DNA of 64,000 nucleotides, taken from positions 1 through 64,000 of IMG/VR virus record IMGVR_UViG_3300047409_000266; one strand, given 5' to 3'. Origin of the DNA: a virus. A program made the position numbers and the translations under genes. How positions within the stretch are numbered: the first letter of the stretch is position 1; each line of letters opens with the position of its first letter. Under the pieces are notes generated by a model that saw only the letters and a list, made by a program, of their open reading frames with translations, had not been told where the DNA came from and ran no database searches. Positions 1 through 64,000 of the stretch are shown piece by piece.

Positions 1-1
1 T

Positions 2-36
2 GTGGGGCGGCCGTAGGGCCTCCCCACTTCCTCTTT
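2..36 (+). terminator. GC-rich hairpin with short U-rich tail, possible intrinsic terminator
   Basis: GTGGGG-CGGCC..GGGCC-TCCCCAC followed by TTCCTCTTT. Confidence 0.4.
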
Positions 37-50
37 CAAGGAGAATTCAG

Positions 51-284
51 ATGCGTGGTTTAGGTTTGTTCTTCGGCAGCAACCGCCGCAACGATCCGAT
101 CAAAATGGAAAACCCGCATCCGGTGACGGACTACGGGACTAAGGATGAGCAAAGCGGCAACGCTGGACTCGATGGGTTTACCTGTTTATCCCGCGCCGAT
201 CCGAACGCGCAGGGTAATCCACCGTCGGTTAAGGGGGTGATTGGGCCTGTGTACCGCGGTCCAGATCAGAGTTTCGAGCAATAA
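51..284 (+). CDS. hypothetical virion-module protein
   Basis: ORF with AAGGAG RBS upstream. Confidence 0.6.
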   Translation: MRGLGLFFGSNRRNDPIKMENPHPVTDYGTKDEQSGNAGLDGFTCLSRADPNAQGNPPSVKGVIGPVYRGPDQSFEQ

Positions 285-338
285 TACCAAGGAGGGCGGC
301 CGCCTTCCTTGCATTTCACCATACTGAAAGGAAATACC

Positions 339-662
339 ATGGCACTTCCGAAAATGCCCTTTGGCAAAGACAAGGTCGCTCGTTCGAGCGAAGGTTTTAT
401 TTCTGAGGCTCTCACAGGCGGGCACGGCCCGTCCGAGGGAATGAGCAGCAAAAAGATTGATCGACCCGATCAGTCAATCCTGACTGCGGTAGCGATGGAC
501 AACGTCGATCTCGCTATGCCGATCGAGACGTCGATCCTCGATACGACTGGCATCGCTGGTGGCGTCGATAATCTCAAGCACAGCCTGACAGGTGCTAGCG
601 TGGTCAATGAGGAAGTCGGGGCGGCTGGAAAAATCAAACACATTATTATCCCATCGCACTAA
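339..662 (+). CDS. hypothetical protein
   Basis: ATG at 339 with GAAAGGA RBS (MALPKMPFG...). Confidence 0.6.
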   Translation: MALPKMPFGKDKVARSSEGFISEALTGGHGPSEGMSSKKIDRPDQSILTAVAMDNVDLAMPIETSILDTTGIAGGVDNLKHSLTGASVVNEEVGAAGKIKHIIIPSH

Positions 663-690
663 ATAGTTGCATTATAAGAACCGCCCTCGT

Positions 691-1257
691 CTAAGTTGTA
701 GTCGGGGGCGGTCTCTTATGCCATCTCTCTGGTCGTCGATTAAATGCCTGTTCGCTCCAAGTCGCCCATCTACAATTCTCTGGGCAATAGTCCCCGTCTT
801 TATCTGGATATCTGTCGATCGTCAGATGATCGGCATATCCGTTGGCTAGTGCCCATTCGCGGAATTTGTGTACGTCGTGCCATTCTTCGCACACGCGGAC
901 GCCGCGCGCGCCGTAGTATTCAAATCTAAAGTTTTTGGGGTTCTCACAGCGGCGCAGCATCGCTCCCCAGATTCTGTAAATCCTTGTGCCTTCAAGTCCG
1001 TGCCTGACGTTGGCGCGTCCGTTTGCTGCGGAGGTTTCTAGCTTTAGGCAGCCGCAGCTTTTTGTGCCGCCGCTTCTGACGCTTTCAGATCGAATGATTA
1101 CTTCGGTCCCACAGTCACACCGAAACTTCCAAAGAAGCTTTCGGCCTGCCCCTGTTTCGTGGCCAGCAAATTCAACTGCGGTGAGTCTGTTAAACCGCTG
1201 TCCAGCGGTAAGTTTTCTGGTATATCCAGAAACAGCCTTTGTCATGGGGTGCTCCAT
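691..1257 (-). CDS. free-standing HNH-type homing endonuclease
   Basis: CDCG...KSCGC N-terminal motif; YRIWGAMLRRC, YGARGVRVCEEW, LTIDR...GDYCPENCRWATWSEQAFN; antisense to the structural operon. Confidence 0.8.
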   Translation of the reverse strand: MEHPMTKAVSGYTRKLTAGQRFNRLTAVEFAGHETGAGRKLLWKFRCDCGTEVIIRSESVRSGGTKSCGCLKLETSAANGRANVRHGLEGTRIYRIWGAMLRRCENPKNFRFEYYGARGVRVCEEWHDVHKFREWALANGYADHLTIDRYPDKDGDYCPENCRWATWSEQAFNRRPERWHKRPPPTTT

Positions 1258-1352
1258 CGACTGAGGTTAGGCCCCCAAACGGCGCATCAACGCCTTGGGG
1301 GCCGTTCTTTTATACGCATCACCACAACCAACAGCAATAGGAGCAGAACCAC

Positions 1353-1919
1353 ATGACTACCAACGTCGTAATCCGAATGGATCGTTCGAGGCCATTTTCA
1401 GAGTGCAGAGGTGATCGCCAGCCTGAAGATCCTCTCTATCGCGTAAGTTACTGGCAGGGCCGCAAAGTTGGCGGCAACATGGTTCTTCTGCCGTTCGATG
1501 CAAACGAGATTCTTGTTCCGGATGATGGTGCGACGGAGCCTCGTCCTGGTGTTGTCGACAACAAGAACATCACATATTTTCCGCTTTACAACCAGCCAAT
1601 GCGCGATCTCGTCGCGACTATGCAGAATCGCGCAGCCAGCGGCGCTACCAAGGTAACCGAGATTGAAGAACCGGCTGACAGCGAGACGAATGACGATGAC
1701 AATCACGATCCGATCGACGATGTTAATCTTGCATCGTGGCTACGCGGTGAGGCCAAATATGAATGGCTGATGCTGCAAAAGGCGGCCAAGAAAAACTTCT
1801 CCATCATGTTCACCAGCAAAAAGCAGATGGTTGAGGATCTGGTTCTTGATCACAAGATGGTACCGGAGGATCAGGTCTGCGAGGAATTGGCGAAACACCT
1901 TCCTAAGCGGGCGGCTTAA
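1353..1919 (+). CDS. hypothetical protein
   Basis: 188-aa ORF with AGGAG RBS. Confidence 0.7.
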   Translation: MTTNVVIRMDRSRPFSECRGDRQPEDPLYRVSYWQGRKVGGNMVLLPFDANEILVPDDGATEPRPGVVDNKNITYFPLYNQPMRDLVATMQNRAASGATKVTEIEEPADSETNDDDNHDPIDDVNLASWLRGEAKYEWLMLQKAAKKNFSIMFTSKKQMVEDLVLDHKMVPEDQVCEELAKHLPKRAA

Positions 1920-2226
1920 CGTCTTTCGGCATCAATCCACTAACGATCTCCTGGCGTTTATCGTGACGGCGCCAGGAGATTAAAATGGTGTCAAACAGCT
2001 TCTGGGCGAAGTCAGTTAGTAGCATTCCTTTATATTTCTTGTCGTTTGACTCACAAATACCGAGCATTTCACCAACGGCCATCCCGATTATGCATTTTAA
2101 TATTGAGCAGTGTTGATTTGGGTTATTTGCGTAGGTTTTACGGATTTCGTCGAGGACTGGCTCCATCTTCTTGACCCAGCGTGTGTTGAATTCAGAGAGA
2201 AGTTTTTCGTTGCTCTCCACACTCAT
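1903..2226 (-). CDS. hypothetical protein (AT-rich, antisense moron)
   Basis: 107-aa ORF with GGAGG RBS filling the gap between plus-strand genes. Confidence 0.6.
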   Translation of the reverse strand: MSVESNEKLLSEFNTRWVKKMEPVLDEIRKTYANNPNQHCSILKCIIGMAVGEMLGICESNDKKYKGMLLTDFAQKLFDTILISWRRHDKRQEIVSGLMPKDVKPPA

Positions 2227-2253
2227 CTTGCCCTCCTGCTCCGGTAGAATCTC

Positions 2254-3150
2254 ATGGCAATGACATATACCAGTTTATCAGCCGCGAAAGGAGTCGCGGG
2301 AAGTTTGAAAAACTGGGTTTCGTATAGTCTTTTAGACGTCACAACAATCATCGACGAAGCTCAGGCGCTGGTGTACTCCGCACTCCGCTGTCGCGAAATG
2401 CTCACCTCCATGCAGTTCACCATGTCGGTCGGCGGAGCGAGCTTCGCGCTTCCGGCGCGGTTTCTCGATCCAATCGGGCGCATGAGGTTTACGGGTTTCA
2501 ATCTGCCGGTACGGCATAAGGATAGTTCGTTCGTCGAGACAAACCGCAACTACACGGAACTTTCTGGAACATTAGGGACCAATCCGTTCACGACAGTCAG
2601 TGGCTCAAATGTTGTAACTGTGAATTTGACTGGACACGGGTTCAGTCAGGATTCGATCATCAACACCAGCGGGGCTACTATTTTCAACGGTGTAATAATC
2701 AACGGGACGTTTCAGGTTACATCGATAGTCGACGCCAACAACTTCACGATCGATATCACGGTTCTTGGTACGACACCGAGCGCTGGCGGCGCTGGCGGCG
2801 GGTCGGCGGTCGCATACATCATCGATAATCTGGTCCAAGGTATGCCTGTCTGTTGGGGTATCTGGGATGAAGCCATTCACTTCGATACGGCATTTACGCA
2901 GGTTTCTCTTGGGCGTCTGCAATATTATCAAAGCCTTCCGCTTCTGTCGGTCACAAATCAAAGCAACTTTCTCACCAACCGATACCCGCAGCTTATGCGC
3001 AGAGCATGCGTGGCAGCAGCGGCTGACTTTATGAAAGACGACCAGGAATATCAAAAAGACTTCACGGCACTGCAAGGCATCGTCCAGCAGATCAATATCG
3101 AGAACGATATGGGTATGCGGGGGATGGAGCTTGACACGGAGACGCCGTAA
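2254..3150 (+). CDS. head-tail adaptor / tail tubular protein A-like with inserted beta-rich (FCCH-like) domain
   Basis: MTYTSL...IIDEAQALVYSALRCREM...LPARFL N-terminus and YYQSLPLLS...NFLTNRYPQL C-terminus typical of podovirus adaptors; synteny. Confidence 0.7.
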   Translation: MAMTYTSLSAAKGVAGSLKNWVSYSLLDVTTIIDEAQALVYSALRCREMLTSMQFTMSVGGASFALPARFLDPIGRMRFTGFNLPVRHKDSSFVETNRNYTELSGTLGTNPFTTVSGSNVVTVNLTGHGFSQDSIINTSGATIFNGVIINGTFQVTSIVDANNFTIDITVLGTTPSAGGAGGGSAVAYIIDNLVQGMPVCWGIWDEAIHFDTAFTQVSLGRLQYYQSLPLLSVTNQSNFLTNRYPQLMRRACVAAAADFMKDDQEYQKDFTALQGIVQQINIENDMGMRGMELDTETP

Positions 3151-4500
3151 ATGCCAGCAGACACTTTTTCCACCGGCCTCGGCTACCTCATCATGGGGAC
3201 CGGCAATGACAATAATTCGTGGGGCAACAACGCGAATACATTTGTCTTTCAGATATTCGAAGATGCAATTTCTGGTCAGTTGACGTCGACGGTTACGGGT
3301 GGGACTCTTGATCTATCAGGATCGCCGCCTCCTGCCGCCCCATCTCAGGTCAGATACAATGAACTTATTTTCAATGGTGTTCTGACTTCTAACCAAATCG
3401 TCATAGTTCCAAACCTGCCCAAATTCTGGCGGGTCAATAATGCGACAAGCGGTGCATTTACACTTTCATTTAAGACGACGAGTGGGTCTGCTGTCGTAAT
3501 CCCGCAAGGTGGCCATCAGACTGTCGAGTGCGAAGGAAATAACGTAATCGACGTGTTCCCGTTCAATTCCAGGCAAGTTCAAATGCCTGACGGTTCGGCT
3601 TCTGCACCAGTCTTGTCTAACATCAACGAGACAAATTCAGGGTGGTATCGCAACAGCACACAAGACTGGCGTTTGTCCATCGCTGGGATTGATGTTCTGC
3701 AAGTGACAGGGGCTGGGGCCGCTTCTCCGAACATCTTTAACATTTTAGCGCCAAACATTCTGCAACTAAGCGGCGCTCAAGTAATACCACCAGGAATTGA
3801 ACAAGCTTATGCCGGGATTGAATTGCCATCGCCGTCAGGAGCTTGGCTATGGACAGACGGCGCTCCATATAGTCGAGTGACATTTGCCCCGCTGTTCAAC
3901 GCAATTACCAAGACTGCAACCGGGAACTCTCACTCAAACACAACGATAGACAATCTATCGGCTGATTTGCGCGGCAAGGGCCTAGAGGGCGGGTTGGTAG
4001 AAGGGATTGGAATCCCGACCGCTACAACGATTGTCAGTATTGCGGCAACATCGTTGGTCATATCGCAAGCGGCGACCAGTACGAATCCCGGAATTACGAT
4101 TCGCGCGCTCCCATTCGGTCAAGGAGACGCCTCAACTACATTCAACGTGCCAGACCGGCGTTATCGCACACTTGTCGGCCGCGATAACATGAACAACAAT
4201 CCAGCCGGTCGTTCGTCTGCCTTCGCCGGAACGCATTTAAGCACAGCAGGTGGTGAGGAAAGCCACACGATTACGATTTCGGAAATGCCATCTCACTCAC
4301 ACGACATACCCACAATAAACACAGCTAGCACCGGAGGCACCGGTGGCCTCGTTTATCTCTTGCAAGGTGACACCATAGGATCACCAGTAAATGCCAACAA
4401 CTTTTTCGGCAATGGAGGTGCAGTAATTGCAATCGGAGGGGGCGCGGCGCATAACAACATGCAAGATTTTGGCGTCACTAATATAATTATAAAGACATAA
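3151..4500 (+). CDS. tail fibre protein with tail-collar domain
   Basis: PPG...YAG...WLWTDG...YSR..FAPLF...GDASTTFNVPDRR...GGEESHTITISEMPSHSH...HNNMQ...NIIIKT collar motifs. Confidence 0.8.
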   Translation: MPADTFSTGLGYLIMGTGNDNNSWGNNANTFVFQIFEDAISGQLTSTVTGGTLDLSGSPPPAAPSQVRYNELIFNGVLTSNQIVIVPNLPKFWRVNNATSGAFTLSFKTTSGSAVVIPQGGHQTVECEGNNVIDVFPFNSRQVQMPDGSASAPVLSNINETNSGWYRNSTQDWRLSIAGIDVLQVTGAGAASPNIFNILAPNILQLSGAQVIPPGIEQAYAGIELPSPSGAWLWTDGAPYSRVTFAPLFNAITKTATGNSHSNTTIDNLSADLRGKGLEGGLVEGIGIPTATTIVSIAATSLVISQAATSTNPGITIRALPFGQGDASTTFNVPDRRYRTLVGRDNMNNNPAGRSSAFAGTHLSTAGGEESHTITISEMPSHSHDIPTINTASTGGTGGLVYLLQGDTIGSPVNANNFFGNGGAVIAIGGGAAHNNMQDFGVTNIIIKT

Positions 4501-6341
4501 TGTCCGCCCTTGTTCCACTCCCGATTACTCCCCCTCCCGGTGTTGTGGTAACGGAAACAAGTCGCGTTGCAGAGGGGCGATGGATTCTGCCATTTGACAA
4601 GATCAGGTTTGTCAATGGACGCCCACAGAAAATCGGCGGGAATATCCGTCTCACCAGCACGCCGATGTCTGGGACGCCGCGCACCAGTCTTGCGTGGCGA
4701 GATTTTCTGCAAAACCAATACTATGCTGCCGGCACCTACCGAAAGCTATACGCTTTCGATTCAAGTTGGACGTTGAATGACATAACGCCATTTAGTTCAA
4801 CCGGCGCACTTGGGGCAAACCCGTTCACGACATCGAATGGTTCTGCCGGCGTTGTTGTCGCGCAGACAACTCATGGGCGGTCAGTAGGTGACACCGCAAT
4901 ATTTTCTGGCGCATCGACATTCAACAATGTGACAATGAATGGCACATTTATTGTCACATCTGTCGTCGACGGTAACAACTTTACCGTGGTGGCCACCACG
5001 ACTGCCAATAATAGTGGAGCAGGCGGCGGGGCGGCAGTCACATTCCAATACGAAATACCTATCGGCACTGAACTAGGTGCCTTCGGTCAGGGTTGGGGTG
5101 TTGGCCCATGGGGGCTAGGCACATGGGGTACACCTCGCGGCTCATCGACAATCTTCTTTGAACCTCGCGTTTGGGCTCTGGATCACTTCGGTGTTGTGCT
5201 GCTCGCCACATATAACGGCGGAACACTTTGGGCCTTTGATCCAACGCAGAACCAGCCTTGGCCACGGGCGGTAAGCACATTCAACGGTATACCGATGAAT
5301 GCGCCGACCGACTTTCGGTCGATGTTCATTACACCAGAGCGATTTGTCGTCGGTCTTTGCGACAAGATGGTCGTGAAGGTCTGCAGCCAGAATGACCCAA
5401 CGACGTGGACGCCGGCTACTGATAACACTGCATTCCAGCGCACGCTGCAGGAGGGCACAAAGCTTATCGCTGGCCGCGTTCTTGCGCCGTACATTTCACT
5501 GATCTGGACTGATGCCGCGCTTTACATATTCCAATATACTGGATCGCAATTTGTCTACAATTCATCGATGGCGGGCAAAGATTGTGGCCTGCTCGGGCCA
5601 AATGCTGCGGTCACTGTCGATGGCGTGGCTTATTGGATGGGGGCGGATCATAATTTCTATATGTTCAATGGGTCCGTGCAAAGAATGCCGCGGCAAGACG
5701 ACGTCCGAAAATATATTTTTGATGCCATCCCTGATACGTTAGGATTTCAGTGTTGCGCAATTCTCGTTCCAAACTTCCGCGAAATCTGGTTTTTCTATCC
5801 GACGATTGGCGCGAACAACCCGACCAACTACGTGATCTACAGCATTATAAACCAGTGCTTTGCACCAGGGGTTGGTGACTTTTATTCCAGCCTTGGAGTT
5901 GTTGCTGCTAGGGCGTCAGGGACACATTTTACGCAAGGCGATACATCGACGCTGATGGCCGGAACGGACGGGTACGTGTACGAGCACGACGGCCCGAATG
6001 ACGCAAACAACGACAATGGAAACCCTCTGACCTGGACAATGACGCTCGCGCCATACGCAATGCAAGAAGGAATGCAGAGCATGCACTTGGCGCACATGCT
6101 GTTTGATTTCAAAGATCAGGTTGGAAATATCTCCGCTACCGTCAACACATTCGACCGTTTGACCGATGCGGCACCGATGGATTCGGAGACGGAGACAATC
6201 CCGGATACAAACGCTGGTTTGACGGATTTTCGCGTTGAGGGCAGATATCTTGGGCTAACACTCAGTTCATCAGATCTTGGAAACTACATGAGGTCCGGGA
6301 AACATTGTGCGTTTGTTCGGCCGACAGGAAAGCGAAACTAA
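4500..6341 (+). CDS. tail nozzle / tail tubular protein B (P22 gp10-like)
   Basis: 613-aa beta-rich ORF, PPGV...RW...KIRF..GRPQKIGG start and GWGVGPWGLGTWG motif; synteny. Confidence 0.7.
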   Translation: MSALVPLPITPPPGVVVTETSRVAEGRWILPFDKIRFVNGRPQKIGGNIRLTSTPMSGTPRTSLAWRDFLQNQYYAAGTYRKLYAFDSSWTLNDITPFSSTGALGANPFTTSNGSAGVVVAQTTHGRSVGDTAIFSGASTFNNVTMNGTFIVTSVVDGNNFTVVATTTANNSGAGGGAAVTFQYEIPIGTELGAFGQGWGVGPWGLGTWGTPRGSSTIFFEPRVWALDHFGVVLLATYNGGTLWAFDPTQNQPWPRAVSTFNGIPMNAPTDFRSMFITPERFVVGLCDKMVVKVCSQNDPTTWTPATDNTAFQRTLQEGTKLIAGRVLAPYISLIWTDAALYIFQYTGSQFVYNSSMAGKDCGLLGPNAAVTVDGVAYWMGADHNFYMFNGSVQRMPRQDDVRKYIFDAIPDTLGFQCCAILVPNFREIWFFYPTIGANNPTNYVIYSIINQCFAPGVGDFYSSLGVVAARASGTHFTQGDTSTLMAGTDGYVYEHDGPNDANNDNGNPLTWTMTLAPYAMQEGMQSMHLAHMLFDFKDQVGNISATVNTFDRLTDAAPMDSETETIPDTNAGLTDFRVEGRYLGLTLSSSDLGNYMRSGKHCAFVRPTGKRN

Positions 6342-6571
6342 TGCGACCTGTTACTCTCAATCAGAACGATTTGCGGTCGTCATTAGCGGAGATAGAGCGC
6401 GCATCTCACGAAAACGACGTCCTTGAGGTCTCGAAAAACTTTACGTTCGATGCGGCGTTTACACAGCAAATGCAGTTGCTAGTCAGCGCGCCGACGTTGG
6501 CAAATACGAATGCAGTGTTGGCAACGCTATTGCAAATCTTGCAGTCCGGCGGGACAACTCGTACGACTTAG
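6341..6571 (+). CDS. small virion-associated protein
   Basis: ATG overlaps stop of previous gene. Confidence 0.55.
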   Translation: MRPVTLNQNDLRSSLAEIERASHENDVLEVSKNFTFDAAFTQQMQLLVSAPTLANTNAVLATLLQILQSGGTTRTT

Positions 6572-6574
6572 GGT

Positions 6575-7030
6575 ATGGATTCTGGCATAGAGCAAAGCCA
6601 AAACATCGTCATTCGATATGCCGCGACCGACGAAGATGTCGTCGCGATCCATCAGTTTCTTTGCGTAGTAGCTGGGCCGACGCTCCCAGGCCCAATAGAC
6701 CCCAAGGATTCCTCAATTGAGGTGTGGCGCGTGGTTAACCACGACGTAGCGCTGATGGCGATGCGCGGCGATTTACTCGTCGGTACGCTCGGCTTAATAC
6801 GTCCTAAATTCTGGTGGGGTAAGGTCTGGTTCTTGGCGAACCGGTGGTTTTTCGTGCTGACGCCAAAAACTGGCATCGGGAAGCCACTGCTCAAAGAAGG
6901 GATCGCGATCGCGAAAGCGTCCGATCTCGAGTTGCACATCTACGACGAAAACGGCGGCCGCCTTAAAGTGTTCAACAAGAGTGAGAAGCGTCATGTGCCT
7001 GGGCAACGATACAAAACAATCACAGACTGA
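6575..7030 (+). CDS. GNAT-like acetyltransferase-fold protein
   Basis: IRYAATDEDV...LVGTLGL...WFFV...GIGKPLL pattern; usual position before ejection genes. Confidence 0.55.
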   Translation: MDSGIEQSQNIVIRYAATDEDVVAIHQFLCVVAGPTLPGPIDPKDSSIEVWRVVNHDVALMAMRGDLLVGTLGLIRPKFWWGKVWFLANRWFFVLTPKTGIGKPLLKEGIAIAKASDLELHIYDENGGRLKVFNKSEKRHVPGQRYKTITD

Positions 7031-8093
7031 CACCTCAAGCACACAGACACCGCCCGCTTGGCTGTCAGGTGCAGCCCAGCAAAACGTGGGGTTCGCTCAA
7101 AACCTACAGAATACCGGATTTACGCCCTACACCGGGTCACAAGTTGCGAGCTTTAGCCCACAGCAACAGCAGTCATTTGGGCTCGGCTCCGATATTGCTG
7201 GTGGAATCCAGCCGTACGTCGGGCAGGCTGGCGGGCTGATATCGAACTACGCCAATGCTGGCCCAGGCTCTGTGTCACCACAGACCATTGCCTCGCAGAT
7301 GTCTCCATACATGAATAATTATGTCAACCTCGCGCTGCAGCCGCAGCTTGAGCAGCTCAACCAGCAGTTTGCCGGTCAGAACAAGTCGTTCGACTCTGCG
7401 GCGACTGGAGCGGGGGCATTCGGCGATTCATCATGGAACCTCGGCCGCACCAATCTCACGCAGCAGCAGGACACCGCGCGCACCGGTCTGATCGGTAATG
7501 CCTACAACAACGCGTTCAATACGGCGATCGGCGCTGGCGCGCAGGATGTAGCGAGCAATCTGCAAGGGCAAACTACCAACGCGAACTTGCGGGAGACTGC
7601 ACTCAATCGCCAACTTGGCGGCGCAAACGCTCTCACAAGCGCTGGCACTAATGCAACAAATCTCATCAACACGCTCGGTGGCCAACAGACCGCGCAGCAA
7701 CAAGCTCAATTGAATGCCGCCTACAATCAATGGCTGATGGCACAGCAATATCCGTTCCAGACGACGCAGCTTCTTAATCAAACGGTTCAGGCGGGCCGTG
7801 CCGGTGCACCGATCTCGACGACTGGGACGAGCACCACGACGGCTCCGGATAATTCAGGATTTGGCATTCTCGGATCTGCGCTTGGTGCCATGCTGCCGGG
7901 CAGGAAAGCCGATGGCGGCCCTGTTGCGCCCGGTCAGCCTACCGTTGTAGGCGAGCGTGGGCCTGAATTGATCGTACCGAACACGCAGAGCGTGGTGATC
8001 CCGTACGAAGTGTTGCTCGCTGCGATCAAACAACGCGACGGCGCGAAAGCCCCAGCCACCGCCACTGGGCCATCGTTCGGAATCGCGGCTTAA
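6993..8093 (+). CDS. DNA ejection / pilot protein
   Basis: Q/G/A/N-rich helical protein; MSPYMNNYV and GAGAFG motifs; synteny. Confidence 0.65.
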   Translation: MCLGNDTKQSQTDTSSTQTPPAWLSGAAQQNVGFAQNLQNTGFTPYTGSQVASFSPQQQQSFGLGSDIAGGIQPYVGQAGGLISNYANAGPGSVSPQTIASQMSPYMNNYVNLALQPQLEQLNQQFAGQNKSFDSAATGAGAFGDSSWNLGRTNLTQQQDTARTGLIGNAYNNAFNTAIGAGAQDVASNLQGQTTNANLRETALNRQLGGANALTSAGTNATNLINTLGGQQTAQQQAQLNAAYNQWLMAQQYPFQTTQLLNQTVQAGRAGAPISTTGTSTTTAPDNSGFGILGSALGAMLPGRKADGGPVAPGQPTVVGERGPELIVPNTQSVVIPYEVLLAAIKQRDGAKAPATATGPSFGIAA

Positions 8094-8108
8094 AGAAAGA
8101 TCACTGCC

Positions 8109-9377
8109 ATGGGCATGCTCGATGACATGTTCGGGGACAACAGCACATTCGTGCAGAACATCCTCGGGATAAACCCGGCTGCGGCAAAACCAGCACCGCA
8201 AGGCACGCTGATGCCGCAGCCGCAGCAACCACCTGGGCCATCGCCGCAAACGCTAGCGATGACCAATGCACCGATGGACACCGCGCAGGCTCCGCCGTCT
8301 GCGAACACGATGGGCATGTCGAACGCAGGCGGTAGTCCGGTCTCTCCTAATCTCGCGTTCCAAGCGCAACTCAATCCGCAGATCGCAACGCCGCAAAACC
8401 CTATCCCACCGAACGGCGGTCAGGGTCCGGCGCCGCCGAGCGGGTTCCCGCCTTCAGCCCCGCCACCAGTACAGTTAAATCAAGGGCCGCCTGGATCGAA
8501 TATCTCTGGCGGCCTTATCGGCGGGCTTCCACCGCCAAATGGCGCTATCCCGCCGCCTCCGCCGTCGACTGGTCAAGGTCCGGTGACGAGCACGACCGGA
8601 AACGGTCTCGCTGGGGCGCTTGGTCTAAACAATGACCAGTGGCGCGCGAAAATGGCTGGGCTCGGACGTGGCCTCAGCGCTGTCGGCAATATCCGACCAG
8701 GAACACCCGCAGTCGCGGCGTTAGCCGCTGGCGCTGGCGGTACGCTCACCGGCCAAAATCAGGCGCAGGACACGCAGATCGCGCAGGCGAGGGCGAAGCA
8801 AAACGATGCGTTCAGCCAAGATTTGCAAACCAAAAACTACGATATCTCTAAACTTAAAGCAGCCATCAGCACTAAAATGATGAACGAGAAAATACCATTC
8901 TGGCAGACTCGCACTGATGTGTTAAAAACAAAGGCAGCGCAGGATGCCTCGTCGAAGGCATGGCAGATGAGCGAGCCTGGGAAGTACCACACTGCCGAGA
9001 CTGAAATTCAGCAGCATGAAAAGGGCCTCCTTGCGTTGTACCGCGATGAAATCAAGGATGCCACCTTGTCGGGAGACAAGGAGCGCCTGGATAAAGTGAG
9101 AAAAGTCGTCCAAGATGGTGTCGAAGATTTTCGGCAGAAAACTTATAAAAAATATAGCCTTGATCCGAAGAAGGCCGAAGATGCTGCGAAGAAAGGGTTT
9201 GTTGGGACTGAGGACCAGATCAAGCATCTGCCTCCTGGCACGCCGTTCTGGGATCCAAAATCTGGCACCACTCTAAAACGCAAGAAAGATCAGTTCAGCG
9301 AGCCAGTCACTGGCGAGCAGAATGCTCTTGCCATGCCAGGGCAAAATGAACAAGTTGGTGCTGGAGCCGAACAATAA
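8109..9377 (+). CDS. DNA ejection protein, Pro-rich N-terminus
   Basis: 422-aa ORF between pilot and giant genes. Confidence 0.55.
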   Translation: MGMLDDMFGDNSTFVQNILGINPAAAKPAPQGTLMPQPQQPPGPSPQTLAMTNAPMDTAQAPPSANTMGMSNAGGSPVSPNLAFQAQLNPQIATPQNPIPPNGGQGPAPPSGFPPSAPPPVQLNQGPPGSNISGGLIGGLPPPNGAIPPPPPSTGQGPVTSTTGNGLAGALGLNNDQWRAKMAGLGRGLSAVGNIRPGTPAVAALAAGAGGTLTGQNQAQDTQIAQARAKQNDAFSQDLQTKNYDISKLKAAISTKMMNEKIPFWQTRTDVLKTKAAQDASSKAWQMSEPGKYHTAETEIQQHEKGLLALYRDEIKDATLSGDKERLDKVRKVVQDGVEDFRQKTYKKYSLDPKKAEDAAKKGFVGTEDQIKHLPPGTPFWDPKSGTTLKRKKDQFSEPVTGEQNALAMPGQNEQVGAGAEQ

Positions 9378-9380
9378 ACC

Positions 9381-9515
9381 ATGAATGAATTCTACCGAGT
9401 GCTTTCAGGTGCCCCTATCACGCCGCGCGAGGTTCGCGCCGCTGGCATGTTTGCTCTCGCATGGTTTTTTATGGATGCGTTCTGGTTCTTTGGAACCGTG
9501 ATGAAGTGGTTTTAG
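9381..9515 (+). CDS. small hydrophobic peptide (44 aa)
   Basis: hand-translated MNEFYRVLSG...FALAWFFMDAFWFFGTVMKWF*. Confidence 0.35.
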   Translation: MNEFYRVLSGAPITPREVRAAGMFALAWFFMDAFWFFGTVMKWF

Positions 9516-9529
9516 GCAAGGAGCATATC

Positions 9530-9961
9530 ATGCCAGATGGTATCGTCATGTCCGATGAAAGAGCCATTGGGCACAGAATAAAACTAGAGAGCATTGCTCG
9601 CGCGTATCGTAAGCCAAGTCCGTGTGATCCAGTTGTGGAAGCCGTGCACTGTTATTGCTCTGATCGTTATGGTGGCCCAAAAAATACACAACAGGTCGAG
9701 CTATTCATCGCGGCAAATATCACGCATGATTTGATTGCTGCATCTGATCTTCTCCCATCACGCGAAGTCACGGTTCTTATTCTAAAGCGTTTGGGTTACG
9801 AAACAGACGGTTGCTACTGGTACAGAAAATCCAACAAAATGCGTTCTGTATATCGGTATCTAAGATCATTTCTGCCGCATCGAAAGGAGAAACTTGATGT
9901 TGGCGAGTGGGGTTCGCTTGATGTGCCGCGTAAATGGAACGCAGCGGTAGAGGAAGATTGA
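9530..9961 (+). CDS. hypothetical protein
   Basis: AAGGAG RBS before ATG 9530. Confidence 0.55.
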   Translation: MPDGIVMSDERAIGHRIKLESIARAYRKPSPCDPVVEAVHCYCSDRYGGPKNTQQVELFIAANITHDLIAASDLLPSREVTVLILKRLGYETDGCYWYRKSNKMRSVYRYLRSFLPHRKEKLDVGEWGSLDVPRKWNAAVEED

Positions 9962-9967
9962 TAGTCA

Positions 9968-12900
9968 ATGTCCCTAGAAGATCAGTTGGGTGCGGTCGAT
10001 CCGCAAAGTGTCGACATAAATCCTCCTGTTCAACAAGCGCCGACGTATGCCCAAAATGTGGAGATAGATCCGCAGACATTTCGCAATAGGCACATTCGTA
10101 AAGGCATCGTCAAAGATCAACCAGTAGACCCGGCCGATGTAGCTGACAGCACTTTCCGTAGCGGCATGCCGGATTTGCCTCCTGGCCGCGTCAATCCGGG
10201 CGAGGTTGCGGATCGCATATTTCGTGATGCGCAAGAGCAGGAACGACGTCGCGCGCAGAAGCCGGCTAAACAACCAGCCGCAGACCTCTCACAGTACGGC
10301 GATCCAATAGTCGATTTGAGTCAGTACGGCGAGGCGGAAGCGCCAGAAGAAAAACCAGAGGAAAAGAAAAAGCCAGACTGGGGTGGCTATGGATCGGTAA
10401 TTGGAAAGTCGGCGGCGCAAGTCCCTACCGATATTGCTGGCGGCCTGTTGCAGGGGGCTGGCCTTATAGGCACCAAGGCTCTCCAAGGAGCAGCCAAATT
10501 CTCGCAAGCCCAACTCGATGTGATGGACCGCATTGATAAGGGCGAAAAAGTTCGCCCTGTAGACGACGCGATTGGCTACGGCGATATGACGCCAGAACAG
10601 CGCAAGGAGTTCCGTACTCAGACCCAGCCGAGACTTGAGAAGGACGCTAAAGCCAAATATCTGGCAGAAGATAATCCGGTCTACCAAGCTGGAAAATCAG
10701 TCAAGGAATTTGGCGAGAAGCAGTTCCCGCTCACTGATACCGAGAAGGGGAGTCTCACTAGCAAAATCACGAAGGGAACGCTGCTTGTAGCGCCACTTGT
10801 CGCGGCTGGCATCGTAGCGCCAGAGGCGGCTATCCCGATCGGCGGCGCTATGTTTGGGCTGACAGGCGCGGCCGATACCTACGAAGATGCTCGCAAAAAA
10901 GGTGCGAGTCCAGAAGATGCGATGACGTCCGCCGGATTATCAGGTGCCGTGAACGCTGCTCTTGGAACGGTTAATCTTGGATTTGTGCTGAAACCGATCC
11001 AGAAGTTTATGCCAGAAACCGAAAGTCTGGCGATAAAATTACTCGCGCGCGCGGGCCAGAGCGGAGTCACGTTTACTGGCATTGGCGAGGCACAAGAATT
11101 TCTTGGTCAACAGATCGGGAAAATCTACAATCCGCAGTACGTTGCAAAACTCAAGGGAGAGGAAGAAGAACTAAAGCTTAAAATAGCTGATGTTGAATCT
11201 GACCCGGCGAAAGCAGCGGCCAATGGCGGGTGGCTTAAGCAGGCTAAGGCCGGTGTTAAGTCCTACGAAGAAGCGATCGATGCGGCCTCTGGTTATTCGC
11301 TAGACGCCCAACGCATGATTGCTAGCTTCGCGACTGGGGCGATCTTGGGCACAGCGCACGGATTGATCGATGCGCGTACAGCGAAGAAACCAGTAACGAC
11401 CCCCGGCGAGGAGGGTACGAACACTGGCGACGAGCGTAAGACGCCTCCACCTCCTCCGCCGCCTGTCACACCAGATGAGACTGGGAATGAGCGTATTACT
11501 CCGCCTCCGCCTCCACAAAATCCAGAGCGCGCAGCACGGGAAGAACGAGCGCGAGAGCATGGACGCGCACGCGAGGCAGCGCGCGAGCAGCAACGTCAGG
11601 AAGAAGCGCGGGCGGCTAACGCTAGCCCAGAAGCTAAGGCAGCCGCACGGCAAGCCAAATACGAGACTTCTTTACGAGAACATTTCAACCTGACGGATGA
11701 GGATATCGCAGCGATCGGCCCAGACGGGCTGGAGGAAGCCCTCCGCGTTCGGAATTTCTTGGAAGATTATGGCATCCCAACAAAAGAGCTTCGCAGCAAG
11801 GAGCAATTCGACAAGGCATTGAAGGAGGCCAGTGATGCCGGCGCAGAGATTCCAGGCAAGGAAACGCCACCTCGCGGATCAACGAAAGAGGACACGGTCC
11901 CTCAGTCATCTGGGAAGTGGGAGGGTCTCAATTACACGCTTGAAACGGACAAGAATAATGTTCGAACAGGAGTAGACCCAGAGACCAGCAAACCATGGCA
12001 ACAAAAGATGGGATCGCCCCACGGATATTGGAATGTGGGGATGGGGGCCGATGGCGGGAAACTCGATGTCTATGTCGGACCTGATCGCACCGAAGGCCCG
12101 AATCAAAGCGTCATCGTCATTGACGAGAAGGATAAAAACACAGGAGCCTTCCGGCAGCACAAGACATTTATTGGTTTCAGCGGGCTAGACGCCATTCAGA
12201 AAGCGATTGTTGCCTACAAGTCTACCGAAGGCAAAAGCCACGGGATGATTGGCGGGATTAGGATTTTCAAGGCCGATGACTTCAAAAAATGGGTTAAGGA
12301 AGGCGACCTCAAGGCCCCAGTCTCTGATGCCATGAAGGCGGCTGAGAAGGCCCCTGGCAACGCAGCCGAGGCCGCCCAAGAGGTTGGGCCTGAAGCAGGC
12401 CACGAACACCACGCAGCCGTCGAAAACGTCCTGCGCGCCGCTGGCGTTGATCCTGCCACCGTGCGGCCGGCGGATGTGGCCAGAGCTAGTGAAATCCACG
12501 CCGAGGAAGGCGCTCCGCCAGATGAGGCTTTCCCAGTCGCCGTAGTGCGCAGTCTGGTGGAAGATGGGCATATCAGCCGAGAGACTGTCGAAAAGGAACT
12601 AGGCCATGCCGAAGCCTCCCAGTTATTGGACGCCATCGCACGCGCTCGGGGCGAGCCACCTATTAAAACGGATGGCGCCACAGCTCGTCGGGAGGCTACC
12701 GCGGTCGCGGGTGGCGAGCCTGCACGCGGCGCTGCGCCTGTCAAAGAAACAGCCACAGGGGGTGAAAAGCCATCTGTCGGTGAAGCCACAGCAGCCGGCC
12801 GTCCCGAGGGTGGGCGGGGCACTGTCGAGCCAGCCACCAGCGGGGAGCGCGTTGCCGAAGCAGGGACTACCGAAGGCAAGCCCGCTCGCGCAGGCCGTAC

Positions 12901-15900
12901 CGCCGCAGCAACTGCAGAGCAAGTTGCCAAGCCTACCAAAGCCACTGTAAGGCCATCAGAAAAGCAGTCCTTGCTGGAATTTATTGCGGCGCGCGGCGGC
13001 ATCGATTCGAGCGATCCGCTCGTCAAGGACATTCAGCAAAGCATCGGACACACCAACAAATTCATTCCAGGCTACGGCACCTTGATTCGCCAAGGCGGCA
13101 AGCGGCTGGACAGTATCCGCGAGGCCGCAGTAGAGGCAGGCTATCTGCATGATCCGGCCGAGCAGCATGGCGGCGTTACCGAGAGCACCATTGTCCATCT
13201 TCTGGATGCGGTCGACAAAGAGCTTAGGGGCGAGAAGCAGTACCGCGCTGGCTACACCCCAGAGACAAAAGAGCCCAGCGTAAGCCAGTTAAAACGTGAT
13301 CGCGATGCTCTCCATGAGGCTATGGCCAAGGAGAAGATTCCGCTTGATTCAAGCACGAAAGAGCATGAGGATTTGGCAGTTGCCATCTTCCATGAGCGCG
13401 GCGGTGATCCGCTCGATGCACTTGAGGCGGCAGCCTTTGAGCTTGAGCGTAATCATGAGGTTCTAACCGCCGAGGCGAAGCAAGACGCCGAAATAACTGA
13501 GGATCTAATCGATGATCTTGACAGGTACGCAGCACCGAAAGCTAGCGAAGCATTACCGGCAGAAGGCGGCAAAACTGCCGAAGGGCCAAAAGGCGCAGAA
13601 GTCCTTCCTGCACAAGAGCGCGGGGTTGCACCTGGGGCTAGCGAGAGCGCAGGGGTCGAAGTCAAGCCTAGCGCCGAAGTCAAAGGCGAGCAGCGACCCG
13701 GAGAGCGAGAACCTGCTAAGTCCACAACCGAGCGAACAAGCGCAGGAGAGCAAGCCGTCCTTCCAGGCGCAGAACGAATCTCCGACCGAGAGCACGCCCA
13801 GCGCGGAGCCGATGAGCGCCTAAAGCCGAAGGCAGAGCAGAAGGCCGCGGACGAAGGCTTGTTCGGAGATGAGAGCAAGCAGACCGACCTGCTCGATGCT
13901 GCGAAGAAGCCAGCCGCCGAACACCCCGGCCTCGTCATCAAGTCTCTTGAGACCGGCAAGGAAACTCACGTCAAGGTAAGGACGCCACAGGTCGAGGCGA
14001 TGCCCGGCACGGCACCGCTGGGTGCGAAGGCCAAGAGCGATTGGACAGAAATCGGGAGAAACGAAACCGGCCACACACTCTATGAAGATCAGCGCGGGGT
14101 GCGATCGTACATTGTTGCTGGCGTGCGTCGTACTGAGCCAGTGCCGATCGTGCCATCGCGTGGTGGTGTCACGCCCTACAAGCCAACGACCAGTGAGCGC
14201 GCGAAACACGGCAATGAATGGCTACTCACATCAGAGGTGAAGGCCGAAGAATCTCCGGATTATCAGCGTGGATGGAATAATGCCAAGGCGGATGGCCCAG
14301 AGAGCGCGCGCCGGCGTGGAGGTTCAGATCAAGAGAAGGCCGGGTATGACGCTTATGTTGATCAAGCGAAAACCACAAAATCTGGAGTAGCCGCCGAAGA
14401 ACCAGACATTAAACTCGCGCGCGCGCTGGCAAACCGCATCAAGAATGGCGAGTCAATCACGAACAAGGTGCTGCAAGATGAAGGCACCGCGGCCTTTGGC
14501 GGCACGCTGGCCGAGGGAAAATTCGATCGCAAGGACGCACACGATGCGCTCGAGCTCGCCGTCAATATGGCAGTACGCGAAGATCCCAAGTTGCGCATAC
14601 CGCCGTATCGTACCGACAATGCACCTTGGAAAGAGACCGTCGATCGTCTTATAAAGATATTGGACAAATTGCCGACCCAGCGCGTCCGCTCCGAGGAACA
14701 ACAGAGCTTCCAACAATTCTCAACACCGCCGCACTATTCGGCCGCTGTGGTCTATGCCGCTAGTCTACGCAAAGGTGACGTGGTCCTCGAACCGTCTGCC
14801 GGGACTGGCAGCTTAGTTGCGGCTGCATCAGCGCCGGGCGTGAAGATCATAGCCAACGAACTAGCACCGCGCCGCGCCGAATTGTTGCGCGCATTAGTGG
14901 GGGATGACGGTCGTGTTTTCACGGAGAACGCCGAGCAACTCGACAATATCCTGCCGGCCGACGTGAAGCCATCAGTGGTGGTGATGAACCCGCCATTCAG
15001 CCAGACCGCAGGCAGGATGGGCGATAAGCGCGACATTACCGTAGGTGCCACGCACATCAAACAGGCTCTTGGGCGGCTGGAGCCGGGCGGGCGCCTTGTG
15101 GCGATCGTCGGCCGCGGCATGTCCATGGAGGCTCCTGCCTTCAAACCATGGTGGAAATTGATTGAGGATGAGTACGCCGTTCGTGCTAATATCGGAGTCG
15201 ACGGCGACGTATACGGCAAATACGGGACCAATTTCGGCACCCGTCTCCTGGTGATCGACAAAGTCGCACCTACATCAGGAGAGAAGCCGATCACCGCCGA
15301 AGCGCACACGGTCGATGACCTGATGCGCGCATTGGAGCCGATCCGCGATGCCAGACCACAAGCCATTGGAGGTAAGCCAGAATTCCAACCTGCTCAACCG
15401 AGCGGCGTGGAAATGGCTCAAGGAGGCGAGGGACGAAGCCCCGCCGCAGCACCTGTACGTCCTGAGCCTAGCGTTCTGGGGGCTGGAGAACGGGGCGGGC
15501 GGGGAGTGGCCACCGAGGGACAAGCCGGCGTTGGAGGAACAGGTGGGGCAACTCCTGGGCTGGAAGCCGGAAAACGCCCTGGCGTGGCTGCTGTCGAACC
15601 CGAACGGGCCGGAACAGAACGAGCAGGGGCAAAGCTTGTTGAGGGCACTGCAAAGGGCGAGCAGCCCAAAGGGGGCGGCGGCGTTGGTCCTCAACCAGAT
15701 TTACAGCAGACAGCAAAGCCAGAATCCGGCACTGCAACCAGCAGCGAGCGAATTGAGCTAGAGCACGCCGAGCCGGGCACGCAGACAGCGTCCGAGATCA
15801 GCGAAAGTCTGTACGAGGAATATCAACCACAGCGCGTCAAGGTTCCTGGTGCCAAGAAGCATCCTGGTCCGCTTGTGCAATCTGCAGCTATGGCGTCGGT

Positions 15901-18900
15901 CGAACCGCCGCTTCCGAAGTACAAGCCAGCACTACCGCGCGAGGTGATCGACAAGGGTTTGCTTTCGAACGCCCAGCTTGAGCCGGTCATCTATGCCGGC
16001 GAAGCACATTCCGCGATGCTCCCGGCCGCCGAGAACGAGACACCGAAACGCCGCGGCTACTTCATTGGCGACGGTACTGGCGTCGGCAAAGGCCGCGAGG
16101 TTGCCGGCATCATCCTCGACAACTGGCAGCAAGGACGTACGAAGGCGGTATGGGTTTCCGAGAAGCGCAAACTGCTCAACGACGCCAAACGCGACTGGTC
16201 GGGCCTAAAGCAAAATCCGAACGTCTTGTTCGACATTGGCAAGGTCAAGTCTGGTGAACCGATCGGCGCGGAGCGTGGTATCGGCTTTGTCACCTACGAT
16301 ACGCTCAAAGGTGGCATGTCAGATCAAGCATCGCTCGCGCGTGGCGGGTTTGTGCGCAAGCAGCCGGTTTCCGTTAATGGGCAACCGGGAACTGTGCAAA
16401 AGATTGAGCCTGGGCGCCGCGGGCAACCGCCACAAGTTACGGTCGCTCTCGACAACAAAACGACAGTGACGGTGCCAGGAAACGAGGTAACAGTTAGCGA
16501 AGCGATGACGGTTAAATCCCGCGTCGACCAGCTTGCCGATTGGCTTGGAAAAGACTTCGACGGTGTGATCGCGTTCGATGAAGCCCACAACATGGGCAAT
16601 GCGATAACGACAAAGGGTGAGCGCGGCACGAAGGACGCGGCGCAAAAGGCGCTCGCTGGACTTGCGCTACAAGATCGCTTGCCGAATGCCCGCGTCGTCT
16701 ATGTCTCAGCGACAGGTGCGACGGAGGTTTCCAATCTGTCTTATGCCGATCGCTTGGGATTGTGGGGACGCGGGACGCCGTTTGCTTCTCGCGACAAGTT
16801 CATCACGGAAGTTGAGAAGGGTGGTATCGCGGCGATGGAGCTCATCGCTCGCGACATGAAACAGCTTGGCATCTACATCGCGCGCAATCTGTCCTACGAC
16901 GGTGTCGAATACAATCGCCTCGAACACAAGCTCGATCCAAACCAGCGTGAGATTTACGACACCGTTGCCGAGGCATGGCAGATCGTTCTGAGAAACATCC
17001 ATGCTGCCTTAGAGGAAACAGGCGGCAACAAGGACGCACGCGCCAAGTCTGCGGCAATGTCGGCGTTCTGGGGTGGGCACCAGCGGTTCTTTAATCAGAT
17101 TGTCACCTCGCTACAGATGCCATCCGTCATCAAGGCGGCAGAAAAGGATTTGAAGGAGGGGCGCCAAGTCGTCCTGCAACTGACTAACACGAATGAAGCA
17201 TCGCAAGAGCGCGCCGCCGCGAAGGCCGAGACAGCCGAGGATATCGAGGATCTCGATATCACGCCGCGCGATCAGATTATTCAACTGGTCGAGAAGTCGT
17301 TCCCAACGCAGGAATATGAACAATATCGCGACGAGAACGGCAATGAGCGCTCGCGACCAGTAGCCGATGCAAATGGCAACGCCGTACAGAACAAAAAAGC
17401 CGTAGCGATGAAAGAGGCGCTGATCGATCGGCTTGCCTCAGTGCGCGTGCCGCAGGGCCCGCTCGATATGATCCTAGATCACTTTGGCACCGATGTTGTG
17501 GCCGAAGTGACAGGCCGCAAGCGCCGCTTTGTGATGAAGGAGGACGAAAAGACCGGCCAGAAAAAGCGCATGGAGGAAAGCCGGCCAGGATCGTCCAACC
17601 AGTCCGAGACCGATACATTTCAGGCTGGCAAGAAACAGGTGCTAGTGTTTTCAGAGGCTGGCGGCACTGGTGCCTCGTACCATGCCGACAATAGTTCAGG
17701 TTCAAAAGACGCGCGCCGCTCGCACTATCTGGTGCAAGCAGGTTGGCGAGCCGACAAGGCCGTGCAGGGTTTTGGCCGTACACACCGTACCAATCAGGCA
17801 TCGGCGCCGATCTTTCACCTCGTTACCACTGACCTCGATGGGCAGAAGCGTTTCATATCATCGATCGCGCGGCGCCTCGGGCAACTTGGGGCACTGACGA
17901 AGGGCGAACGCAAGGCCGGCGATCAGGGCATCTTCTCGGCGCGCGACAATCTGGAAAGCAAGGAAGCACATCAGGCAATATCCCAGTTCTACAATGATCT
18001 CCTGCATGACAACATCGAGGGTGTCCGCATCGATGATTTTGAGGCGCAGACTGGCCTCTCTTTGCGGATCAAGGACGACGAAGGCCGTGTTACTGGGGCC
18101 AAGCAGGAACTGCCGCCGATAACGCAATTCCTCAACCGTCTGCTGTCGCTCAAGATTGATCTGCAGAACAAGGTGTTCCGCGCGTTCTCGGATAGGCTCG
18201 ATCACGTTATCGAGGTACGCCAACAGGCCGGGCTGCTCGATGTTGGCCTTGAGACTGTGAAGGCTGACAAGATCGCGAAAGAGACCGAGGAAGTAGTCCA
18301 TACCGCCAAGGAGAGCGGCGCCGAGACCAAATACGTCAAACTTGCGGTCTCGGACAAGTTTCACCCAACGCCGTTCAAATTCGTTGCCGACAATCCGAAC
18401 CGCAAAATAGTGTCGTGGGCGAAAAGCCCACACGGCAAGGTGTACGGAATTGCGGAAGCGCCAGACATTACCCAGGCCGATACTGGACGCATCATCCCGC
18501 AATACCGCATCATCAGCCCTGTTTCTCCGTCGCGTCTCATCGCACGAGACAACGTAGATCGCCGCGATACCGAATGGAAGAAGATCGAGAAACAGGACGC
18601 CAAGGATCTGTGGCAGGTTGAGACCGAGAAAGCTCCTGAATTTGTCACTCGCGATCTGCATCTCATCACGGGCGCAATCCTACCGGTGTGGGATCGCCTC
18701 AAAGGTAGTCCGCGGGTGGTGCGGCTGCAGACAGACAAGGGCGAGCGTTTTCTTGGGCGCGTCATTCCGGAATCGCACATTTCAGATACACTGCAGGCGC
18801 TTGGCGCGGAGACCAAGGCTAAGGTTGTCGAGCCTACTGCGCTGCTTTCGCAACTCATGGCCGGTGCACAAGCGAAGCTCGCAAATGGCTGGAGGTTCAA

Positions 18901-21900
18901 GCGATCGCTGGTGGCTGGCGAGCACCGTATCGAATTGACGGGCCCAACGTCGTTCTCGGAAGGCCAACAAGTTAAAGCGGACGGCGTATTCACCGAGCGT
19001 ATCAACTACACCGTACGATACTTTGTGCCGACCGATCCAGAGGCTGGCGCGCGCGTGCTGGCGCGGCTGATTGAGCACAGACCGGTGATTGAACTTGGCA
19101 AGGCCGGCGGCGAGGAAGATGACATTACCGCTGCGATGGCTCTGCCCGCAAAGCCAAAAAGTGAATGGTATTATTCCGCTGTCGCAAACGCGATCGATAC
19201 AGCGAAGCATGAGAAAGCCGCGCCTAATCAATGGCTTGGAATGTTGCGCAACACCCCAGGTGTGAAGCCGGAAGAAATGAAATGGCTCGGGCTTGAGGAA
19301 TGGCTGCGCGATCATAAGGGCCCCGTCAGTAAGCAGGAACTCTCCGACTACGTCCGCGCCAATCAGATTGAGTTGAAGGAGGTAGAGAAGGGCATAAAAC
19401 AGGATTCTCCTAGGCTTGAAGAATTGCGCGAAAACCCACGCCGCACACCGACTGAGGAAGATGAATTTTCGCGGCTCCTCGCGGAGGCCGACCCAGAACG
19501 TGAAATAGCCAGGATTGATGCTGGTATTCGAGTTTTGTCAAACTGGCCAGATGATCCATCTACCGCACGCAATCCAGTCAATCAGGCGGAATTGGATATA
19601 CTGTCGGCACGCTGGGAGGAATTGCAATCCTCAACCGTGCAAGCACGCGGCCCGACCAAATTCGGCACCTACACTCTCCCCGGAGGCGAGAACTACCGCG
19701 AATTGCTGCTGACGCTGCCGGAGAAGAAGAATCCAGCGCGCACTGCGGTCGAGGATATCAACAAGAAACTCATCGACAAATACGGTGGCCTTCAAGATGC
19801 GTTCAATAGATGGACGCCAGAGGAAAACGCTGAGTTTGATCGCATCCACAATGATGCCTATGGCATCGAGAGAGATTCAAATCCGCCGAACTATCACTCC
19901 TCCCACTGGGACGAGCCCAACGTCCTCGCGCATGTTCGCTTCAATGACCGTGTGATCGACGGCAAGAAAACGCTGTTCGTTGAGGAAGTGCAAAGCGACT
20001 GGCACCAGCAAGGCAAGCGCCGCGGTTATGGTGAGCAGCGACCAGATACGTCCAAGTGGGTTGCAGAACGAGTTACGACATCAAATGAGCGAGCTATCCG
20101 GCAATTTGCTGACAAAAATCCTCCATATTGGAAAGTCTTAGATGAGGATGGCAAAACTCTAAAATATATCTTCGCGGCAGACGAAGCCGAAGCCATCAAG
20201 AGCGTCGCAGATCAACTTACAGAGCGCGGTGTCCCCGACGCTCCATTCAAAACCACATGGCCAGAACTCGCAATGAAGCGGATGATCCGCTACGCGGTGG
20301 AGAATGGCTACGACAAGATCGCGTGGACACCAGGCGATGTGCAGGCCGAGAGATACGATCTGAGCAAGCAGATCGACGGCGTTACATATTTTACAAAGAC
20401 CGGCAATCTCTATGCGACCAAGGGTATTGACACGATTTTTAGCAAGCATGGCGTCAAGCCAGAACAATTGAGCGATTATATCGGTAAGGATGCAGCCGAC
20501 AAAGTTTTGAATCAACCAGATCGAAAGTACCAACATTCGGAAACGGAAGGGCCAGCACACGAGATTAGCGGTGCATCTCTCAAAGTCGGCGGCGAGGGGA
20601 TGCGCGGTTTCTACGACCAAATCCTTCCTGCCGCAGTCAATAAGTTGGTCAAGAAATACGGCGGGAAGGTTGGGCAAGGACAATTGCCTGAACGCGGAGC
20701 TTGGGAAGTGTATGCCAGCGAAGGCGGACCTTTCCTCGGCAATGCTCGTACATTCGGCGAAATGCGAGACGCGCGTAGAGAAGGCAAGTTCATCAAGGAA
20801 AATCCGGACGCCGAAGGCCGCAGGGTTCACTCCCTCGACATTACCCCGCAACTCCGTGATGCCGCACTTGCCCAAGGATTTCCTGTATTCCAGGCTAAAC
20901 CAGCCGCAGTACAACGTTCGCAGCCCAGCCGTGGTCTGACTGAGGCGGCGGAAACAAACCGTTTGAAGGCCGCCGAGCAGCGCCGCGAACTGCAATTCAC
21001 CGATTTTGCGAAACGCGCGGAGGTCGAGAAGGCCGTCTTGGCCATGCTCGATCACATGACCGGTGGTCGGTTCTCGCGCGGGCAGGCCCATGTGTTGCTG
21101 CCTGATACGATCCCAGGCTCGGCCGAATCTGGCTATGGCAACCTCAATCTCGCCCCGAATCGTGGCGGCACCTACAGCCCGGTCTACGAAGTCATTAGGG
21201 TAGCGCTTTCCGATCCTGACTACCCCAACCCGTTCCGCGGTGTGGCGCACGAAGCCACCCACATGATTCTAGACCACTTTGCGACCGATCAGGAGCGCGC
21301 GTTGCTCCAGCATCAGCGCCCAAGGATGGTCGAGCGCGTTGCCAAGGACCGCAATCTCACATTCGATCAGGCCAATTCGCTGTCCCAGTACGAGATCGAG
21401 GCACACTACGGCGAAGCCTATATCGATGATCGCGCCAAGGGCGGTAACGGTGCCGGGGTGCATATCGGTCTGCGTCGATTGTTCGAGCGCATCATGGATT
21501 TCTTCCGCCGCGTGCGCGCGTGGTTGAACGGCCACGGCTTCCGAACCATCGACGACATCTATTCAGACATCTACGAAGGCAAGATGGGCCAGCGGGAATC
21601 GCGCCGCGACAAGGGCGAAGAATCAAAACTGATAAAGGACATCAGGGCAGAGCAGGCGGCGGAGAAGGCGAAGGCTGAGAGGGCGAGGCCAACGGCATCA
21701 GCCGAGCCACCGATTGAGGCCGCCATGGCGCGGCCATCCAGGCGCCCAGCGGGAGCCGTAAGCCGATATCCAGTAGCGGAGACTATCTCCGATATATTGG
21801 AAGCGAAAAATTGGCCGAAGCTTGCCAAAATCTCGCAATCTATCAGAATAGGTGGCCTCAACCCCATCGAGCTTCGCGTAAAGGTGCAAGATAAATTCTT

Positions 21901-24463
21901 GCGCTGGAAACGGATTGAAGAAGCAGTTGGGCGCGAAACTGGGCAGCCAATCCCGGAGGATATGCAGACTTATCTCCGTGAAAGCCTTTACTATGGGCGC
22001 ACTGGCGAGCAGCTCGAGCGCCTCGACCAGAATCATATCGATCCACTGATTGATGACATCAAGAAACGCGGCCTTACGCTCGAAAAGGTCGATCAGTTTC
22101 TGATGGCGCGGCACGCCGAAGAACGAAATGAGAAACTGCGCAAGATTAATCCATCGATCGCTGATCCATCCGGTATGTCGGATGCCGAAGCACGGCGCAT
22201 CATGAAGGAGATATATGATAGTCCGAAGCGCAGCGACTACGCTGCAATCGGTAAGCGGGTTCGGGCGCTGACGACGCAAACGCTAGAAACTTTGGTCAAA
22301 GGTGGCCTTATCAGCAATGAGACTGCGGCGAGATGGGCAGAAGCATACAAATTCTATGTCCCGCTGCGTGGTTGGGCGGAAGGGCCAGACGATCCTAACT
22401 TCGGCACCGGTCGGGGCTTCGACGTGCGAGGCGAAGAAAGTAAACAGGCGCTCGGGCGCAGTTCTGTTGCCGACAGTCCGCTTAGCTATGTGCTTCTGCA
22501 AGCGCAGAACGCGATAATCAGGGCGGAGAAAAACCGCGTTGGACAGACAGCACTCAACTTCGTGCGCAACCATCCAGATCCAGGGCTTTGGAAGGTCGAT
22601 AAGGGAAACACATCGCGCAAAATCGACACACAGACTGGATTGGTGAAAGACATCACCGAGCCCATGTGGCACATGCAGGACAACGTCTTTGCCGTCAAAG
22701 AGGACGGCAAGGTGCATTACATCAATTTCCAAGGAGACTACGGCGAGGCACTGGCGCGTGGGCTCAACAATCTCGGCACCGCGAACATGGGTCCGATCAT
22801 GCGGTTTGTGTCGACGCTGACGCGCACGATGGCGCGGCTCTCCACCTCATGGAATCCGGATTTTATGATCCCGAATTTCGTGCGTGACGCAGGCGAAGCC
22901 TTTATCAATCTGCAAGCTCAAGATCAAAAGAAGTTTGTCAAACAGTTTTCAAAGCATCTGATTCCGTCCATCGGCGGAGCGTTCAATGCGTTGAAAGGTG
23001 GCACTACGGGCAAATACACAGAGGCATTCCACGAATTTGATAAGGCCGGCGGGCGCATCCGATTCTTCGGCATGGAGAACGTGGAGGATATCAAGACCAA
23101 TATCGAGCGCAAGATGAAGCGGCTTGAGGGCGGCGTCATGAACAGCGCCGCGGTTGCTGGCAGCAAGCTCATGTCAGCGATTGAAATCGCCAACGGTGGT
23201 ATTGAGAATGCAACACGTCTGGCGGCGTTCATGGCCGGACGCGATGTTGGTTTAACCAAAGAGAAGTCGGCCTCGATCGCGCGAGAGTTGACGGTCAATT
23301 TTAACCGTAAGGGCGAATACGGGCAGATTCTCTCTGGCCTCTATATGTTTGCTAACGCCTCTCTGCAGGGATCTACGCGCATGGCGCAGGCGCTATCGTC
23401 ATCGCCGAAAGCGCGGCGTATGGCTTATGCGCTGGCAGCAGCAGCAGCAGCAATGGCGCTGTATAATCTCAGTTGGGGCGGAGATGATGAGGACGGTGTC
23501 CCGTTCTATCTCAAAATTCCTCCCTGGGAGCGAGATACCAATCTAATCCTGATGTGGCCCAAGGGCATGGGTATGGACGGCAAGTACGTCAAACTGCCTT
23601 TGCCATACGGCTATTCGTTCTTTGCTACGATTGGTGCGCGGTCAATGACGATGCTGAGCGGCAAAGAGAAGGCTTCGAAGGCTGTTCCAGCGATGGCCAA
23701 GTCGGTATTCGATGCGTTCGATCCGCTCGGGCGCGACGAAAATTCGCTCGCGCAGTTCGCACCGACTATCGTTAAGCCGGCCATCCACATTTACACCAAC
23801 GAGAATTGGACCGGCCGGCCGATCAATCCATCGCAGGAGCCGTGGAACAAGCACGAGCCGCGCTCATCACGTTCGTTTAGGTCGGCATCGGAAGGCTCAA
23901 AGACTGTGGCCGAGGGATTGAATGCGTTGACTGGGGGCACCAAGCGCGAGCCTGGATGGGCAGATATTTCTCCCGGCAGTCTCGATTACCTATTCGGAAC
24001 CATAACCGGCGGCCTCGGGCGCTTTGTCGCGAACACCGCTGGAACCGTTGGCCGAGCCTACGAGGGGCAGGAGTGGAAGATCAACAAGACACCAATCGTG
24101 CATCGCTTCTTCGGTGAGATAGATCCTGCCGCGAGTCGTGCGATCTATTTTGAGGAACGCGAGAAGGTGAATGCGGCAAGCGAGCGCCTTCAAGGATATA
24201 GGAAGGACCACGACCCACAGGCCGTCCAGCGTTTCCGCAAGGAAAACCAAGCCGAGATTTCGAGCCACGAGATATTTAAGCGAACCGACGAGCAGCGGAA
24301 GAAAATTAATGAACAAGTCGACCGCATAAAGGCAAACAAGGATCTGTCTGCCGCCGATCGAGAAACGCAGCTTAAAGTGCAGGAAAAGCGCGAGTTGGAC
24401 CTGATGATGCGTGCACGCAAACAGATCGAGACTCGCAGAAACGCGCCAACGGCACTGCCTTAA
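9968..24463 (+). CDS. giant polyvalent ejection protein, DarB-like (InPase-like, N6-adenine MTase, Strawberry-notch SF2 helicase, HExxH metallopeptidase, LPD38-like C-terminus)
   Basis: GADGGKLDVYVGP; FSTPP, VLEPSAGTG, NPPF; GDGTGVGKG, DEAH, QGFGRTHR; EEVQSDWHQ; HEATH; YVKLPLPYGY...ENWTGRPI. Confidence 0.9.
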   Translation: MSLEDQLGAVDPQSVDINPPVQQAPTYAQNVEIDPQTFRNRHIRKGIVKDQPVDPADVADSTFRSGMPDLPPGRVNPGEVADRIFRDAQEQERRRAQKPAKQPAADLSQYGDPIVDLSQYGEAEAPEEKPEEKKKPDWGGYGSVIGKSAAQVPTDIAGGLLQGAGLIGTKALQGAAKFSQAQLDVMDRIDKGEKVRPVDDAIGYGDMTPEQRKEFRTQTQPRLEKDAKAKYLAEDNPVYQAGKSVKEFGEKQFPLTDTEKGSLTSKITKGTLLVAPLVAAGIVAPEAAIPIGGAMFGLTGAADTYEDARKKGASPEDAMTSAGLSGAVNAALGTVNLGFVLKPIQKFMPETESLAIKLLARAGQSGVTFTGIGEAQEFLGQQIGKIYNPQYVAKLKGEEEELKLKIADVESDPAKAAANGGWLKQAKAGVKSYEEAIDAASGYSLDAQRMIASFATGAILGTAHGLIDARTAKKPVTTPGEEGTNTGDERKTPPPPPPPVTPDETGNERITPPPPPQNPERAAREERAREHGRAREAAREQQRQEEARAANASPEAKAAARQAKYETSLREHFNLTDEDIAAIGPDGLEEALRVRNFLEDYGIPTKELRSKEQFDKALKEASDAGAEIPGKETPPRGSTKEDTVPQSSGKWEGLNYTLETDKNNVRTGVDPETSKPWQQKMGSPHGYWNVGMGADGGKLDVYVGPDRTEGPNQSVIVIDEKDKNTGAFRQHKTFIGFSGLDAIQKAIVAYKSTEGKSHGMIGGIRIFKADDFKKWVKEGDLKAPVSDAMKAAEKAPGNAAEAAQEVGPEAGHEHHAAVENVLRAAGVDPATVRPADVARASEIHAEEGAPPDEAFPVAVVRSLVEDGHISRETVEKELGHAEASQLLDAIARARGEPPIKTDGATARREATAVAGGEPARGAAPVKETATGGEKPSVGEATAAGRPEGGRGTVEPATSGERVAEAGTTEGKPARAGRTAAATAEQVAKPTKATVRPSEKQSLLEFIAARGGIDSSDPLVKDIQQSIGHTNKFIPGYGTLIRQGGKRLDSIREAAVEAGYLHDPAEQHGGVTESTIVHLLDAVDKELRGEKQYRAGYTPETKEPSVSQLKRDRDALHEAMAKEKIPLDSSTKEHEDLAVAIFHERGGDPLDALEAAAFELERNHEVLTAEAKQDAEITEDLIDDLDRYAAPKASEALPAEGGKTAEGPKGAEVLPAQERGVAPGASESAGVEVKPSAEVKGEQRPGEREPAKSTTERTSAGEQAVLPGAERISDREHAQRGADERLKPKAEQKAADEGLFGDESKQTDLLDAAKKPAAEHPGLVIKSLETGKETHVKVRTPQVEAMPGTAPLGAKAKSDWTEIGRNETGHTLYEDQRGVRSYIVAGVRRTEPVPIVPSRGGVTPYKPTTSERAKHGNEWLLTSEVKAEESPDYQRGWNNAKADGPESARRRGGSDQEKAGYDAYVDQAKTTKSGVAAEEPDIKLARALANRIKNGESITNKVLQDEGTAAFGGTLAEGKFDRKDAHDALELAVNMAVREDPKLRIPPYRTDNAPWKETVDRLIKILDKLPTQRVRSEEQQSFQQFSTPPHYSAAVVYAASLRKGDVVLEPSAGTGSLVAAASAPGVKIIANELAPRRAELLRALVGDDGRVFTENAEQLDNILPADVKPSVVVMNPPFSQTAGRMGDKRDITVGATHIKQALGRLEPGGRLVAIVGRGMSMEAPAFKPWWKLIEDEYAVRANIGVDGDVYGKYGTNFGTRLLVIDKVAPTSGEKPITAEAHTVDDLMRALEPIRDARPQAIGGKPEFQPAQPSGVEMAQGGEGRSPAAAPVRPEPSVLGAGERGGRGVATEGQAGVGGTGGATPGLEAGKRPGVAAVEPERAGTERAGAKLVEGTAKGEQPKGGGGVGPQPDLQQTAKPESGTATSSERIELEHAEPGTQTASEISESLYEEYQPQRVKVPGAKKHPGPLVQSAAMASVEPPLPKYKPALPREVIDKGLLSNAQLEPVIYAGEAHSAMLPAAENETPKRRGYFIGDGTGVGKGREVAGIILDNWQQGRTKAVWVSEKRKLLNDAKRDWSGLKQNPNVLFDIGKVKSGEPIGAERGIGFVTYDTLKGGMSDQASLARGGFVRKQPVSVNGQPGTVQKIEPGRRGQPPQVTVALDNKTTVTVPGNEVTVSEAMTVKSRVDQLADWLGKDFDGVIAFDEAHNMGNAITTKGERGTKDAAQKALAGLALQDRLPNARVVYVSATGATEVSNLSYADRLGLWGRGTPFASRDKFITEVEKGGIAAMELIARDMKQLGIYIARNLSYDGVEYNRLEHKLDPNQREIYDTVAEAWQIVLRNIHAALEETGGNKDARAKSAAMSAFWGGHQRFFNQIVTSLQMPSVIKAAEKDLKEGRQVVLQLTNTNEASQERAAAKAETAEDIEDLDITPRDQIIQLVEKSFPTQEYEQYRDENGNERSRPVADANGNAVQNKKAVAMKEALIDRLASVRVPQGPLDMILDHFGTDVVAEVTGRKRRFVMKEDEKTGQKKRMEESRPGSSNQSETDTFQAGKKQVLVFSEAGGTGASYHADNSSGSKDARRSHYLVQAGWRADKAVQGFGRTHRTNQASAPIFHLVTTDLDGQKRFISSIARRLGQLGALTKGERKAGDQGIFSARDNLESKEAHQAISQFYNDLLHDNIEGVRIDDFEAQTGLSLRIKDDEGRVTGAKQELPPITQFLNRLLSLKIDLQNKVFRAFSDRLDHVIEVRQQAGLLDVGLETVKADKIAKETEEVVHTAKESGAETKYVKLAVSDKFHPTPFKFVADNPNRKIVSWAKSPHGKVYGIAEAPDITQADTGRIIPQYRIISPVSPSRLIARDNVDRRDTEWKKIEKQDAKDLWQVETEKAPEFVTRDLHLITGAILPVWDRLKGSPRVVRLQTDKGERFLGRVIPESHISDTLQALGAETKAKVVEPTALLSQLMAGAQAKLANGWRFKRSLVAGEHRIELTGPTSFSEGQQVKADGVFTERINYTVRYFVPTDPEAGARVLARLIEHRPVIELGKAGGEEDDITAAMALPAKPKSEWYYSAVANAIDTAKHEKAAPNQWLGMLRNTPGVKPEEMKWLGLEEWLRDHKGPVSKQELSDYVRANQIELKEVEKGIKQDSPRLEELRENPRRTPTEEDEFSRLLAEADPEREIARIDAGIRVLSNWPDDPSTARNPVNQAELDILSARWEELQSSTVQARGPTKFGTYTLPGGENYRELLLTLPEKKNPARTAVEDINKKLIDKYGGLQDAFNRWTPEENAEFDRIHNDAYGIERDSNPPNYHSSHWDEPNVLAHVRFNDRVIDGKKTLFVEEVQSDWHQQGKRRGYGEQRPDTSKWVAERVTTSNERAIRQFADKNPPYWKVLDEDGKTLKYIFAADEAEAIKSVADQLTERGVPDAPFKTTWPELAMKRMIRYAVENGYDKIAWTPGDVQAERYDLSKQIDGVTYFTKTGNLYATKGIDTIFSKHGVKPEQLSDYIGKDAADKVLNQPDRKYQHSETEGPAHEISGASLKVGGEGMRGFYDQILPAAVNKLVKKYGGKVGQGQLPERGAWEVYASEGGPFLGNARTFGEMRDARREGKFIKENPDAEGRRVHSLDITPQLRDAALAQGFPVFQAKPAAVQRSQPSRGLTEAAETNRLKAAEQRRELQFTDFAKRAEVEKAVLAMLDHMTGGRFSRGQAHVLLPDTIPGSAESGYGNLNLAPNRGGTYSPVYEVIRVALSDPDYPNPFRGVAHEATHMILDHFATDQERALLQHQRPRMVERVAKDRNLTFDQANSLSQYEIEAHYGEAYIDDRAKGGNGAGVHIGLRRLFERIMDFFRRVRAWLNGHGFRTIDDIYSDIYEGKMGQRESRRDKGEESKLIKDIRAEQAAEKAKAERARPTASAEPPIEAAMARPSRRPAGAVSRYPVAETISDILEAKNWPKLAKISQSIRIGGLNPIELRVKVQDKFLRWKRIEEAVGRETGQPIPEDMQTYLRESLYYGRTGEQLERLDQNHIDPLIDDIKKRGLTLEKVDQFLMARHAEERNEKLRKINPSIADPSGMSDAEARRIMKEIYDSPKRSDYAAIGKRVRALTTQTLETLVKGGLISNETAARWAEAYKFYVPLRGWAEGPDDPNFGTGRGFDVRGEESKQALGRSSVADSPLSYVLLQAQNAIIRAEKNRVGQTALNFVRNHPDPGLWKVDKGNTSRKIDTQTGLVKDITEPMWHMQDNVFAVKEDGKVHYINFQGDYGEALARGLNNLGTANMGPIMRFVSTLTRTMARLSTSWNPDFMIPNFVRDAGEAFINLQAQDQKKFVKQFSKHLIPSIGGAFNALKGGTTGKYTEAFHEFDKAGGRIRFFGMENVEDIKTNIERKMKRLEGGVMNSAAVAGSKLMSAIEIANGGIENATRLAAFMAGRDVGLTKEKSASIARELTVNFNRKGEYGQILSGLYMFANASLQGSTRMAQALSSSPKARRMAYALAAAAAAMALYNLSWGGDDEDGVPFYLKIPPWERDTNLILMWPKGMGMDGKYVKLPLPYGYSFFATIGARSMTMLSGKEKASKAVPAMAKSVFDAFDPLGRDENSLAQFAPTIVKPAIHIYTNENWTGRPINPSQEPWNKHEPRSSRSFRSASEGSKTVAEGLNALTGGTKREPGWADISPGSLDYLFGTITGGLGRFVANTAGTVGRAYEGQEWKINKTPIVHRFFGEIDPAASRAIYFEEREKVNAASERLQGYRKDHDPQAVQRFRKENQAEISSHEIFKRTDEQRKKINEQVDRIKANKDLSAADRETQLKVQEKRELDLMMRARKQIETRRNAPTALP
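15348..15761 (+). CDS. putative overprinted gene in +1 frame inside the giant gene
   Basis: 137-aa globular-looking ORF with GGAG upstream, spanning the MTase-helicase linker. Confidence 0.45.
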   Translation: MPDHKPLEVSQNSNLLNRAAWKWLKEARDEAPPQHLYVLSLAFWGLENGAGGEWPPRDKPALEEQVGQLLGWKPENALAWLLSNPNGPEQNEQGQSLLRALQRASSPKGAAALVLNQIYSRQQSQNPALQPAASELS

Positions 24464-24497
24464 CCACTCAGTTACCATCCGCCTGTAGGAGATCACC

Positions 24498-24761
24498 ATG
24501 GCTCGCATGAACGAAGCTGACTATCGGCCGGCGTACCCAATGACCGGCTCAATCACGATTACCAAGAGCGACTCAACCGTGCTCGGGACGATCTGCCGTG
24601 GGCTTTGGGTCGGTGGAGTGGGCGACGTCGCAGTTCGGATGCTGGACGGCTCGACACCAACTTTTACAGCCGTACCGGCCGGAACACTGCTCAATATCCA
24701 ATTCGATAAAGTGCTATCAACCGGCACAAGCGCATCTTTGATGGTGGGACTCTATGGCTGA
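24498..24761 (+). CDS. head spike base protein (RcGTA Rcc01079-like)
   Basis: ITKSDST...RGLWVGGVGDVAV...TFTAVPAGTLLNI..DKVLSTGTSA..MVGL. Confidence 0.7.
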   Translation: MARMNEADYRPAYPMTGSITITKSDSTVLGTICRGLWVGGVGDVAVRMLDGSTPTFTAVPAGTLLNIQFDKVLSTGTSASLMVGLYG

Positions 24762-25413
24762 TCTCAATATCTCCCAGGCGGGAATCGATCTGATCGTAAA
24801 TGAGGAAACCGGTGGACAAGCATACTTTTATCATTCGGGAGAGAACCATCCGGATTGGCCGGGTGGACAGTCCGGTGTCACAATCGGCATAGGTTACGAT
24901 CTGGGCTATTCAACGCCGAGCACTATCGCAGCAGATTGGGCAGCATTGCCAGAGGATGAGATTGTAGCGTTGCAGTCAGTCGCAGGTATCCACGGTGCTG
25001 CTGCGAGCTCGCACGCCCACGAACTCCACTGGGTTACAGTGTCGTGGGAAGTTGCGATGGACGTATTTGCCAATCGCGATCTGCCCAAGTGGGTTGATAT
25101 CTGCGACCGTGATTTGCCGAATTTTGGCGATCTCCACGGAGACTGTCGCGGCGCATTAGTAAGCTTGGCCTTTAACAGAGGCGAGTCATGGAACACCTCG
25201 GCAGCGAATGACGCGACCGGGCGCTACCGCGAAATGCGCGCCATCAAATCTCTGATGATGCAAAAGCGTTTTGACGATATTCCAGCTCAGTTTCTCGCGA
25301 TGCGGCGCCTGTGGCCGGTCGACGGCGATCTCTGGAAACGGCGCGGCCATGAGGCCGATTTATTCAAGCAAGGTCTTATCGCGATGAAGGCTGGAGAGCT
25401 TGTGAGAAATTAG
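24754..25413 (+). CDS. endolysin, pesticin/T4-lysozyme-like muramidase
   Basis: LIVNEE...WPGGQSGVTIGIGYDLG...ALVSLAFNRG...RRGHEADLF. Confidence 0.85.
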   Translation: MADLNISQAGIDLIVNEETGGQAYFYHSGENHPDWPGGQSGVTIGIGYDLGYSTPSTIAADWAALPEDEIVALQSVAGIHGAAASSHAHELHWVTVSWEVAMDVFANRDLPKWVDICDRDLPNFGDLHGDCRGALVSLAFNRGESWNTSAANDATGRYREMRAIKSLMMQKRFDDIPAQFLAMRRLWPVDGDLWKRRGHEADLFKQGLIAMKAGELVRN

Positions 25414-25424
25414 GGAGAATTGGA

Positions 25425-25790
25425 ATGAACCTGACAATTGTACAGAAGATCGCTTTGTCGATTGCTGCGCTGGGCTTTCTTGCGGCATCTGGCACACAGC
25501 TAACGGACATCTTTGCCCCGTTTGGTTCAGCGGCCCCGCTAATTGTGAAGGAGATTGTATCTGTCTCTACCTTTGTAAGCGGAGCCTTGGGGGTGGTTTT
25601 GACCTTCATCACAGGGCAGGCTTCCCAGATCAAGGCTGTGCAGGCGATGCCGGGTATTGAGAAAATCACGGTGAACGAGAAGGCAAACGCTACGCTTGCT
25701 ACAATGGCAGTCGCTCCACAGGAAAATAAGATCGAGGCCACACCACAGGCTCAAAAGGCAGTTGAGGCAACAGCAAAGGCAGCATCGTAA
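25425..25790 (+). CDS. holin-like membrane protein
   Basis: two hydrophobic segments; follows endolysin. Confidence 0.55.
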   Translation: MNLTIVQKIALSIAALGFLAASGTQLTDIFAPFGSAAPLIVKEIVSVSTFVSGALGVVLTFITGQASQIKAVQAMPGIEKITVNEKANATLATMAVAPQENKIEATPQAQKAVEATAKAAS

Positions 25791-26612
25791 ATGACCGGCG
25801 TAACGCAGAGCGGACGCTATCTCGGACGGAAAAAGGACGAGCGGCCGCAAGACGATCCGCGCTTTGGCGTGTCTCACCCCAAAGCTATGGCGTTGTCGCT
25901 GCCGCCAAAGATCGACCTGAACCCTGAAATGCCTAGCAAAGTATCCGATCAATTGGATATGCAGAGTTGTGTAGCTCATGTCGGGGCCAACATTGAGGCA
26001 TTTTTGTTTCCAGCCATCCGAGAGACCGGTGTTAGCCGACTGCAAATCTACTACGGTGGCCGGGCGATCGAGGATACGGTCGATGAAGATACAGGGTTGC
26101 AAACCGGTAATATGTTTCGGGTTTTGCAGTCGACTGGTGCGGCGCCTGAGAACCTTTGGCCATACGATAAGCTTAAAATAGCGGACGAACCCACAGAGGG
26201 CGTCTACGCGATGGCGGCGCAGTACCGCATTGGCCCGTTCTCGCGCCTCACGACAGAAGCCGAATACCTCGCGTGTTTGGCTCAGCGGTATCCATTCGCG
26301 CTTGGGATGGAGGTCTACGAATCCTTCGATAGTGTAGAGTTAGCGCGCACTGGGGTGATGGCGATGCCAGATGTGGCGCGCGAACAAGTGATTGGTGGAC
26401 ACGCGGTCACTGTTGTGGGATTTGACCTCAATTTCAAACAATCAAACACCTTCAAAAATTCTGGCGTTGATCCGGCGCGCATGTCAGATGTTGTGCTCAA
26501 GGCAAGAAATTCTTACGGTCCCTTATGGGGGGATTCAGGAAATCTATATATACCGATGCCGTACGCATTGAGTACAACAACTGGCGCCGATGCCCTGACG
26601 GCTAGGCTGTAA
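25791..26612 (+). CDS. papain-family (C1A) cysteine peptidase
   Basis: DQLDMQSC (Gln/Cys), GGHAV (His), RNSYGPLWGDSG (Asn). Confidence 0.9.
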   Translation: MTGVTQSGRYLGRKKDERPQDDPRFGVSHPKAMALSLPPKIDLNPEMPSKVSDQLDMQSCVAHVGANIEAFLFPAIRETGVSRLQIYYGGRAIEDTVDEDTGLQTGNMFRVLQSTGAAPENLWPYDKLKIADEPTEGVYAMAAQYRIGPFSRLTTEAEYLACLAQRYPFALGMEVYESFDSVELARTGVMAMPDVAREQVIGGHAVTVVGFDLNFKQSNTFKNSGVDPARMSDVVLKARNSYGPLWGDSGNLYIPMPYALSTTTGADALTARL

Positions 26613-26636
26613 CAAGGCAACCAAGGAGCTACTACT

Positions 26637-26963
26637 ATGAATAAAATCTTTGCAGCCGCCGTCCTGGCGTCTGCGCTTTTGCTGGCAGGATGTGGAGCAG
26701 GAAAGCTTGTCCCACCGACGACATCGGATGCTGTCGCGTCTGATATTGCACTGGTGCAACGGTACACGACGCAAATCTGCGGCTATGTCGCTGACGCCGA
26801 TGTCATTCTGCAGATTGCCGCAGCGGGCGATGGGGTCGTATCGACGGCGGTATCTGTAGCCAAGGCTATCTGTTCGGCCGTTACGTCCAAGAGCGCCATG
26901 CGTGGTGCTGTGCCGAGAGTTAAAGGCGTGCGTATCACCGGGCATTTTGTCCCGCGTCGGTAA
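26637..26963 (+). CDS. lipoprotein, possible o-spanin
   Basis: signal peptide with lipobox LLAG-C. Confidence 0.6.
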   Translation: MNKIFAAAVLASALLLAGCGAGKLVPPTTSDAVASDIALVQRYTTQICGYVADADVILQIAAAGDGVVSTAVSVAKAICSAVTSKSAMRGAVPRVKGVRITGHFVPRR

Positions 26964-27039
26964 CGATTGCTGCACGCTGAGAATGGTAATGAGGGCTGCG
27001 CCAAAAGCGTGGCCCTCATCTATTTGTGGAGTATGTCGA

Positions 27040-27606
27040 ATGGAAACTGCAGCAGCTTCAATGAACCCGGTTTGGATCGCGCTGATTGTTGCAATCCCAG
27101 CGATGCTTTCTCCGGTTTTAATGGCGTGGATGACGAACCGTAATCGCCGCCAAGAGAAGCAGGAAGATTACACCCGACAGGATCAGGTTGCGGCAACTGC
27201 GGCCGAAAGTGCGCGGCGCCTTGATGATAATCAGGCGAAAGCCCAGGAAGCCTTACGTATTGTTGCCGCTAAGGCAGAAGAAACCGCGCGACTGCTCAAG
27301 GAAAACAACAAGGCACAGGCAGATGCCGCAGTGGTTACGCAAGGCCAGCTAAAACAAATTCATACGTTGGTGAACAGCAACATGACCGCCGCTATGCAGG
27401 GACAGTACGACGCCACTGAGCGCGAATTGACAATGATGCTCGAGGTGATTGCGCTGAAAAAAGCAGCAGGTCATGAGCCTAACATCGAAACTCTTGCATT
27501 AGTTGAGGCAACCAAAGGCAAGATTTCACAATTGAGCGCCGCCATTACCGATCGAGCTACACAAGCGGCGATTGTCGCAAATGAGCAAAAACCGGAGCAG
27601 AAATAA
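27040..27606 (+). CDS. membrane-anchored coiled-coil protein, possible i-spanin
   Basis: N-terminal TM helix then long helical region. Confidence 0.5.
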   Translation: METAAASMNPVWIALIVAIPAMLSPVLMAWMTNRNRRQEKQEDYTRQDQVAATAAESARRLDDNQAKAQEALRIVAAKAEETARLLKENNKAQADAAVVTQGQLKQIHTLVNSNMTAAMQGQYDATERELTMMLEVIALKKAAGHEPNIETLALVEATKGKISQLSAAITDRATQAAIVANEQKPEQK

Positions 27607-27881
27607 TGGGCATGCTCGGAAGAATTCTCCTGGCAATCTTTGGCGATCCGGCGTCCGATGCTGCAGCGGCGCGGGCGCGCATGTCCGATCTCGCAGCGCA
27701 CAACAGCGAACATTTGGACTGGCAACATTCGATTGTCGATCTGATGAAACTTCTCGGGATGGATTCAAGTTTGATTGCGAGACAGGCGCTAGCCCGTGAA
27801 TTGGGCTATCCGGGCGACGTTAACGATACCGCGCCCATGAACGAATGGTTGATTGCTCAGGTGATGGCTAAATTTGCCTGA
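27606..27881 (+). CDS. DUF3597-family protein
   Basis: LDWQHSIVDLMKLLGMDSSL..R..LA.ELGY.GD...MNEWL. Confidence 0.8.
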   Translation: MGMLGRILLAIFGDPASDAAAARARMSDLAAHNSEHLDWQHSIVDLMKLLGMDSSLIARQALARELGYPGDVNDTAPMNEWLIAQVMAKFA

Positions 27882-27955
27882 CACTAAATGGTCAAAAGTG
27901 ACCATACGGCCTCACTTCCGAGGTGATAATCTGAGAAACCAAATAGGAGGACACT

Positions 27956-28408
27956 ATGAGTGGATCGGCGCTGATGGATTTTCTAATCGTTGTTTTCGGA
28001 ATTTGCATAATCTACGCCATTTTCTCCGCTGGCATCGATCTCGTTAAGCCGATCGATGAAGGTCTCAAGAAAATTGGCAAGATTGCTGTTGGCGGCGTTC
28101 TGGTGATCGCATTTCTGATTGCCATCAAGAATGTTCTATTTGGCGGTGGTGCTAGCGGTCTTGCGGTTACGCCGAACGGCATCATCAACTTTGCTATCGG
28201 CATGCTGGTTCTGATTGCCGTGCTCTACGTCATCGTCGGAGGTATTGCTTACCTGGGCGAAGCTGTGCCGTTCAAGGAACAGATTATGTTCATCGTGGCT
28301 GTCGTCGCCCTGATCGCCATCCTACTGCTCGCCGCGGCGGTTCTATTCGGTGGCGCCGGCTTCAACATCATCGGGCACACAAGCGGTGGGTCGCTGTTGT
28401 CGCGCTAA
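27956..28408 (+). CDS. four-TM membrane protein
   Basis: hydrophobic 150-aa ORF, AGGAGG RBS. Confidence 0.7.
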   Translation: MSGSALMDFLIVVFGICIIYAIFSAGIDLVKPIDEGLKKIGKIAVGGVLVIAFLIAIKNVLFGGGASGLAVTPNGIINFAIGMLVLIAVLYVIVGGIAYLGEAVPFKEQIMFIVAVVALIAILLLAAAVLFGGAGFNIIGHTSGGSLLSR

Positions 28409-28440
28409 TTGACACACCGCTGACATACGGAGGCTGTGTC

Positions 28441-28914
28441 TTGAGACATCATCATAGTTACTACCAACGGCTGGTGTGGGAATGGCTACGAAATCGCCAT
28501 CACCATCTCCACCACAGACGTCACCATCATCGTCACGTCATTTTATTCGTCAATGGCGTCGGCGTCGTCCTCGACGAACAGAAGGAGAATAAACTCATGC
28601 TCGAACTCACGTTAGGACACGGCATCGCAGCTACGCTCACCGTGCTCGATGCTGACCTCAATCCCATGCTGAAGCCAGTTGCGTTTGCGTCACCTCCGGT
28701 TTGGACGCAGACAACCCCAGCGACGGATACGATGATTGTTTCGGCCGATGGCTTGTCTGACAACGGCACAACGGTCGCTGTCGGGACTGACTCGTGGACC
28801 GTGACGGCAACATTGCCGGGACAAACGACCCCGGTGACAGCATCGCTCGCAATCACAGTCGATGCGAAGGAACAGGTGCCCACAAGCATCCGAATCGACG
28901 CAGTCGCGGTGTAA
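28441..28914 (+). CDS. Ig-like beta-rich protein; alternative start at 28597, His-rich leader if TTG 28441 is used
   Basis: GGAGG before TTG 28441 and AAGGAG before ATG 28597; Thr/Val-rich. Confidence 0.55.
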   Translation: MRHHHSYYQRLVWEWLRNRHHHLHHRRHHHRHVILFVNGVGVVLDEQKENKLMLELTLGHGIAATLTVLDADLNPMLKPVAFASPPVWTQTTPATDTMIVSADGLSDNGTTVAVGTDSWTVTATLPGQTTPVTASLAITVDAKEQVPTSIRIDAVAV

Positions 28915-28940
28915 TCTTTAGTACCACCTGTCAGACTTGA

Positions 28941-28975
28941 ACCCGCCTTAGCCTCGCGCTCGGGCGGGCTTTTTT
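28941..28975 (+). terminator. intrinsic terminator
   Basis: CCCGCC...GGCGGG followed by C and T6. Confidence 0.75.
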
Positions 28976-29118
28976 GTGTGTCCGGATAGTCACACCGTTC
29001 ACTATCCTGTAAGTTATCCCGCGTAGCATCTTCACAATTACGACGAACTAGGGCAAGCAGAACACGCATGCGGCGGAACCTGGGCGTTCCGCTTTTTCCA
29101 AACCACGGAGATTGAAAA

Positions 29119-29940
29119 ATGAAGAAGCTTCTAATGGGACTGGGAGCCTTGCTCATGTTGAGCATCGGCGCGCAGGCTGCTGATCTAGGCAGCAGGCAAC
29201 GTGGCGTTGAAGCTCCCATTGTAACGGCACAGCCGGTCGCATTCACCGGTGTCTACATCGGCGCCTTCTGGGGCTACGGAACATCAAACGACAACAGCGC
29301 GTTATCGCAATATCTGTGTCCGGACTGCAGTTCCGGAAAACTGGACTATCTGAACAAATACTACACTGGAAATCTCGGCACGCTTCATCGTGACGGAATG
29401 CTCGTCGGTGCTCAACTTGGCTATGATTGGGCCATGTCGGAGCGCTGGCGCCTTGGCGTCCTCATTGATGGTGCATGGTCAAACATCCAAGGCTCCGGTG
29501 GTTGGACTGGTGAAAATACCCAGCTAACATCGAAGCTCACTTGGCTAGCTAACTTCGATGCGAAGATCGGCTATCTCATTACATCAGGGGCGCAAATCTA
29601 TGCGCTCGGCGGAATGAGCGTCGGCCAAGTCAAGGATAGTATCAGCACCTTCGGTGGAATTAACAACTTGGGCGGCTGCGTTGGCGTGGTTTGCACCGAT
29701 CAAGCCAATCAAAGTGCATCCAGCACCAAGGTTGGTTGGAACCTCGGCGCCGGCTTTGAAGCCGCTCTCGATGCGCGTCGGGCATGGTCGGTGTTCATCG
29801 ACTATCGCCACACATGGCTGCCAGACAGTGGCATCAACTTCGCTGGATACATCTGCGACAATCCTGCTACGGCGGTGTTGAAGCAGAAGAATGAATTCGA
29901 CGTTGTGAGAGTCGGTCTTAATTTCCATCCGTACAACTAA
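29119..29940 (+). CDS. Omp25/RopB-family outer-membrane beta-barrel protein
   Basis: signal peptide AQAADL, FTGVYIG..WGYG, GAQLGYDW, GWNLGAGFE, VRVGLNF. Confidence 0.85.
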   Translation: MKKLLMGLGALLMLSIGAQAADLGSRQRGVEAPIVTAQPVAFTGVYIGAFWGYGTSNDNSALSQYLCPDCSSGKLDYLNKYYTGNLGTLHRDGMLVGAQLGYDWAMSERWRLGVLIDGAWSNIQGSGGWTGENTQLTSKLTWLANFDAKIGYLITSGAQIYALGGMSVGQVKDSISTFGGINNLGGCVGVVCTDQANQSASSTKVGWNLGAGFEAALDARRAWSVFIDYRHTWLPDSGINFAGYICDNPATAVLKQKNEFDVVRVGLNFHPYN

Positions 29941-30035
29941 TGGACGGGACCACGATCGCGATCATTCTTGTGGTCGCGTTTAGCCTTTGGTCAGCGTTCT
30001 TTGGTTGGCTGTTGGCTACTAAGATCGACGACTAA
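29940..30035 (+). CDS. 31-aa single-TM peptide
   Basis: MDGTTIAIILVVAFSLWSAFFGWLLATKIDD*, start overlaps previous stop. Confidence 0.4.
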   Translation: MDGTTIAIILVVAFSLWSAFFGWLLATKIDD

Positions 30036-30060
30036 TCGTAATCGTCGGAAGATATTGGGA

Positions 30061-30093
30061 GGAACCCTCGGCTTTGGCCGGGGGTTCTTTTTT
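30061..30093. terminator. terminator between convergent units
   Basis: GAACCCTCGGC..GCCGGGGGTTC followed by T6. Confidence 0.75.
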
Positions 30094-30099
30094 GTGGCC

Positions 30100-30288
30100 T
30101 TATTCCTCGTTGAGAATTTCACATAAAATGCGATACGCAGTTAGGTTGTCACTGTTATCCATTGCATTCACCGCAGCCAACATTGCCGCGCGCAGCCGAT
30201 CAATTTCCTTACTGCGCTCCATCGTCATTTCGAAGCCTACTTCGGCCATCACCTGATCTATGTTCACCTTATCGAGCGGGTCTGACAC
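30100..30288 (-). CDS. cassette ORF, hypothetical
   Basis: bounded by linker motifs. Confidence 0.6.
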   Translation of the reverse strand: MSDPLDKVNIDQVMAEVGFEMTMERSKEIDRLRAAMLAAVNAMDNSDNLTAYRILCEILNEE

Positions 30289-30297
30289 GATGGACCT

Positions 30298-30534
30298 TTA
30301 ACGCTTGTGTTCAGTTATCGTCGTTTTGCCGTATTGCGTGCTGGCAAGCCAATCTCTCCCGCACGACCCGCAAACATAGCTATGCGAGGTAATATTTGGG
30401 TCACCATTGTCCGTCCGGTTTCCCTTTTTGTCGTAAGTTGGCGTCCAGCCCATGCACGTTGAAGCGCCGCCGCGTGAGGAAATAGAGCAATCCTCGCGGG
30501 GGCAATCCTTCGTGATTTGCTGGATCGTGTTCAC
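30298..30534 (-). CDS. cassette ORF, Cys-rich zinc-ribbon-like
   Basis: CPREDC...CGSC; GTG start after linker. Confidence 0.6.
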   Translation of the reverse strand: MNTIQQITKDCPREDCSISSRGGASTCMGWTPTYDKKGNRTDNGDPNITSHSYVCGSCGRDWLASTQYGKTTITEHKR

Positions 30535-30541
30535 TTCGGGC

Positions 30542-30724
30542 CTATTCTTCTGTTTCAGATAGCGCGCGATCAATGGCTTCGCGGCTTATAGCTTTTAAAA
30601 GCGCCATGTTCACGACGCTCATCTTGGCAGCCATCCGTTTTGCAGCTTCATACGTTTTGTAGCGCCGATTAATTCTCTTACCTTCCGGCGTGTATCCTGA
30701 CAAATGGATTAGATCGTCAGACAT
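30542..30724 (-). CDS. cassette ORF, hypothetical
   Basis: bounded by linker motifs. Confidence 0.6.
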   Translation of the reverse strand: MSDDLIHLSGYTPEGKRINRRYKTYEAAKRMAAKMSVVNMALLKAISREAIDRALSETEE

Positions 30725-30732
30725 GCGGGCCT

Positions 30733-31050
30733 TTATCGTGGACTAGAGGTTGTACGATTTCTACCAGCCGCAAATGTCGCATCAATCACACATTTTGATT
30801 GAGCGCGGAATTTCATAAAGTGTGGCTCTCCGAGTGTGAATTTTTTGCGCAAATCTTTCCCATCGTGCAGATGTTCCAGTTCGTCGGGATCAAGGCCAGC
30901 CATCCGCGCTAAGGCTTTGGCACCAAAATCAACAAGGTAGTCATAGAAAGATTGCTCACAGCCCGCCACGGCGGCTTGCGAAGAACCTACGGCTAACGTG
31001 GACGGAGAGCGTAGACCGTCGAGGGTTCCTGCTGTGAGCTTCGGCATCAT
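30733..31050 (-). CDS. cassette ORF, hypothetical
   Basis: bounded by linker motifs. Confidence 0.55.
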   Translation of the reverse strand: MMPKLTAGTLDGLRSPSTLAVGSSQAAVAGCEQSFYDYLVDFGAKALARMAGLDPDELEHLHDGKDLRKKFTLGEPHFMKFRAQSKCVIDATFAAGRNRTTSSPR

Positions 31051-31062
31051 TGCAGCGGGCCT

Positions 31063-31263
31063 TTATCGTTTGCGTTTGCGAATGGGTTTTTCGGGTTCGA
31101 TTTGGTCGTGCCCGACAAGTGCATTCCAGACTTGTTCGATGACAGCATCGGCGTTGCCATTTTCAATATCCATTCCAATCTCACGCCGCAGCGCCGCCCG
31201 TGCTTTGGCTCGCAGCCTGTTGGGCATTTCGCTGTAGAACGGAAGTGCGCTTGTGCGTGGCAT
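31063..31263 (-). CDS. cassette ORF, hypothetical
   Basis: bounded by linker motifs. Confidence 0.6.
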   Translation of the reverse strand: MPRTSALPFYSEMPNRLRAKARAALRREIGMDIENGNADAVIEQVWNALVGHDQIEPEKPIRKRKR

Positions 31264-31274
31264 TCGGGCCTTTC

Positions 31275-31589
31275 TCAGTCTCGTTTGTTAACGTCCATTT
31301 CATTGATCGTAGCGTAGTCGGCCAAATGCCAATCCCAGCACTCAAGCGGCTCCATCAGATGCGCGTTTGCCGCAAGAAATCCAGACTCGTTGAACTTATA
31401 ATCTCCGGCTTGCTCTGGGTTTTTGCGCAGCCATTCCTCTCGCAACGCTTCACAGTCGATTTCGGCCAGCGCTCGAAACACGCCGCACACCGAGTAATCG
31501 CTGTAGCATCCTGTCGTCACGGTAAAGAGCGCGCCCTTTGGAATTGGCACCAGCTTCTTTTCGGACGCTAGATTTGCAATGTTCACCAC
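31275..31589 (-). CDS. cassette ORF, hypothetical
   Basis: bounded by linker motifs. Confidence 0.6.
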   Translation of the reverse strand: MVNIANLASEKKLVPIPKGALFTVTTGCYSDYSVCGVFRALAEIDCEALREEWLRKNPEQAGDYKFNESGFLAANAHLMEPLECWDWHLADYATINEMDVNKRD

Positions 31590-31599
31590 GGTTCGGGCC

Positions 31600-31779
31600 T
31601 TAATCCTGGTTGAGAGCTTGCTGAATTTCAGTCTGTGAATGTCCTGCGCTCATCATGGCTACTAGCGCCACGCTGCGCAGCCTGTCGATCTCGTCGGCCG
31701 CTTCCTCCAATAGTTCCCAAATGCCGTCATCGTTGGCCTTTCGTGCCTTAGCTTCGGTGCGCAGGAACGTGTGATCCAC
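31600..31779 (-). CDS. cassette ORF (59 aa) with LLEEAADEIDRLR motif
   Basis: hand-translated; bounded by linker motifs. Confidence 0.6.
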   Translation of the reverse strand: MDHTFLRTEAKARKANDDGIWELLEEAADEIDRLRSVALVAMMSAGHSQTEIQQALNQD

Positions 31780-31797
31780 GATCGGGCCTTTAACGGG

Positions 31798-31959
31798 CTA
31801 GGGTTCTGATTTGGGTTTTTCGGGTGGCTCTTTCTCAAGCCACTTGATGCCTTGTTGTAGCGATCCGATCTGCACCTGATTGGGATGGCGCTTCATAAGT
31901 TCCTGCAAAAAACCGGGTCCGGTTCGCTTGTCTTCTGGCCAGTCATCGGGGAATGACAT
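31798..31959 (-). CDS. cassette ORF, hypothetical
   Basis: MSFPDDWPED..., GAGGA RBS, overlaps the upstream ORF. Confidence 0.5.
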   Translation of the reverse strand: MSFPDDWPEDKRTGPGFLQELMKRHPNQVQIGSLQQGIKWLEKEPPEKPKSEP

Positions 31960-32170
31960 CTGTGGTTTCCTCAAAAATAATGGCAAAGTCTGTCACGTTT
32001 GGATTATGTGGGTTACCACGTGCTCTTGCTGCCGTATTGTGATGTTGAACAACATTCCTTACCGCTCGTCGCGCCATTCGTTCGCTATTTTCAAAACTAT
32101 GTTCGTGCCATTGTCCGTCTCTTTCAAGGCGCTCTACGAGAAAATGGCTAGTGGTTGTCCTTTTACTCAT
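31943..32170 (-). CDS. cassette ORF, hypothetical
   Basis: follows degenerate linker AAAAGCTCG. Confidence 0.55.
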   Translation of the reverse strand: MSKRTTTSHFLVERLERDGQWHEHSFENSERMARRAVRNVVQHHNTAARARGNPHNPNVTDFAIIFEETTDVIPR

Positions 32171-32178
32171 TCGAGCTT

Positions 32179-32379
32179 TTATTTCGTGTTTTCGAAGGCG
32201 CGATGCGCCATTTGTTCAATTGCACACAGCGAATTTCGCAGAGATAGTTCGATTGCATTACGTGATGTTAGGTCGTTCTCCAACTCACCAATTCTTGCAC
32301 ATAAGGCACGCAATAATGGGCGACCTACCGCCTTGGTATTAAGTAGCTTTTGCGCGGCAAAAAGTGGGTCGTTCTTCAC
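32179..32379 (-). CDS. cassette ORF, hypothetical
   Basis: bounded by linker motifs. Confidence 0.55.
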   Translation of the reverse strand: MKNDPLFAAQKLLNTKAVGRPLLRALCARIGELENDLTSRNAIELSLRNSLCAIEQMAHRAFENTK

Positions 32380-32390
32380 TACGGGCCTTT

Positions 32391-32696
32391 CTACTGCCTA
32401 CTCGTTTGCATGAATTTCTCAAGACGCTCACGCTTGCGGTCGCGCCCTTCACGTATGGCTGTGGCCTGCACAAGGTAGGCATCCTGCGTCATCGAAATGA
32501 CTTGAGATACGTCACCAATTTCTAGGCCGAGACAGTAGGTGTTCGACATACCATCGTTTGGCCGGTTCTCTTTTCCGAACCGGATCAGCTTGCTCGCTGC
32601 CTGGATAACCTCGGCGCATTCCTCCATCAGGATCACAAGCAATTCGCGCTCGTAGTCCGTGAGCGTCACACCGTTGGGCTGGTAGCGTTCAGACAT
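32391..32696 (-). CDS. MazG-like nucleotide pyrophosphohydrolase
   Basis: ILMEECAEVIQAASKLIRFG...LEIGDV (EExxE...ExxD). Confidence 0.75.
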   Translation of the reverse strand: MSERYQPNGVTLTDYERELLVILMEECAEVIQAASKLIRFGKENRPNDGMSNTYCLGLEIGDVSQVISMTQDAYLVQATAIREGRDRKRERLEKFMQTSRQ

Positions 32697-32705
32697 GCGG
32701 GCCTT

Positions 32706-32927
32706 TCAGGCAGCGTGGTCGAGTAGGATTTGCGTGGCCTTGTTCTCAGCGTCGGCGCGAGACATGACGCGCTGGCCACCATCGCGGCCTGGGTAGCCCC
32801 AGGTTACATAGAACTCGCCCTTGCGGCCGACCGGGTAGAAAGCCGCGTAGGCTTCACCAGCTACGGCACGCCACATTTTACGGCCTTTGGCGGTTCCATC
32901 CGGCATTACGACTTGCTGAAATTGCAT
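32706..32927 (-). CDS. first ORF of left array, hypothetical
   Basis: AAGGAG RBS, MQFQQVV... Confidence 0.6.
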   Translation of the reverse strand: MQFQQVVMPDGTAKGRKMWRAVAGEAYAAFYPVGRKGEFYVTWGYPGRDGGQRVMSRADAENKATQILLDHAA

Positions 32928-32976
32928 GGCGGTTCTCCTTTGGGCCTTTCGAATTAATCCCACCAGTTCAGGCGGG

Positions 32977-33038
32977 TTTGTTCCAACGACTATTGACATA
33001 CGCCTCGGGTGAGTTTATGTCAATGCCTGTGGAACAAA
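32977..33038. promoter_or_regulatory. symmetric bidirectional sigma70-type promoter within an inverted repeat
   Basis: TTGACA-17nt-TATGTC on both strands; TTTGTTCCA/TGGAACAAA outer arms. Confidence 0.75.
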
Positions 33039-33061
33039 TTATTTTGGCATAGGCGCTGGGA

Positions 33062-33673
33062 ATGATTCGAACTTACATAAACGCCGCTTGCGGGGTTCCA
33101 GCCGCAGAACAGACGGCAATATGCCAAGGTAAGGGCATGGATCGGAATGTTGTTTACACGGATAGTCGGACCAGTTTTCCCAAGGAACGGGCGGCGCTAA
33201 TTAGTTCGCTGCGGGTCAATGGGAAGGGCGACACAGTACTGGTGTCTGATTTGGAAGCGCTGGCAATCAATAAAAAGGACTTGCGCGCGATCAGGGCAGC
33301 CTTGAAGGCCAAGGGGGCGACAATCCTTGAGGGCCGGACAAAACGGCGCTCCACGAACGCCGAACAGCTTGCAGACATGATCCAGGACGCCTTGGATCGA
33401 TGGTCCCACAAGGGGCGACGATGGTCCAATGAGAAGGTACAGGCCGAGGATGCCAGCAAAGGCGGCAAAGCGTTGGCTGAGACCCGTGCCGGGCGGAAGG
33501 TGCCCGATCGCAGGGCGCTCCAAATCTGGCTGGATGGTCGGCTAACCGCTGATGAGGCCGTGGACCGCATCAACGGTATTCCAGGCTACGAACTGAACTG
33601 GACTCGATCGACGGCCTACCGCGATCTTGGCAGGCGCAAGCTTAAGACTGGCCCGATCTCGGGCAGAAAATAG
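33062..33673 (+). CDS. serine resolvase/invertase homologue lacking catalytic residues, C-terminal HTH
   Basis: YINAA in place of YARVS; VYTD; GDTVLVSDLEALA in place of GDxxxVxxLDRLGR; LKAKGA; WTRSTAYRDL. Confidence 0.7.
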   Translation: MIRTYINAACGVPAAEQTAICQGKGMDRNVVYTDSRTSFPKERAALISSLRVNGKGDTVLVSDLEALAINKKDLRAIRAALKAKGATILEGRTKRRSTNAEQLADMIQDALDRWSHKGRRWSNEKVQAEDASKGGKALAETRAGRKVPDRRALQIWLDGRLTADEAVDRINGIPGYELNWTRSTAYRDLGRRKLKTGPISGRK

Positions 33674-33683
33674 GAGCCGAGCC

Positions 33684-33851
33684 GTGGGTTACGAACACCG
33701 CGAAGATTCACAGCAAATGGATTTCCGCAATGATCCAAAATCATGCGGGCATTGTTGGCGGTGCGGTGAGTTTCGTAGTTTGCGCTGTATCGAGCAGCAT
33801 GGGTGGCTATGCCGTCCTTGTATAAAAATTGACGAAGCCGAAAGCCGATAG
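33684..33851 (+). CDS. cassette ORF, Cys-rich
   Basis: CGHCWRC...CRPC; GTG after linker. Confidence 0.55.
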   Translation: MGYEHREDSQQMDFRNDPKSCGHCWRCGEFRSLRCIEQHGWLCRPCIKIDEAESR

Positions 33852-33861
33852 GGGCCGTTCT

Positions 33862-34104
33862 GTGAATGCCAAAACACCTTCATGCGTCATTGCAGATTGG
33901 CTCGCGCTCACCCGCGCCGGTCAGTGGACCCCAATGGAGGCTGCGCGGGAGGTCGTCGGTAGGTTGAAGTTAGAGGGCTACGCTATCGTTCCGAAGGAGC
34001 CGACCGAAGAAATGATTGACGCTGGCGAAATGGCCGTTGCTGACAATATCATCGAAGACACAGCACTCGAAACATATCGTGCAATGATCGGCACGATTAA
34101 ATAA
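33862..34104 (+). CDS. cassette ORF with VPKEPTEEM motif
   Basis: motif common in small phage proteins; bounded by linkers. Confidence 0.6.
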   Translation: MNAKTPSCVIADWLALTRAGQWTPMEAAREVVGRLKLEGYAIVPKEPTEEMIDAGEMAVADNIIEDTALETYRAMIGTIK

Positions 34105-34116
34105 AAGGAGCCGCGC

Positions 34117-34421
34117 ATGACTGACACGACCTGCCTAGATGAAATCATGCGCGTCTGGGATGACCTCATGGATTTGATTTTACCGTGCCGATGGAAACGA
34201 TTAGGAAATGGAAGAAGGCCGTGGCAGTAGAGCGTCTATTTGACTTGATGAATTTAATCTCTTGGGCCGAAGCTGAACTAGCGCGGGTAAAGAATCGAAC
34301 GCCGCTAAGGAACGCTGACGTGAACCGTGAACCAAAGAGTTGGTATTGCGATCAGTGCCACGTCGAAGTTTACGAACGGCGCTGTCCTCACTGTGGGAAG
34401 CTGGAAAAAGACAAGTCCTAG
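34117..34421 (+). pseudogene. cassette apparently frameshifted near 34175
   Basis: ATG 34117 frame stops early; a second frame (34185-34421) runs to the next linker with CDQC...CPHC. Confidence 0.4.
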
Positions 34422-34435
34422 AAAGGAGTCGACCC

Positions 34436-34519
34436 GTGATTGAGTTGACTCTTGTTCTCATCGCGCTGGCGCTCACAGTCTATTGCGGCTGGCATAAAAT
34501 GTTCGGGATGTGGAAGTAA
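34436..34519 (+). CDS. 27-aa TM micro-peptide
   Basis: VIELTLVLIALALTVYCGWHKMFGMWK*. Confidence 0.45.
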   Translation: MIELTLVLIALALTVYCGWHKMFGMWK

Positions 34520-34565
34520 GAGGACTCACTATGCCAAAATCGAAATGTTGTGAAGAAGCCGAGCG

Positions 34566-34670
34566 ATGAATTTTACGGGTTGGATACCGCCGGAGTTTTA
34601 CGTGATCGTCAGTCTCGCGGTATTGGTGCTGTTCTTCGGTGGCTATTTCGTTTGGTCTATAGTCCATTAA
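34566..34670 (+). CDS. 34-aa TM micro-peptide
   Basis: MNFTGWIPPEFYVIVSLAVLVLFFGGYFVWSIVH*. Confidence 0.5.
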   Translation: MNFTGWIPPEFYVIVSLAVLVLFFGGYFVWSIVH

Positions 34671-34682
34671 AGGAGCCGAGTC

Positions 34683-34823
34683 ATGATCAAATATGAAAAT
34701 CAGTACGGCGCGGAAATGGCATGGGCTAATTTTCACAAGCTGGTGTTTTACGGCACGGCTCGCTGGCCGTCTTACTGCTACTGGATTGTCCCCGGCACGA
34801 TCACTGATTTAGAACGAATGTGA
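34683..34823 (+). CDS. 46-aa cassette ORF
   Basis: exactly fills the interval between two linkers. Confidence 0.5.
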   Translation: MIKYENQYGAEMAWANFHKLVFYGTARWPSYCYWIVPGTITDLERM

Positions 34824-34835
34824 AGGGAGCCCGTG

Positions 34836-34988
34836 ATGGAGAAGGACATGCTGGAATTTTTGACGATCCAGGCCATCATGAATAATTACCGATGGACAAC
34901 TGCTCCTGAACGACAGGATAAGTTGGAACAGCGCGGGCTTCAGTTAGCTGAACTGCTCGCGCTCAGCATCGCCAACCGTGGCAGATAA
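34836..34988 (+). CDS. 50-aa cassette ORF
   Basis: exactly fills the interval between two linkers. Confidence 0.5.
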   Translation: MEKDMLEFLTIQAIMNNYRWTTAPERQDKLEQRGLQLAELLALSIANRGR

Positions 34989-35000
34989 AGGAGGCTTGGC

Positions 35001-35342
35001 GTGAGAATGTTCACGATCATGGTCGCGACGTATCGCATGGACAATGAGATTGTGGACGCGCGTACATTTGGCACGCCATATCTATGCGTCTGTATGCCGT
35101 GGGACATGATCGCATCACACGAAAGACAGGCGCACAAAAATCATAGTCAGACACTTGAGAGGCTTAATGAGCGCGGCGGACTTTCCGCGTGTGAGGCGCT
35201 GGCGGTTCTTGAGGATCGCGAATATCGGCGGATGCCGAAGGGTGCAGCCAACCACGAACTGTGTCGCAAGATTGCCGATTGGATAGACGAACAATGCGTT
35301 CCTGATCCTGCGAACGCTAATTCATCTCAGGCCCTTGCCTGA
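35001..35342 (+). CDS. cassette ORF, conserved-looking phage protein
   Basis: PWDMIASHERQAHKNHSQTLERLNERGGLSACEA. Confidence 0.65.
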   Translation: MRMFTIMVATYRMDNEIVDARTFGTPYLCVCMPWDMIASHERQAHKNHSQTLERLNERGGLSACEALAVLEDREYRRMPKGAANHELCRKIADWIDEQCVPDPANANSSQALA

Positions 35343-35355
35343 CGAAAGGAGCCCG

Positions 35356-35493
35356 ATGCGCAAAAAGCCGAAAACAAAGAAGCGGCGAAAGGAAAAGCGA
35401 TTGACCTGCTTTTGTACCGCCATCTGTTTTGGAAATGCAAAGCGCGGGCAAATCTGCAAGATGTATGATCCTAGAATTAAGTTGAACCATTAA
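35356..35493 (+). CDS. 45-aa basic Cys-containing ORF
   Basis: bounded by linkers. Confidence 0.45.
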   Translation: MRKKPKTKKRRKEKRLTCFCTAICFGNAKRGQICKMYDPRIKLNH

Positions 35494-35507
35494 AGGAGCG
35501 AGTTTGT

Positions 35508-35619
35508 GGCGGGGTAGTTCAAGTCTCTATAAGAACGGCTCATGCAACGACAAGGTAGCTAGCATACTACGTCGCCAAGATGAGCAGATCGCGGGTATGG
35601 AATCCCGCACCCGCAGCCA
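35508..35619 (+). ncRNA. tRNA-like RNA with extended anticodon arm and 3' CCA
   Basis: acceptor GGCGGGG/ACCCGCA-G-CCA, D stem GTTC/GAAC, GCTCA/TGAGC stem, variable AGATC, T stem GCGGG/CCCGC. Confidence 0.65.
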
Positions 35620-35637
35620 AATGAAAGGAGCCGCGTT

Positions 35638-35832
35638 GTGACCATCAGATGCGCCGACTGCGGCAAGTTCATTCCGACAACTCAGCTTGTGGACGACAGC
35701 GCGCGTTTCTTTTATCAACCCGATAGTGAATACGGCCATGAGATTTCGGAATGGACCTGTGCCGGTTGTGTTCAAAAAGAAAAACGACAGGCAGAAACCG
35801 AAGAACGTAAGCATCAGAATGAATTAGGATAG
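35638..35832 (+). CDS. cassette ORF, zinc-finger-like
   Basis: CADCGKF...CAGC. Confidence 0.6.
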   Translation: MTIRCADCGKFIPTTQLVDDSARFFYQPDSEYGHEISEWTCAGCVQKEKRQAETEERKHQNELG

Positions 35833-35881
35833 GAGGCCAAAATGTTTGGTGACGGTGGAACAGAATTCTGAAAGGGACGCT

Positions 35882-36067
35882 GTGACCGAGATTGAACGCT
35901 TGCGCCGCGCCCTGCAAAAGATTGCAGACTTGCCGGTGGAGAAATTTCCGGGGGCTAAGTTCGATCCGAACTTGCGCGCCAGACGTATTGCTATTGCAGC
36001 GCTAGGTGGCGACCCGGAAAGTGCAGACCATGAGAAGTTTTATTTGGTAAAAGGGACGCCATCATGA
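35882..36067 (+). CDS. cassette ORF
   Basis: EIERLRRALQKIA...IAIAAL motif. Confidence 0.55.
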   Translation: MTEIERLRRALQKIADLPVEKFPGAKFDPNLRARRIAIAALGGDPESADHEKFYLVKGTPS

Positions 36068-36156
36068 ACTTGATTAAGCCCGAAGTCTGGTCGCGATGTG
36101 ACGCTCAGTGTTATGGGCTATCGCGGCTTACTGGCTGGCGAGCCATTCAGAATTAA
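36064..36156 (+). CDS. 30-aa micro-ORF
   Basis: MNLIKPEVWS...RAIQN*, bounded by linkers. Confidence 0.4.
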   Translation: MNLIKPEVWSRCDAQCYGLSRLTGWRAIQN

Positions 36157-36165
36157 AGGGACGCT

Positions 36166-36246
36166 GTGACGCCATTTGAGGCAACTTTTGTTATGGTGGT
36201 GGGAACAGTTATTTTTCTCATCATTCTACACACAGGCAGAAGGTAG
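36166..36246 (+). CDS. 26-aa TM micro-peptide
   Basis: VTPFEATFVMVVGTVIFLIILHTGRR*. Confidence 0.45.
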   Translation: MTPFEATFVMVVGTVIFLIILHTGRR

Positions 36247-36255
36247 GAGCGAAAA

Positions 36256-36471
36256 ATGTATGACCTCTTAATGAGCAATGGAATCATGTTTGGTTTTGGC
36301 GGCATCGTGGGCTTTCTGATTGGTCAGAAAGTTACGAAGTGGCCAAGCGAGCAAGCAATGATGGACCGGTTAGTCATTGAAGCTACGCAACGCAGAATGC
36401 TCGGCGTCACTCAAAAAGACATTGAGCATAATATCGAAACCCGCGTTGAGGCTAATCTGAACAAAATCTGA
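36256..36471 (+). CDS. cassette ORF, N-terminal TM
   Basis: AGGAG RBS; ends in linker. Confidence 0.55.
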   Translation: MYDLLMSNGIMFGFGGIVGFLIGQKVTKWPSEQAMMDRLVIEATQRRMLGVTQKDIEHNIETRVEANLNKI

Positions 36472-36482
36472 AAGGGACGCAA

Positions 36483-36653
36483 ATGGCTGCCGCCGTAGCA
36501 ATCAGGCATATTGCGCAAGGTATCTGCCGAGTAGTTAGCAGAGGTTGCGTCATGGACGAAAAGCCGAAGCGTCCTGTATGCACGGCGAAGAATTGTCGAA
36601 TGGTTCGGATCGCGCACATGGCCGTTAAATCGGCGCTGGAACAGACCAAGTAA
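36483..36653 (+). CDS. 56-aa cassette ORF
   Basis: hand-translated; bounded by linkers. Confidence 0.5.
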   Translation: MAAAVAIRHIAQGICRVVSRGCVMDEKPKRPVCTAKNCRMVRIAHMAVKSALEQTK

Positions 36654-36666
36654 GGGACCGCGATCC

Positions 36667-36798
36667 GTGAAGCAATTCGGAATATCAGGCGAATGTTTAG
36701 ACCATGTCGCTGAAATGCGAGAGCGAGAGAGAGACAAATATCTCCGGTCGTACTCAACTTGGTTTCGGAGACTTTTGCACTGGCTAGGATTGGAGTGA
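36667..36798 (+). CDS. 43-aa cassette ORF
   Basis: hand-translated; bounded by linkers. Confidence 0.5.
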   Translation: MKQFGISGECLDHVAEMRERERDKYLRSYSTWFRRLLHWLGLE

Positions 36799-36808
36799 AA
36801 GGGACGCC

Positions 36809-37042
36809 ATGACGCGCACAGAGGCAGAAGCCGAAATGGTTCAGGGGTTCATGGACGGCTATGACGTGGATTGTCCGGTGCCAAGTCTCAATCGCAGCTA
36901 TAGTTATCGGCACGGGTTTTTGAACGGTCGCGATGACAAAGTTCTCAAGCGTCCGCGAGACACCGCAGAGCGATTACGCGAGATAGCCGAGGACTGTATC
37001 GCACTCGATTGCGGTGAAGTCGTTTTGGCGCAGATGGCATAG
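36809..37042 (+). CDS. cassette ORF
   Basis: EMVQGFMDG...NRSYSYRHGFLNGRDD. Confidence 0.6.
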   Translation: MTRTEAEAEMVQGFMDGYDVDCPVPSLNRSYSYRHGFLNGRDDKVLKRPRDTAERLREIAEDCIALDCGEVVLAQMA

Positions 37043-37058
37043 AGCCGAAAGGGACGCC

Positions 37059-37376
37059 GTGCTGATCCCCTGTGATATGGGCTCCGAATGTTACTGGCCA
37101 GCGTGCAATCTAGATTGCCGTGGGCGGATCATGGAGGCCAAAACGCTTAGCGTGGCTGTGCCAATTGCCGATAAGGTAAACCGCTGCGAAACCTGTGGCG
37201 TCGATACCGACTTTATTCACGACCACAAGTCGGACAACTCCGGTTTAGATGACGGCCCTTACTTACCTGGGTGTAGGCCACGGAAGCGGCCAGTTCGCAG
37301 GGACGATCTTGGCGAGGTGCGCAAGCGGGCGTGGCAAACGCGGCGCACTAAATACGGCAGCAGGGGGCACAGATAG
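37059..37376 (+). CDS. cassette ORF, Cys-rich
   Basis: GTG after linker. Confidence 0.5.
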   Translation: MLIPCDMGSECYWPACNLDCRGRIMEAKTLSVAVPIADKVNRCETCGVDTDFIHDHKSDNSGLDDGPYLPGCRPRKRPVRRDDLGEVRKRAWQTRRTKYGSRGHR

Positions 37377-37378
37377 CA

Positions 37379-37549
37379 ATGAAAACACTTGGCCAGCTTT
37401 CCTATGAACGCGATCTTGAGTTGCGCCCGCTCTATCACGATGGCGAGCGACGTAAGCCATGGGAGAAACTTAGCGAGATTTGCAGGTGGAGTTGGAATCG
37501 ACCGATACCTATTCCAGCGCGGGAGGACGGCGATGGCGCGCGGGTTTGA
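37379..37549 (+). CDS. 56-aa ORF
   Basis: MKTLGQLSYERDL...YHDG..RKPWEKL. Confidence 0.5.
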   Translation: MKTLGQLSYERDLELRPLYHDGERRKPWEKLSEICRWSWNRPIPIPAREDGDGARV

Positions 37550-37694
37550 TCGTTTTGAGGAAGGCGAGCGACTGATCAATATGCTGCTCAAATCTAGCGA
37601 ATGTGGCGGCATGGGAATGAACGAGACGCCATGTGAATATTTGCGGCGACTACTCGATGTACTTAAAAACGCAACAATCATGCTTGAGGAATGA
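37533..37694 (+). CDS. 53-aa ORF
   Basis: GGAGG RBS, MARGFDRF... Confidence 0.45.
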   Translation: MARGFDRFEEGERLINMLLKSSECGGMGMNETPCEYLRRLLDVLKNATIMLEE

Positions 37695-37697
37695 GCC

Positions 37698-37892
37698 ATG
37701 ACTATGAAGGTTGAATGTTATTTCTGCGGCGACGATTGCTCAACCGCACACGCGACCTGGCATGGCTACCCGTGTCACATCATGTGCATTCCAGCAAAGC
37801 CAAAGAAAACCGTGAGTGAAGTTGCTACACCGCAACCAATGCGGACTGGCGGCGTGCCAGTCTTTGCCCGTGTCAATGGCACAGAAATATAA
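37698..37892 (+). CDS. Cys-rich ORF
   Basis: CYFCGDDC...CHIMC; ends in linker. Confidence 0.55.
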   Translation: MTMKVECYFCGDDCSTAHATWHGYPCHIMCIPAKPKKTVSEVATPQPMRTGGVPVFARVNGTEI

Positions 37893-37902
37893 AGGGACCG
37901 CG

Positions 37903-38094
37903 ATGGCACGCAAAAAGAAGAAAGACGGCAAGCACATTTGCAAATGCGAATGTGGCGGCGAGGTTCGCGGCGTTGAAAGCCTGGGGCGCATGTTTACATG
38001 GTGCGAGAAATGCACGCCCATCACTAAGATCGCGCCCGATGCAATTGCGTCATGGTATCACGGCGACATCGACGGTGATGGATCGCTGGCATAG
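37903..38094 (+). CDS. cassette ORF, zinc-ribbon-like
   Basis: CKCECGG...CEKC. Confidence 0.55.
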   Translation: MARKKKKDGKHICKCECGGEVRGVESLGRMFTWCEKCTPITKIAPDAIASWYHGDIDGDGSLA

Positions 38095-38113
38095 AGCCGA
38101 AAGGGACCGCGAC

Positions 38114-38674
38114 GTGTGGCCTACGGAATATCGATTGATTAAAACTCTGCGAGAGCGCGCAGACTTAAAGCAACGCAACGTCTGCTATTGGTGTGCCATG
38201 CCAATGTTGAATGATGTGACGGCTGAACATTTGATCCCTCGACACGCGGGCGGCAAAACTGTTGCGGGAAACATCGTGGCGGCACATCGCAAATGCAATA
38301 GCGGACGGCAACACCAAGACCCATTAAGACGACAAGAACAGTTGCAAAATGCGTTGCGAAATTCTTTGCAACGAACGTGCATGGAGGTCGTGGTGCCAGT
38401 CAACAAATTTTATAATGATAATTTTACGGCGGCAGAGTTGGCCGACGCGATTGAACTCGGTTCTGCAATTTCTATACGGCGAGATCAGAAGTGGGTAACG
38501 TATCGAATGCGCCCGCTGTTCTCAAAGATGGTGGCTAGAGCAATTCGACTTGGTTGTCCTAGCGAATGCTGGCACGCGAAGATAGATGACGGGGCGATGT
38601 TAAAATGTAGCTTGAAGGGTGGCCATGGCGGTCAACATAAAATGGCTGTCATTGCTACGCAGGACGAATTTTGA
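38114..38674 (+). CDS. HNH endonuclease fused in frame to an unrelated C-terminal segment
   Basis: CYWC...TAEHLIPRHAGG...NIVAAHRKCN. Confidence 0.7.
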   Translation: MWPTEYRLIKTLRERADLKQRNVCYWCAMPMLNDVTAEHLIPRHAGGKTVAGNIVAAHRKCNSGRQHQDPLRRQEQLQNALRNSLQRTCMEVVVPVNKFYNDNFTAAELADAIELGSAISIRRDQKWVTYRMRPLFSKMVARAIRLGCPSECWHAKIDDGAMLKCSLKGGHGGQHKMAVIATQDEF

Positions 38675-38686
38675 AAGGGACGCAGC

Positions 38687-38866
38687 GTGTGGGGCGAAGT
38701 ATACTCGACTGGATGGGGAATGCCGCTCATGTTTTGCCGGGTTTGCGGTGGGCGCGTAGGTGACGGCGCGTGCCCGCGTCACCCGCAAGCGCCAGAAGGA
38801 ATGCAAATGCTGATCGACAAATATCTTGGCTTGCTAGTTGGCAGGCACGTAGAACAGACAACTTAA
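38687..38866 (+). CDS. 59-aa cassette ORF
   Basis: CRVC...CPRH; bounded by linkers. Confidence 0.5.
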   Translation: MWGEVYSTGWGMPLMFCRVCGGRVGDGACPRHPQAPEGMQMLIDKYLGLLVGRHVEQTT

Positions 38867-38877
38867 AGGCACGAGCC

Positions 38878-39054
38878 ATGAGCATTCGGATTGCTGGAAG
38901 CATGACGAGGCTAGCGGAGCGCAATGCGTTCGAGCGAGTTGCGCGTTGGCATTCTCGAATGTCTAAGCTGGCCAAAAACAGTGAAGAAAAATATTGGCAC
39001 TTGAACGCAGCCAAGGTGTTCCGATCATGGAAGCGCCGTGGGATTCAAACTTAG
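38878..39054 (+). CDS. cassette ORF
   Basis: ATG after TAAAGGCACG. Confidence 0.5.
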   Translation: MSIRIAGSMTRLAERNAFERVARWHSRMSKLAKNSEEKYWHLNAAKVFRSWKRRGIQT

Positions 39055-39064
39055 AGGACCACGC

Positions 39065-39220
39065 TTGGCCTTAGAGCTAAAATATAGTCCGCGCTTTATA
39101 AACCGCCTGCAACGATTGGCGCGCGGCGCGACTTATCCGATTTGGTCAATGACAAGTTTCAAGGCTTCAGTAAGTAAACCGAAGCCGATACGGCAAGACA
39201 AACTGAAACGCAGGAAATAG
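39065..39220 (+). CDS. basic cassette ORF
   Basis: TTG after TAGAGGACCACGC. Confidence 0.4.
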   Translation: MALELKYSPRFINRLQRLARGATYPIWSMTSFKASVSKPKPIRQDKLKRRK

Positions 39221-39230
39221 GGACCGCGCA

Positions 39231-39353
39231 GTGAACTTGATTGATGTTCTACGAGAAGGCGGCGAACCTGCAATGCAGATGATTAGTGGATTTATTTTTA
39301 TTTTCGGACTGCTCATTGAGTTGATTTGGATTGCTGACGAGATTCAAAAATAG
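39231..39353 (+). CDS. 40-aa TM peptide, last unit of right array
   Basis: GTG after TAGGGACCGC. Confidence 0.45.
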   Translation: MNLIDVLREGGEPAMQMISGFIFIFGLLIELIWIADEIQK

Positions 39354-39360
39354 GGGAGAT

Positions 39361-39834
39361 TTATCGCCGCTGTGCCTTCATCCGCCTAAAACTTTCTGGC
39401 TGGTCCCAAAGTCCTTGCCAAATACCGCGCAGATTCTCACGCGCCTCCGCCTCCGCAGCGGCATAAACTCCCTTGGAATATCTGGCGTAATCTATCGCCA
39501 TTCCAGCGCGGACCATTTGCTCACCCAGGTCTTTGCCATCGACTGAACACGTCGCAATGATTCGATTATAAATATCGATGGTGCCTGTCAAACATTCAAC
39601 GCGCTTGTTCAGGATCAAACTCAGAAGATACGTCCTGGCGGCCACGCCGCAGCGGTATGGCGTATGATTGGCATCAAGGCATGTCTGATCGAGCTCTGGC
39701 GCGTCCACGCCATAGAGCCGGACGCGCTTACCACCAACAATCAAAGAATCGCCATCCGTGACCTTCACATCGTTGTCGACCAGCGTGAAAGCTGCGACCA
39801 GGATGCCAATGGCAAGTGCTGCAATGCGAATCAT
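39361..39834 (-). CDS. thermonuclease (SNase) family protein, exported or membrane-anchored
   Basis: VTDGDSL...VRLYGVDAPE...DIYNRIIA...AE.EAR...RGIW. Confidence 0.9.
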   Translation of the reverse strand: MIRIAALAIGILVAAFTLVDNDVKVTDGDSLIVGGKRVRLYGVDAPELDQTCLDANHTPYRCGVAARTYLLSLILNKRVECLTGTIDIYNRIIATCSVDGKDLGEQMVRAGMAIDYARYSKGVYAAAEAEARENLRGIWQGLWDQPESFRRMKAQRR

Positions 39835-40067
39835 TTTAACCTCTTAAAGCCAAGATGCTCGGCAAGAGACCTTGAGATCTCGCACTGTGGCATTGGGATA
39901 AAATCGACGTTGTCGTTGTTCTTCAAAGCGGTGCGCATATTTATGATGATATCACGCTGCGCATCAAGGTATCCGCACGAATATGCCAGACTTGCGCGAT
40001 TTGCCAAAAACACGATAGCCACGAACGCAACAGCCAAAGTGCAACTTCCAATAATTCTCCAGATCAT
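39831..40067 (-). CDS. membrane-anchored hypothetical protein
   Basis: overlapping start/stop within operon. Confidence 0.55.
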   Translation of the reverse strand: MIWRIIGSCTLAVAFVAIVFLANRASLAYSCGYLDAQRDIIINMRTALKNNDNVDFIPMPQCEISRSLAEHLGFKRLK

Positions 40068-40285
40068 TTCCAGCCTCCCTTAAGAATACGGTCGGCACGT
40101 CGCAGATTGCCGATGTTGAATTTTGCTCTGAACATCACTCTACGTTGTCGCGGTGCGGTAAGTCCTGGATGAAACCGTGGAGGTGCGGCATCCCATTCGC
40201 CGGCTTCGAGTGCGAACGGTTCAAGTGCTCGCTTGAGCGCTCTGATGCGGCGGCGCAGGCGGCCGTATTTGGTTGGCTTCCTCAC
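40064..40285 (-). CDS. hypothetical protein
   Basis: overlapping start/stop within operon. Confidence 0.55.
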   Translation of the reverse strand: MRKPTKYGRLRRRIRALKRALEPFALEAGEWDAAPPRFHPGLTAPRQRRVMFRAKFNIGNLRRADRILKGGWK

Positions 40286-40707
40286 CGGCTGAACCCCCGT
40301 GATTGCAGTTTCCGGCCGCTGTTCCAGGGGTGTTTCCTCCCTGGGATCGATCCTGTGCGTTTTCGAGGCTTCCCAGGTTGTCGGGTAGCGACCGTCTGCC
40401 GAGACGCAACCAGTGCCTTCGCCAAGCGGTCGGCCTTGCGCATTTCGGGAATGTCCTTTTTGGCGGTCTTATCTTTGTGGGCTTTCCGGAATCGCCACGT
40501 CACGTTCCACGGCTGGTGAGGGTTGACGCCTTGCTTGATCGCGTCGTCGTACCGGATCGGGTAATGGTCTCGAGCGAACAAAGAAATCACCATATCTGCG
40601 GTCATCTGCTTCGCATGCTCATACGGAATCGCAGGTTTGCCGTCTGGACCAGGGATCTGCAATAGCGCGGCGGCAAGCTGCACCTTCATTGGGATATGTC
40701 TACTCAT
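40282..40707 (-). CDS. HNH-like nuclease
   Basis: RDHYP...PWN...AHKDKT..D....KADRL. Confidence 0.5.
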   Translation of the reverse strand: MSRHIPMKVQLAAALLQIPGPDGKPAIPYEHAKQMTADMVISLFARDHYPIRYDDAIKQGVNPHQPWNVTWRFRKAHKDKTAKKDIPEMRKADRLAKALVASRQTVATRQPGKPRKRTGSIPGRKHPWNSGRKLQSRGFSR

Positions 40708-41123
40708 GGCAGTAGATCGCCTATAGCTCGTTCGGCGCGGCGCCGAGCCTTGAGGTTTTTTGCTTTCTCCTTCGCGTCGTAGCGCAGATGGCACATTTGA
40801 CAGAGCACGCGAAGATTTGAAATTTTATTATCTTCTGGCTTATGATTGAGGTGTGCTGTGGTGAGAACGATCCTGATAATCTTGAGTTTGAGATCGCCAG
40901 CACACCATGCGTGTTCGCCAGGGCGCGGCCAAGTAAGGCGCATGCCATTGGTTCCGGTTGGATGTGCATCATGCCACTTGCCTACCTTGTCACGGCCACC
41001 GAGAGCACCGTTTGGCAACCCGCATTCCTGACAGCGGTTGCCAGCGCGAAAGCGGCGAAGCGCCGAGATCGAGTCCCAGTCTTTCGCGTATCTTGACCGT
41101 TCTGATTCTCTGATTGGCATCAC
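40704..41123 (-). CDS. HNH endonuclease-like protein
   Basis: RAGNRCQECG...VLTTAHLNH.PEDN...NLRVLCQMCHLRYD. Confidence 0.75.
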   Translation of the reverse strand: MMPIRESERSRYAKDWDSISALRRFRAGNRCQECGLPNGALGGRDKVGKWHDAHPTGTNGMRLTWPRPGEHAWCAGDLKLKIIRIVLTTAHLNHKPEDNKISNLRVLCQMCHLRYDAKEKAKNLKARRRAERAIGDLLP

Positions 41124-41449
41124 ACAACCTCCTTCTCTACGGCCTCGGTACCGATCTCGCGTACGGATGGCCCGACGTCTTTCAGTGATCGATCGATATC
41201 GGCCAGGACGAAGTCGCGCGGTTCGCTGGGCGGGAAACCATCGATGAGTATTCTCAGGCGCGTTAGCATTTCTCTCATGCGCTCGATCTTCTCGCCAGCG
41301 TTCGACGGATTGAGCCTGTCTTTTATGCGGTAGACGTGGAATTGCTTTCCTGGGTGTTCTGCTCGGAGTCGATCGCGCTCGCTGAGAGCGCCAGATATGT
41401 TTTTGTGCTGCATGAATTTGTAGCCCGAGACAATGAATCGGTCAGACAT
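41120..41449 (-). CDS. hypothetical protein
   Basis: operon continuity. Confidence 0.55.
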   Translation of the reverse strand: MSDRFIVSGYKFMQHKNISGALSERDRLRAEHPGKQFHVYRIKDRLNPSNAGEKIERMREMLTRLRILIDGFPPSEPRDFVLADIDRSLKDVGPSVREIGTEAVEKEVV

Positions 41450-41990
41450 GACTCCCTCTCTCGTTTGGCTTGGTTGATTCAGTTGCTTCTTTCTTGAGCG
41501 CGGCGACGTCGATGCCGGTTAGGATCGAGCATAGTTCGAGCACGTCGGCCTTGGATTTTTCGAAAGCCTGCTTGCCCATTGCTTTCGTTGACTGCGATTT
41601 TGGCTCACGCCGCACGATCGTATCGTCGTTGACGAAAAATCGGCAGTAGATGTTTTGCGGATCGCGCATCAAACGAGATACCCACCGCATGGCCTCGTCT
41701 TTCGTCGCACATTTGATTGGGTGATCGGTGTAGTTTCCAGTCTCAATGAGCGCATAGTGCCGCAGATCCTCGGGGTCGGTGAACAGATGGCTGATGGTTT
41801 CCGGCAGGTTGTCGAAGGCATTTTTGAGGCATGCAAAATAGAACCGATGAGAAGCCTGCGACCGCGGTTCATCCACGATCATCGTGTGGTATTCACCTAC
41901 GCAAAACTGCGAATTGCAGAGGTCTCGATGCCGAGGATGGGGAACCATGTGCTCCCCATCCCACATCATGTTCACCGGCCTCTGGCGCAC
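41442..41990 (-). CDS. NinB/DUF1367-like recombination accessory protein
   Basis: RSQASHRFYFA...LRHYALIETG...KSQS...M....FEKSK; downstream of Bet. Confidence 0.55.
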   Translation of the reverse strand: MRQRPVNMMWDGEHMVPHPRHRDLCNSQFCVGEYHTMIVDEPRSQASHRFYFACLKNAFDNLPETISHLFTDPEDLRHYALIETGNYTDHPIKCATKDEAMRWVSRLMRDPQNIYCRFFVNDDTIVRREPKSQSTKAMGKQAFEKSKADVLELCSILTGIDVAALKKEATESTKPNERGSHV

Positions 41991-41993
41991 GGG

Positions 41994-43253
41994 CTATGCC
42001 GGGTATGCCGGGACGGCTGATTGTTTTGCAGTATAGGCCAGCCGCACCTCGGTCCGCTCGGCCTCAGATAGCGCCTGGATCGCCTCGTCATTGTCTTTGG
42101 CCCAGCGCAACGCACCCAGTTTGCTTTCGATCTTTTCCATGCTGGATATCAGGGCATCCTTTTTTGACGCACTGGCGGCCTTCTCTGTGGCTTGCTCTTT
42201 CGGCTGCTCTGGCTCCTTGGCGGCTGCGGGCTTCGCCGGGGTATGTTTTGCGCCTCTGGCCTTCTCAATCTCAGCTTTCAGCGCCAAGGCGTCGTTCTTA
42301 CTGTGCCCCCAGAATTCTTGGAGTGTGGCGCGGTTCTGATCTTCAAACAGCTTGATCTGCTCCGGTGTTTTGCCACTGAGCCACGCGATCACAGTGTCGG
42401 CAAACTTTCCGAATGGGATTTTCTCCTGCGCGGTGGTGTCGTGGAAGTAGACCATGAGGCCGGGAGGTCCGAGACGCGCGAGGCGATTCTCAGTCTCGGC
42501 CTTTGTCACCATCTCGCTCGGCGTGAGGTCTTGATATTCGACATCCTCGAGCACGGCGGAGCGATCGGTTTCTTCCTGCACATAGAGACGTGACAGATCC
42601 TCGGGCCAGCCTTTCCGCAGAGCGCCCATCTCGGAGCATTTGGCGATCTGATTGCGGCCTGACTTGATCCAAGCGTCTTTTTTAGGATCGAGACGAGCGG
42701 TGACTTTCGCGCCGGCCTTCAATTTCTTTCGCTTTTTCGGATTGCCATCCGGCCATGTCTCGCCTGTTTCTACCATGTCGTAATCGTCATCATCGCCAGC
42801 ACGAATAAGAGGCGCAAACTCGTCCCAGTAGACCGTGTGCACGATGCGCTGGAATGGATCGTTGGCGGTCGGTCGATGATAGACACCGACAGTGCATGTC
42901 TCGATGCCGTGCGGGTTGCTAAGAGGGTCTTTCAATTCCTCTTTGAAAACCCATACTGGCGGGTGATCGTCAGGACGATAATTGCATGTGCGCGCTGCGA
43001 TTGACCGGCTACCGTCGATGCCGGTGACGAGGACCATGTTTCGTTTCTTCGGATCATTCTTTGAAAAAACAAAAGCGTAGAGTTGTTTGCGAAGCGGCGA
43101 GAGGTTCAATTCTCGCGCCACCGCAACCGCCTCGTCGAATTCGTCGGCGTTGCAATCCTTGAAAGCCGTGCGCCTGACTAGCGAGACCATCTTCGGATCT
43201 TGCCACCAGGAAGTTGCTGGCAGTGTGTTGGTGGGCTTTGTGAGGGCGTTCAT
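41994..43253 (-). CDS. bet: Bet/RecT single-strand annealing recombinase
   Basis: LSPLRKQLY...TGIDGSR.IA.RT...QIAKCSEMGALRKGWPEDL..LY..EE. Confidence 0.85.
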   Translation of the reverse strand: MNALTKPTNTLPATSWWQDPKMVSLVRRTAFKDCNADEFDEAVAVARELNLSPLRKQLYAFVFSKNDPKKRNMVLVTGIDGSRSIAARTCNYRPDDHPPVWVFKEELKDPLSNPHGIETCTVGVYHRPTANDPFQRIVHTVYWDEFAPLIRAGDDDDYDMVETGETWPDGNPKKRKKLKAGAKVTARLDPKKDAWIKSGRNQIAKCSEMGALRKGWPEDLSRLYVQEETDRSAVLEDVEYQDLTPSEMVTKAETENRLARLGPPGLMVYFHDTTAQEKIPFGKFADTVIAWLSGKTPEQIKLFEDQNRATLQEFWGHSKNDALALKAEIEKARGAKHTPAKPAAAKEPEQPKEQATEKAASASKKDALISSMEKIESKLGALRWAKDNDEAIQALSEAERTEVRLAYTAKQSAVPAYPA

Positions 43254-43264
43254 TGGTGTGCTCC

Positions 43265-43909
43265 TTAGATAAATCTGATGGCGACAGAAAAACTCCCGTT
43301 GCCGAGCTCGGCACCTGGGATCGGCGGGTTTGCCGCGACGATGGCCTGCAACGCCGCGGAGTACGCTGGCGTGCCTTCCTCAAGCTCGCCCTTCTTAACG
43401 CGCGATTCGAGGTCATCGATCGCCTTAGAGCGCGCTCTCAATGCGGTGGTGAGATCGGCGCGACTAAGTGCTGGCTCTGGCACCTTGAAGAAGCTTGCCG
43501 GCACCATCGCCTCATCGGTAACGACAAGCTTGGGCTGGACAAAGCGCCTGCTGATTGTTGCGATGTCTAGTTCAAACTTATCCTGGCCGAGAACTTCAAG
43601 TGCGCTGACCAGCATGGTTCGCATGAAATCAATGCGGTTCTCCAGCCTGCTCTTGCGGGCCTGCTTGCGTTCGATCGACTTCTTGATGCCAAGCACGCGC
43701 GTATCGTCATCATCGATTTGGATAACGATCCGCTTCATCAATTCCAGAAGGTTGGTCTCGCCCTCGATGGTGTCCTGTAGGGTCTGCTCGTCCAGTTCCT
43801 GATCTTCTTCGGCCAGGATGGTTTTCAGTTGCTCCTTGAGCGCCGCGGCTGCGGCCGTCTCCTTGGCCAAGTCGCGCCGTGCGTCGGTGTTCTGTTTGGT
43901 ACGTGCCAT
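43265..43909 (-). CDS. siphovirus Gp157-family protein
   Basis: DTIEGET...coiled coil...VVTDEAMVPASFFK...IPGAEL. Confidence 0.8.
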   Translation of the reverse strand: MARTKQNTDARRDLAKETAAAAALKEQLKTILAEEDQELDEQTLQDTIEGETNLLELMKRIVIQIDDDDTRVLGIKKSIERKQARKSRLENRIDFMRTMLVSALEVLGQDKFELDIATISRRFVQPKLVVTDEAMVPASFFKVPEPALSRADLTTALRARSKAIDDLESRVKKGELEEGTPAYSAALQAIVAANPPIPGAELGNGSFSVAIRFI

Positions 43910-43942
43910 TGTCGTTGCTCCTGTTATCGTGTTGACGTCAGA

Positions 43943-45181
43943 TTAAAGCGGCGAACCCTGCTTTTCTTCTCCGAGACTGACGAGGCGATCGATCAAGAAG
44001 TCCTCGAATTCGCGCGTCTCGTCGAGAAGCCCGTGTTTGATGTGGAGGAATTCCTCCACCAGCGTTGCGGCAACCCGCTTAGTGCCCTGCATGAAGGCGC
44101 GTCGAGCGATGTAGATATTTCCGCCTTCAACCATACCCATAACGCTGGCCCCAAGCGTATCCGTGAGGATCAGCGGGTATTCGGTGACGTCGAAATGCAG
44201 AACCATCTTGCAAAACTTAACGGCCTTCTCGAGCATTTCCTTTTCAACGCCCTCTAGCGCTGTCGTGTTGGTGGAAAGCTCGACCCGCTTTGCATCCTTG
44301 TAGCGGCGGATTGCCGATATGTTGGTGCGCGCCACGCGGTCCTTCATCAGGTCATCGACCACCTTGAGGAACGTCGGCGACGGCTTGCCTGGACCCCAAA
44401 TGCCTTCCTCGCGAAAGTTGAGATCGTGCTCAAAATAGCTGTTCTGGGCGCCGAGCAATTCGCGGAGAAAGTTCTCATCGGTTGTGTCGAGGACATCGGC
44501 CGCGATTTGCATCGGTAGCCATGTCGGATATTTCGCGGTGCGATCTTCCGTGAGGTCGACAGAGCGCGTCATGTTGTAGGTGAATTTAGAAACCTTTGCC
44601 TTGGGGAATCGGTGGACCAAGATGCCGCGATAGAAGATACCGCTGCTCTCGCCTTCGTGCACCTCGCAGCCTTCCAGTTTTAGAAATGGACCATTCCCCA
44701 TCAGAATGAACATCGAACGGTTGCGATGCTGGGTGAGGAATTCAGGCCCTTCTACGAAGATGCGCGTCACGCCGGCAGTCGGCGCCGGTAGGGCACCATA
44801 GGCCATATCGTATTCGTAGAACGAACCGCCCTCATCCTTGTTGTTTTGATAAAGCTCGCGGTGGGCCATCGCCATGTCCCAAGTTTTCCCGAGCTCGTCA
44901 GTGAAGCCAAGCGGCTCGCCATCCATGGTGATGAAGCGAAACACCTTCTCGCGGATTATCTTTTCCACCAAACCAAATGCGTGAACGCGCTCGCCGGATT
45001 GGATTGTGATCTTGTGCCCTGGCGTGCGGGTGATAATCGCCAGCGCGTATTTCAGGCCGGTGCCGAAGATGCCAATCGGGCTATCGCCAACTTTCACATG
45101 CGCGCCGAATGTGCGAATCAGCAATGGGTCGATCTCGCCTGGGTTTTCAAAGATCACGCATGGGAATTTATCGTCGGTCAT
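43943..45181 (-). CDS. GHKL-type ATPase N-terminus with C-terminal metallopeptidase-like motif
   Basis: FENPGEID...FG..VK...PIGIFGTGLKYA...RELYQN..DEG; ATLVEEFLH. Confidence 0.6.
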   Translation of the reverse strand: MTDDKFPCVIFENPGEIDPLLIRTFGAHVKVGDSPIGIFGTGLKYALAIITRTPGHKITIQSGERVHAFGLVEKIIREKVFRFITMDGEPLGFTDELGKTWDMAMAHRELYQNNKDEGGSFYEYDMAYGALPAPTAGVTRIFVEGPEFLTQHRNRSMFILMGNGPFLKLEGCEVHEGESSGIFYRGILVHRFPKAKVSKFTYNMTRSVDLTEDRTAKYPTWLPMQIAADVLDTTDENFLRELLGAQNSYFEHDLNFREEGIWGPGKPSPTFLKVVDDLMKDRVARTNISAIRRYKDAKRVELSTNTTALEGVEKEMLEKAVKFCKMVLHFDVTEYPLILTDTLGASVMGMVEGGNIYIARRAFMQGTKRVAATLVEEFLHIKHGLLDETREFEDFLIDRLVSLGEEKQGSPL

Positions 45182-45381
45182 AGGTTTGCTCCGTGTATGA
45201 TGGTTACATATTTGAGGACGCACACGATGGTGAACAGAAACGAGATAAGTGCTGTGATAACTGGGGACCACGGGAAGTGGAATTCCGAAATTCCAAACAG
45301 CCACGCAAGGAAAAGTCCGAAGTTAATTCCTCCAAGGAGGGCTGAAAAAATTGCGAACACTAGAAGCGTTTCATTTGTCAT
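45178..45381 (-). CDS. two-TM small protein
   Basis: hydrophobic ORF. Confidence 0.55.
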   Translation of the reverse strand: MTNETLLVFAIFSALLGGINFGLFLAWLFGISEFHFPWSPVITALISFLFTIVCVLKYVTIIHGANL

Positions 45382-45757
45382 CGGTCACATCTCCTGGAGC
45401 CAAAGCACGCGCGATGTTCACGACACTGACGCGATTCGCCGCGCTTGGAATTTTTAGGTACGCCTCGACAAGTTCTAGCCCATGTGGAGCTTTAAGCATC
45501 CGTTCGACAAGATCAGGGGCGGCTTCTGTCGTCTTGTCACTGATGAAAAACCACTCGATAGGCTTCCCTACTGCATCGGCGGCAAGCTTAAGTCTGCCGG
45601 CGCTCATGCGATTTTGGCCGCTAACATACTTGCCAACCTGTTGGAATCTCACACCCAAAAAAGTGGCAAGCTTTACTTGGCTCATTCCGGTGCGGCGCAA
45701 TGCAAGGTCAAGCCTAGACGCTACAAGCTTATCAATTTCATTCTGGGTTCTTGGCAT
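45371..45757 (-). CDS. XRE-family HTH regulator
   Basis: GMSQVKLATFLGVRFQQVGKYVSGQNRMSAGRL...EWFF. Confidence 0.85.
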   Translation of the reverse strand: MPRTQNEIDKLVASRLDLALRRTGMSQVKLATFLGVRFQQVGKYVSGQNRMSAGRLKLAADAVGKPIEWFFISDKTTEAAPDLVERMLKAPHGLELVEAYLKIPSAANRVSVVNIARALAPGDVTDDK

Positions 45758-46031
45758 TGAGTTTTTCCTTTGCCGGGTATCGTTGCTGCTCGATCTTGGT
45801 GATGCGTTGCTGCAGACCAGTCAGAGTCAGCGTGAAATCTGCGCCTGTGATTGGATTAGGATCATTGCTGAGATCAAGAGTCCCGTCCTGTGCCAAGTTT
45901 TGAAAGCGCAGAAAGCTTTGCTCCCACCCGTTGAATTGTTCGGTGAGAAACAAAAGGCGATCCGAGTCGTCGGCGAGGCTCTCCAAATAATTATCCACCC
46001 GAGTGAGATAGCGCGCTGCGCGGTCAGACAT
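45738..46031 (-). CDS. hypothetical protein
   Basis: operon continuity. Confidence 0.5.
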   Translation of the reverse strand: MSDRAARYLTRVDNYLESLADDSDRLLFLTEQFNGWEQSFLRFQNLAQDGTLDLSNDPNPITGADFTLTLTGLQQRITKIEQQRYPAKEKLNAKNPE

Positions 46032-46284
46032 TGGGCACCTGTTCTCGAATTGCTTTGGCAATCATTTCAGCAGCAATATCTTCGCCGCGTTCTTCGGCTA
46101 CGATCTCAGCGGCTGCTTCCTCAGACATAAACTTGAATGTTTGACCGCGATCACGGCGCGTCTTGGCGGCTTTGCCTTTGTGCGCCTCCGCAATTTTGGC
46201 ACAGCGCTCCTGTTCGGCGGCGACAGCCGAGGCGATCTCGGCTTGCAAGATGGCCATGTCCACGTCATCAAGCCCTTTGCTCAT
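46024..46284 (-). CDS. hypothetical protein (EQERCAKIAE...IAKAIR motif)
   Basis: AAGGA RBS; motif common in small phage proteins. Confidence 0.55.
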   Translation of the reverse strand: MSKGLDDVDMAILQAEIASAVAAEQERCAKIAEAHKGKAAKTRRDRGQTFKFMSEEAAAEIVAEERGEDIAAEMIAKAIREQVPNV

Positions 46285-46538
46285 TTGGCTTCCTTTGCCG
46301 CCTGATGCTTGTCGCGGATATGATCGCACCGCGCGGCTTCCGAACTGAAACGACGATTGCAATCCGTGCATTTGAAGCGCTTGTCTTTTGGCTTCGATAC
46401 GCGGCCTATTTGCTCAGCTTGGCATCCAGCGCACAGTCCCGGAAAGCCTTGGCCTTCTCCGGTTTCAATGTCGCCGATGATCTCGCCGCACTGCTCGCAC
46501 ATAAAACCATCGAGCATCATTTCCGCAATTTCACCCAT
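46281..46538 (-). CDS. zinc-finger protein
   Basis: MGEIAEMMLDG..CEQCG...CAGC; C2H2-like CTDC...H...H. Confidence 0.65.
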   Translation of the reverse strand: MGEIAEMMLDGFMCEQCGEIIGDIETGEGQGFPGLCAGCQAEQIGRVSKPKDKRFKCTDCNRRFSSEAARCDHIRDKHQAAKEAK

Positions 46539-46746
46539 GATCGTCCTCCTTGCTCTGCTTCGCCAATCTTTCCGCAAGCGCCAGCGTTTCGGCGTGCGCA
46601 CGATTGTAGGCATCCTGCGGATTGATCTTCACGCCAGCATCGGCGTATCCAAGCATTTCCTGCCGCCATTTCGCGATGGCCACACGGGCCACCGCGATCT
46701 TGTCAACCTCACCAGATGACGTGAGAACTACGCGGGTATCGGTCAT
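46531..46746 (-). CDS. hypothetical protein
   Basis: operon continuity. Confidence 0.5.
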   Translation of the reverse strand: MTDTRVVLTSSGEVDKIAVARVAIAKWRQEMLGYADAGVKINPQDAYNRAHAETLALAERLAKQSKEDDHG

Positions 46747-47039
46747 CGCGCGACCTCGACTGGCGATGGCTCTTGCCAAGCTGGATCTTCTGGATCGCCC
46801 GAGTCGGCTTCCGGCATCAAATAAATGATACCGTCCCACTGTTTGAGCGCTGTGCGGATGGACTCGTCGTCAGGTTGCAGAAATAGCCCCGGCTGCATTT
46901 CGTTGAGGCTGTTTTCTACGATAGTTGCAACGGTGCCAGCGGGCACCACGCATTCTGGGAAGATGTCGTAATCTTCCGAAAATACGACGCGGGCACCGTC
47001 AGGAAGTTCGGCAAGCTTGATCCAGGATAACTGTGTCAT
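46743..47039 (-). CDS. hypothetical protein
   Basis: AAGGA RBS. Confidence 0.55.
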   Translation of the reverse strand: MTQLSWIKLAELPDGARVVFSEDYDIFPECVVPAGTVATIVENSLNEMQPGLFLQPDDESIRTALKQWDGIIYLMPEADSGDPEDPAWQEPSPVEVAR

Positions 47040-47215
47040 GGAAGTTTCCTTTCCAACAATTCTTCACAGCGTTTCTGTTGGAAGCCCAGCAGGCATTGTG
47101 CGTCGTGCAGTGCGTCGACTGGGTCCATCCGTTCAAATTGTTCAAGCATGCCGAGCAGCGCATATCGTGTTGCTGGATTGCGGCGGATCATTTCGAGGTC
47201 TGACTTGTAGGACAT
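47036..47215 (-). CDS. 59-aa hypothetical protein
   Basis: hand-translated MSYKSDLEM...; AGGAGG RBS. Confidence 0.5.
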   Translation of the reverse strand: MSYKSDLEMIRRNPATRYALLGMLEQFERMDPVDALHDAQCLLGFQQKRCEELLERKLP

Positions 47216-47224
47216 CTGATCCTC

Positions 47225-47545
47225 CTACCGCTGCATGAATTGTGAGACATCGAGGCTCTCAGTGTCCTCGAGATCGGATGGAATGAATTCACCGAGCGCG
47301 CGCCTCACGCGATCATCGTCACCATCGTACGGATCGCAACATTCAATACGATGCTCTGCGACGAATTCGCGGTCCTCACCGTAGATGCCTTTCGACACAT
47401 AGCCGCGCCAGATTTGGTAGGCTGAAAGCTTTGCGAGACGTATGAAGCCGCGGGCGTCAGAAAGTTTGGCGAAGGTGCCGGCGCTTTCGTCGGTGGTGAG
47501 GTCGACTACCTCGTATTTGTCATCGTCGTATGGGATATGGGTCAT
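47225..47545 (-). CDS. first gene of leftward early operon, hypothetical
   Basis: GGGAG RBS downstream of leftward promoter. Confidence 0.6.
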   Translation of the reverse strand: MTHIPYDDDKYEVVDLTTDESAGTFAKLSDARGFIRLAKLSAYQIWRGYVSKGIYGEDREFVAEHRIECCDPYDGDDDRVRRALGEFIPSDLEDTESLDVSQFMQR

Positions 47546-47580
47546 GCTGATGCTCCCGTTTGGGTTGCGTTTACGGAGCC

Positions 47581-47693
47581 TATTATGCAGATCGCATTTG
47601 ATGCGTCAATGCAAATCGCATATCCAATGAAAATAGGTATATAAATACCATTTATGCAATATAGATTGACAGTCTCTATGCGTTCTGCATACT
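47581..47693. promoter_or_regulatory. divergent early promoters with three ATGC-N5-GCAT operators
   Basis: operators at 47585, 47609, 47678; leftward TTGACG-16-CATAAT; rightward TTGACA-16-CATACT. Confidence 0.75.
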
Positions 47694-47700
47694 AACTGCC

Positions 47701-47910
47701 ATGTCAGAGGCTAACCCAATCCAGCCAGCAGACATCAAGGCAGCGCGCGAGCGGCTTGGGGAAACCCAAGAAGCGTTTGGGCGTCGGTTTGGTGTAGATC
47801 AGAGCACCGTCCATCGGTGGGAAACGGATGCTGCCCCTACGCGCGGCCCAGCTCGCATGGCTGTTGAGCACGTCTTGGCAGAGATCAAAGCGCAAGACAC
47901 GGCCGCCTGA
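47701..47910 (+). CDS. Cro-like HTH repressor (probably leaderless)
   Basis: IKAARERLGETQEAFGRRFGVDQSTVHRWE. Confidence 0.85.
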   Translation: MSEANPIQPADIKAARERLGETQEAFGRRFGVDQSTVHRWETDAAPTRGPARMAVEHVLAEIKAQDTAA

Positions 47911-48071
47911 TGCCAAAATCCACGCACCAACCAGAGTGCCCACGCTGTCACGTTGAACACGAAGGCAATAGACGCGGATACTGTAAGCTTTGCAGGGCCT
48001 TATACGAGGCGGCGCGACGGGCTAAGCTTCGGGCTGCGGCGGCATGTGATTATTTAAGTTTTGGCACCTAG
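47910..48071 (+). CDS. 53-aa zinc-finger-like protein
   Basis: CPRC...YCKLC; TGATG overlap. Confidence 0.45.
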   Translation: MPKSTHQPECPRCHVEHEGNRRGYCKLCRALYEAARRAKLRAAAACDYLSFGT

Positions 48072-48108
48072 TTTGCGGCAGTTTGAGCGTCTTTTGGGGG
48101 AGGCAATC

Positions 48109-48504
48109 GTGACAAAACGCTTCTACGTGTCTGCAGCGTGGATCTCTGTGCTTTTCATGCTGGCGATCGTGCTCACGTCGAAGCCGGCACTACCGGCAGA
48201 ACTTAACGGTCGCCCGTACTCGTGCCCGCGGCGGGCATGGTGCGGATGCTGGCTCGATGACTATCTTGGCACACACAACAAATCCCTTTGGGTTGCGCGT
48301 AACTGGTTGCGAATCGGTCGGCCTGTTTCGCGTCCGGCTCCCGGCGTGGTCGCCGTTTACGCTCGCGGACATGGCGGCCACGTCGGCATTGTTACAGCGG
48401 TTCCAAGGCAGGGCGTGATTGTGATGAAGTCAGGAAACGACGACGGCATGGTGCGCGAGCGCGAGCGCAGTACGGCTGGCGTCATTGGATATCGGAGACT
48501 TTGA
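48109..48504 (+). CDS. exported CHAP/NlpC-like cysteine hydrolase
   Basis: signal/TM then WCG...ARNWL..G...PGVVAVYARGHGGHVGIV...SGN. Confidence 0.7.
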   Translation: MTKRFYVSAAWISVLFMLAIVLTSKPALPAELNGRPYSCPRRAWCGCWLDDYLGTHNKSLWVARNWLRIGRPVSRPAPGVVAVYARGHGGHVGIVTAVPRQGVIVMKSGNDDGMVRERERSTAGVIGYRRL

Positions 48505-48851
48505 AAATGGGCAGTCTTAAAGATTTGTTTGGCGACACACCTTATCAGCTTTCGCCATTCGTCAAACTGGATCGCACGCCACTATCCTCGATGACGCTGC
48601 CAGAAGATATTCCGGTCAGTGTCGCAAATCTGTTCGAGGAAATCTCGTTGATGCTCTACAGGCAAGGACACAAACGGTTTTCGTCTGATGCTGTGGCGCA
48701 CAGGATGCGGTGGTTCCACAACGTCGAGCGTAATGATTCAAGCTTCAAGATCAATAATAATCACACGAGCGTTCTCGCGCGCTGGTTTCTCGCCAACCAT
48801 CCCGAGATGGCAGGGTTCTTCGAACTGAGACAATCACCGAGTAGAAATTAG
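48501..48851 (+). CDS. phage hypothetical protein
   Basis: HRMRW...FKINNN....AR.F...P...GFFELR. Confidence 0.6.
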   Translation: MKMGSLKDLFGDTPYQLSPFVKLDRTPLSSMTLPEDIPVSVANLFEEISLMLYRQGHKRFSSDAVAHRMRWFHNVERNDSSFKINNNHTSVLARWFLANHPEMAGFFELRQSPSRN

Positions 48852-48857
48852 GAGTGT

Positions 48858-49085
48858 GTGATGACCGAGAGCTTTGGCGAGACTGCTTTACCGTTTTGGA
48901 CGCAACACCAGTATGACGAAATGAATAGCAGATTTGCTCTCGCGATGGTCGAAGCGCCAGAAGGGAAATATCCTGGGCGACAAATGCGGAATGTTCTTGC
49001 CGCTGATGGCCCATTCGATACTGTGCCGAAGCGTTTTGCGGGGTACACTATCATCGCAACCGGATCATCAGCACTGGATTGGTAG
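48858..49085 (+). CDS. hypothetical protein
   Basis: AGGAG RBS. Confidence 0.5.
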   Translation: MMTESFGETALPFWTQHQYDEMNSRFALAMVEAPEGKYPGRQMRNVLAADGPFDTVPKRFAGYTIIATGSSALDW

Positions 49086-49086
49086 C

Positions 49087-49455
49087 ATGTCATTCGCCGT
49101 CAAAGCCGAAACACACGAAGGCAACATCTTCATGCTGCGCGGAGGCTTTGCAACAGAGTCCGACGCGGAAGATTATCCGGTGACACTCAAGCAGTGGAAA
49201 CGTGTTTGGGTCGAACCGGTCATTGAGGCACTGCCGCCAGAGGCTGAAGGATTTCCGCCCTTCCCGTGGGACTGGACCTCAAGCTCCGCGCCAACGGCCA
49301 ACGGCCAATTTCAAGCCTATCTTGTCGATGCAAACGGCAAGAAGATTGCCGCGATCTGGGGTGGCAAGCACAAGGCTGCGATTGCCGATCACATCTTGCG
49401 CTGCTGCAATCCTCAAGATGAGAAACAGCTAAACACCATTATTGGAGCGGGATGA
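49087..49455 (+). CDS. hypothetical protein
   Basis: operon continuity. Confidence 0.5.
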   Translation: MSFAVKAETHEGNIFMLRGGFATESDAEDYPVTLKQWKRVWVEPVIEALPPEAEGFPPFPWDWTSSSAPTANGQFQAYLVDANGKKIAAIWGGKHKAAIADHILRCCNPQDEKQLNTIIGAG

Positions 49456-49808
49456 TGGTCGATCTGCCTAATCTCAAGGACGACGAGAAGGCCACGTTCG
49501 AGCGATTGGTGAACACAGCATTACAGCGTCAGCGATGCCCTATGAACGATAGCGGAACCGGGAAGCGTTTCAAAAACCTCCCGCGGCTTGCGCGCGCCGG
49601 CTTCATACGCATTGAGATTTTCGCGCACAACTTTCGCCGCGTGACAATCTTAGTAGGGCCACACACCGGGCTCTCCACGTTGAGCCCGCGCGGCAATCAG
49701 AAGCCGTGGAAAATCATCGATATTTATGGTACGACGAACAACGGGAAGCCGGTTGCGGACGCCAGAGGTAGGCAGCAGCCGTGGGCGCCGAAGCTTTCGA
49801 GCAGATAA
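49452..49808 (+). CDS. hypothetical protein, possible winged helix
   Basis: RCPMN...LARAGFIRIEIFAHNFRRVTIL. Confidence 0.5.
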   Translation: MMVDLPNLKDDEKATFERLVNTALQRQRCPMNDSGTGKRFKNLPRLARAGFIRIEIFAHNFRRVTILVGPHTGLSTLSPRGNQKPWKIIDIYGTTNNGKPVADARGRQQPWAPKLSSR

Positions 49809-49809
49809 A

Positions 49810-50382
49810 ATGCTTAGCCATTCCAGCCAAGCGCAACGGCATGTCTTATCTGATCGAAAGGACGATCTTTATGAGACGCCATCTGCGGCGGTTTTTGCCC
49901 TGTTGAAGGCCGAGAATCTCCCACACCATATTTGGGAACCGGCTTGTGGACCTGGAAGTATTGTCTCCGCTCTGCGCGGGCGTGGCCATACCGTTTGGGC
50001 GACTGATCTTGTCGATTACGGGCTTGAGGATAGCGAAAGCGGCGTAGATTTCTTGATGGAACGACAGTCTCGAATTGACGTCGAGGCAATCGTGACAAAC
50101 CCTCCGTACAAATTAGGTGGAGAATTTGTCGAACATGCACTGGCACTGTGCCCGCGCGTCTACATGCTTTTGCGCCTAGCATTTCTCGAAAGCGAGCGCC
50201 GGTCAAATATTCTCGACGGTGGCCAGCTTGCGCGCGTCCATGTGTTCAAAAAAAGACTGCCGATGATGCACAGGCACGGGTGGCTTGGGCCACAGTCCAG
50301 CAGCAGCATAGCATTCGCGTGGTATTGCTGGGATCGCTCTCACACTGGGCCCACAGAGCTTCGACGCATTGGATGGGAATAA
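49810..50382 (+). CDS. DNA N6-adenine methyltransferase-like protein
   Basis: DLYETP...WEPACGPG...DFL...IVTNPPY. Confidence 0.8.
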   Translation: MLSHSSQAQRHVLSDRKDDLYETPSAAVFALLKAENLPHHIWEPACGPGSIVSALRGRGHTVWATDLVDYGLEDSESGVDFLMERQSRIDVEAIVTNPPYKLGGEFVEHALALCPRVYMLLRLAFLESERRSNILDGGQLARVHVFKKRLPMMHRHGWLGPQSSSSIAFAWYCWDRSHTGPTELRRIGWE

Positions 50383-50699
50383 CTGTGCTCACCCCCGCCC
50401 AGCGCATCATTTTGAACGCTGTGAATCGCTTCCGTGACCGTTGCAAGATTGAGTTGACCATCGCCGATTACAGGCTCATCGTGACCCAGATCAGAGTTGG
50501 GCGCGCGCCGATCATTGGTTTCAACATGAACCAGCAAAACACCTACCGCGTGCAGATCAGGCCAAAACTGTTTGTCGACGCAGTCTGGGATTCCGAGATC
50601 GGCTGTGTCTGCCACCTGTTTGGGCCGGCGCCGATCGCGCGTCCTAGAAGCACGGTGCATCAGATATTTCAGCTTAACCCCCGCTAGAGGCCATTACCC

Positions 50700-51260
50700 A
50701 TGAGAAAATCCAGAACCGTCTCAAAATCTACCAGCAAGCCAGCCGCGAAGGTGCCACCGACTGACGCCGAGCTCGAGGCATTGCATTGGAAGCATGTTTC
50801 GGTGTTCGAGAAGATCCTCGTAAAGAAGGATGATCTCAAGCTCGAAATCAAAGCCTTCAAGGAACTGCTCAAAAACGACGGCGATACCATGTCGGCCGTC
50901 AAATTGAGCGTGGAACTCAAGACGCCGGAAGGCCAAGCCATATTCCAGGCCCGCATTGCCGAGCACCATCGCATTGCCGAGTGGAATGGCGTGGGGATTC
51001 AGATCGACATGCCGCTTGGGGCTGGCGAGCCCAAGGATGCGGTTTTTGAGGAAGGCCGCCGTGCTGCCCTCCAGGACTTGCCGGCGCGCGCGCCAGAGCA
51101 CCACAGGCAGAAAGCGGCCGCGCGGTGGCTGGACGGATTCCACGCAGGCCGCATGAGCCTCAACACCGAGCGCCTGGGCAACGTCAAGAAGCTTGAACCG
51201 CCCAAAAAGGGCGAGGGGCTCAAGCAGCGGCTGCCCACGTTTCGGGAAGCTGCCGAATAG
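50700..51260 (+). CDS. GapR/DUF2312-like N-terminus with Rmf-like C-terminal motif
   Basis: LKLEIKAFKELLKNDG; FEEGRRAA...P.....RWLDGF. Confidence 0.45.
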   Translation: MRKSRTVSKSTSKPAAKVPPTDAELEALHWKHVSVFEKILVKKDDLKLEIKAFKELLKNDGDTMSAVKLSVELKTPEGQAIFQARIAEHHRIAEWNGVGIQIDMPLGAGEPKDAVFEEGRRAALQDLPARAPEHHRQKAAARWLDGFHAGRMSLNTERLGNVKKLEPPKKGEGLKQRLPTFREAAE

Positions 51261-51794
51261 GTGATTATCCTAGCGCTTGATCTCGCGACCGCTACTGGAT
51301 TTGCTTTCGGCGGGGACGGCGCATGCCCAGTTTCAGGGACTGTCATCCTCAAGAAGCCGCCCGAGCCACAAGATGTAGCGTTCGGGAACATGCAGGCTTG
51401 GTTGACCGAAAAGCTAGAATCGGTGCGGCCGGTGCTGATCGTCAAAGAGGCCCACCTCCCCCTGCAGGGCTTCCGGGATCGGTTTAATTCGCAAAAGTCA
51501 GTTGAGATGGCGCTGGGCCTGAACGGCGTTGTCAGGGGCATCGCACACCGGTTTGGTGTACCTGTTGAGGACATACACCCCGCCACAGTACGCAAGCATT
51601 TTCTCGGTGTCGGCCGCGTCGGCAACCGCGAGGAAACCAAGGCTGCAGTGGTGAAGCGCTGCCACATGCTCAAACTGATGCCGGCGACGTGCTTTTCGCA
51701 TGACCGCGCCGATGCCTTGGCTATATTCTCGTGGGCGGCCGCTACATACGGTAGGCGCGCGCCGCGGGAACTCGTGATGTTCGGAGAGTCCTGA
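51261..51794 (+). CDS. RuvC-like Holliday junction resolvase
   Basis: ILALDLATATG...IVKE...VRKHFLG.G...K...DRADALAI. Confidence 0.8.
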   Translation: MIILALDLATATGFAFGGDGACPVSGTVILKKPPEPQDVAFGNMQAWLTEKLESVRPVLIVKEAHLPLQGFRDRFNSQKSVEMALGLNGVVRGIAHRFGVPVEDIHPATVRKHFLGVGRVGNREETKAAVVKRCHMLKLMPATCFSHDRADALAIFSWAAATYGRRAPRELVMFGES

Positions 51795-51971
51795 TCGTTT
51801 CGGGGCCGAAACGAATCTCAACATCTAGTATGTTCTGATATCCACACCACTAGATATAGATGTTCGTTTCGCACCCGAAACGAACTGCGATTCGCTACAC
51901 CCACTACATCTAGTAGTCGCCCACCGATTAGAGACACAAGATATAGATCGATCGTTTCGCTACCGAAACAA
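51795..51971. repeat. three TCGTTTCG-N4-CGAAAC palindromes alternating with two pairs of NrdR-box-like sites
   Basis: palindromes at 51795, 51864, 51952; box cores at 51819, 51850, 51904, 51937. Confidence 0.75.
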
Positions 51972-52228
51972 GTAAATATGGCAATTAATACATTGCCTTA
52001 CTGTTGTTAGAAATTCGTTTGCAGTATCAGTTGGGATTGACAGGCTTCTGCAAATCAGTTTTACGCGCGCGCGGCCCCGGTGACGAATCGATAGGAACAG
52101 GCCACCTCACAAGAAAGTGGCCTTCAGGGAAGCAAGGGTAAGAAGTAAGGAACGACGTTTCGGTATGCTCATTTATTGCGGATTGCCGATACGGATTTTG
52201 GTTTTTTGAGCATACGGAGGGGGAACAG

Positions 52229-53737
52229 ATGGAATTGTGGCCACACCAAACTGAGGCTTTAGAGGCGCTGCGCCAGACGGTAGCGCAAGGGGTGAAGCGA
52301 ATCGTTTTGCAGGCGCCAACGGGTAGCGGAAAGACGAGGCTCGCCGCGGCGATCGTTGAGGGAGCGCAGAAGAAGGGCAACAAATTAGCGTTCGTAGTAA
52401 GTTCGATCAGCCTCATCGATCAAACCATAGAGGCGTTCGGAGAACAGGGAATCACCGGCATGGGGGTGATTCAGGCCGATCACATCATGACGGATTGGGC
52501 GCAGCCGGTGCAGATTTGCTCGGTTCAGACGCTGCATGCGCGAGAAAAGTTTCCGGATGCTCAGATCGTGGTGTTCGACGAATGCCATGTGCTGCATGAA
52601 TTTCACAAGAAGTGGCTGACAGATCCAGCGTGGCAAAGCGTGCCGTTTATCGGATTGAGTGCCACGCCATGGAGCAAGGGATTAGGCAAGTATTTTGAGA
52701 CGCTCTTGATTGCTGAAACGACGCAGGGGCTGATCGAGAAGGGATTGCTATCGAAATTCAGGGTGTTCGCCACAGGCCATCCGAATCTCTCAAAGGTGAA
52801 GATCGTTGCTGGCGATTACCACGAAGGCCAGCTTTCTGCGGCGATGCAGGAAGGCACGCTAACGGCCGATATCATCGAGACATGGAAGAAGCGTTGGGGC
52901 AAAGGCAAGACGTTCGTTTTCGGTGTCGACTGTGCCCATGCGCAAGCCCTGCAGGCGCGGTTTCAGGCCGAGGGTGTGTCTTGTGCCTACCAGGATGCGC
53001 GAACGTCCATCCTCGATCGCGCGGCCATCAAACGCCAGTTCCACAATGGTGAGGTCGACGTCATCTGCAATGTGGCAACGCTGACGGTGGGGGTGGACTA
53101 CGATGTGCGCTGCATTGTGCTGGCGCGGCCGACGCGCTCGGAGATGCTCTTTGTCCAGATTATTGGTCGAGGGCTGCGCACTGCAGAGGGGAAAAACGAG
53201 TGCATTATCCTTGATCACAGCGACACAACGGCGCGCCTGGGGTTTGTGACTGACATTCACCACGATCATCTTCACGACGGCAAGCCAGTCGAACGCGCTG
53301 AGCGCAAGCCATCGTTGCCAAAGCCTTGCCCCGTGTGCTCATGCCTAGCACCAAAGGTGAACCTGACATGCCCAAACTGCGGATACGTCTACAGGATCAT
53401 TAGCTCGTATGTTGAGGAAGATGGCGAGCTCGCGGAGATCACGGCTGGCGAGCGCTTCAAACACGGCAAGAAGCGTCACTACACGATGGCCGAGAAGGAG
53501 CGGTTCTATGCGATGCTGCTCGGGTATGTGGCTGAAAAGTCATATAAAATCGGCTGGGCAGCAATGAAATACAAGGACAAGTTTGCCGTTTTTCCCAATC
53601 ACATGAACCATGTGAGCGCGATGACGCCAGACATGGCCATGCGATCTTGGATCAAGCACAAAAATATTCAGTGGGCCAAGAGCAAGAGACGTTTAGCGGA
53701 TGAGACTGAGAAAACGCTAGGAACGCACCCACGATGA
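52229..53737 (+). CDS. SF2 DEAD/DEAH helicase with zinc finger (RadD/YejH-like)
   Basis: APTGSGKT, DECH, GLSATP, QIIGRGLR, CPVC...CPNC. Confidence 0.9.
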   Translation: MELWPHQTEALEALRQTVAQGVKRIVLQAPTGSGKTRLAAAIVEGAQKKGNKLAFVVSSISLIDQTIEAFGEQGITGMGVIQADHIMTDWAQPVQICSVQTLHAREKFPDAQIVVFDECHVLHEFHKKWLTDPAWQSVPFIGLSATPWSKGLGKYFETLLIAETTQGLIEKGLLSKFRVFATGHPNLSKVKIVAGDYHEGQLSAAMQEGTLTADIIETWKKRWGKGKTFVFGVDCAHAQALQARFQAEGVSCAYQDARTSILDRAAIKRQFHNGEVDVICNVATLTVGVDYDVRCIVLARPTRSEMLFVQIIGRGLRTAEGKNECIILDHSDTTARLGFVTDIHHDHLHDGKPVERAERKPSLPKPCPVCSCLAPKVNLTCPNCGYVYRIISSYVEEDGELAEITAGERFKHGKKRHYTMAEKERFYAMLLGYVAEKSYKIGWAAMKYKDKFAVFPNHMNHVSAMTPDMAMRSWIKHKNIQWAKSKRRLADETEKTLGTHPR

Positions 53738-54030
53738 CCGATGGCCAGCGCGATAGTCTGCTGGTTGGCTTGCGCGCCGCGCGGCGCCGGCTGCGCTATC
53801 TGGCTGATGAGATCGATGCGATCGGCCTCATGCTGTCGGCCAGCGGCCTCACGATGCAGGAGGTGCTGCAATGGATGGATTCCCTCGGCATCACGAACTA
53901 CGTTGCTGAGCTTGCCTTGCGCGCGGCCGTCGACGCGGAGGTGGAAGGTGAGGCTACATACGATCCCCACGGCTTTGCGCTTAACGGTCATCAGCACGAA
54001 CAAATCAACAGCGACGATACCGAGAACTAG
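53734..54030 (+). CDS. hypothetical protein
   Basis: ATGA overlap. Confidence 0.55.
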   Translation: MTDGQRDSLLVGLRAARRRLRYLADEIDAIGLMLSASGLTMQEVLQWMDSLGITNYVAELALRAAVDAEVEGEATYDPHGFALNGHQHEQINSDDTEN

Positions 54031-54333
54031 CTTTTCAGCACGAACCAGTTTAATCATTCCTCCCTATGTCGGAATCGTGCGGAGACGAACCGGTGTACCG
54101 GACACTAGATATTCGTGTTGAGGTGCGGCGGGTTTACGATGACGGCTCTCTGCTCATTCGCATTCCGATGCCATCAGGTGCGTGGTCGTACGTGGTGATT
54201 GACCCCAAGAATCCAGCGCACGTCTGCCTTGGCCTTCATAAGTGAAAGAATGCGTTAAGGTTTATGGCTTACCGTCAAATCTCTCAGATTTGTCTGGCCT
54301 TAAACCTCACCGCGTAAACCTCACAGGTTGTCG

Positions 54334-55206
54334 ATGCTGGCTACAGCTAGGCGCGGCCGTCCACCTCAAAATGGCGATCGCTACGACTGTGGGAAACTCA
54401 AGCCGCGCAAGGCGGCAAAGCCAACAGCAGAGCCCATGTCAGGGGCGCTATGGCAGCGCATCAGACAGCACGGGCGCAAAGTCACCATGGACCCCAGGCT
54501 GGCCACCGAACTAGGCCGCCTCAATTGCTTCGCAGAACTAACAAATCTCCAGACCGCGGCAGGCTTTCGAGTAGCCGAGATTTACGGGCGTTTCGAGGGT
54601 CTACGCAAGTTGCGCCGGGTGCCCAAGGGCCAATCGATAGATGGTGGGTTCGGGGAGGCTGGGCTAGCTGAAGAACTGATGGCGCCAGCGACATTGAGTG
54701 ATCTTGAGGAAAGCATACGATCAGCGAGTGAAGCATTCGACAAGCTGCAAGAGCTCATAGACGATGAGGCCACACTGGTGCACCTCGAACCTCGATCGTT
54801 ACGCGCAACGCTTGAGCAACTTTGCGTCGAGGACAAGAGCATAAACCCGACATTGTATGATGCCATTCGTCAGTGCCTAGAGGCTGTAGCCCTCAAGTTT
54901 GGGGTCACGAACGAGGACCGCACACAGGATACCAACCGCCGCGCCGGCACACCGCTGCACTTCAACACCCATCTCGACAGCCCATCAGACACTAAGCCAC
55001 AGGCCCCTCGTCCAGCCAATCTCGGCCGTGAGAGCTTCATCAAAGTGGTTTGCGCACTCAACCAGACGCTCACCGTCCATGACGCCGCGATCGCCTGGGA
55101 GACGCAGCAGACGCTAGAGCAGCGCGCGCGTTTTATCCGTGACAAGGCCAAAATCCGCTCTGGTGCTACCGTTGACGAGCGCGCCGCTGCATTGCGAGTG
55201 AGATAA
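54334..55206 (+). CDS. putative late-gene regulator / antiterminator (DUF6456-like)
   Basis: RRGRP...G.R...GKLK...LGRL...LT..Q..AG; Q-like position before a terminator. Confidence 0.5.
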   Translation: MLATARRGRPPQNGDRYDCGKLKPRKAAKPTAEPMSGALWQRIRQHGRKVTMDPRLATELGRLNCFAELTNLQTAAGFRVAEIYGRFEGLRKLRRVPKGQSIDGGFGEAGLAEELMAPATLSDLEESIRSASEAFDKLQELIDDEATLVHLEPRSLRATLEQLCVEDKSINPTLYDAIRQCLEAVALKFGVTNEDRTQDTNRRAGTPLHFNTHLDSPSDTKPQAPRPANLGRESFIKVVCALNQTLTVHDAAIAWETQQTLEQRARFIRDKAKIRSGATVDERAAALRVR

Positions 55207-55340
55207 TTTCGGAAATTGTTCACTACGTTGATAGTTTCGATGGCATCAGCATTGACGAATCACTTGAAATGAATTACGGAAATAATTGCAAGCGTGAAGT
55301 CCCACGCTCGCGAATACGCAACCTCCAAGGTCCCCACCGA

Positions 55341-55396
55341 GAGACCAGCGCCGTCGATAGTCCCCCGACACCACGGCGTTGGTCTTTTCGTTTCTT
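55341..55396 (+). terminator. intrinsic terminator (tR'-like position)
   Basis: GACCAGCGCCGT...ACGGCGTTGGTC followed by TTTTCGTTTCTT. Confidence 0.7.
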
Positions 55397-55688
55397 GAGA
55401 TGACGAGCGGTTCGGCTTGGAATTGGGAGAGTGACCCTGCACAGGCCCAAGCCGTAAAGGGTGACGCGCTAAGAAATACGTGCGGTGGAACCCGATTGCA
55501 TAATTTGGCTCTGATTTGCATAAATCACCCCTGACGGCGAATATCCGACCCACAAGGAAGCCCACCAGTTCGATATTTCATGCTTCTAGGTAGTTCAGCC
55601 TGGAGGTAAAATCTCAGATTGCGGCAATCGAATACCTATCGCATACGAGATTTTGTTGCTGAGATTTGAGCTTTTCACAGGAGCTACC

Positions 55689-56150
55689 ATGCCATCCGCC
55701 GCTGCTAAACGATCCCAAAAGATCACACCAAAGCTAACTCCAAAGCCACCGCAGATTATGCTCAAAGCCGATAATATCAGCATCACGGCAACCGCCGATA
55801 ATGACGGCCACATAAGGGTTATCGCAAACTCCTGGGACGACGCGCGTGTGTTGTTAGTTGGTGAGCGCCTCGTGATTTCTCAGGTCGATGGCCAGATCAA
55901 TTTGGTTCGGCATTATCGATCACCACCGGGCGATTTGGTACAGGGCTGGGCGGCAGAGAAGTTCACGGAAATCAAGCTGCGCGCTAGTGTTTTGAAGGAC
56001 GTCGGCAATCGCGTTAGCTACAGCGGCCGCGGTACTTCCGCTGGAAAGCCCAGTTATTATGAGGAATGGACGGATTCGTTTGCGCCCAAGAATTGGCTCG
56101 AGATGTCGTGGGTTCGCGGCAGAATTCACATGATCGAGCGATCGCGTTAG
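55689..56150 (+). CDS. hypothetical protein
   Basis: CAGGAG RBS before ATG 55689. Confidence 0.6.
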   Translation: MPSAAAKRSQKITPKLTPKPPQIMLKADNISITATADNDGHIRVIANSWDDARVLLVGERLVISQVDGQINLVRHYRSPPGDLVQGWAAEKFTEIKLRASVLKDVGNRVSYSGRGTSAGKPSYYEEWTDSFAPKNWLEMSWVRGRIHMIERSR

Positions 56151-56186
56151 ACTAACGCCGATTAGCCGCGCGAAAGAGACAACCTG

Positions 56187-56525
56187 ATGCGCCTCTCCAT
56201 CACCAACGACGGCAAAAACGATCTGCCATACATGGTTGTCGACGGCCACGGCTTTCTGCTTGATCTCAGCGCCGTACACGGCACGATGGTTGACAAGACC
56301 ATCTATGCCGTTGAATGGGGCTTGGGCGTATTCAGCGGTGAGGCTCGAGAGTTTGGCGTCATCACGCGCCAGGACGGCACCAAGCAGACGTTTTTTGATT
56401 TCAATCTGCTCAAACCGTACATCGACGCATGGCGCGCCAAGAAGGCCGATCTCGCGGCCGAGCAGGTTGCGTTTGAGGCCAAGGCGCGCGCCGATGCTGA
56501 ACTGGCGCGGCAGGCAGCGTCGTGA
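56187..56525 (+). CDS. hypothetical protein, possible tail-fibre assembly factor
   Basis: MVVDG...IYAVEW....G......PYIDAW. Confidence 0.55.
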   Translation: MRLSITNDGKNDLPYMVVDGHGFLLDLSAVHGTMVDKTIYAVEWGLGVFSGEAREFGVITRQDGTKQTFFDFNLLKPYIDAWRAKKADLAAEQVAFEAKARADAELARQAAS

Positions 56526-56710
56526 ACATCCTTCAGATCATAACTGCGCTTTGGCTTATTCCGCTAGGCGTAGTGGTTCTGATTTTTTCATTTCGAATAT
56601 TGTATTTGGCGCTTGTTGAAGGAGGCTGGCCATTCGGCGCGGCGTGTGTTCTGGCGCTGCTGATGGCTATTTTCTACGTGGCCTCCTACGACGAAACTTG
56701 ATGAGGCAAC

Positions 56711-56920
56711 ATGAGTGCGGCGTCTACGATCCGCAAGCTAGATCAAGATAATCGAGAGCAAGCGGTCAAGGTACAGAAGCTTTATTGGACGATGCGGCCA
56801 GACCAGCTTGAGATTGCCATGCACCTACTCCGCTCATGGCATGCGATGTCATCGATTACAGACTTCAATCACCCAACGACGCGGCGCGCCATCAAGAGGG
56901 CGTTAGAACAGCGGCCCTAA
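56711..56920 (+). CDS. hypothetical protein
   Basis: GAGG RBS. Confidence 0.5.
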   Translation: MSAASTIRKLDQDNREQAVKVQKLYWTMRPDQLEIAMHLLRSWHAMSSITDFNHPTTRRAIKRALEQRP

Positions 56921-56935
56921 CGCAATGGATGACGC

Positions 56936-57934
56936 ATGAGCGCAGGCCATCCACACGTTCGCGGAAACAAACAAACCAAGGCCGAGCTCGACGAAATAAC
57001 CAAGACTGACGACTTCAAGAGGCTATGGCAGCGCTGGAAAAGCTTTGACGTTACCCACGATATCCACGATCTCGCTGGCTACAACGTCGACGGCACAATC
57101 CGTTACCTCGACAAGGACTTCTTTCACGCTTTATTCGATCCAGAGGTAGCCAAGAAGCTTGGGATTGGCGCGATCGACACTGGCCTGTCTCCGATGGACA
57201 CCATCGCGTGCCTCATGCAGCACGAGGGCATCGAGAAAACAGCCATCGACGCAGACAACAAATTTGACACCTACGATCCGGCGCATGGATTGGCTACCAT
57301 TGCCGAGCATCAGGAGGTCCGCGCCAAGGGCGGGACACCGGCCAAATACGAGCGCGGGCTCGCGGCGGCTATCAAGTTTTGCGAGAGCAAAGAGCTCAAG
57401 AATCCGCCCAAGGATTTAGCCTGCGCGCCGATGCTCGATGATCCGGACGAGGAACACGATAAGGCAGCACTCAAAACATTGCAGGACTCTGGTGTCGAGG
57501 ACGCTTTCAAGGCATCGCGGCATTCCGTCGACTATTCCAAGTCTGACGGTGAGGATCGCTGCAGCCGCTGCAAATATTGGCTGGCCGATGATCGAACGCA
57601 GGAGCTATCACCCTGCCATGAAGTGGAGGGCCTCGTGCGAACAGATCGTTGGTGCAAGGACTTCGAAAGCGTGCCGGCTGAAAAGATCGCCAAGCAGAAC
57701 GAGGATCTCAAGACCACGGTATCTACGATGGCCGGTCAGATTGAGAAGCTCACCGCCGGTATGTCAGACCTCGAGAAGCGCCTATCTCAGGCGATTGCCA
57801 AGGGCCCCAAGAGCCGCAAGCGCAAGAAAACCGTCACGACGCGCCGCGATGACAAGGGCCAGCTTGTGGCTGATGTGGTCGAGGAAGATGAGCCCGACGC
57901 GCCAGAGATCGAGCCGCAAGAGGCACGCCAGTGA
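56936..57934 (+). CDS. protein with HExxE motif, HiPIP-like 4-Cys domain and coiled coil
   Basis: HEGIE...AH..A...EH; Y......CSRC..W...C..VEG.V....WC. Confidence 0.6.
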   Translation: MSAGHPHVRGNKQTKAELDEITKTDDFKRLWQRWKSFDVTHDIHDLAGYNVDGTIRYLDKDFFHALFDPEVAKKLGIGAIDTGLSPMDTIACLMQHEGIEKTAIDADNKFDTYDPAHGLATIAEHQEVRAKGGTPAKYERGLAAAIKFCESKELKNPPKDLACAPMLDDPDEEHDKAALKTLQDSGVEDAFKASRHSVDYSKSDGEDRCSRCKYWLADDRTQELSPCHEVEGLVRTDRWCKDFESVPAEKIAKQNEDLKTTVSTMAGQIEKLTAGMSDLEKRLSQAIAKGPKSRKRKKTVTTRRDDKGQLVADVVEEDEPDAPEIEPQEARQ

Positions 57935-58320
57935 GCTTCCAGTACTCGGTCACGGTCAGAAATGCGCGCCTTGACGTCGTTGAGAGCACGATCGGCGCCT
58001 CCGCGGTGCTCAAGGTGTTCTCTGGCGCCGAGCCTGCAAACTGCGCGGCGGCTGATCCTGGTGGGCTTCTTGCCACGCTCAACTTACCCGCAGATTGGAT
58101 GGCGGCGGCGGCTAGCGGTTCAAAGGCGAAGCTTGGTACGTGGTCAGCCACGGCGAGCGGGAGTGGTCAGGCCGCGTCCTGGCGCATCTATGAGGCCACG
58201 GCCACGACCTGCCACATGCAGGGGAACTGCACGACTGATCTGATTCCGGATAACTCGAACGTGGTGGTCGGGCAGACGTTTACGGTCGCGACGTTCCAAC
58301 TTAATGCGGGTAATGCGTAG
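57931..58320 (+). CDS. virion structural protein
   Basis: RNARLD...LKVFSG..P....A...LLATL...GQAASWRI...QG. Confidence 0.6.
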   Translation: MSFQYSVTVRNARLDVVESTIGASAVLKVFSGAEPANCAAADPGGLLATLNLPADWMAAAASGSKAKLGTWSATASGSGQAASWRIYEATATTCHMQGNCTTDLIPDNSNVVVGQTFTVATFQLNAGNA

Positions 58321-58322
58321 TC

Positions 58323-58796
58323 ATGTCCATCGTATCATCCGTCATCGCACGCAACGATGTGCAGGCCGATGGGCGGCGCTGGATTTATGAAATCCACAAA
58401 GATCAGGCTGGAGTAGAGCATTACCGCTCATACCTAGCGGCGGCTGGATTTGATACGGCGGCAGCGTTAGCGGCTTATGCCACGCAATGCTGGGCCGATA
58501 TTCAGGCGAGCGAGATATCACAGAACATTTCTCAGGTGACGACGCTGGGCTCACTGGCCACAACGACGCTGGTTTACACGACTGCAGCGGCAAACTTTGC
58601 GGCGCTTCGGGTGGCATATCAAACAGCCACGCAAGATCAGGCGATAATGATCGGGGATTTTCTGAGTTCGTTGACCAACGGACAGTTGCAGACAGCATTT
58701 GGGATGACAGCGGGGCAAGTGACAACGCTTCGCACTAATAAGTTAACGCCAGCGGCAACGCTTGCGGCTTCAATTCGTGCATCGGTGGGGCAGTAA
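58323..58796 (+). CDS. hypothetical protein
   Basis: operon continuity. Confidence 0.6.
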   Translation: MSIVSSVIARNDVQADGRRWIYEIHKDQAGVEHYRSYLAAAGFDTAAALAAYATQCWADIQASEISQNISQVTTLGSLATTTLVYTTAAANFAALRVAYQTATQDQAIMIGDFLSSLTNGQLQTAFGMTAGQVTTLRTNKLTPAATLAASIRASVGQ

Positions 58797-60578
58797 ATGG
58801 CCCTCGTCGATAATGCTTGGTACGTCAACTACGGCAATGGCTCATCGACCGGATACTACGGTGTTGCACAATGGGCGGCACTTACGACTTACGACTGCGG
58901 TACATTAATACGTCAACTTGCTGCTCCTGCTGTCGGGAGTGAGCGCGTTTTTGTTGCCATCGCTGGCCACGTTGCATCGAGCGCATCGGAGCCAACGTGG
59001 GTCATCACGAGAGGCGGCAAGACAACTGACACAACTATTACGTGGCAAGAGTGCACAGGCATCGCTGCGCTCAACGGCGATCTCTCTGCAAATACACCGG
59101 CGTGGAACAACGCGAGTATCAAAAATTCAGCGATCACGCTCGGGCAAGTCATTCAGAACGTCGCTGGTACGCTGGTTCTGATCTGCACGGTTGCGGGGAC
59201 TGCAGGTAACGGCGCGGAGCCATCCTGGGCGGCATACACAACGGCGGGCGCAACAACCACAGACAACACCGTCACCTGGGTCACTCTCGGCCCATCGTTC
59301 TCTGCATGGGCTGCGCCACATGCGAGACTGGCGAATGCTCTAACAACAAATTGGGTACAGGCCGGAAATAAAGTATTTGTCGGAGATAATCACGCAGAGA
59401 CGCAAGCATCTGGGACTACATTGACTGGCGCAGGGACTCTTGCCTCTCCGGTTCTTATTTATTGTGTAGACCATACCGCTGCGGTTCCACCTGGCAGTGC
59501 AAATCTTGCAACTACAGCCTCCATAACCAATACCACTAGCGTGAATGCTCCCGTGCTATCTGGTATTTATTATATCTACGGGATCATTTTCGATTCTGGT
59601 GGTGGGGGCGCAACCACTAATATTATTTGGCTAACTGGGAGCCAAATTAAATTAGAAAATTGCGCACTTAGAAAAACTGGGACGGTTTCTTCAAATAATG
59701 CGATACTCCTACAAGGAAATAAAATTGAACTCGTCAATACCACAATGCAGTTTGCAAACACCGGAGACGGTCTTAGGATAGGAGGCGGTACGATTATTTG
59801 GCGAAATACCGCATCCGCCATCACGGGCGCAACTTTGCCGACCTCTTTTTTATCGTATCAGAGCCTTATAACCGGCGGTAGCTTCGTTGTGACTGGAGTG
59901 GATTTATCCGCTTTAGGATCAGGTAAAACCATCGTACCAGCATTAAGTTTGCCTTACCTAGTGTCATTCATTGATTGCAAGCTAGGTGCCTCCGTGACTA
60001 CTGGTGCGACACCGACTGTAGCTGGTGCGACGGCCGATTTTATAGGCACAGATAGTTCCGGCACCAATTATAGACAGGAACGCTATCAATATCAGGGCAC
60101 CCAGACTGTTGAGACAACCATAGTCCGCACCGGTGGGGCGACCGATGGCACAACGCCGATAAGTTGGAAAATCGTTAATACAGCAAATAGCAAATGGGTT
60201 CTCCCATTTGAATGCTTGCCTTCCTCAATCTGGAACAACACCACTGGCTCAAACGTCATTATCACAATCTACGGAACGACTACGGGCGGCGGCACAATCA
60301 ACAACGACGATATTTGGTTTGAGGCCGTGTACTTCGGTGCAAGCGGAAATCCGCAAGGCTCATTCGCCACATCAACCAAAGCAAATAATCTAGCTTCGCC
60401 TTCTGCCTATTCCTCTGATGCCTCGGTATGGGGCGGCAGCGGTGCCGGTAACGGCTTCAAAATGACTGTGACACTCTCAGCTCCGCAGCCACAGCTTAAG
60501 GGGCCGATATACGTTTACATCAAGGCAGCGAAGGCAAGCGCGACGTATTATATAGATCCCAAAATTGTATTGAGTTAA
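58797..60578 (+). CDS. fibre/spike-like protein with beta-helix character
   Basis: T/G/S-rich; duplicated EP.W.....G.TTD..(I/V)TW repeat. Confidence 0.6.
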   Translation: MALVDNAWYVNYGNGSSTGYYGVAQWAALTTYDCGTLIRQLAAPAVGSERVFVAIAGHVASSASEPTWVITRGGKTTDTTITWQECTGIAALNGDLSANTPAWNNASIKNSAITLGQVIQNVAGTLVLICTVAGTAGNGAEPSWAAYTTAGATTTDNTVTWVTLGPSFSAWAAPHARLANALTTNWVQAGNKVFVGDNHAETQASGTTLTGAGTLASPVLIYCVDHTAAVPPGSANLATTASITNTTSVNAPVLSGIYYIYGIIFDSGGGGATTNIIWLTGSQIKLENCALRKTGTVSSNNAILLQGNKIELVNTTMQFANTGDGLRIGGGTIIWRNTASAITGATLPTSFLSYQSLITGGSFVVTGVDLSALGSGKTIVPALSLPYLVSFIDCKLGASVTTGATPTVAGATADFIGTDSSGTNYRQERYQYQGTQTVETTIVRTGGATDGTTPISWKIVNTANSKWVLPFECLPSSIWNNTTGSNVIITIYGTTTGGGTINNDDIWFEAVYFGASGNPQGSFATSTKANNLASPSAYSSDASVWGGSGAGNGFKMTVTLSAPQPQLKGPIYVYIKAAKASATYYIDPKIVLS

Positions 60579-60582
60579 CTCC

Positions 60583-61557
60583 ATGGCGCGAACATATATT
60601 GTCGCGCCTGGTGTCTACGTTGAAGAAACGTCGACAAGGAGCTACATTCTTGCTCCTGGCGTCTACGTCAGCGAGCAATGGCTCGATCCGGCACCCGAGT
60701 TTCTCGTCGATCTTGCTATCATTGCGGCGTGGCAGCCAGCCGATCCACCACCGCAGCAACAACGACGGCTAAATCCTGCACTTCTTGCGCCGGCAGTGGT
60801 GGCGGCAAATCCGCCATATTCGATCACGGCATGGCTCTCTGCGGTCATCCAAGCGTGGCAGCCTTCCGATCCCCTGCCACATCAGATCAGAAAGCTCTCC
60901 CCTGGAATACCCGGCCAGAGTGTTGACCAACCTCCATTCGTAAATGAAGGGCGAAATACTACCGCCACACCGATTGTCCAGGCTTGGCAACCAGTAGACC
61001 TGCAACCTACGCTGCCACGGTATCTGGCGCAGGTTTCTGTCACTTACGTCCCATATACGCCGACATGGCTATCTGGTGTTCTGCAAGCTTGGCAGTCCCC
61101 TGAACCACAGCCATTTCTCGGCGGTCAACAGCCTCTAGCCGGCCGCGCGCTTCCGCAGCCGCTTGGTCCAATCACGGCGAATGCTGCGATCACGGAAGCC
61201 GATGATACGCTCTCGGCGACAGCGACCGTCTCGCAGCCCGTCGTTACACAGCTTCCTGGTGGCGGTAAGCGGCGTCGGCATGGTGCTGGCGATCAGCCGC
61301 TACCGCGCGAGCTCACGCGAGGTGATACCAAGCGCGCCAAGATTGCCGGCGATCTCGTTGCCGAGCATCTGGCCGAGGTTGTGTCGATCGCCTCGGCGCG
61401 GCTTGTCGAGCAAGATGACGGTGTAAAAGCTCGAGCCAGCATTTCCAGAAATGCAGGACTCAGAGTAAGAGAGGCCGATGATCGGCTTACGGCTACCGCG
61501 ACAATAGGATGGCCTGACCCGACCGATGAGGAAATGGCTCTTATCTTGGCGGCTTAG
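60583..61557 (+). CDS. Pro-rich repeat protein
   Basis: 4x (Q/A)AWQ..(D/E)..P and 3x E.DD....A repeats. Confidence 0.6.
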   Translation: MARTYIVAPGVYVEETSTRSYILAPGVYVSEQWLDPAPEFLVDLAIIAAWQPADPPPQQQRRLNPALLAPAVVAANPPYSITAWLSAVIQAWQPSDPLPHQIRKLSPGIPGQSVDQPPFVNEGRNTTATPIVQAWQPVDLQPTLPRYLAQVSVTYVPYTPTWLSGVLQAWQSPEPQPFLGGQQPLAGRALPQPLGPITANAAITEADDTLSATATVSQPVVTQLPGGGKRRRHGAGDQPLPRELTRGDTKRAKIAGDLVAEHLAEVVSIASARLVEQDDGVKARASISRNAGLRVREADDRLTATATIGWPDPTDEEMALILAA

Positions 61558-61782
61558 ATGGAAAAATCCTGCCGCACATGCCGGTTCAGCGCCCCGGCGA
61601 ATCCCGATGAGACCAGTGGCGTATGCCGTCTTTCTCCGCCCGAGATGAGGTGGCTTGAGGACGGAAAGATTCAAAGTCAGTTTCCGCCCGTGAACCTCGA
61701 CGCGATGGTGTGTGGGAAGCATGAACCGCATGATCTTCCGCCAGGACCGAAGATTCGCTATTGGTGGTATGGCTGGAAATGA
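61558..61782 (+). CDS. Cys-rich small protein
   Basis: CRTCRF...GVCR..PP...FP.V.....CG.H. Confidence 0.6.
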   Translation: MEKSCRTCRFSAPANPDETSGVCRLSPPEMRWLEDGKIQSQFPPVNLDAMVCGKHEPHDLPPGPKIRYWWYGWK

Positions 61783-62009
61783 GCATCGTGCATGAGGACG
61801 AGGCCAAACAGCACATCTGTCCGATCATGACAGGCGGCTGGCTCAACGATATGCCGAGATGCCAAGGCATCCGCTGCATGGCGTGGCGCAAGGCCGGTAT
61901 ACATTCGAAGCTCGGGTACTGCGGACTTTCTGGGGTGCCATCGTATGGCTGGGAAGATCGTCCACCGACTCAGCTTGAGAACTTGCCTCCGCCCGCGAAA
62001 CGGGTGTAA
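61779..62009 (+). CDS. Cys-rich small protein
   Basis: EA....CP...C....CMAWR...GYCGL. Confidence 0.6.
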   Translation: MSIVHEDEAKQHICPIMTGGWLNDMPRCQGIRCMAWRKAGIHSKLGYCGLSGVPSYGWEDRPPTQLENLPPPAKRV

Positions 62010-62018
62010 CTGGATTGC

Positions 62019-62330
62019 ATGCGCTTTAGACCTATCAGAAGCACCATCGGCTGGCTGATCGAGATATTCAGCCTCAACACCACAGTTGATCGCGTTGCTG
62101 CCTTAGAAACTGAAAACTATCACCTACGACAGAGGATACGTGACATGGCTGGCGAAATTGACGCTCTCAAGAGCAATCTCGGAAAACTGCAGACATCGGT
62201 AGCAGCGTTGCAGGTGCGCGTGGCTGGGCTTTCCTCCATCAACCCGGCCGATGTCACTGCGGCATCCGATGCGGTTGGCGCCGCTGCGGCTACGCTTGAT
62301 AGCATCGCGCCGGCAACACCTACTCCGTAA
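62019..62330 (+). CDS. coiled-coil protein
   Basis: heptad pattern. Confidence 0.55.
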   Translation: MRFRPIRSTIGWLIEIFSLNTTVDRVAALETENYHLRQRIRDMAGEIDALKSNLGKLQTSVAALQVRVAGLSSINPADVTAASDAVGAAAATLDSIAPATPTP

Positions 62331-62555
62331 CAGCGTGTTTGGTGGGTCTCGTAATCCAGGTTCCCATCCCCCAACCTTCCTGGACCGAGGAAGCATACCG
62401 CTTATCCGGTGTTTTCGCTCGCCGGGCCCACCATGTAGTTTGGCGTGCTGTCCGAACATGGGGCTTCCCTCCTGCCGTGGGAAGAAATGCAGGGCAGCAC
62501 GCCAGTTAGTTTGTGGCGTATCGAGTAGACATTCCCTCGAACAATAGGATACGCC

Positions 62556-63008
62556 ATGAAATTGCTCGTCGCCGCCTCTGCAATTCTGTTCGCGCTCGCC
62601 CAATCTGCCGTTGCGGGTGGTCATCACGTCATCGTAGCAAAGACGGTCTATCACGCCGCTCATCATGCCCATCACATCGTCAAAGTGGTGAAGGTGGTCA
62701 AAGTAGTGCATGTCGCTAAGGTGGCGACCGTCGCGCCCAAGGCCGCTACTAGCGCCACGCCAAAGGCGGCATCAGGTGGCGGTGGTGGCGGGGCATGGTG
62801 CACGGGTGGTTGTGTTGGCGTTGTGGTGTTCCAAGGTGTCATTCTGGCAATGATCGTGGGAGACGAGGTGAGGCGCACGATTGATGGCCCAGCCTGCGCT
62901 ACGAACAAGATGACGCGGCAATCGTATTTTGGCGTTGTCAGAGACGAGCCGAAGCTTTGGCGGAAACTCTGCAATTATGACCCGAACATTGTTGTCGCCC
63001 GCGGCTAA
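62556..63008 (+). CDS. exported His/Val/Lys-rich protein with TM segment
   Basis: signal peptide; HHAHHIVKVVKVVKVVHVAKV. Confidence 0.55.
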   Translation: MKLLVAASAILFALAQSAVAGGHHVIVAKTVYHAAHHAHHIVKVVKVVKVVHVAKVATVAPKAATSATPKAASGGGGGGAWCTGGCVGVVVFQGVILAMIVGDEVRRTIDGPACATNKMTRQSYFGVVRDEPKLWRKLCNYDPNIVVARG

Positions 63009-63030
63009 CCGTTTTATGTGAGACATCACC

Positions 63031-63918
63031 ATGGCACGCGAGGACATCCAGGCCACGATAGTCCGCGTTGCCAGAGAGGAAGGAATCGATCCGACATTCG
63101 CGTTGGCCGTGGCCGATCGCGAATCGAGCTTCAATCCAAACGCCCACGCTTCAAAGACAATCCACGGCCTGTTCCAGATGAGCGGCGACCTGCGTGGCAA
63201 GTACGGAATCGGCAACAGCACCGATCCGGAGGTACAGACCCGCGGCTGGACTGCCTTCATGCGTGATCTCAAGGCCAAGATGGGCGAACACCTTGGGCGT
63301 GCGCCGACTGATCGGGAAACCTATTTGGGTCACTTTTGGGGTGGACCGCGCGCCGCGCGCGTCTTATCCGGCCAGCACGCCAACCACGCGCCGGCTGATG
63401 TGTTCAGTCCTTACGAGCTCTCGATCAATCCGGAGCTGGCACGCGGCAAGAACATGGGCGGGCTCGCCTCGAACATCATGGGCGACATCGACCGCAGACA
63501 GGCCAAGTTTGGCGGTACGGGCGGCGCTGGCAACGATTTCTCTCAATACGGTGAAAATCCTCAAGGGGTAGACTTTGCTCAATTCGGTGAGCCTGAGAAC
63601 GTGTCTAAGCGCATTGCAGCCAAAGAAGATGAGGCACCCCAGACACCGCAACCATGGGCGGGCACAACTGCACCATGGAAGCCACCTACCTGGGCCAAAG
63701 CGCCAGCACCGAAAGCACCTACCGCACTTGCTCAAGCTGGCCAAACGGGCGGAGGCACGTCACGTTCAACACCCTCAAATCCTGCAGAGAATGTGGACAT
63801 GACCTCCGCCCCGGCCGCCGCTGCGCCGACAGGTTGGGGTGAGGAAGTCGATCTGTCGAAGTATCCGGATCGACAGGGCATTCCATCACCTGGGCTGCAA
63901 AGCCAGCTTGGAGCGTGA
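63031..63918 (+). CDS. lytic transglycosylase (SLT) domain protein
   Basis: AVADRESSFNPNA...GLFQM...YLGHFWG. Confidence 0.85.
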   Translation: MAREDIQATIVRVAREEGIDPTFALAVADRESSFNPNAHASKTIHGLFQMSGDLRGKYGIGNSTDPEVQTRGWTAFMRDLKAKMGEHLGRAPTDRETYLGHFWGGPRAARVLSGQHANHAPADVFSPYELSINPELARGKNMGGLASNIMGDIDRRQAKFGGTGGAGNDFSQYGENPQGVDFAQFGEPENVSKRIAAKEDEAPQTPQPWAGTTAPWKPPTWAKAPAPKAPTALAQAGQTGGGTSRSTPSNPAENVDMTSAPAAAAPTGWGEEVDLSKYPDRQGIPSPGLQSQLGA

Positions 63919-63919
63919 G

Positions 63920-64000
63920 ATGGCGGAAACGATCACCATTCCGCACTTATCGCACGAAGGCAGCGTATGGGAGGAATACCCGGTTAAGGGGAAGCCCGGT
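63920..64000 (+). CDS. ORF truncated by window end
   Basis: GGAG RBS, MAETITIPHL... Confidence 0.4.
   Translation, partial: MAETITIPHLSHEGSVWEEYPVKGKPG

Follow-up and report, generated by a model that had tools for sequence, protein, structure and literature searches.

Fused stop codons and ribosome sites join the small genes of an uncultured phage: a new example of start-associated sequences

We analysed a window of 64,000 nucleotides from the 96.5-kb genome of an uncultured tailed phage. In its apparently early region lies an island of small genes (window positions 30100–39353), in which 42 ORFs of 26–203 aa were mapped by hand and by script. Twelve run leftward (- strand, 30100–32927) and 30 rightward (+ strand, 33062–39353), both arms diverging from a nested palindrome. 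The annotated frame has the best codon log-odds score in 40 of the 42, and all-against-all blastp revealed no paralogy among them (top pair L12/L6, E=1e-3), in agreement with the original prediction of about 40 tiny, unrelated, diverging ORFs. Most are ORFans, a content that resembles early or hyperplastic regions of phages. The features of the island and its borders are as follows.

30058–30093, + strand: intrinsic terminator (fold -26.7 kcal/mol, z -4.35, then UUUUUU)
30100–32927, - strand: left arm, 12 ORFs (L12 to L1) of 53–105 aa, from the ORF map and linker analysis
31798–32170, - strand: overlapping ORFs L4 and L5, both ATG-started, forming a stretch without linkers within the left arm
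32948–33071, no strand: nested palindrome of inverted repeats between the arms
33062–33673, + strand: R1, 203 aa, first rightward gene, without linker, with weak serine-resolvase likeness
33671–35641, + strand: R1-flavour block, 12 ORFs (R2–R13), linkers at 11 of 12 starts
34532–34567, + strand: mini-ORF of 11 codons plus stop, ending in ATGA on the R7 start (sequence reading, repeat family D4)
34683–34823, + strand: R8, in the R1-flavour block
35001–35342, + strand: R10, GTG start, in the R1-flavour block
35833–35881, + strand: boundary of the R1 and R2 flavours, where a TAGGAGG site of ordinary type is followed by a mini-ORF of 9 codons (35843–35872) and the first R2 linker
35869–39353, + strand: R2-flavour block, 17 ORFs (R14–R30), linkers at 13 of 17 starts
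38114–38674, + strand: R26, 186 aa, an HNH endonuclease as one array unit (Pfam and PHROGs)
39361–39834, - strand: nuclease-like first gene of a convergent operon, right bound of the island

The terminator closes the structural operon of the + strand and also forms the left edge of the island; in - strand reading the hairpin lacks a U-run. The nuclease-like gene lies 7 nt from the final island stop codon, with no terminator between the two. Both borders had been anticipated and both are real, the left one by virtue of its stable fold and six U residues. A phage RecT had likewise been implicated, and RecT-like and Gam-like genes are indeed located 2.6–4.5 kb to the right. The segment around 35504–35641, described earlier as a non-coding unit, matched nothing in ARAGORN or Rfam, and its fold has a z-score of only -0.32; it is filled by a TTG-started ORF of 45 codons, and its non-coding nature is not confirmed.

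The palindrome contains the half-site pairs TTCGAATTAATCCCA/TGGGAATGATTCGAA, TTTGTTCCA/TGGAACAAA and ATTGACATA/TATGTCAAT, and TTGACA-17 nt-TATGTC can be read on both of its strands. Judged by its sequence, it would represent overlapping divergent promoters or an operator. Of the central palindromic promoter claimed originally, the nested inverted repeats are thus real, while promoter function is only suggested, a consensus promoter scan having left the palindrome unflagged. R1 shows a weak match to the serine-resolvase catalytic domain plus C-terminal helical region (PF00239, 19.3 bits, below the cut-off of 23.3; gamma-delta resolvase, E=0.03, in consistent register). It lacks the Ser10 motif and the DRLGR arginines, as do two homologues at 60–63%, so that the catalytic residues are missing from all three known members. 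With a likeness below threshold and an unusable AF2 model (pLDDT 47), the resolvase fold attributed to this protein is not borne out; R1 is probably a DNA-binding regulator.

Few other products could be assigned. L2 (32391–32696) is similar to MazG-type NTP pyrophosphohydrolases over their C-terminal half, and R26 matches PF01844 (25.5 bits, cut-off 21.4), PF14279 and 12 HNH PHROGs. The R1-flavour block encodes, besides R8 and R10, zinc-ribbon peptides and two membrane-type peptides of 27–34 aa. Very basic zinc-ribbon peptides occur in the island, for example at 35356–35493, at 37903–38094 and in the C-terminus of 37059–37376.

A short linker precedes 34 of the 42 starts, as the claim of a linker at nearly every junction had it. 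The upstream stop codon, inside or adjoining the motif, is fused to AAAGG and a fixed tail. The next start follows the motif after 1–7 nt (5 and 13 nt for two degenerate copies); the SD core lies 5–11 nt from the start codon. Tails are block-specific: CCCG in the left arm, AGCCG at 33.67–35.64 kb and GACGC or GACCGCG at 35.87–39.24 kb. The left-arm linker (T)AAAGGCCCG stands at 10 starts, 1–5 nt before ATG or GTG, and the copy ahead of L1 is composite (AAAGGCCC plus AAAGGAG). R1-flavour linkers are of the type (T)AAAGGAGCCG; those of R2 flavour read (TG)AAAGGGACGC or AAAGGGACCGCG, with the GACGC and GACCGCG sub-variants interspersed, and R17 and R22–R24 have none.

The linkers belong to the island. 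Seven of the nine genomic copies of AAGGCCCG lie at 30.7–32.7 kb on the - strand, 10 of the 11 copies of AAGGGAC at 35.87–38.68 kb on the + strand, and 6 of the 10 + strand copies of AGGAGCC at 33.67–35.63 kb, counts that are backed by shuffle controls. In every block, each of the four tail positions that follow the AGG anchor has an information content of 0.6–1.1 bit, compared with about zero outside the island, and in most junctions conservation drops sharply at the motif edge. Counts and information content together uphold the predicted island-specific motif at ribosome-binding-site positions. We also checked whether the same motifs are equally common before core genes: they are almost absent from the remaining 87 kb, where ribosome sites have variable tails, and the prediction stands in this respect. 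A search of IMG/VR with the linker patterns returned chance matches only.

Junction format and start codons set the island apart as well. Stop-to-start gaps measure 7–14 nt in 29 of 40 island junctions; elsewhere in the genome, by contrast, adjacent genes overlap (-1, -4, -8) or are separated by long gaps. Non-ATG starts amount to 20/42 (48%) in the island versus 9/85 (11%) outside (Fisher 8e-6) and, within it, to 19/34 at linkers versus 1/8 without linker (p=0.047). Predicted accessibility of the initiation regions is no different from that of other genes, and no structural basis for coupling was seen.

Start-associated sequences (SAS) are known from Cluster K mycobacteriophages (Pope et al. 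2011, PMC3203893; 188-genome survey, PMC12699233). A SAS is a short asymmetric repeat, an SD core with conserved bases unable to pair with 16S rRNA; it precedes genes that are unrelated to each other, and what it does is still unexplained (PMC3203893). Our linkers resemble SAS in standing a few nucleotides before starts, at non-structural genes only and in one orientation, often with the upstream stop inside, and the R1 flavour has AGGAGCC in common with GGGATAGGAGCCC. They differ in belonging to another phage, probably of another host group, in having three block-specific flavours instead of one, in density (34 of 42 starts within 9.3 kb versus 11–19 copies per genome), in enrichment of GTG/TTG starts where SAS favour ATG, and in lacking the inverted repeats of extended SAS, with uniform gaps of 7–14 nt. 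Citrobacter phage Mordin reportedly carries a 26-bp SAS-like repeat. This repeat and the SPO1 host-takeover module are associated with small early genes of unknown function whose translation-start regions are unusually uniform, but their sequences and lengths are other than those of the island; we know of no block-specific flavours in either, nor of a description of stop-codon fusion.

Comparison of the junctions with each other revealed repeats longer than the motif. The island contains 34 exact direct repeats of at least 11 nt, versus 11.7 +/- 3.8 in Markov controls and 18–25 in other genome segments, and the longest all lie at junctions and extend past the motif into flanking codons. The 21-nt repeat TGGCATAGAGCCGAAAGGGAC (family D14) has two + strand copies; that at 37035–37055 spans the last codons and stop of R20, an R1-like remnant AGCCG and an R2 linker, and that at 38087–38107 lies ahead of the HNH gene. 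Further exact identities cover 18 nt (30717/32689), 16 nt (35871/36155) and 15 nt (30725/31055), and composite linkers occur at 32929–32950 and 37040–37058. Identity beyond the motif is limited to four or five junction pairs; reaching into neighbouring codons, it leaves traces of the recombination between junctions that had been proposed. The end of mini-ORF 35843–35872, GAATTCTGAAAGGGACGC, copies the HNH gene's end at 38666 (family D3), and mini-ORF 34532–34567, inside the degenerate linker TGAAGAAGCCGAGCGATGA, may be read as a remnant or leader. The motif itself, at 9–12 nt, is short for RecT/Red-type recombination, a point against recombination as its keeper.

Single island genes are shared with other phages. 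R8 has 82% amino acid identity to homologues in two contigs, R10 about 50% to homologues in unrelated phages (a family of more than 2000 representatives), in both cases with none of this phage's other genes nearby; R9, the neighbour of R8, matches only itself. DNA homology of R8 ends at its stop codon, and on the 5' side it breaks off within the ORF and not at a linker. At 20 other loci, R8 and R10 homologues have ordinary, different junctions without linker, and therefore the linker is not carried along with cassettes. The two putative mini-ORF remnants (34532, 35843) point to breaks inside genes, away from linkers.

We think it rather probable that the linkers are SAS-type translational-coupling adaptors whose tails are kept alike mainly by local copying between junctions. 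The island would be an early, accessory region of 'host-takeover' type with two divergent polycistronic operons, and each linker would join the upstream stop to the SD core AAAGG, a spacer of 5–11 nt and the next start. AAAGG is the complement of CCUUU, with which bacterial 16S rRNA ends, presumably also in the host of this phage. A ribosome ending one small gene would be handed to the next, giving about 40 peptides from two promoters, and if initiation depended on such a hand-over, the surplus of GTG/TTG starts at linkers would be in keeping with it. Pairing with rRNA does not explain the fixed tails CCCG, AGCCG and GACGC/GACCGCG, which may have arisen mainly by copying: neighbouring junctions would exchange short patches by recombination or gene conversion, a form of concerted evolution that probably keeps the linkers of each block alike. 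What we infer from the sequence is that translation is coupled, that the promoters are used, that expression is early and that recombination made the junctions alike. Selection for efficient initiation alone would not be expected to yield GC-rich fixed spacers.

A sequence-specific reader would explain the tails too. We nevertheless find it unlikely that the tails are mRNA recognition sites that divide the early region into three translational regulons, each block of genes being switched on or off as a unit by a phage or host RNA-binding protein, an endoribonuclease in the T4 RegB or RegA manner, or a small RNA. Their conservation where rRNA pairing fails recalls SAS, for which a host- or phage-encoded reader has been proposed (PMC3203893), and the sharp motif edge would suit a binding site. 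Contiguous flavour blocks could be temporal classes, but the R2 sub-variants are interspersed, and local copying is a simpler assumption than three separate readers. The island does encode several very basic zinc-ribbon peptides, yet its 41 small ORFs yielded no match to an RNA-binding or RNase family, and a reader alone would not lead one to expect identity patches in neighbouring codons.

It is very improbable that the island is a gene-capture or shuffling platform, integron-like in purpose, where recombination would take place at the linkers and cassettes would be inserted, excised and reordered by an enzyme of the phage itself (the resolvase-like protein, the HNH endonuclease or the RecT/Gam pair next door). 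Its modular, non-overlapping format, the identity patches at junctions, the genes common to unrelated phages, the RecT-like and Gam-like neighbours and the HNH gene behind one 21-nt copy all accord with it, and in T4-type phages regulatory repeats do mediate ORFan shuffling and mini-circles (PMC2839356). However, the resolvase likeness is sub-threshold and without catalytic Ser/Arg, junctions of 7–19 nt are too small for attC-like sites, IMG/VR holds only chance matches to the linkers, and breaks also fall inside genes. Like integrons (IntI, attI, attC, Pc), the island stacks many unrelated promoterless small genes behind one promoter, but it has neither tyrosine integrase nor attC hairpins, as was foreseen, its arrays diverge in two directions and its junction motif does not move with genes. 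Lacking an active recombinase, and with the R8 break inside an ORF, the dedicated platform originally envisaged finds no confirmation; the island is very probably not an integron-like gene-capture machine.

Closer in content are the PeSL (promoter-early stem-loop) cassettes in hyperplastic regions of T4-type phages (Arbiol et al. 2010, PMC2839356; Comeau et al. 2014, PMC4122927), which also place repeated regulatory elements between small ORFan early genes; recombination between these elements is the way in which genes are proposed to be gained, lost and replaced. A PeSL, however, combines a promoter with a terminator and has the length that homologous recombination needs, and shuffling and mini-circles of PeSL cassettes were demonstrated by comparison and experiment; the island repeat is a 9–12 nt ribosome site within one transcript, without promoter or terminator excess, and its shuffling is inferred only.

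Stoperators of Cluster A mycobacteriophages are, like our linkers, asymmetric, keep one orientation relative to transcription and occupy very short intergenic gaps. Motifs acting on DNA, whether as such operators silencing both arms (with the resolvase-like HTH protein as a possible repressor) or as phage-specific promoters giving each gene a short-leader mRNA, would accord with these traits and with a DNA-binding-type protein encoded at the right-arm head, but we give them the least credence, since an SD core always 5–11 nt from the start, at variable start distance, better fits a ribosome site, three specificities would be required, the palindrome half-sites are unlike linkers and sigma-70-like sites are not in excess in the island (6 found versus 8.1 expected). 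Stoperators have been contrasted with SAS before (PMC3203893).

The label of a candidate new system is too strong, as SAS and PeSL cassettes already cover both ideas. The stop/ribosome-site joints of this phage are a striking new example of phage start-associated sequences. As coupling adaptors kept alike by copying, they would bring a further consequence: the same recombination events would allow loss, duplication or replacement of whole genes with the neighbour left intact, because the coding sequences, L4/L5 excepted, do not overlap.

The window takes in the opening 64 kb of one tailed-phage contig of 96,528 bp, in which an island of tiny genes (30100-39353) lies between oppositely oriented modules.

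Layout of the genome around the island
up to 30,035, + strand: structural genes
30058-30093: strong terminator at the left end of the island, from fold analysis
39,361-47,545, - strand: operon with nuclease-, RecT- and Gam-like genes, to the right of the island
after 47,545, + strand: replication and head genes

The island limits given by the original prediction, a terminator on the left and a convergent gene on the right, were both recovered. At the right end the convergent gene adjoins with no terminator between: only 7 nt, with no hairpin in them, separate the final gene of the island from the start of the convergent recombination operon (39353-39361), and transcription from both sides should lead here to collision or antisense reading. 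Elsewhere in the genome, the virion module contains one ORF of 4,831 aa (9968-24463, +), unusually big for a 96.5-kb phage, and ARAGORN with introns allowed reports a putative intron-bearing tRNA-Arg(acg)-like gene in the replication region beyond the window (74463-74558).

Forty-two ORFs of 26-203 aa were mapped in the island, 12 on the - strand (L1-L12, 30100-32927) and 30 on the + strand (R1-R30, 33062-39353), in agreement with the predicted two divergent arms of tiny unrelated ORFs. The map was drawn manually with the linkers as guide; the automatic gene caller misassigned several tiny ORFs. For 40 of the 42, codon scoring ranks the annotated frame first. GC3 is 0.55 in island ORFs versus 0.61 in other genes, and the codon score 0.07 versus 0.16 in other small genes. 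Paralogy of the ORFs as the origin of the repeated junctions was ruled out, since all-against-all blastp revealed none. The only ORFs to match Pfam or PHROG families were an HNH endonuclease, a zinc ribbon, a MazG-like fragment and three that hit unknown-function PHROGs.

ORF with a Pfam/PHROG match
38114-38674, + strand: HNH endonuclease (R26)

Several ORFs deserve separate mention. L2 (32391-32696, -, 101 aa) matches only positions 82-168 of the 195-position PHROG of MazG-type NTP pyrophosphohydrolases and appears to be a half-size version of that family. The match of R3 to PHROG 5913 is confined to the C-terminal third of that family; R3 also contains a linker-like AAGGAGCCG (33994-34014, +) followed by an in-frame ATG at 34012, which could be an internal start or a fossil of two fused units. 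R4 (34117-34230, +) runs 46 nt into R5 (34185-34421, +), the two frames being one apart, and R5 is without a ribosome site; gene decay, an error in sequencing or a -1 frameshift could account for this. R22 and R23 (within 37379-37694, +) overlap by 17 nt in a linker-free stretch, and a 101-codon TTG ORF (37389-37694) covers both, leaving the gene structure there uncertain. Another unit, at 35504-35641, taken as non-coding in the original prediction, was considered as tRNA-like and found no support: ARAGORN and Rfam gave no matches, its fold is no better than that of shuffles (z-score -0.32), and ARAGORN drew a poor cloverleaf only with introns allowed and a lowered threshold. A 45-codon TTG-start ORF occupies this unit.

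The island is set apart by its linkers, in which the stop codon of the upstream gene is fused to AAAGG and a fixed tail. They precede 34 starts and come in three kinds, or flavours; the R1 and R2 flavours, of the R2-R13 and R14-R30 blocks, are not to be confused with the genes of like name.

Linker flavours
left arm, - strand: L linker, (T)AAAGGCCCG
33,671-35,640, + strand: R1-flavour linker, AAAGGAGCCG
35,869-39,240, + strand: R2-flavour linker, (TG)AAAGGGACGC or AAAGGGACCGCG

The upstream stop codon lies within or just before the A-rich beginning of the motif, and the end of the tail is 1-7 nt from the next start. As predicted, linkers are island-specific and not equally common before core genes. 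Of all genome copies of AAGGCCCG, 7 of 9 fall in their own block and strand; the corresponding figures are 10 of 11 for AAGGGAC and, among + strand copies, 6 of 10 for AGGAGCC (with shuffle controls). Each of the four tail positions after the AGG anchor carries 0.6-1.1 bit in every block, versus about 0 in 57 anchored genes outside the island. Beyond what was predicted, junctions are also distinctive in their spacing. The stop-to-start gap is 7-14 nt in 29 of 40 island junctions and 7-19 nt in nearly all, so that island coding sequences almost never overlap, whereas genes outside either overlap, by 1, 4 or 8 nt, or are separated by long gaps. Finally, non-ATG starts are found in 20 of 42 island genes versus 9 of 85 outside (Fisher 8e-6), and 19 of these 20 are behind linkers. 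The eight starts without linker (L4, L5, R1, R5, R17 and R22-R24) are grouped in three spots and are all ATG except that of R5, itself uncertain.

In bacteria, 16S rRNA has CCUUU at its 3´ end, to which the AAAGG core of the linkers is complementary. The core adjoins the upstream stop and lies 5-11 nt ahead of the next start, as is classical for re-initiation or translational coupling. Initiation at linker-preceded genes would then rely on a ribosome passed on from the upstream gene, and linkers together with weak start codons fit such hand-over-dependent initiation. RNA structure as a basis of coupling found no support, unpaired probabilities at SD and start regions being not clearly different from those of other genes.

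The closest known kind of element is the start-associated sequence (SAS) of Cluster K mycobacteriophages, in which an SD core flanked by conserved bases that do not pair makes up an asymmetric repeat 3-8 nt ahead of start codons (PMC3203893). Linkers share with it the SD core, the conserved non-pairing tail just before starts, the restriction to non-structural genes in one orientation and the rarity elsewhere in the genome. They differ in sequence, copy density and start-codon bias, SAS being single-flavour with extended inverted repeats (PMC3203893, PMC12699233). The SAS consensus GGGATAGGAGCCC, with up to two mismatches allowed, is not matched by the consensuses found here (AAAGGCCCG, AAAGGAGCCG and AAAGGGACGC), AGGAGCC being the only part common to it and one linker flavour. 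About half of SAS sites are extended by a pair of 17-bp inverted repeats on their upstream side (PMC3203893); a repeat search over 29900-39500 detected no recurring inverted-repeat family beside linkers. The best reading of the linkers is that of a SAS-like translational adaptor in three flavours.

Since the tails are unable to pair with rRNA, some other cause must be sought for their preservation. Several observations lie on the side of copying, which we favour on the pattern of repeats. The flavours are local, confined block-wise. Exact direct repeats of at least 11 nt number 34 in the island, where Markov controls give 11.7 +/- 3.8 and segments elsewhere in the genome 18-25, and the longest are all located at junctions and extend past the motif into adjacent codons.

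Longest exact direct repeats, all at junctions
37035/38087: 21 nt
30717/32689: 18 nt, linker plus ATGTCTGA
35871/36155: 16 nt
30725/31055: 15 nt

Composite joints also occur: in TAG-AGCCG-AAAGGGAC an R2 linker seems to come after the remains of one of R1 type, and L1 is preceded by AAAGGCCC-AAAGGAG. Local flavours, junction repeats and composite joints point to short-patch exchange between junctions, and it is probably such recombination that maintains linker sameness. It is also possible that the tails are kept by a specific reader, as suggested for SAS (PMC3203893). L8 and L5, otherwise unrelated, share a further exact repeat of 14 nt (31083-31096 and 31812-31825; ACCCGAAAAACCCA on the - strand), which codes for PEKP close to their C-termini.

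Gene mobility was followed by searching the read-through of four in-frame ORFs (R7-R10) against 1.84 billion representatives. R10 (35001-35342, +) belongs to a large family of small phage proteins, for which E<1e-3 brings in over 2000 representatives and E<1e-10 still 246, sharing the invariant core PW.M...H..QA..NH.QTL..L..RGGL; R10 matches nothing in Pfam or PHROG, and its GTG start at 35001 is backed by homologues. In the same search R9 matched only itself and R8 (34683-34823, +, 46 aa) two relatives at 68-73%. The C-terminal 38 residues of R8 are 82% identical at the amino acid level in two unrelated metagenome contigs (L138:2840-2953 and L139:2631-2747), the conserved part being AWANFHK.VFYGTARWPSY.YWIVPGTIT and the N-termini wholly different. 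R8 is in this sense a conserved mini-domain with a swappable head. DNA homology of R8 stops exactly at the stop codon on the 3´ side and breaks within the ORF, at about codon 8, on the 5´ side. Across 18 IMG/VR loci of R10 and the two contigs of R8, no other gene is in common with this phage, and the junctions of these homologues are ordinary, unlike linkers. Single genes therefore move between unrelated phages without a linker, and the linker would be imposed within this phage. Breaks within genes seem to have left the mini-ORFs 34532-34567 and 35843-35872 behind as remnants.

The product of gene R1 (33062-33673, +, 203 aa) was predicted to be a dead resolvase. Pfam Resolvase (PF00239) aligns to it with 19.3 bits (E=1.3e-3), below the gathering cut-off of 23.3, and a three-member profile places its residues 13-88 against residues 15-90 of gamma-delta/Tn3 resolvases (1ght/1gdt) in consistent register (E=0.03-0.16). 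Serine resolvases depend for catalysis on Ser10 in a Y-x-R-x-S motif and Arg68/Arg71 in DRLGR. In all three members the Ser10 motif is absent (N-termini YINAACG, YRCPIPG and YRNPIYG) and so are the DRLGR arginines, EALAI/AVLA standing opposite DRLGR in the profile alignment to gamma-delta resolvase. The AF2 model (pLDDT 47, pTM 0.29) is too poor for fold search. The resemblance to resolvases is weak, and the protein is plausibly a dead resolvase-like regulator.

At the island centre, the predicted palindrome was found as a nested palindrome with one pair of TTGACA-17 nt-TATGTC readable on both strands. It probably represents overlapping divergent promoters or an operator; a promoter consensus scan did not flag it, and its promoter role is inference only. 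Neither promoter-like sites (6 versus 8.1 +/- 2.9 expected, with no excess of internal sites) nor terminator-like sites (10 versus 10.9 +/- 3.7) are enriched in the island, and none falls at linkers.

Relatives of the island are scarce. Megablast and blastn against 50,697 phage records returned none, and linker patterns searched in IMG/VR (TGAAAGGGACGC-N1-5-TG and AAAGGGACGC-N160-190-AAAGGGAC) turned up isolated chance hits or repeats in coding sequence, never an array. The resolvase-like protein, as single sequence or alignment, had no match in IMG/VR, JGI metagenomes or GTDB genomes; its only relatives (P0002-P0004, 60-63%) are on Logan contigs, the 60% homologue P0002 on one of 25,313 bp, P0003 on one of 3,915 bp and P0004 on one of 1,963 bp. 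The flanking RecT-like and 412-aa proteins found nothing in IMG/VR. A virion protein has matches of at most 35% amino acid identity, in Caulobacter, Pelagibacter, Roseobacter and other phages, and the nearest GenBank phages by the conserved 412-aa protein are YuA-like, which at 40% are too distant for island comparison.

Integron cassettes carry no promoter of their own, are read from a shared one and end in attC, an imperfect inverted repeat of about 57-141 bp. As originally noted, the array has neither attC, junctions being too short (7-19 nt) and without an inverted-repeat family, nor an IntI-type tyrosine recombinase among the 42 ORFs scanned with Pfam and PHROG. The proposed new gene-capture system is only partly supported: junction repeats and singly shared genes remain in its favour; integrase and attC are absent, shared genes carry no linker and breaks fall within genes. 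Shuffling has precedent in the promoter-early stem-loops (PeSL) of T4-type phages, units of a sigma-70-like early promoter and a stem-loop terminator for which gene shuffling was demonstrated (PMC2839356, PMC4122927), but linkers are not promoter-terminator units. A mark of PeSL cassettes is that, between close relatives, indels and replacements break in the repeats. It is rather unlikely, in our estimate, that they are ribosome-site-sized counterparts of PeSLs, joints of 9-12 nt serving both translation and, as preferred crossover sites, the RecT/Gam-type recombination of the phage itself, which would let whole mini-genes be cut out, doubled or exchanged among co-infecting relatives; the flavours would then bar cross-recombination of sub-arrays or represent three translational regulons.

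The island ORFs are candidate host-takeover or anti-defence genes; they include zinc ribbons, membrane peptides and R10 with its widespread family. SAS have been known since 2011; to our knowledge, neither their reader nor the reason for the conservation of their non-pairing bases has yet been shown. With 34 junctions in 9.3 kb, three adjoining flavours and a weak-start bias, in a phage unrelated to mycobacteriophages, the island is an unusually clean natural test set, which makes testable the effect of the tail on translation and whether it acts through coupling alone. If relatives show breakpoints in linkers, repeats the size of a ribosome site would join PeSLs among the regulatory repeats proposed to drive the turnover of ORFans.

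Follow-up and report, generated by a model that had tools for sequence, protein, structure and literature searches.

The small genes of the left operon of this virus are joined by one short linker, in which a stop codon, an AAAGG ribosome site, the tetranucleotide CCCG, and the start codon of the next gene follow each other around a core of 9 nt. A copy of this linker occupies 10 of the 11 gene-to-gene junctions, and it is proposed, with a probability of about 0.6, to serve both as a coupling junction and as a conserved boundary sequence for the shuffling of gene cassettes. The stretch of DNA analyzed, hereafter the window, corresponds to positions 1-64,000 of the 96,528-bp IMG/VR virus record IMGVR_UViG_3300047409_000266.

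Within the window, the exact core AAAGGCCCG occurs six times, always on the minus strand (30726, 31056, 31265, 31783, 32382, and 32698), whereas 0.73 occurrences are expected from dinucleotide shuffles and none of 100 shuffles reached six, which bears out the observation made in the first-pass annotation. Each of these copies (30726-32706) is flanked by the stop of one gene and the start of the next, and none was found outside the left operon across the whole 96,528-bp record. In the same line, eight copies of GGCCCG lie on the minus strand within 30537-32703 and none on the plus strand. Reading the operon by eye from 32950 to 30095 leads to 12 linker copies, six exact and six variants, which agrees with the number first reported. 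The linker is asymmetric, keeps a single orientation, and is devoid of inverted repeats. Its interpretation as a restriction or Chi-like host motif was rejected: GGCCCG is seen 33 times for 38.6 expected, hence not depleted beyond lower-order k-mers, and the Roseibium genome shows no enrichment of AAAGGCCCG.

The operon, read 5' to 3' on the minus strand, follows a putative divergent promoter/operator, the palindrome ATTGACATA...TATGTCAAT (32992-33024), which was read from the sequence between the left array and a resolvase-like gene, is absent from the listing of the promoter consensus scan, and contains no linker copy. The 5' UTR carries copy 0, AAAGGCCCA (32942-32950), directly followed by a strong Shine-Dalgarno (SD) sequence, AAGGAG (32935-32940), so that the first copy does sit 5' of a separate ribosome site, as had been noticed. 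Gene 1 (73 aa, 32706-32927), for which no family was found, is joined by the exact linker 1 (TGAAAGGCCCGC-ATG, 32698-32706) to gene 2 (101 aa, 32391-32696), a MazG-like NTP pyrophosphohydrolase (phrog_4856, E=4e-17), itself followed by the exact linker 2 (TAGAAAGGCCCGTA-GTG, 32382-32390) and by gene 3 (66 aa, 32179-32379). The degenerate linker 3 (TAAAAGCTCGA-ATG, copy AAAAGCTCG, 32172-32180) precedes gene 4 (75 aa, 31943-32170) and gene 5 (53 aa, 31798-31959), which overlap by 17 nt and form a single linker-to-linker unit (31798-32170); their overlap (31943-31959) is the sole junction without a linker. Downstream come the exact linker 4 (TAAAGGCCCGATC-GTG, 31783-31791), gene 6 (59 aa, 31600-31779), the variant linker 5 (TTAAGGCCCGAACC-GTG, copy TAAGGCCCG, 31594-31602), gene 7 (104 aa, 31275-31589), the exact linker 6 (TGAGAAAGGCCCGA-ATG, 31265-31273), and gene 8 (66 aa, 31063-31263). 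Linkers 7 (CGATAAAGGCCCGCTGCA-ATG, 31056-31064) and 8 (CGATAAAGGCCCGC-ATG, 30726-30734), both exact, frame the ORFan gene 9 (105 aa, 30733-31050), and gene 10 (60 aa, 30542-30724) is followed by the variant linker 9 (TAGGCCCGAA-GTG, copy ATAGGCCCG, 30537-30545). Gene 11 (78 aa when counted from the GTG located 3' of the linker, 30298-30534) is then connected by the variant linker 10 (TAAAGGTCCATC-GTG, copy AAAGGTCCA, 30291-30299) to gene 12 (62 aa, 30100-30288), the last of the operon. The terminal partial linker TAAGGCCA (30095-30102) lies after the last stop with no gene behind it, as initially described, but the terminator said to follow needs qualification: the hairpin of 11-13 bp found there (30055-30090), common to the two converging operons, carries a T-run when read on the plus strand but no U-tract when read on the minus strand, with folding energies of -28.2 and -19.4 kcal/mol, respectively, and terminates mainly the converging plus-strand genes.

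The identity between linkers goes beyond the core, since sub-groups of them are identical over 13, 18, and 21 nt, extending into the adjoining codons. Linkers 1 and 8 share an exact repeat of 18 nt (family D19), and linkers 7 and 8 have 13 nt exactly in common (family D2). Besides, three linker classes coexist within this one phage, namely AAAGGCCCG on the left and, on the right, AAAGGAGCCG and then AAAGGGACGC, all of them made of AAAGG followed by a GC-rich spacer. The coexistence of these spacers indicates that no single one is required for translation. No paralogues were found among the ORFs of the left array, so the uniformity of the linkers does not result from duplication.

At the RNA level, AAAGG, or (A)GAAAGG after TGA and TAG stops, is complementary to the alphaproteobacterial 16S tail CCUUUCU, the 3' end of the Roseibium 16S rRNA reading ...GATCACCTCCTTTCT. 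This tail was taken from Roseibium as the host of an analogous array; among 151 genomes of the order to which Roseibium belongs, seven contain matches to the porin-like gene of the window (29119-29940), at 27-34% identity only. Against CCUUU(CU) of this 16S, which may not be that of the phage's host, the family-A linkers form duplexes of -3.6 to -8.0 kcal/mol, while linker 3 reaches only -1.8 kcal/mol and the AAAGGAG of copy 0 attains -9.2 kcal/mol. The distance from GG to the start is 5-10 nt at all junctions, the upstream stop overlaps AAAGG or lies within 6 nt of it, and 5 of the 12 genes start with GTG. Gene 1, the only one without an upstream cistron, carries the added strong AAGGAG. Complementarity to the 16S tail, an SD at 5-10 nt from the start, and a stop close by are the features of a coupling junction, and, judging from its sequence, AAAGG would be a weak SD serving translational coupling. 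The first-pass annotation had described the linker as not a normal SD, which holds for one half of it only: AAAGG or (A)GAAAGG does pair with CCUUU(CU) at a suitable distance from the starts, whereas CCCG, as had been stated, shows no pairing with the Roseibium 16S tail and is not explained by the anti-SD. The role beyond translation initiation also put forward there finds partial support in a conservation that exceeds the need of an SD, considering the unrelated genes, the 13-18 nt of identity, and the recurrence of the linker. Since CCCG is unpaired, the genes are unrelated, and the linker recurs, including beside a homologue of gene 7, neither of the two conditions named as refuting does refute the observation: the data provide neither a 16S 3' end complementary to AGGCCCG, as far as that of Roseibium is concerned, nor a loss of CCCG from homologous arrays, AAAGGCC(C/G)(G/C) being present elsewhere.

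Indeed, junctions of the form stop-AAAGGCC(C/G)(G/C)-start connect further small genes in at least six records besides that of the window. They build up arrays in the phage records G001 (L040), G002 (L083), and G003 (L039), in G005 (L049, identical to L062), in a Rhizobiales MAG contig (L256), and in a prophage of a cultured Roseibium strain (L190/L305). Using a filter that keeps only motifs adjoined by both a stop and a start, followed by a check by eye, true arrays were recovered at 4 of 61 loci for AAAGGCCCG, compared to 0 of 51 and 1 of 120 for two control motifs. Most raw pattern matches were accounted for by collagen-like KGP coding repeats (AAA GGC CCG codons) and terminator arms (AAAGGCCCG...CGGGCCTTT hairpins), both of which were removed; KGGM coding repeats, obtained with the second control, passed the automatic filter and were rejected by eye. 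Linker-bearing records have almost no proteins in common with the window phage or with one another, and no protein family common to them was found by BLASTP at E<1e-4. In the Roseibium genome, 121 motif copies are present compared to 172 for the control, and nine junction-like copies lie outside the prophage compared to six; the linker is no signal used throughout the host genome.

No close relative of this phage was found: a blastn search of 50,697 phage records with the array gave no match, and tblastn searches using the resolvase-like protein or the RecT-family protein (window gene 41994-43253) returned one distant match each. Loci retrieved through the MazG-like gene (L002-L008) belong to distant phages with ordinary, varied ribosome binding sites and were discarded. 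A large protein database was searched with two array genes, 7 and 9: gene 9 has no homologue besides itself among 5.8 billion proteins, whereas gene 7 alone yielded homologues in other phages, with nine proteins at E <=0.001, including that of the window. Six of these homologues (P0003-P0008) are 60-66% identical, and the more distant ones differ in their upstream sequences. One homologue, 61% identical, belongs to an array with related linkers (L436), where the counterpart of linker 6 is TAGAAAGGGCCCGCAA-ATG. The L436 linker being related and not identical, no left-array gene was found beside an exact AAAGGCCCG in another phage. In three alignments of shared cassette genes (A1, A2, and A4), similarity is confined to the gene and its flanking linkers, and the neighbors beyond the linkers are unrelated; only A4, that of gene 7 with L436, takes in the window, and in A2 the block is less clearly delimited where it starts than at the downstream linker, where it ends. 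One string thus borders unrelated genes, and mosaic joints coincide with the linker in three cases, as expected of a boundary sequence.

According to the proposed model, the stop of one small gene would overlap or abut AAAGG in the mRNA, with ATG or GTG 5-10 nt later, and terminating ribosomes would therefore re-initiate on the next cistron. At the DNA level, the stop, AAAGG, and CC(C/G)(G/C), often with a few flanking codons, would constitute a conserved boundary common to a pool of single-gene accessory cassettes circulating among alphaproteobacterial phages and prophages. Gain, loss, and exchange of these cassettes would have their break-points in the linker and would likely proceed through infrequent events of annealing over short homology or of template switching, perhaps assisted by RecT-type recombinases of phages, and such exchange would keep CCCG identical across unrelated genes and unrelated phages. 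For Red-beta recombination, about 30 bp is quoted as the minimum (PMC3945230), and the 9-17 bp of linker identity fall below it, so that linkers would recombine only rarely. The result that no left-array gene was found beside an exact AAAGGCCCG in another phage, and the different upstream sequences of the more distant gene-7 homologues, also count against the model. According to a view summarized in PMC3029335, joints at gene ends can also be produced by illegitimate recombination at random positions, with selection retaining the intact genes; recombination probably falls within the linker itself rather than being merely selected to fall at gene ends.

It could be argued that the linker is nothing but an ordinary SD with its spacer, made uniform in this GC-rich phage by mutational bias or by a locally optimal initiation region. 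The complementarity and spacing of AAAGG fit an SD, as does the build common to the three linker classes. Nevertheless, this is judged improbable: elsewhere in this phage, genes rely on SDs of the GGAG type with diverse spacers, the three different spacers in one phage speak against a single optimum, the identity extends over 13-21 nt into flanking codons, the same 9-mer recurs in unrelated phages and not in the host, and the similarity blocks stop at the linkers. Some of these data would rather suit a site for a trans-acting factor, such as a translational repressor or activator, a T4 RegB-type endoribonuclease, an sRNA, or a stoperator-like repressor, in which case all left-operon cistrons would be co-regulated and the three linker classes would represent three regulatory classes. 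The asymmetric motif in single orientation at the junctions, the 5' UTR copy apart from the real SD, the partial copy after the last gene, the class-specific linkers inside one phage, and a conservation beyond SD need that includes other phages are all consistent with it, and no function has been settled for the analogous SAS motif either (PMC3203893). Such a factor is however unlikely, as BLASTP found no protein family common to the linker-bearing records and the resolvase-like protein was not detected in five of them, the Roseibium genome neither uses nor enriches the motif, and the promoter/operator is devoid of a copy. An sRNA pairing with the linker was rejected given that no complementary CGGGCCUUU is encoded elsewhere in the phage, and so was a structured RNA, with no Rfam match and no excess of folding at the junctions (mean z +0.39).

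The GC-rich box between SD and start (GGCCCG in the window, GCCGCC or GCCCGCC in G003 and L436) could also be a second cis-acting signal for a conserved alphaproteobacterial host component, on which the phages of this clade would have converged instead of inheriting it with cassettes. The reader might be a host RNA-processing or RNA-binding factor, or the terminating or re-initiating ribosome itself, AAGGCCCG being complementary to the internal 16S stretch CGGGCCUU, presumably the 3' strand of helix 28, base-paired in the ribosome according to the E. coli secondary structure. This pairing, which the G003 variant AAGGCCGCC would break, was treated as a coincidence, and a second signal of this kind is given little chance. 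Finally, a cassette-like array adjoining a resolvase-like gene (33062-33673, 203 aa), whose best match is a phage record annotated as gamma-delta resolvase with 29% identity, evokes an integron-like site-specific recombination system, with the linker as crossover site and this protein as recombinase. This is very improbable and already largely refuted: the resolvase-like protein has no Pfam match at E<=0.001, its catalytic Ser and Arg are missing according to the by-eye reading of the first-pass annotation alone, and no counterpart of it turned up in the five other linker-bearing records searched; it is not a conserved partner of the linker. In addition, a linker of 9 nt, asymmetric and without inverted repeats, is unlike res, attC, or shufflon sites, neither attC (imperfect inverted repeats of 57-141 bp) nor an adjacent IntI tyrosine integrase is present, and the tyrosine integrase of G001, about 3.7 kb upstream of its array, is expected of an ordinary temperate phage.

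Compared to known systems, the coupling junction and cassette boundary proposed here would have published analogues in the promoter-early stem-loops (PeSLs) and the start-associated sequences (SAS). PeSLs are mobile regulatory cassettes of T4-type phages (Arbiol et al. 2010, PMC2839356; Comeau et al. 2014, PMC4122927) and resemble the linker in being short expression signals that recur between small ORFan genes, not essential, of plastic early regions, where recombination between copies is held to drive the insertion, deletion, or replacement of single genes. However, a PeSL combines a sigma-70 promoter and a terminator stem-loop over tens of bp and acts on transcription, whereas the linker is a promoterless and unstructured sequence of 9-17 nt concerned with translation (stop, SD, and start) inside one polycistronic operon, and neither the promoter scan nor the folding revealed a promoter-like or hairpin element at its junctions. 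SAS, the 13-bp 5'-GGGATAGGAGCCC of cluster K mycobacteriophages (Pope et al. 2011, PMC3203893), are similarly asymmetric, in one orientation, and immediately 5' of the starts of genes of different families, with an SD and a conserved C-rich extension, and a role beyond translation would be putative in both. They are scattered genome-wide, about half of them with 17-bp inverted repeats (ESAS), while the linker overlaps the preceding stop, stays within a single operon, lacks inverted repeats, and occurs in phages that share almost no genes; as sequence and host group also differ, the two are alike in kind only. The boundary sequences of the lambdoid modular theory, summarized in PMC3029335, are likewise short, conserved, and placed at gene borders where mosaic joints fall, but account for only a minority of joints, whereas the same string lies at nearly every junction of the operon and doubles as a ribosome site. 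Lastly, the stoperators of cluster A mycobacteriophages (PMC3029335), 13-bp sites found genome-wide that match the early-promoter operator and are bound by the phage repressor, are also short asymmetric sites oriented with transcription in short intergenic gaps, from which the linker differs in that it is absent from the promoter, does not extend over the genome, and is not accompanied by a common DNA-binding protein.

In terms of annotation, the stretches between consecutive linkers point to real mini-genes too small for common size cut-offs and thereby help their detection, and if CCCG is read by a host factor, it would represent a new translation or processing signal. More broadly, one 9-nt string would be at once a stop context, a ribosome site, and the border of single-gene cassettes, and it is found in phages that have hardly any gene in common, one of them a prophage residing in a cultured Roseibium strain. 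This bears on the old question of whether modules are exchanged via conserved linkers, as in the Botstein view, or arise from random illegitimate joints followed by selection, as in the Hendrix view, and the combination of a cultured host and a defined 9-mer would offer a concrete system in which short-homology cassette exchange may be tested.

The window covers the first 64 kb of a 96,528-bp virus record. This record codes for helicases, a RecT-family protein and a polyvalent protein of 4,831 aa, and the phage collection searched contains no close relative of this phage. Over the whole record, the StuI-type site AGGCCT is never seen against about 45 occurrences expected from lower-order k-mers, and the other GGCC-containing hexamers are at expectation, as if a single restriction site of the host were being avoided. 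Small genes form two divergent operons, which originate around 33000 from a putative promoter region with an inverted repeat. The left array, on the minus strand, spans 32927 to 30100, while the right array, on the plus strand, begins with a 203-aa resolvase-like gene and extends to about 39300.

The left-array genes are joined by a short linker, composed of a stop codon, AAAGG, CCCG and a start codon, with the 9-mer AAAGGCCCG as core. This 9-mer is limited to the left operon within the full 96.5 kb and is found there in six exact copies, all on the minus strand from 30726 to 32706, compared to 0.73 expected by dinucleotide shuffling of the window (0 of 100 shuffles reached six). In the same line, GGCCCG occurs eight times on the minus strand over 2.2 kb and never on the opposite strand of that stretch. 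Reading of the sequence, with variants TAAGGCCCG, ATAGGCCCG, AAAGGCCCA, AAAAGCTCG, AAAGGTCCA and TAAGGCCA counted, confirmed the twelve copies reported in the first-pass annotation as well as their placement between stop and start, seen for every copy. Three window junctions read CG(A/T)TAA ahead of the motif. A copy is present at 10 of the 11 gene-to-gene junctions, the exception being the 17-nt overlap, in different frames, of genes 4 and 5 (31943-31959, minus strand), which lie within one linker-to-linker unit and could represent a cassette of two genes, a gene with a frameshift, or a case of programmed frameshifting. The first copy lies in the 5' UTR, immediately ahead of a separate AAGGAG, and after the stop codon of the last gene comes a partial copy. 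The terminator proposed behind this last copy is only partly borne out: a hairpin does lie there (30055-30090), but its plus strand (-28 kcal/mol) is followed by T6 while its minus strand has no U-tract, and it is mainly the terminator of converging plus-strand genes, namely a porin-like ORF (29119-29940) and a 31-aa ORF. The 273-aa porin-like protein has a signal peptide and, by eye, the look of an outer-membrane beta-barrel; its best matches among 151 genomes of Roseibium's order reach only 27-34% identity.

The same annotation held that the linker is not a normal Shine-Dalgarno (SD) sequence, and this has to be split. In Roseibium, where a prophage carries this linker too but which may not be the host of the window phage, the 16S rRNA ends in ...GAUCACCUCCUUUCU, so that AAAGG is complementary to CCUUU and (A)GAAAGG, after TGA or TAG stops, to CCUUUC(U). 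Computed duplexes with this 16S range from -3.6 to -8.0 kcal/mol at left-array junctions with an AAAGG-type motif, and those of the right-array AAAGGAG linkers from -7 to -13 kcal/mol. Together with this pairing, the GG-to-start spacing of 5-10 nt at all junctions, the GTG starts of five of the twelve left-array genes and the extra strong SD of the sole gene without upstream cistron fit linkers that would act as weak, stop-overlapping SDs dependent on translational coupling. CCCG, however, has no partner in the Roseibium 16S tail, and the earlier point on this part of the linker therefore stands.

Besides, no single spacer is a translational optimum, since three linker classes coexist in this phage, each array being homogeneous in its own linkers, and genes elsewhere carry GGAG-type sites with varied spacers. 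AAAGGCCCG is found on the left; on the right, AAAGGAGCCG (about 33670-35640, plus) is followed by AAAGGGACGC/ACCGCG, the class AAAGGGACGC/AAAGGGACCGCG covering about 35860-39230 (plus). Duplication of units as the source of this uniformity is excluded, given that BLASTP detects no paralogues among the array ORFs, that nearly all of them lack any family and that a search of 5.8 billion proteins yielded no relative for gene 9. Some linkers match in pairs, exactly over 13 nt (CGATAAAGGCCCG) or 18 nt (AAAGGCCCGCATGTCTGA), and the matches take in the final or initial codons of genes unrelated to each other. The right array contains a 21-nt direct repeat with identical copies, TGGCATAGAGCCGAAAGGGAC, at the ends of two ORFs that are likewise unrelated (37035-37055 and 38087-38107), a hybrid in which a B-type linker half is fused to a C-type half. 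The IMG/VR contig L168 has GAAAGGGACGAGATG twice.

A scan of IMG/VR for two exact AAAGGCCCG copies 175-205 nt apart returned 61 loci, most of which are collagen-like KGP coding repeats rather than arrays. True stop-AAAGGCCCG-N1-6-ATG arrays were recovered in four independent contigs (G001/L040, G002/L083, G003/L039 and G005/L049, L049 being identical to L062), and a stricter pattern over 185,579 species genomes added two, in the Rhizobiales MAG contig L256 and in a prophage of Roseibium sp. MMSF_3247 (seven linkers). Of two composition-matched controls, AAAGGCGCC gave no true array in 51 loci and AAAGGCGGC one in 120, bearing a linker of its own (GAAAGGCGGCGGGG), the remaining automatic positives being KGGM coding repeats. 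Both yields are far lower than that of AAAGGCCCG. Linkers specific to one array are thus a general habit, the AAAGGCCCG linker being unusually widespread. A control scan surfaced a phage contig with three copies of a different array linker, TGAcctgacacGAAAGGCGGCGGGGGC-ATG (L373:5779-6200, minus strand). In the bacterial genomes L193, L217 and L290, AAAGGCCCG(C/G) also commonly forms the left arm in hairpins of intrinsic terminators (AAAGGCCCGC...GCGGGCCTTT), which yield false positives in pattern scans.

Across records, the linker consensus is (G)AAAGGCC(C/G)(G/C). It is extended to CGTAATCAGAAAGGCCC in the Roseibium array and to AAACGCTAAAGGCCC in G001 (L100, 6340-7900), where the extension accounts for the -KR ending of several unrelated small proteins. 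Linker-bearing records have almost no proteins in common with the window phage or with each other. C-5 cytosine DNA methyltransferase genes lie inside or at the head of AAAGGCCCG arrays in the Roseibium prophage (L305:8488-9351) and G005 (L311:15114-15827). Where two linker phages do have an array gene in common, similarity is bounded by linkers: between G002 and the Roseibium prophage, about 78% identity extends from ATAAAGGCCCGG to GATGATCAAATAGAGGCCCG and none past these, and between Roseibium and L049, similarity stops at TATA(A/G)GAAAGGCCCG. Gene 7, a window gene with homologues, has a copy of 61% identity among unrelated neighbours on the 73-kb phage contig L436, with TAGAAAGGGCCCGCAA-ATG downstream (window, TGAGAAAGGCCCGA-ATG) and TAGCCCGGAA-ATG upstream (window, TAAGGCCCGAACC-GTG); upstream sequences differ in more distant homologues. 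These junctions, together with the linkers of the other records, speak against a CCCG unconserved in homologous arrays, which would have refuted the earlier reading.

One could imagine that a trans-acting factor reads CCCG, but this is rather unlikely: the resolvase-like protein is not found in the other five linker-bearing records, and no protein family is common to all of them. That phages converged on a signal read by the host is unlikely. The linker is no host-wide signal, Roseibium containing 121 copies of the 9-mer versus 172 of the reversed control, and 9 versus 6 junction-like copies outside the prophage. The linker does not fit a restriction-avoidance or Chi-like motif, is not a structured RNA, and lacks the defining features of integrons, of promoter-early stem-loops (PeSLs) and of stoperators.

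Cassette exchange at linkers is proposed instead, on the basis of sequence comparison. A cassette would consist of one ORF with a linker copy on each flank. At the RNA level, the linker would couple translation along the operon; at the DNA level, identical GC-rich 9-17-mers at each border would permit in-register insertion, deletion or swap of cassettes, through rare short-homology annealing or template switching, and successful cassettes would bring their own linkers along. Such a mechanism would account for linker identity between unrelated genes and phages, for sub-groups with longer identity, for the orphan copies at both operon ends and for the right-array hybrids. Nevertheless, the homology falls short of the roughly 30 bp that Red-beta requires to recombine efficiently (PMC3945230), and selection for intact genes by itself also puts joints at gene ends (PMC3029335). 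The nearest published analogues include the PeSLs of T4-type phages (PMC2839356), the start-associated sequences of cluster K mycobacteriophages (PMC3203893) and the boundary sequences of lambdoid phages. What is new here is the linker sequence, its very short core, its alphaproteobacterial range, to which a cultured strain of Roseibium belongs, and the presence of three classes in one genome.

Follow-up and report, generated by a model that had tools for sequence, protein, structure and literature searches.

Two pairs of NrdR-type boxes interleaved with parS-like palindromes ahead of a helicase gene in a phage genome without ribonucleotide reductase

The genome of an uncultured phage that lacks ribonucleotide reductase (RNR) carries two textbook-grade pairs of NrdR boxes, which alternate with three parS-like palindromes in the non-coding gap ahead of a helicase gene. 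NrdR is a bacterial repressor that senses the levels of DNA precursors (dNTPs), and it is regarded as dedicated to RNR genes. The identification of the boxes as NrdR-type is strongly supported by the weight matrix, the box spacing and the close likeness to published sites. Below we describe the array and its surroundings, the evidence on the boxes, and the functions that the array may serve, together with the natural counterparts of the palindromes.

Array layout and gene neighbourhood

The phage record (IMGVR_UViG_3300047409_000266) is 96,528 bp long with 55% GC and is complete according to CheckV; the window, the whole stretch to which our positions refer, is its first 64 kb. The array lies in a gap of 434 bp (51795-52228), and the genome has no larger non-coding stretch. 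Immediately upstream is a gene for a RuvC-like Holliday junction resolvase (51261-51794, plus strand; phrog_159, E = 4e-12), and farther upstream are minus-strand recombination genes (RecT-like, Gam-like and NinB-like) and a DNA methyltransferase gene. Immediately downstream is a gene for an SF2 DEAD/ResIII helicase (52229-53737, plus strand; recognised by Pfam and by PHROG as phrog_16), the first in a block of like-oriented genes that extends to a virion structural gene at 57931. The gap sets the helicase gene apart from the genes for recombination, the methylase and the RuvC-like resolvase.

Several neighbouring products can be described further. The helicase has a C-terminal zinc ribbon, CPVC...CPNC (CxxC...CxxC; window 53320-53440, residues about 365-400), which is a possible DNA-recognition module. 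The 292-aa protein encoded after the helicase (window 54328-55206) is one of a family, lacking any Pfam domain, that numbers at least 69 hypothetical proteins and takes in one protein of Bradyrhizobium sp. STM 3843 at 30% identity; its IMG/VR relatives do not adjoin a helicase. By far the largest ORF of the phage has 4,831 codons (window 9968-24463, plus strand). Many ORFs near the array matched no known family in the Pfam and PHROG searches.

The elements of the array run in the order P1, b1, b2, P2, b3, b4, P3, where P is a palindrome and b a box. Palindrome P1 (GTTTCGGGGCCGAAAC, 51797-51812) has 7-bp arms, with extended arms TCGTTTCG / CGAAACGA; P2 (GTTTCGCACCCGAAAC, 51866-51881) forms a 10-bp stem, GTTCGTTTCG / CGAAACGAAC, when its flanks are included; and P3 (GTTTCGCTACCGAAAC, 51954-51969) again has the form GTTTCG-N4-CGAAAC. 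The NrdR-type boxes, each of 16 bp, are b1 (TCTCAACATCTAGTAT, 51816-51831, with its core CAACATCTAG at 51819), b2 (CCACTAGATATAGATG, 51847-51862, core CTAGATATAG at 51850), b3 (CCACTACATCTAGTAG, 51901-51916, core CTACATCTAG at 51904) and b4 (ACACAAGATATAGATC, 51934-51949, core CAAGATATAG at 51937). A preliminary description of this DNA had given the four cores, with coordinates that proved exact, and three GTTTCG-N4-CGAAAC palindromes, which start at 51797, 51866 and 51954; its box spacing of 31 and 33 bp and the alternation of boxes with palindromes are both borne out.

Core starts at distances of 31 and 33 bp leave spacers of 15 and 17 bp between the boxes, and centre-to-centre distances of 31, 54 and 33 bp place all four boxes near the same face of the helix. 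When the whole 96,528-bp record was scanned with a degenerate box pattern and with the palindrome, both were confined to this gap. The spacer of the first pair holds a DnaA-box-like ATATCCACA (51838-51846, plus strand; 8/9 matches to TTATCCACA). An AT-rich stretch (51965-52040) has 32-37% GC, against 55% for the genome; inside it, between the array and the helicase gene, is a terminator-like hairpin, GGCAAT-N6-ATTGCC (51980-51997). Another hairpin, with a 10-bp stem (GGTATGCTCA / TGAGCATACC-like; window 52160-52218), ends at the ribosome-binding site of the helicase gene. Taken over its whole length, the leader RNA of this gene folds no better than shuffles do (z = -0.03), an Rfam search of the gap gave no match, and comparison of the region with phage and plasmid DNA gave no similarity match.

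The boxes each face their nearest palindrome, and the resulting 35-nt inverted repeat is 83% complementary. Alignment of the two units in both orientations leaves only the arms of the palindromes and the cores of the boxes unchanged, while the spacers between boxes and the central four palindrome bases vary; the alignment acts as an internal footprint of two separate recognition elements. The distance between palindrome and 16-bp box is only 3-4 bp on three of the four sides, and it is the box flanks next to a palindrome that are degenerate; b1, b2 and b4 are off consensus in their outer flanks. The short gaps and the degenerate facing flanks together suggest that two binders may touch or compete.

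Evidence that the boxes are NrdR-type

Positions C4 and G13 of the box, which are reported to be crucial for NrdR recognition (supplement to PMC12051234), are kept in all four phage boxes. The boxes of an NrdR operator are 15-16 bp apart, with 14-17 bp tolerated according to binding data, and the phage spacers of 15 and 17 bp fall inside the tight-binding range that was measured for four NrdR proteins. The published regular expression for NrdR pairs (PMC12051234) fits the four boxes at both spacings. As a stand-alone test this expression was rejected, with 3 pairs found in the genome against 2.7 expected by chance; because it is too loose at that chance frequency, we built an independent weight matrix.

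The matrix was trained on bacterial nrd promoters only. Its source was the RNR large-subunit genes in about 100 Pseudomonadota genomes and in five named Alphaproteobacteria, from which 39 upstream regions (nrdA/nrdJ) were taken. The best pair at a distance of 30-33 bp was sought iteratively, with the IUPAC consensus alone as the starting point, and 30 of the 39 regions were kept, those with a pair above the 90th percentile of a coding-sequence null. The 30 training pairs are mostly 31-32 bp apart and have the consensus ACACAATATATAGTGT. On this matrix, which represents Pseudomonadota boxes and may not be in the box dialect of the phage's host, b1 to b4 score 11.6, 12.1, 16.0 and 12.5 bits and rank 8, 6, 1 and 4 among about 96,500 positions in the genome; the real sites have a median of 12.45 bits, with quartiles of 9.3-16.05. 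The pair scores are 23.7 bits (b1 plus b2) and 28.6 bits (b3 plus b4), against a median of about 25 for real pairs, whereas the best pair in each of 200 shuffled genomes averages 12.8 bits and reaches 22.5 at most. The matrix is decisive in upholding the fit to the NrdR consensus that had been read from the cores: both pairs score as real pairs do, and higher than the best pair of any shuffled genome.

Rank 2 in the genome goes to a solitary NrdR-type box, CCACAAGATGTAGCGT (51366-51381; 15.9 bits), inside the RuvC-like gene. No second box pairs with this site, which is some 450 bp upstream of the array and is possibly auxiliary, or possibly due to chance.

Three of the four phage boxes have at least 13 consecutive bases in common with published boxes, two of which are boxes from binding assays. 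The core of b1 is the exact core of a synthetic consensus box (PMC12051234), and ACACAAGATATAG of b4 is identical to 13 consecutive bases of the Streptococcus thermophilus nrdHEF box. Box b3 is identical at 14 of 16 bases to box 2 of Escherichia coli nrdHIEF, mutation of which drastically lowers NrdR binding at the nrdHIEF site. CCACTAGATATAG of b2 recurs in predicted boxes upstream of Pararhodobacter nrdJ (L033) and of a Pseudomonadota nrdA (L066). We consider it likely that NrdR would bind the array.

Compared with known NrdR operators (E. coli nrdAB, nrdHIEF and nrdDG; Streptomyces coelicolor nrdRJ), the phage sites are alike in their 16-bp palindromic boxes with C4 and G13, in spacers of 15-17 bp that set the boxes about three helical turns apart, and in matrix scores within the real range. 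Two pairs in one region, as here, are also seen at Listeria nrdAB, which has a distal and a proximal pair. The differences lie in the setting. Bacterial NrdR operators adjoin an RNR operon and their boxes overlap the -35 and -10 elements of the promoter, whereas the phage array stands ahead of a helicase gene in a genome without RNR, its pairs overlap no recognisable core promoter, and each pair is bracketed by another palindrome.

The preliminary description had noted no RNR nearby, and this holds for the whole 96.5-kb record: Pfam searches for the class I/II large subunit, the small subunit, class III RNR and the ATP-cone (PF02867, PF00268, PF13597 and PF03477) found none of the four. With neither RNR domains nor an ATP-cone in the record, the phage encodes neither an RNR nor an NrdR.

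This phage is not alone in carrying such pairs. A strict pair pattern, CACNANATNTNGTG twice with a 16-bp spacer between the boxes, matched at least 119 contigs in IMG/VR, while the reversed pattern matched 2 contigs and an out-of-phase pattern with a 21-bp spacer matched 1. Since the strict pairs are far above both controls, phage-borne pairs keep to the spacing that the NrdR tetramer requires. GC content spans 30 to 70% across the 80 loci listed among the matches, and the spacers of these loci are unrelated. Of 100 ORFs beside phage pairs, those that can be recognised encode portal, terminase, integrase, ligase and similar proteins, and no RNR family occurs among the best 25 of the 31 families found there. 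An RNR large subunit is encoded anywhere in the record in 5 of 50 strict-pair records, and in 1 of the 14 with a completeness of 90% or more.

A TTGAC in the spacer between the boxes is the usual layout of an NrdR-controlled promoter. This motif is present in 19 of 76 distinct phage pairs against 4.4% of control windows, an excess that indicates promoter control in many phages, and the pairs of other phages are usually directly upstream of genes, often with a -35 element in the spacer. Some also have a lineage-specific inverted repeat alongside. ATAAAA-N6-TTTTAT lies 12-15 bp from the strict pair in ten AT-rich phages (L084, L094, L095, L104-L106, L110, L134, L137 and L152), three of which also have CGAAAA-N7-TTTTCG, and a perfect inverted repeat with 6-bp arms is found within 45 bp at 25 of the 80 strict-pair loci, against about 15% expected. 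The present array is like these other phage pairs in being phased and away from RNR genes. It differs in that two pairs alternate with three GC-containing, parS-like palindromes, in that the spacers have no -35 element, in that each box is weaker on the side next to a palindrome, and in that the array is not common to any relative found.

A 2025 preprint with genome-wide data for E. coli and Pseudomonas aeruginosa reports phased NrdR pairs restricted to RNR operons, and full-text searches of the literature returned no paper on NrdR boxes at non-RNR phage genes.

Possible functions of the array

Our preferred explanation, a tentative one, is that the array is an NrdR-controlled gate at the entry to the helicase/late block which also titrates NrdR. 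The four boxes would be operators for host NrdR, forming two pairs that each bind a tetramer, with the boxes of a pair about three helical turns apart. NrdR bound to the array together with dATP and ATP would hinder transcription into the helicase/late block, or its initiation, and the gate would open once replication drains dATP or once phage genomes outnumber the few NrdR tetramers. The same titration would derepress the host RNR genes, which would suit the phage because it has no RNR of its own. The three palindromes would be sites for a second, putative dimeric protein, and this protein and NrdR would probably contact or exclude each other at the adjoining sites. We infer all three of NrdR binding, the direction of control and the identity of the palindrome binder.

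The preliminary description had offered two readings, a sponge for host NrdR and a control region for a helicase or origin. Control of the helicase or of an origin would fit the position at the head of the block and the use of pairs in other phages; a sponge would fit a phage that lacks RNR and in which no DNA polymerase was seen among the annotated ORFs (annotation covered a minor part of the genome). Gate, decoy and origin functions are inseparable by computation.

Several points count against a gate. The outer flanks of three boxes stray from the consensus. The terminator-like hairpin separates the array from the helicase gene, so the array could belong to the 3' end of the upstream operon. 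Repression under plentiful dNTPs is not obviously useful logic for a replication gene. Finally, the locus has no comparative support because no relative was found with the array: neither boxes nor palindromes are present at helicase homologues of 58-60% identity (L002, L004-L006), at a prophage copy with 49% identity (L038) or at relatives of the 292-aa protein (L202-L207). The genomes with the nearest helicase homologues also lack the palindrome, the RuvC-like protein has no relatives in IMG/VR or among cultured phages, and a composite pattern of palindrome and box had no match in IMG/VR.

Promoter searches bear on control in cis. No sigma-70-like promoter was found over either pair, and the nearest TTGACA is at 52037, about 90 bp downstream of b4, with a poor -10. 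The 96.5 kb contain neither TTGACA-N16-18-TAnnnT nor the alphaproteobacterial CTTGAC-N16-18-CTATAT type, so the promoters of this phage are of a non-canonical type, and the lack of a promoter at the pairs is weak evidence because the canonical promoter is absent genome-wide.

The array may instead be a pure decoy that controls no gene in cis, an unlikely reading in our estimate. As the phage replicates, its pairs would soak up NrdR, with the solitary box at 51366 adding to them, and the host RNR would be derepressed, raising the dNTP supply for an RNR-less phage. The absence of RNR of every class from the record and of a polymerase from the annotated ORFs speaks for such a decoy, as do the lack of a recognisable promoter overlapping the pairs, the hairpin between array and helicase, and the presence of two pairs, not one. 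Yet the pairs of other phages, being mostly directly upstream of genes and often having a -35 in the spacer, point to cis control as their usual role; a sponge of two pairs per genome would be modest; and a sponge has no need of tight interleaving with a second set of palindromes.

A replication origin modulated by NrdR is a rather improbable third reading. Phage and plasmid origins, lambda ori for example, combine iterons with an AT-rich unwinding element. Here the palindromes would serve as iterons bound by an initiator of the phage, which might be the helicase through its zinc-ribbon C-terminus or else some neighbouring protein, the stretch at 51965-52040 would unwind, and NrdR would tune firing by dNTP supply. 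The array resembles origins of the lambda type in that its repeated binding sites adjoin both an AT-rich stretch and a replication gene, the helicase gene directly downstream, and one DnaA-like box lies in the spacer of the first pair. The 35-nt inverted repeat also folds strongly as a single strand (z = -5.9), but this follows from the sites themselves being palindromic, which makes the inverted repeat automatic. Against an origin, DnaA-like boxes are not enriched, with 3 in 64 kb against 8.5 expected by chance; the GC skew has no switch at the array; no initiator family was recognised nearby in Pfam, PHROG and PDB sequence searches; and the relatives whose helicases are 58-60% identical do without the array. 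In contrast to origins of the lambda type, moreover, the sites are palindromic and not direct iterons, and half of them are boxes for a host repressor. Support for an origin is weak.

The palindromes and their possible partner

Pairs of GTTTCG-N4-CGAAAC at 45-75 bp from each other occur at 14 loci in 185,579 species genomes, against about 0.1 expected by our own estimate. In Limimaricola, Acuticoccus and Meridianimarinicoccus, arrays of GTTTCGCnnGCGAAAC either separate RepA(ParA)-like from RepB(ParB)-like genes or follow them, and GTTTCGCnnGCGAAAC is also present in a Pararhodobacter locus and in one alphaproteobacterial MAG. Its copies are concentrated on one contig per genome, and a control pattern was absent. 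At two loci (L024 3876-4097 and L026 2092-2197), four to seven copies of GTTTCGCnnGCGAAAC, mostly 30 bp apart, lie between the RepA-like and RepB-like genes. These plasmid arrays are a repABC-type parS centromere, a variation on the GTT...AAC theme.

The phage palindromes match GTTTCGCnnGCGAAAC at 12-13 of 14 positions; at positions 7 and 10 they agree in 2 of 6 cases, about chance level, so that the likeness to parS rests on the 12 bases used in the search. Relative to the repABC consensus, the outer GTT and AAC are present in the phage palindromes and the central GC is not. Set beside the alphaproteobacterial RepA/RepB parS GTTTCGCnnGCGAAAC (general consensus GTTNNNNGCNNNNAAC), the phage sites are alike in their arms, arm spacing, 16-bp length and clustering. 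They differ in their centres, which are GGGC, CACC and CTAC where parS has CnnG, and in their distances of 69 and 88 bp where copies on plasmids are 30 bp apart. Furthermore, parS loci have partition genes, whereas the phage genome has none: searches for PF02195 and PF13614, and one with a custom RepB profile, gave no match in the phage. RepB/ParB-type parS sites thus appear to be the closest natural counterparts of the palindromes, and a RepB/ParB-like binder is a lead, not a finding, because the centres differ, the additional positions agree at chance level and ParA/ParB are absent.

Searches of the neighbouring proteins against Pfam, PHROGs and PDB sequences recognised no palindrome-binding protein. 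Other alphaproteobacterial motifs were considered for the region; the LexA box GTTC-N7-GTTC and the CtrA box TTAA-N7-TTAA are absent by eye, and a count of GANTC sites gave no enrichment.

The palindrome is found in unrelated contexts too (L003, L020 and L023). One of these, L003 (2680-3060), belongs to an AT-rich IMG/VR record of 98 kb (IMGVR_UViG_3300045988_058538), where three GTTTCGTAAACGAAAC are interleaved with TTATTGGTCTACCAAAAAAT repeats upstream of a small Xre-like HTH gene; the layout is origin- or centromere-like, and the record has no ParB. Separately, contigs of one Myxococcales MAG (L014 1-200, L017 1-150 and L019 797-910) have 66-bp tandem repeats with GTTTCGCAGGCGAAAC and GTTTCGCTGGGCGAAAC; these open several of its contigs and are a repeat family that breaks assembly.

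These data bear on the proposal, which we find very doubtful although it does not exclude the others, that the palindromes are centromere-like sites for the RepB/ParB of a replicon resident in the host, the NrdR boxes serving a separate function. In a carrier state the phage genome would then be distributed to daughter cells as plasmids are; alternatively, it would interfere with plasmid partition. The excess of paired-palindrome loci, the arrays at RepA/RepB-like genes, their concentration on single contigs and the fit to the repABC theme all favour this proposal; the phage's want of ParA and ParB, the chance-level agreement with the plasmid consensus at positions 7 and 10 and the occurrence of the palindrome in unrelated contexts tell against it.

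We likewise think it very unlikely that the boxes are read by a phage-encoded protein other than NrdR, their likeness to NrdR boxes being convergent. The many neighbouring ORFs without a known family would leave room for such a protein, and the boxes are repeats of one another. But a chance match in core, flanks and pair spacing, all at the level of real sites, is very improbable, and IMG/VR phages of 30 to 70% GC have the same boxes with NrdR-specific phasing, which a universal host factor fits better than many unrelated proteins. Least probable of all is a trans-acting hub, in which multicopy phage DNA would soak up NrdR while parS-like sites would load the RepB/ParB of an alphaproteobacterial replicon, with the phage segregated like a plasmid or the plasmid destabilised and the two proteins competing on adjacent sites.

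An alphaproteobacterial host for the phage is plausible, the hints being weak: a Bradyrhizobium protein that is 30% identical to the 292-aa protein, and the resemblance of the palindromes to parS. Helicase homologues are distributed among phages and some Pseudomonadota.

Judged from the DNA, the phage probably reads or soaks up the dNTP sensor of its host, and our scans of IMG/VR show phased NrdR pairs to be a common feature of phage DNA at a distance from RNR genes. The parS-like palindromes add a putative second partner that may compete with NrdR. If NrdR does bind, phages would be reading or manipulating the host dNTP sensor to time their replication or late genes, or to raise the supply of precursors. 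If true, this would mean a wider NrdR regulon and a new kind of coupling between phage and host.
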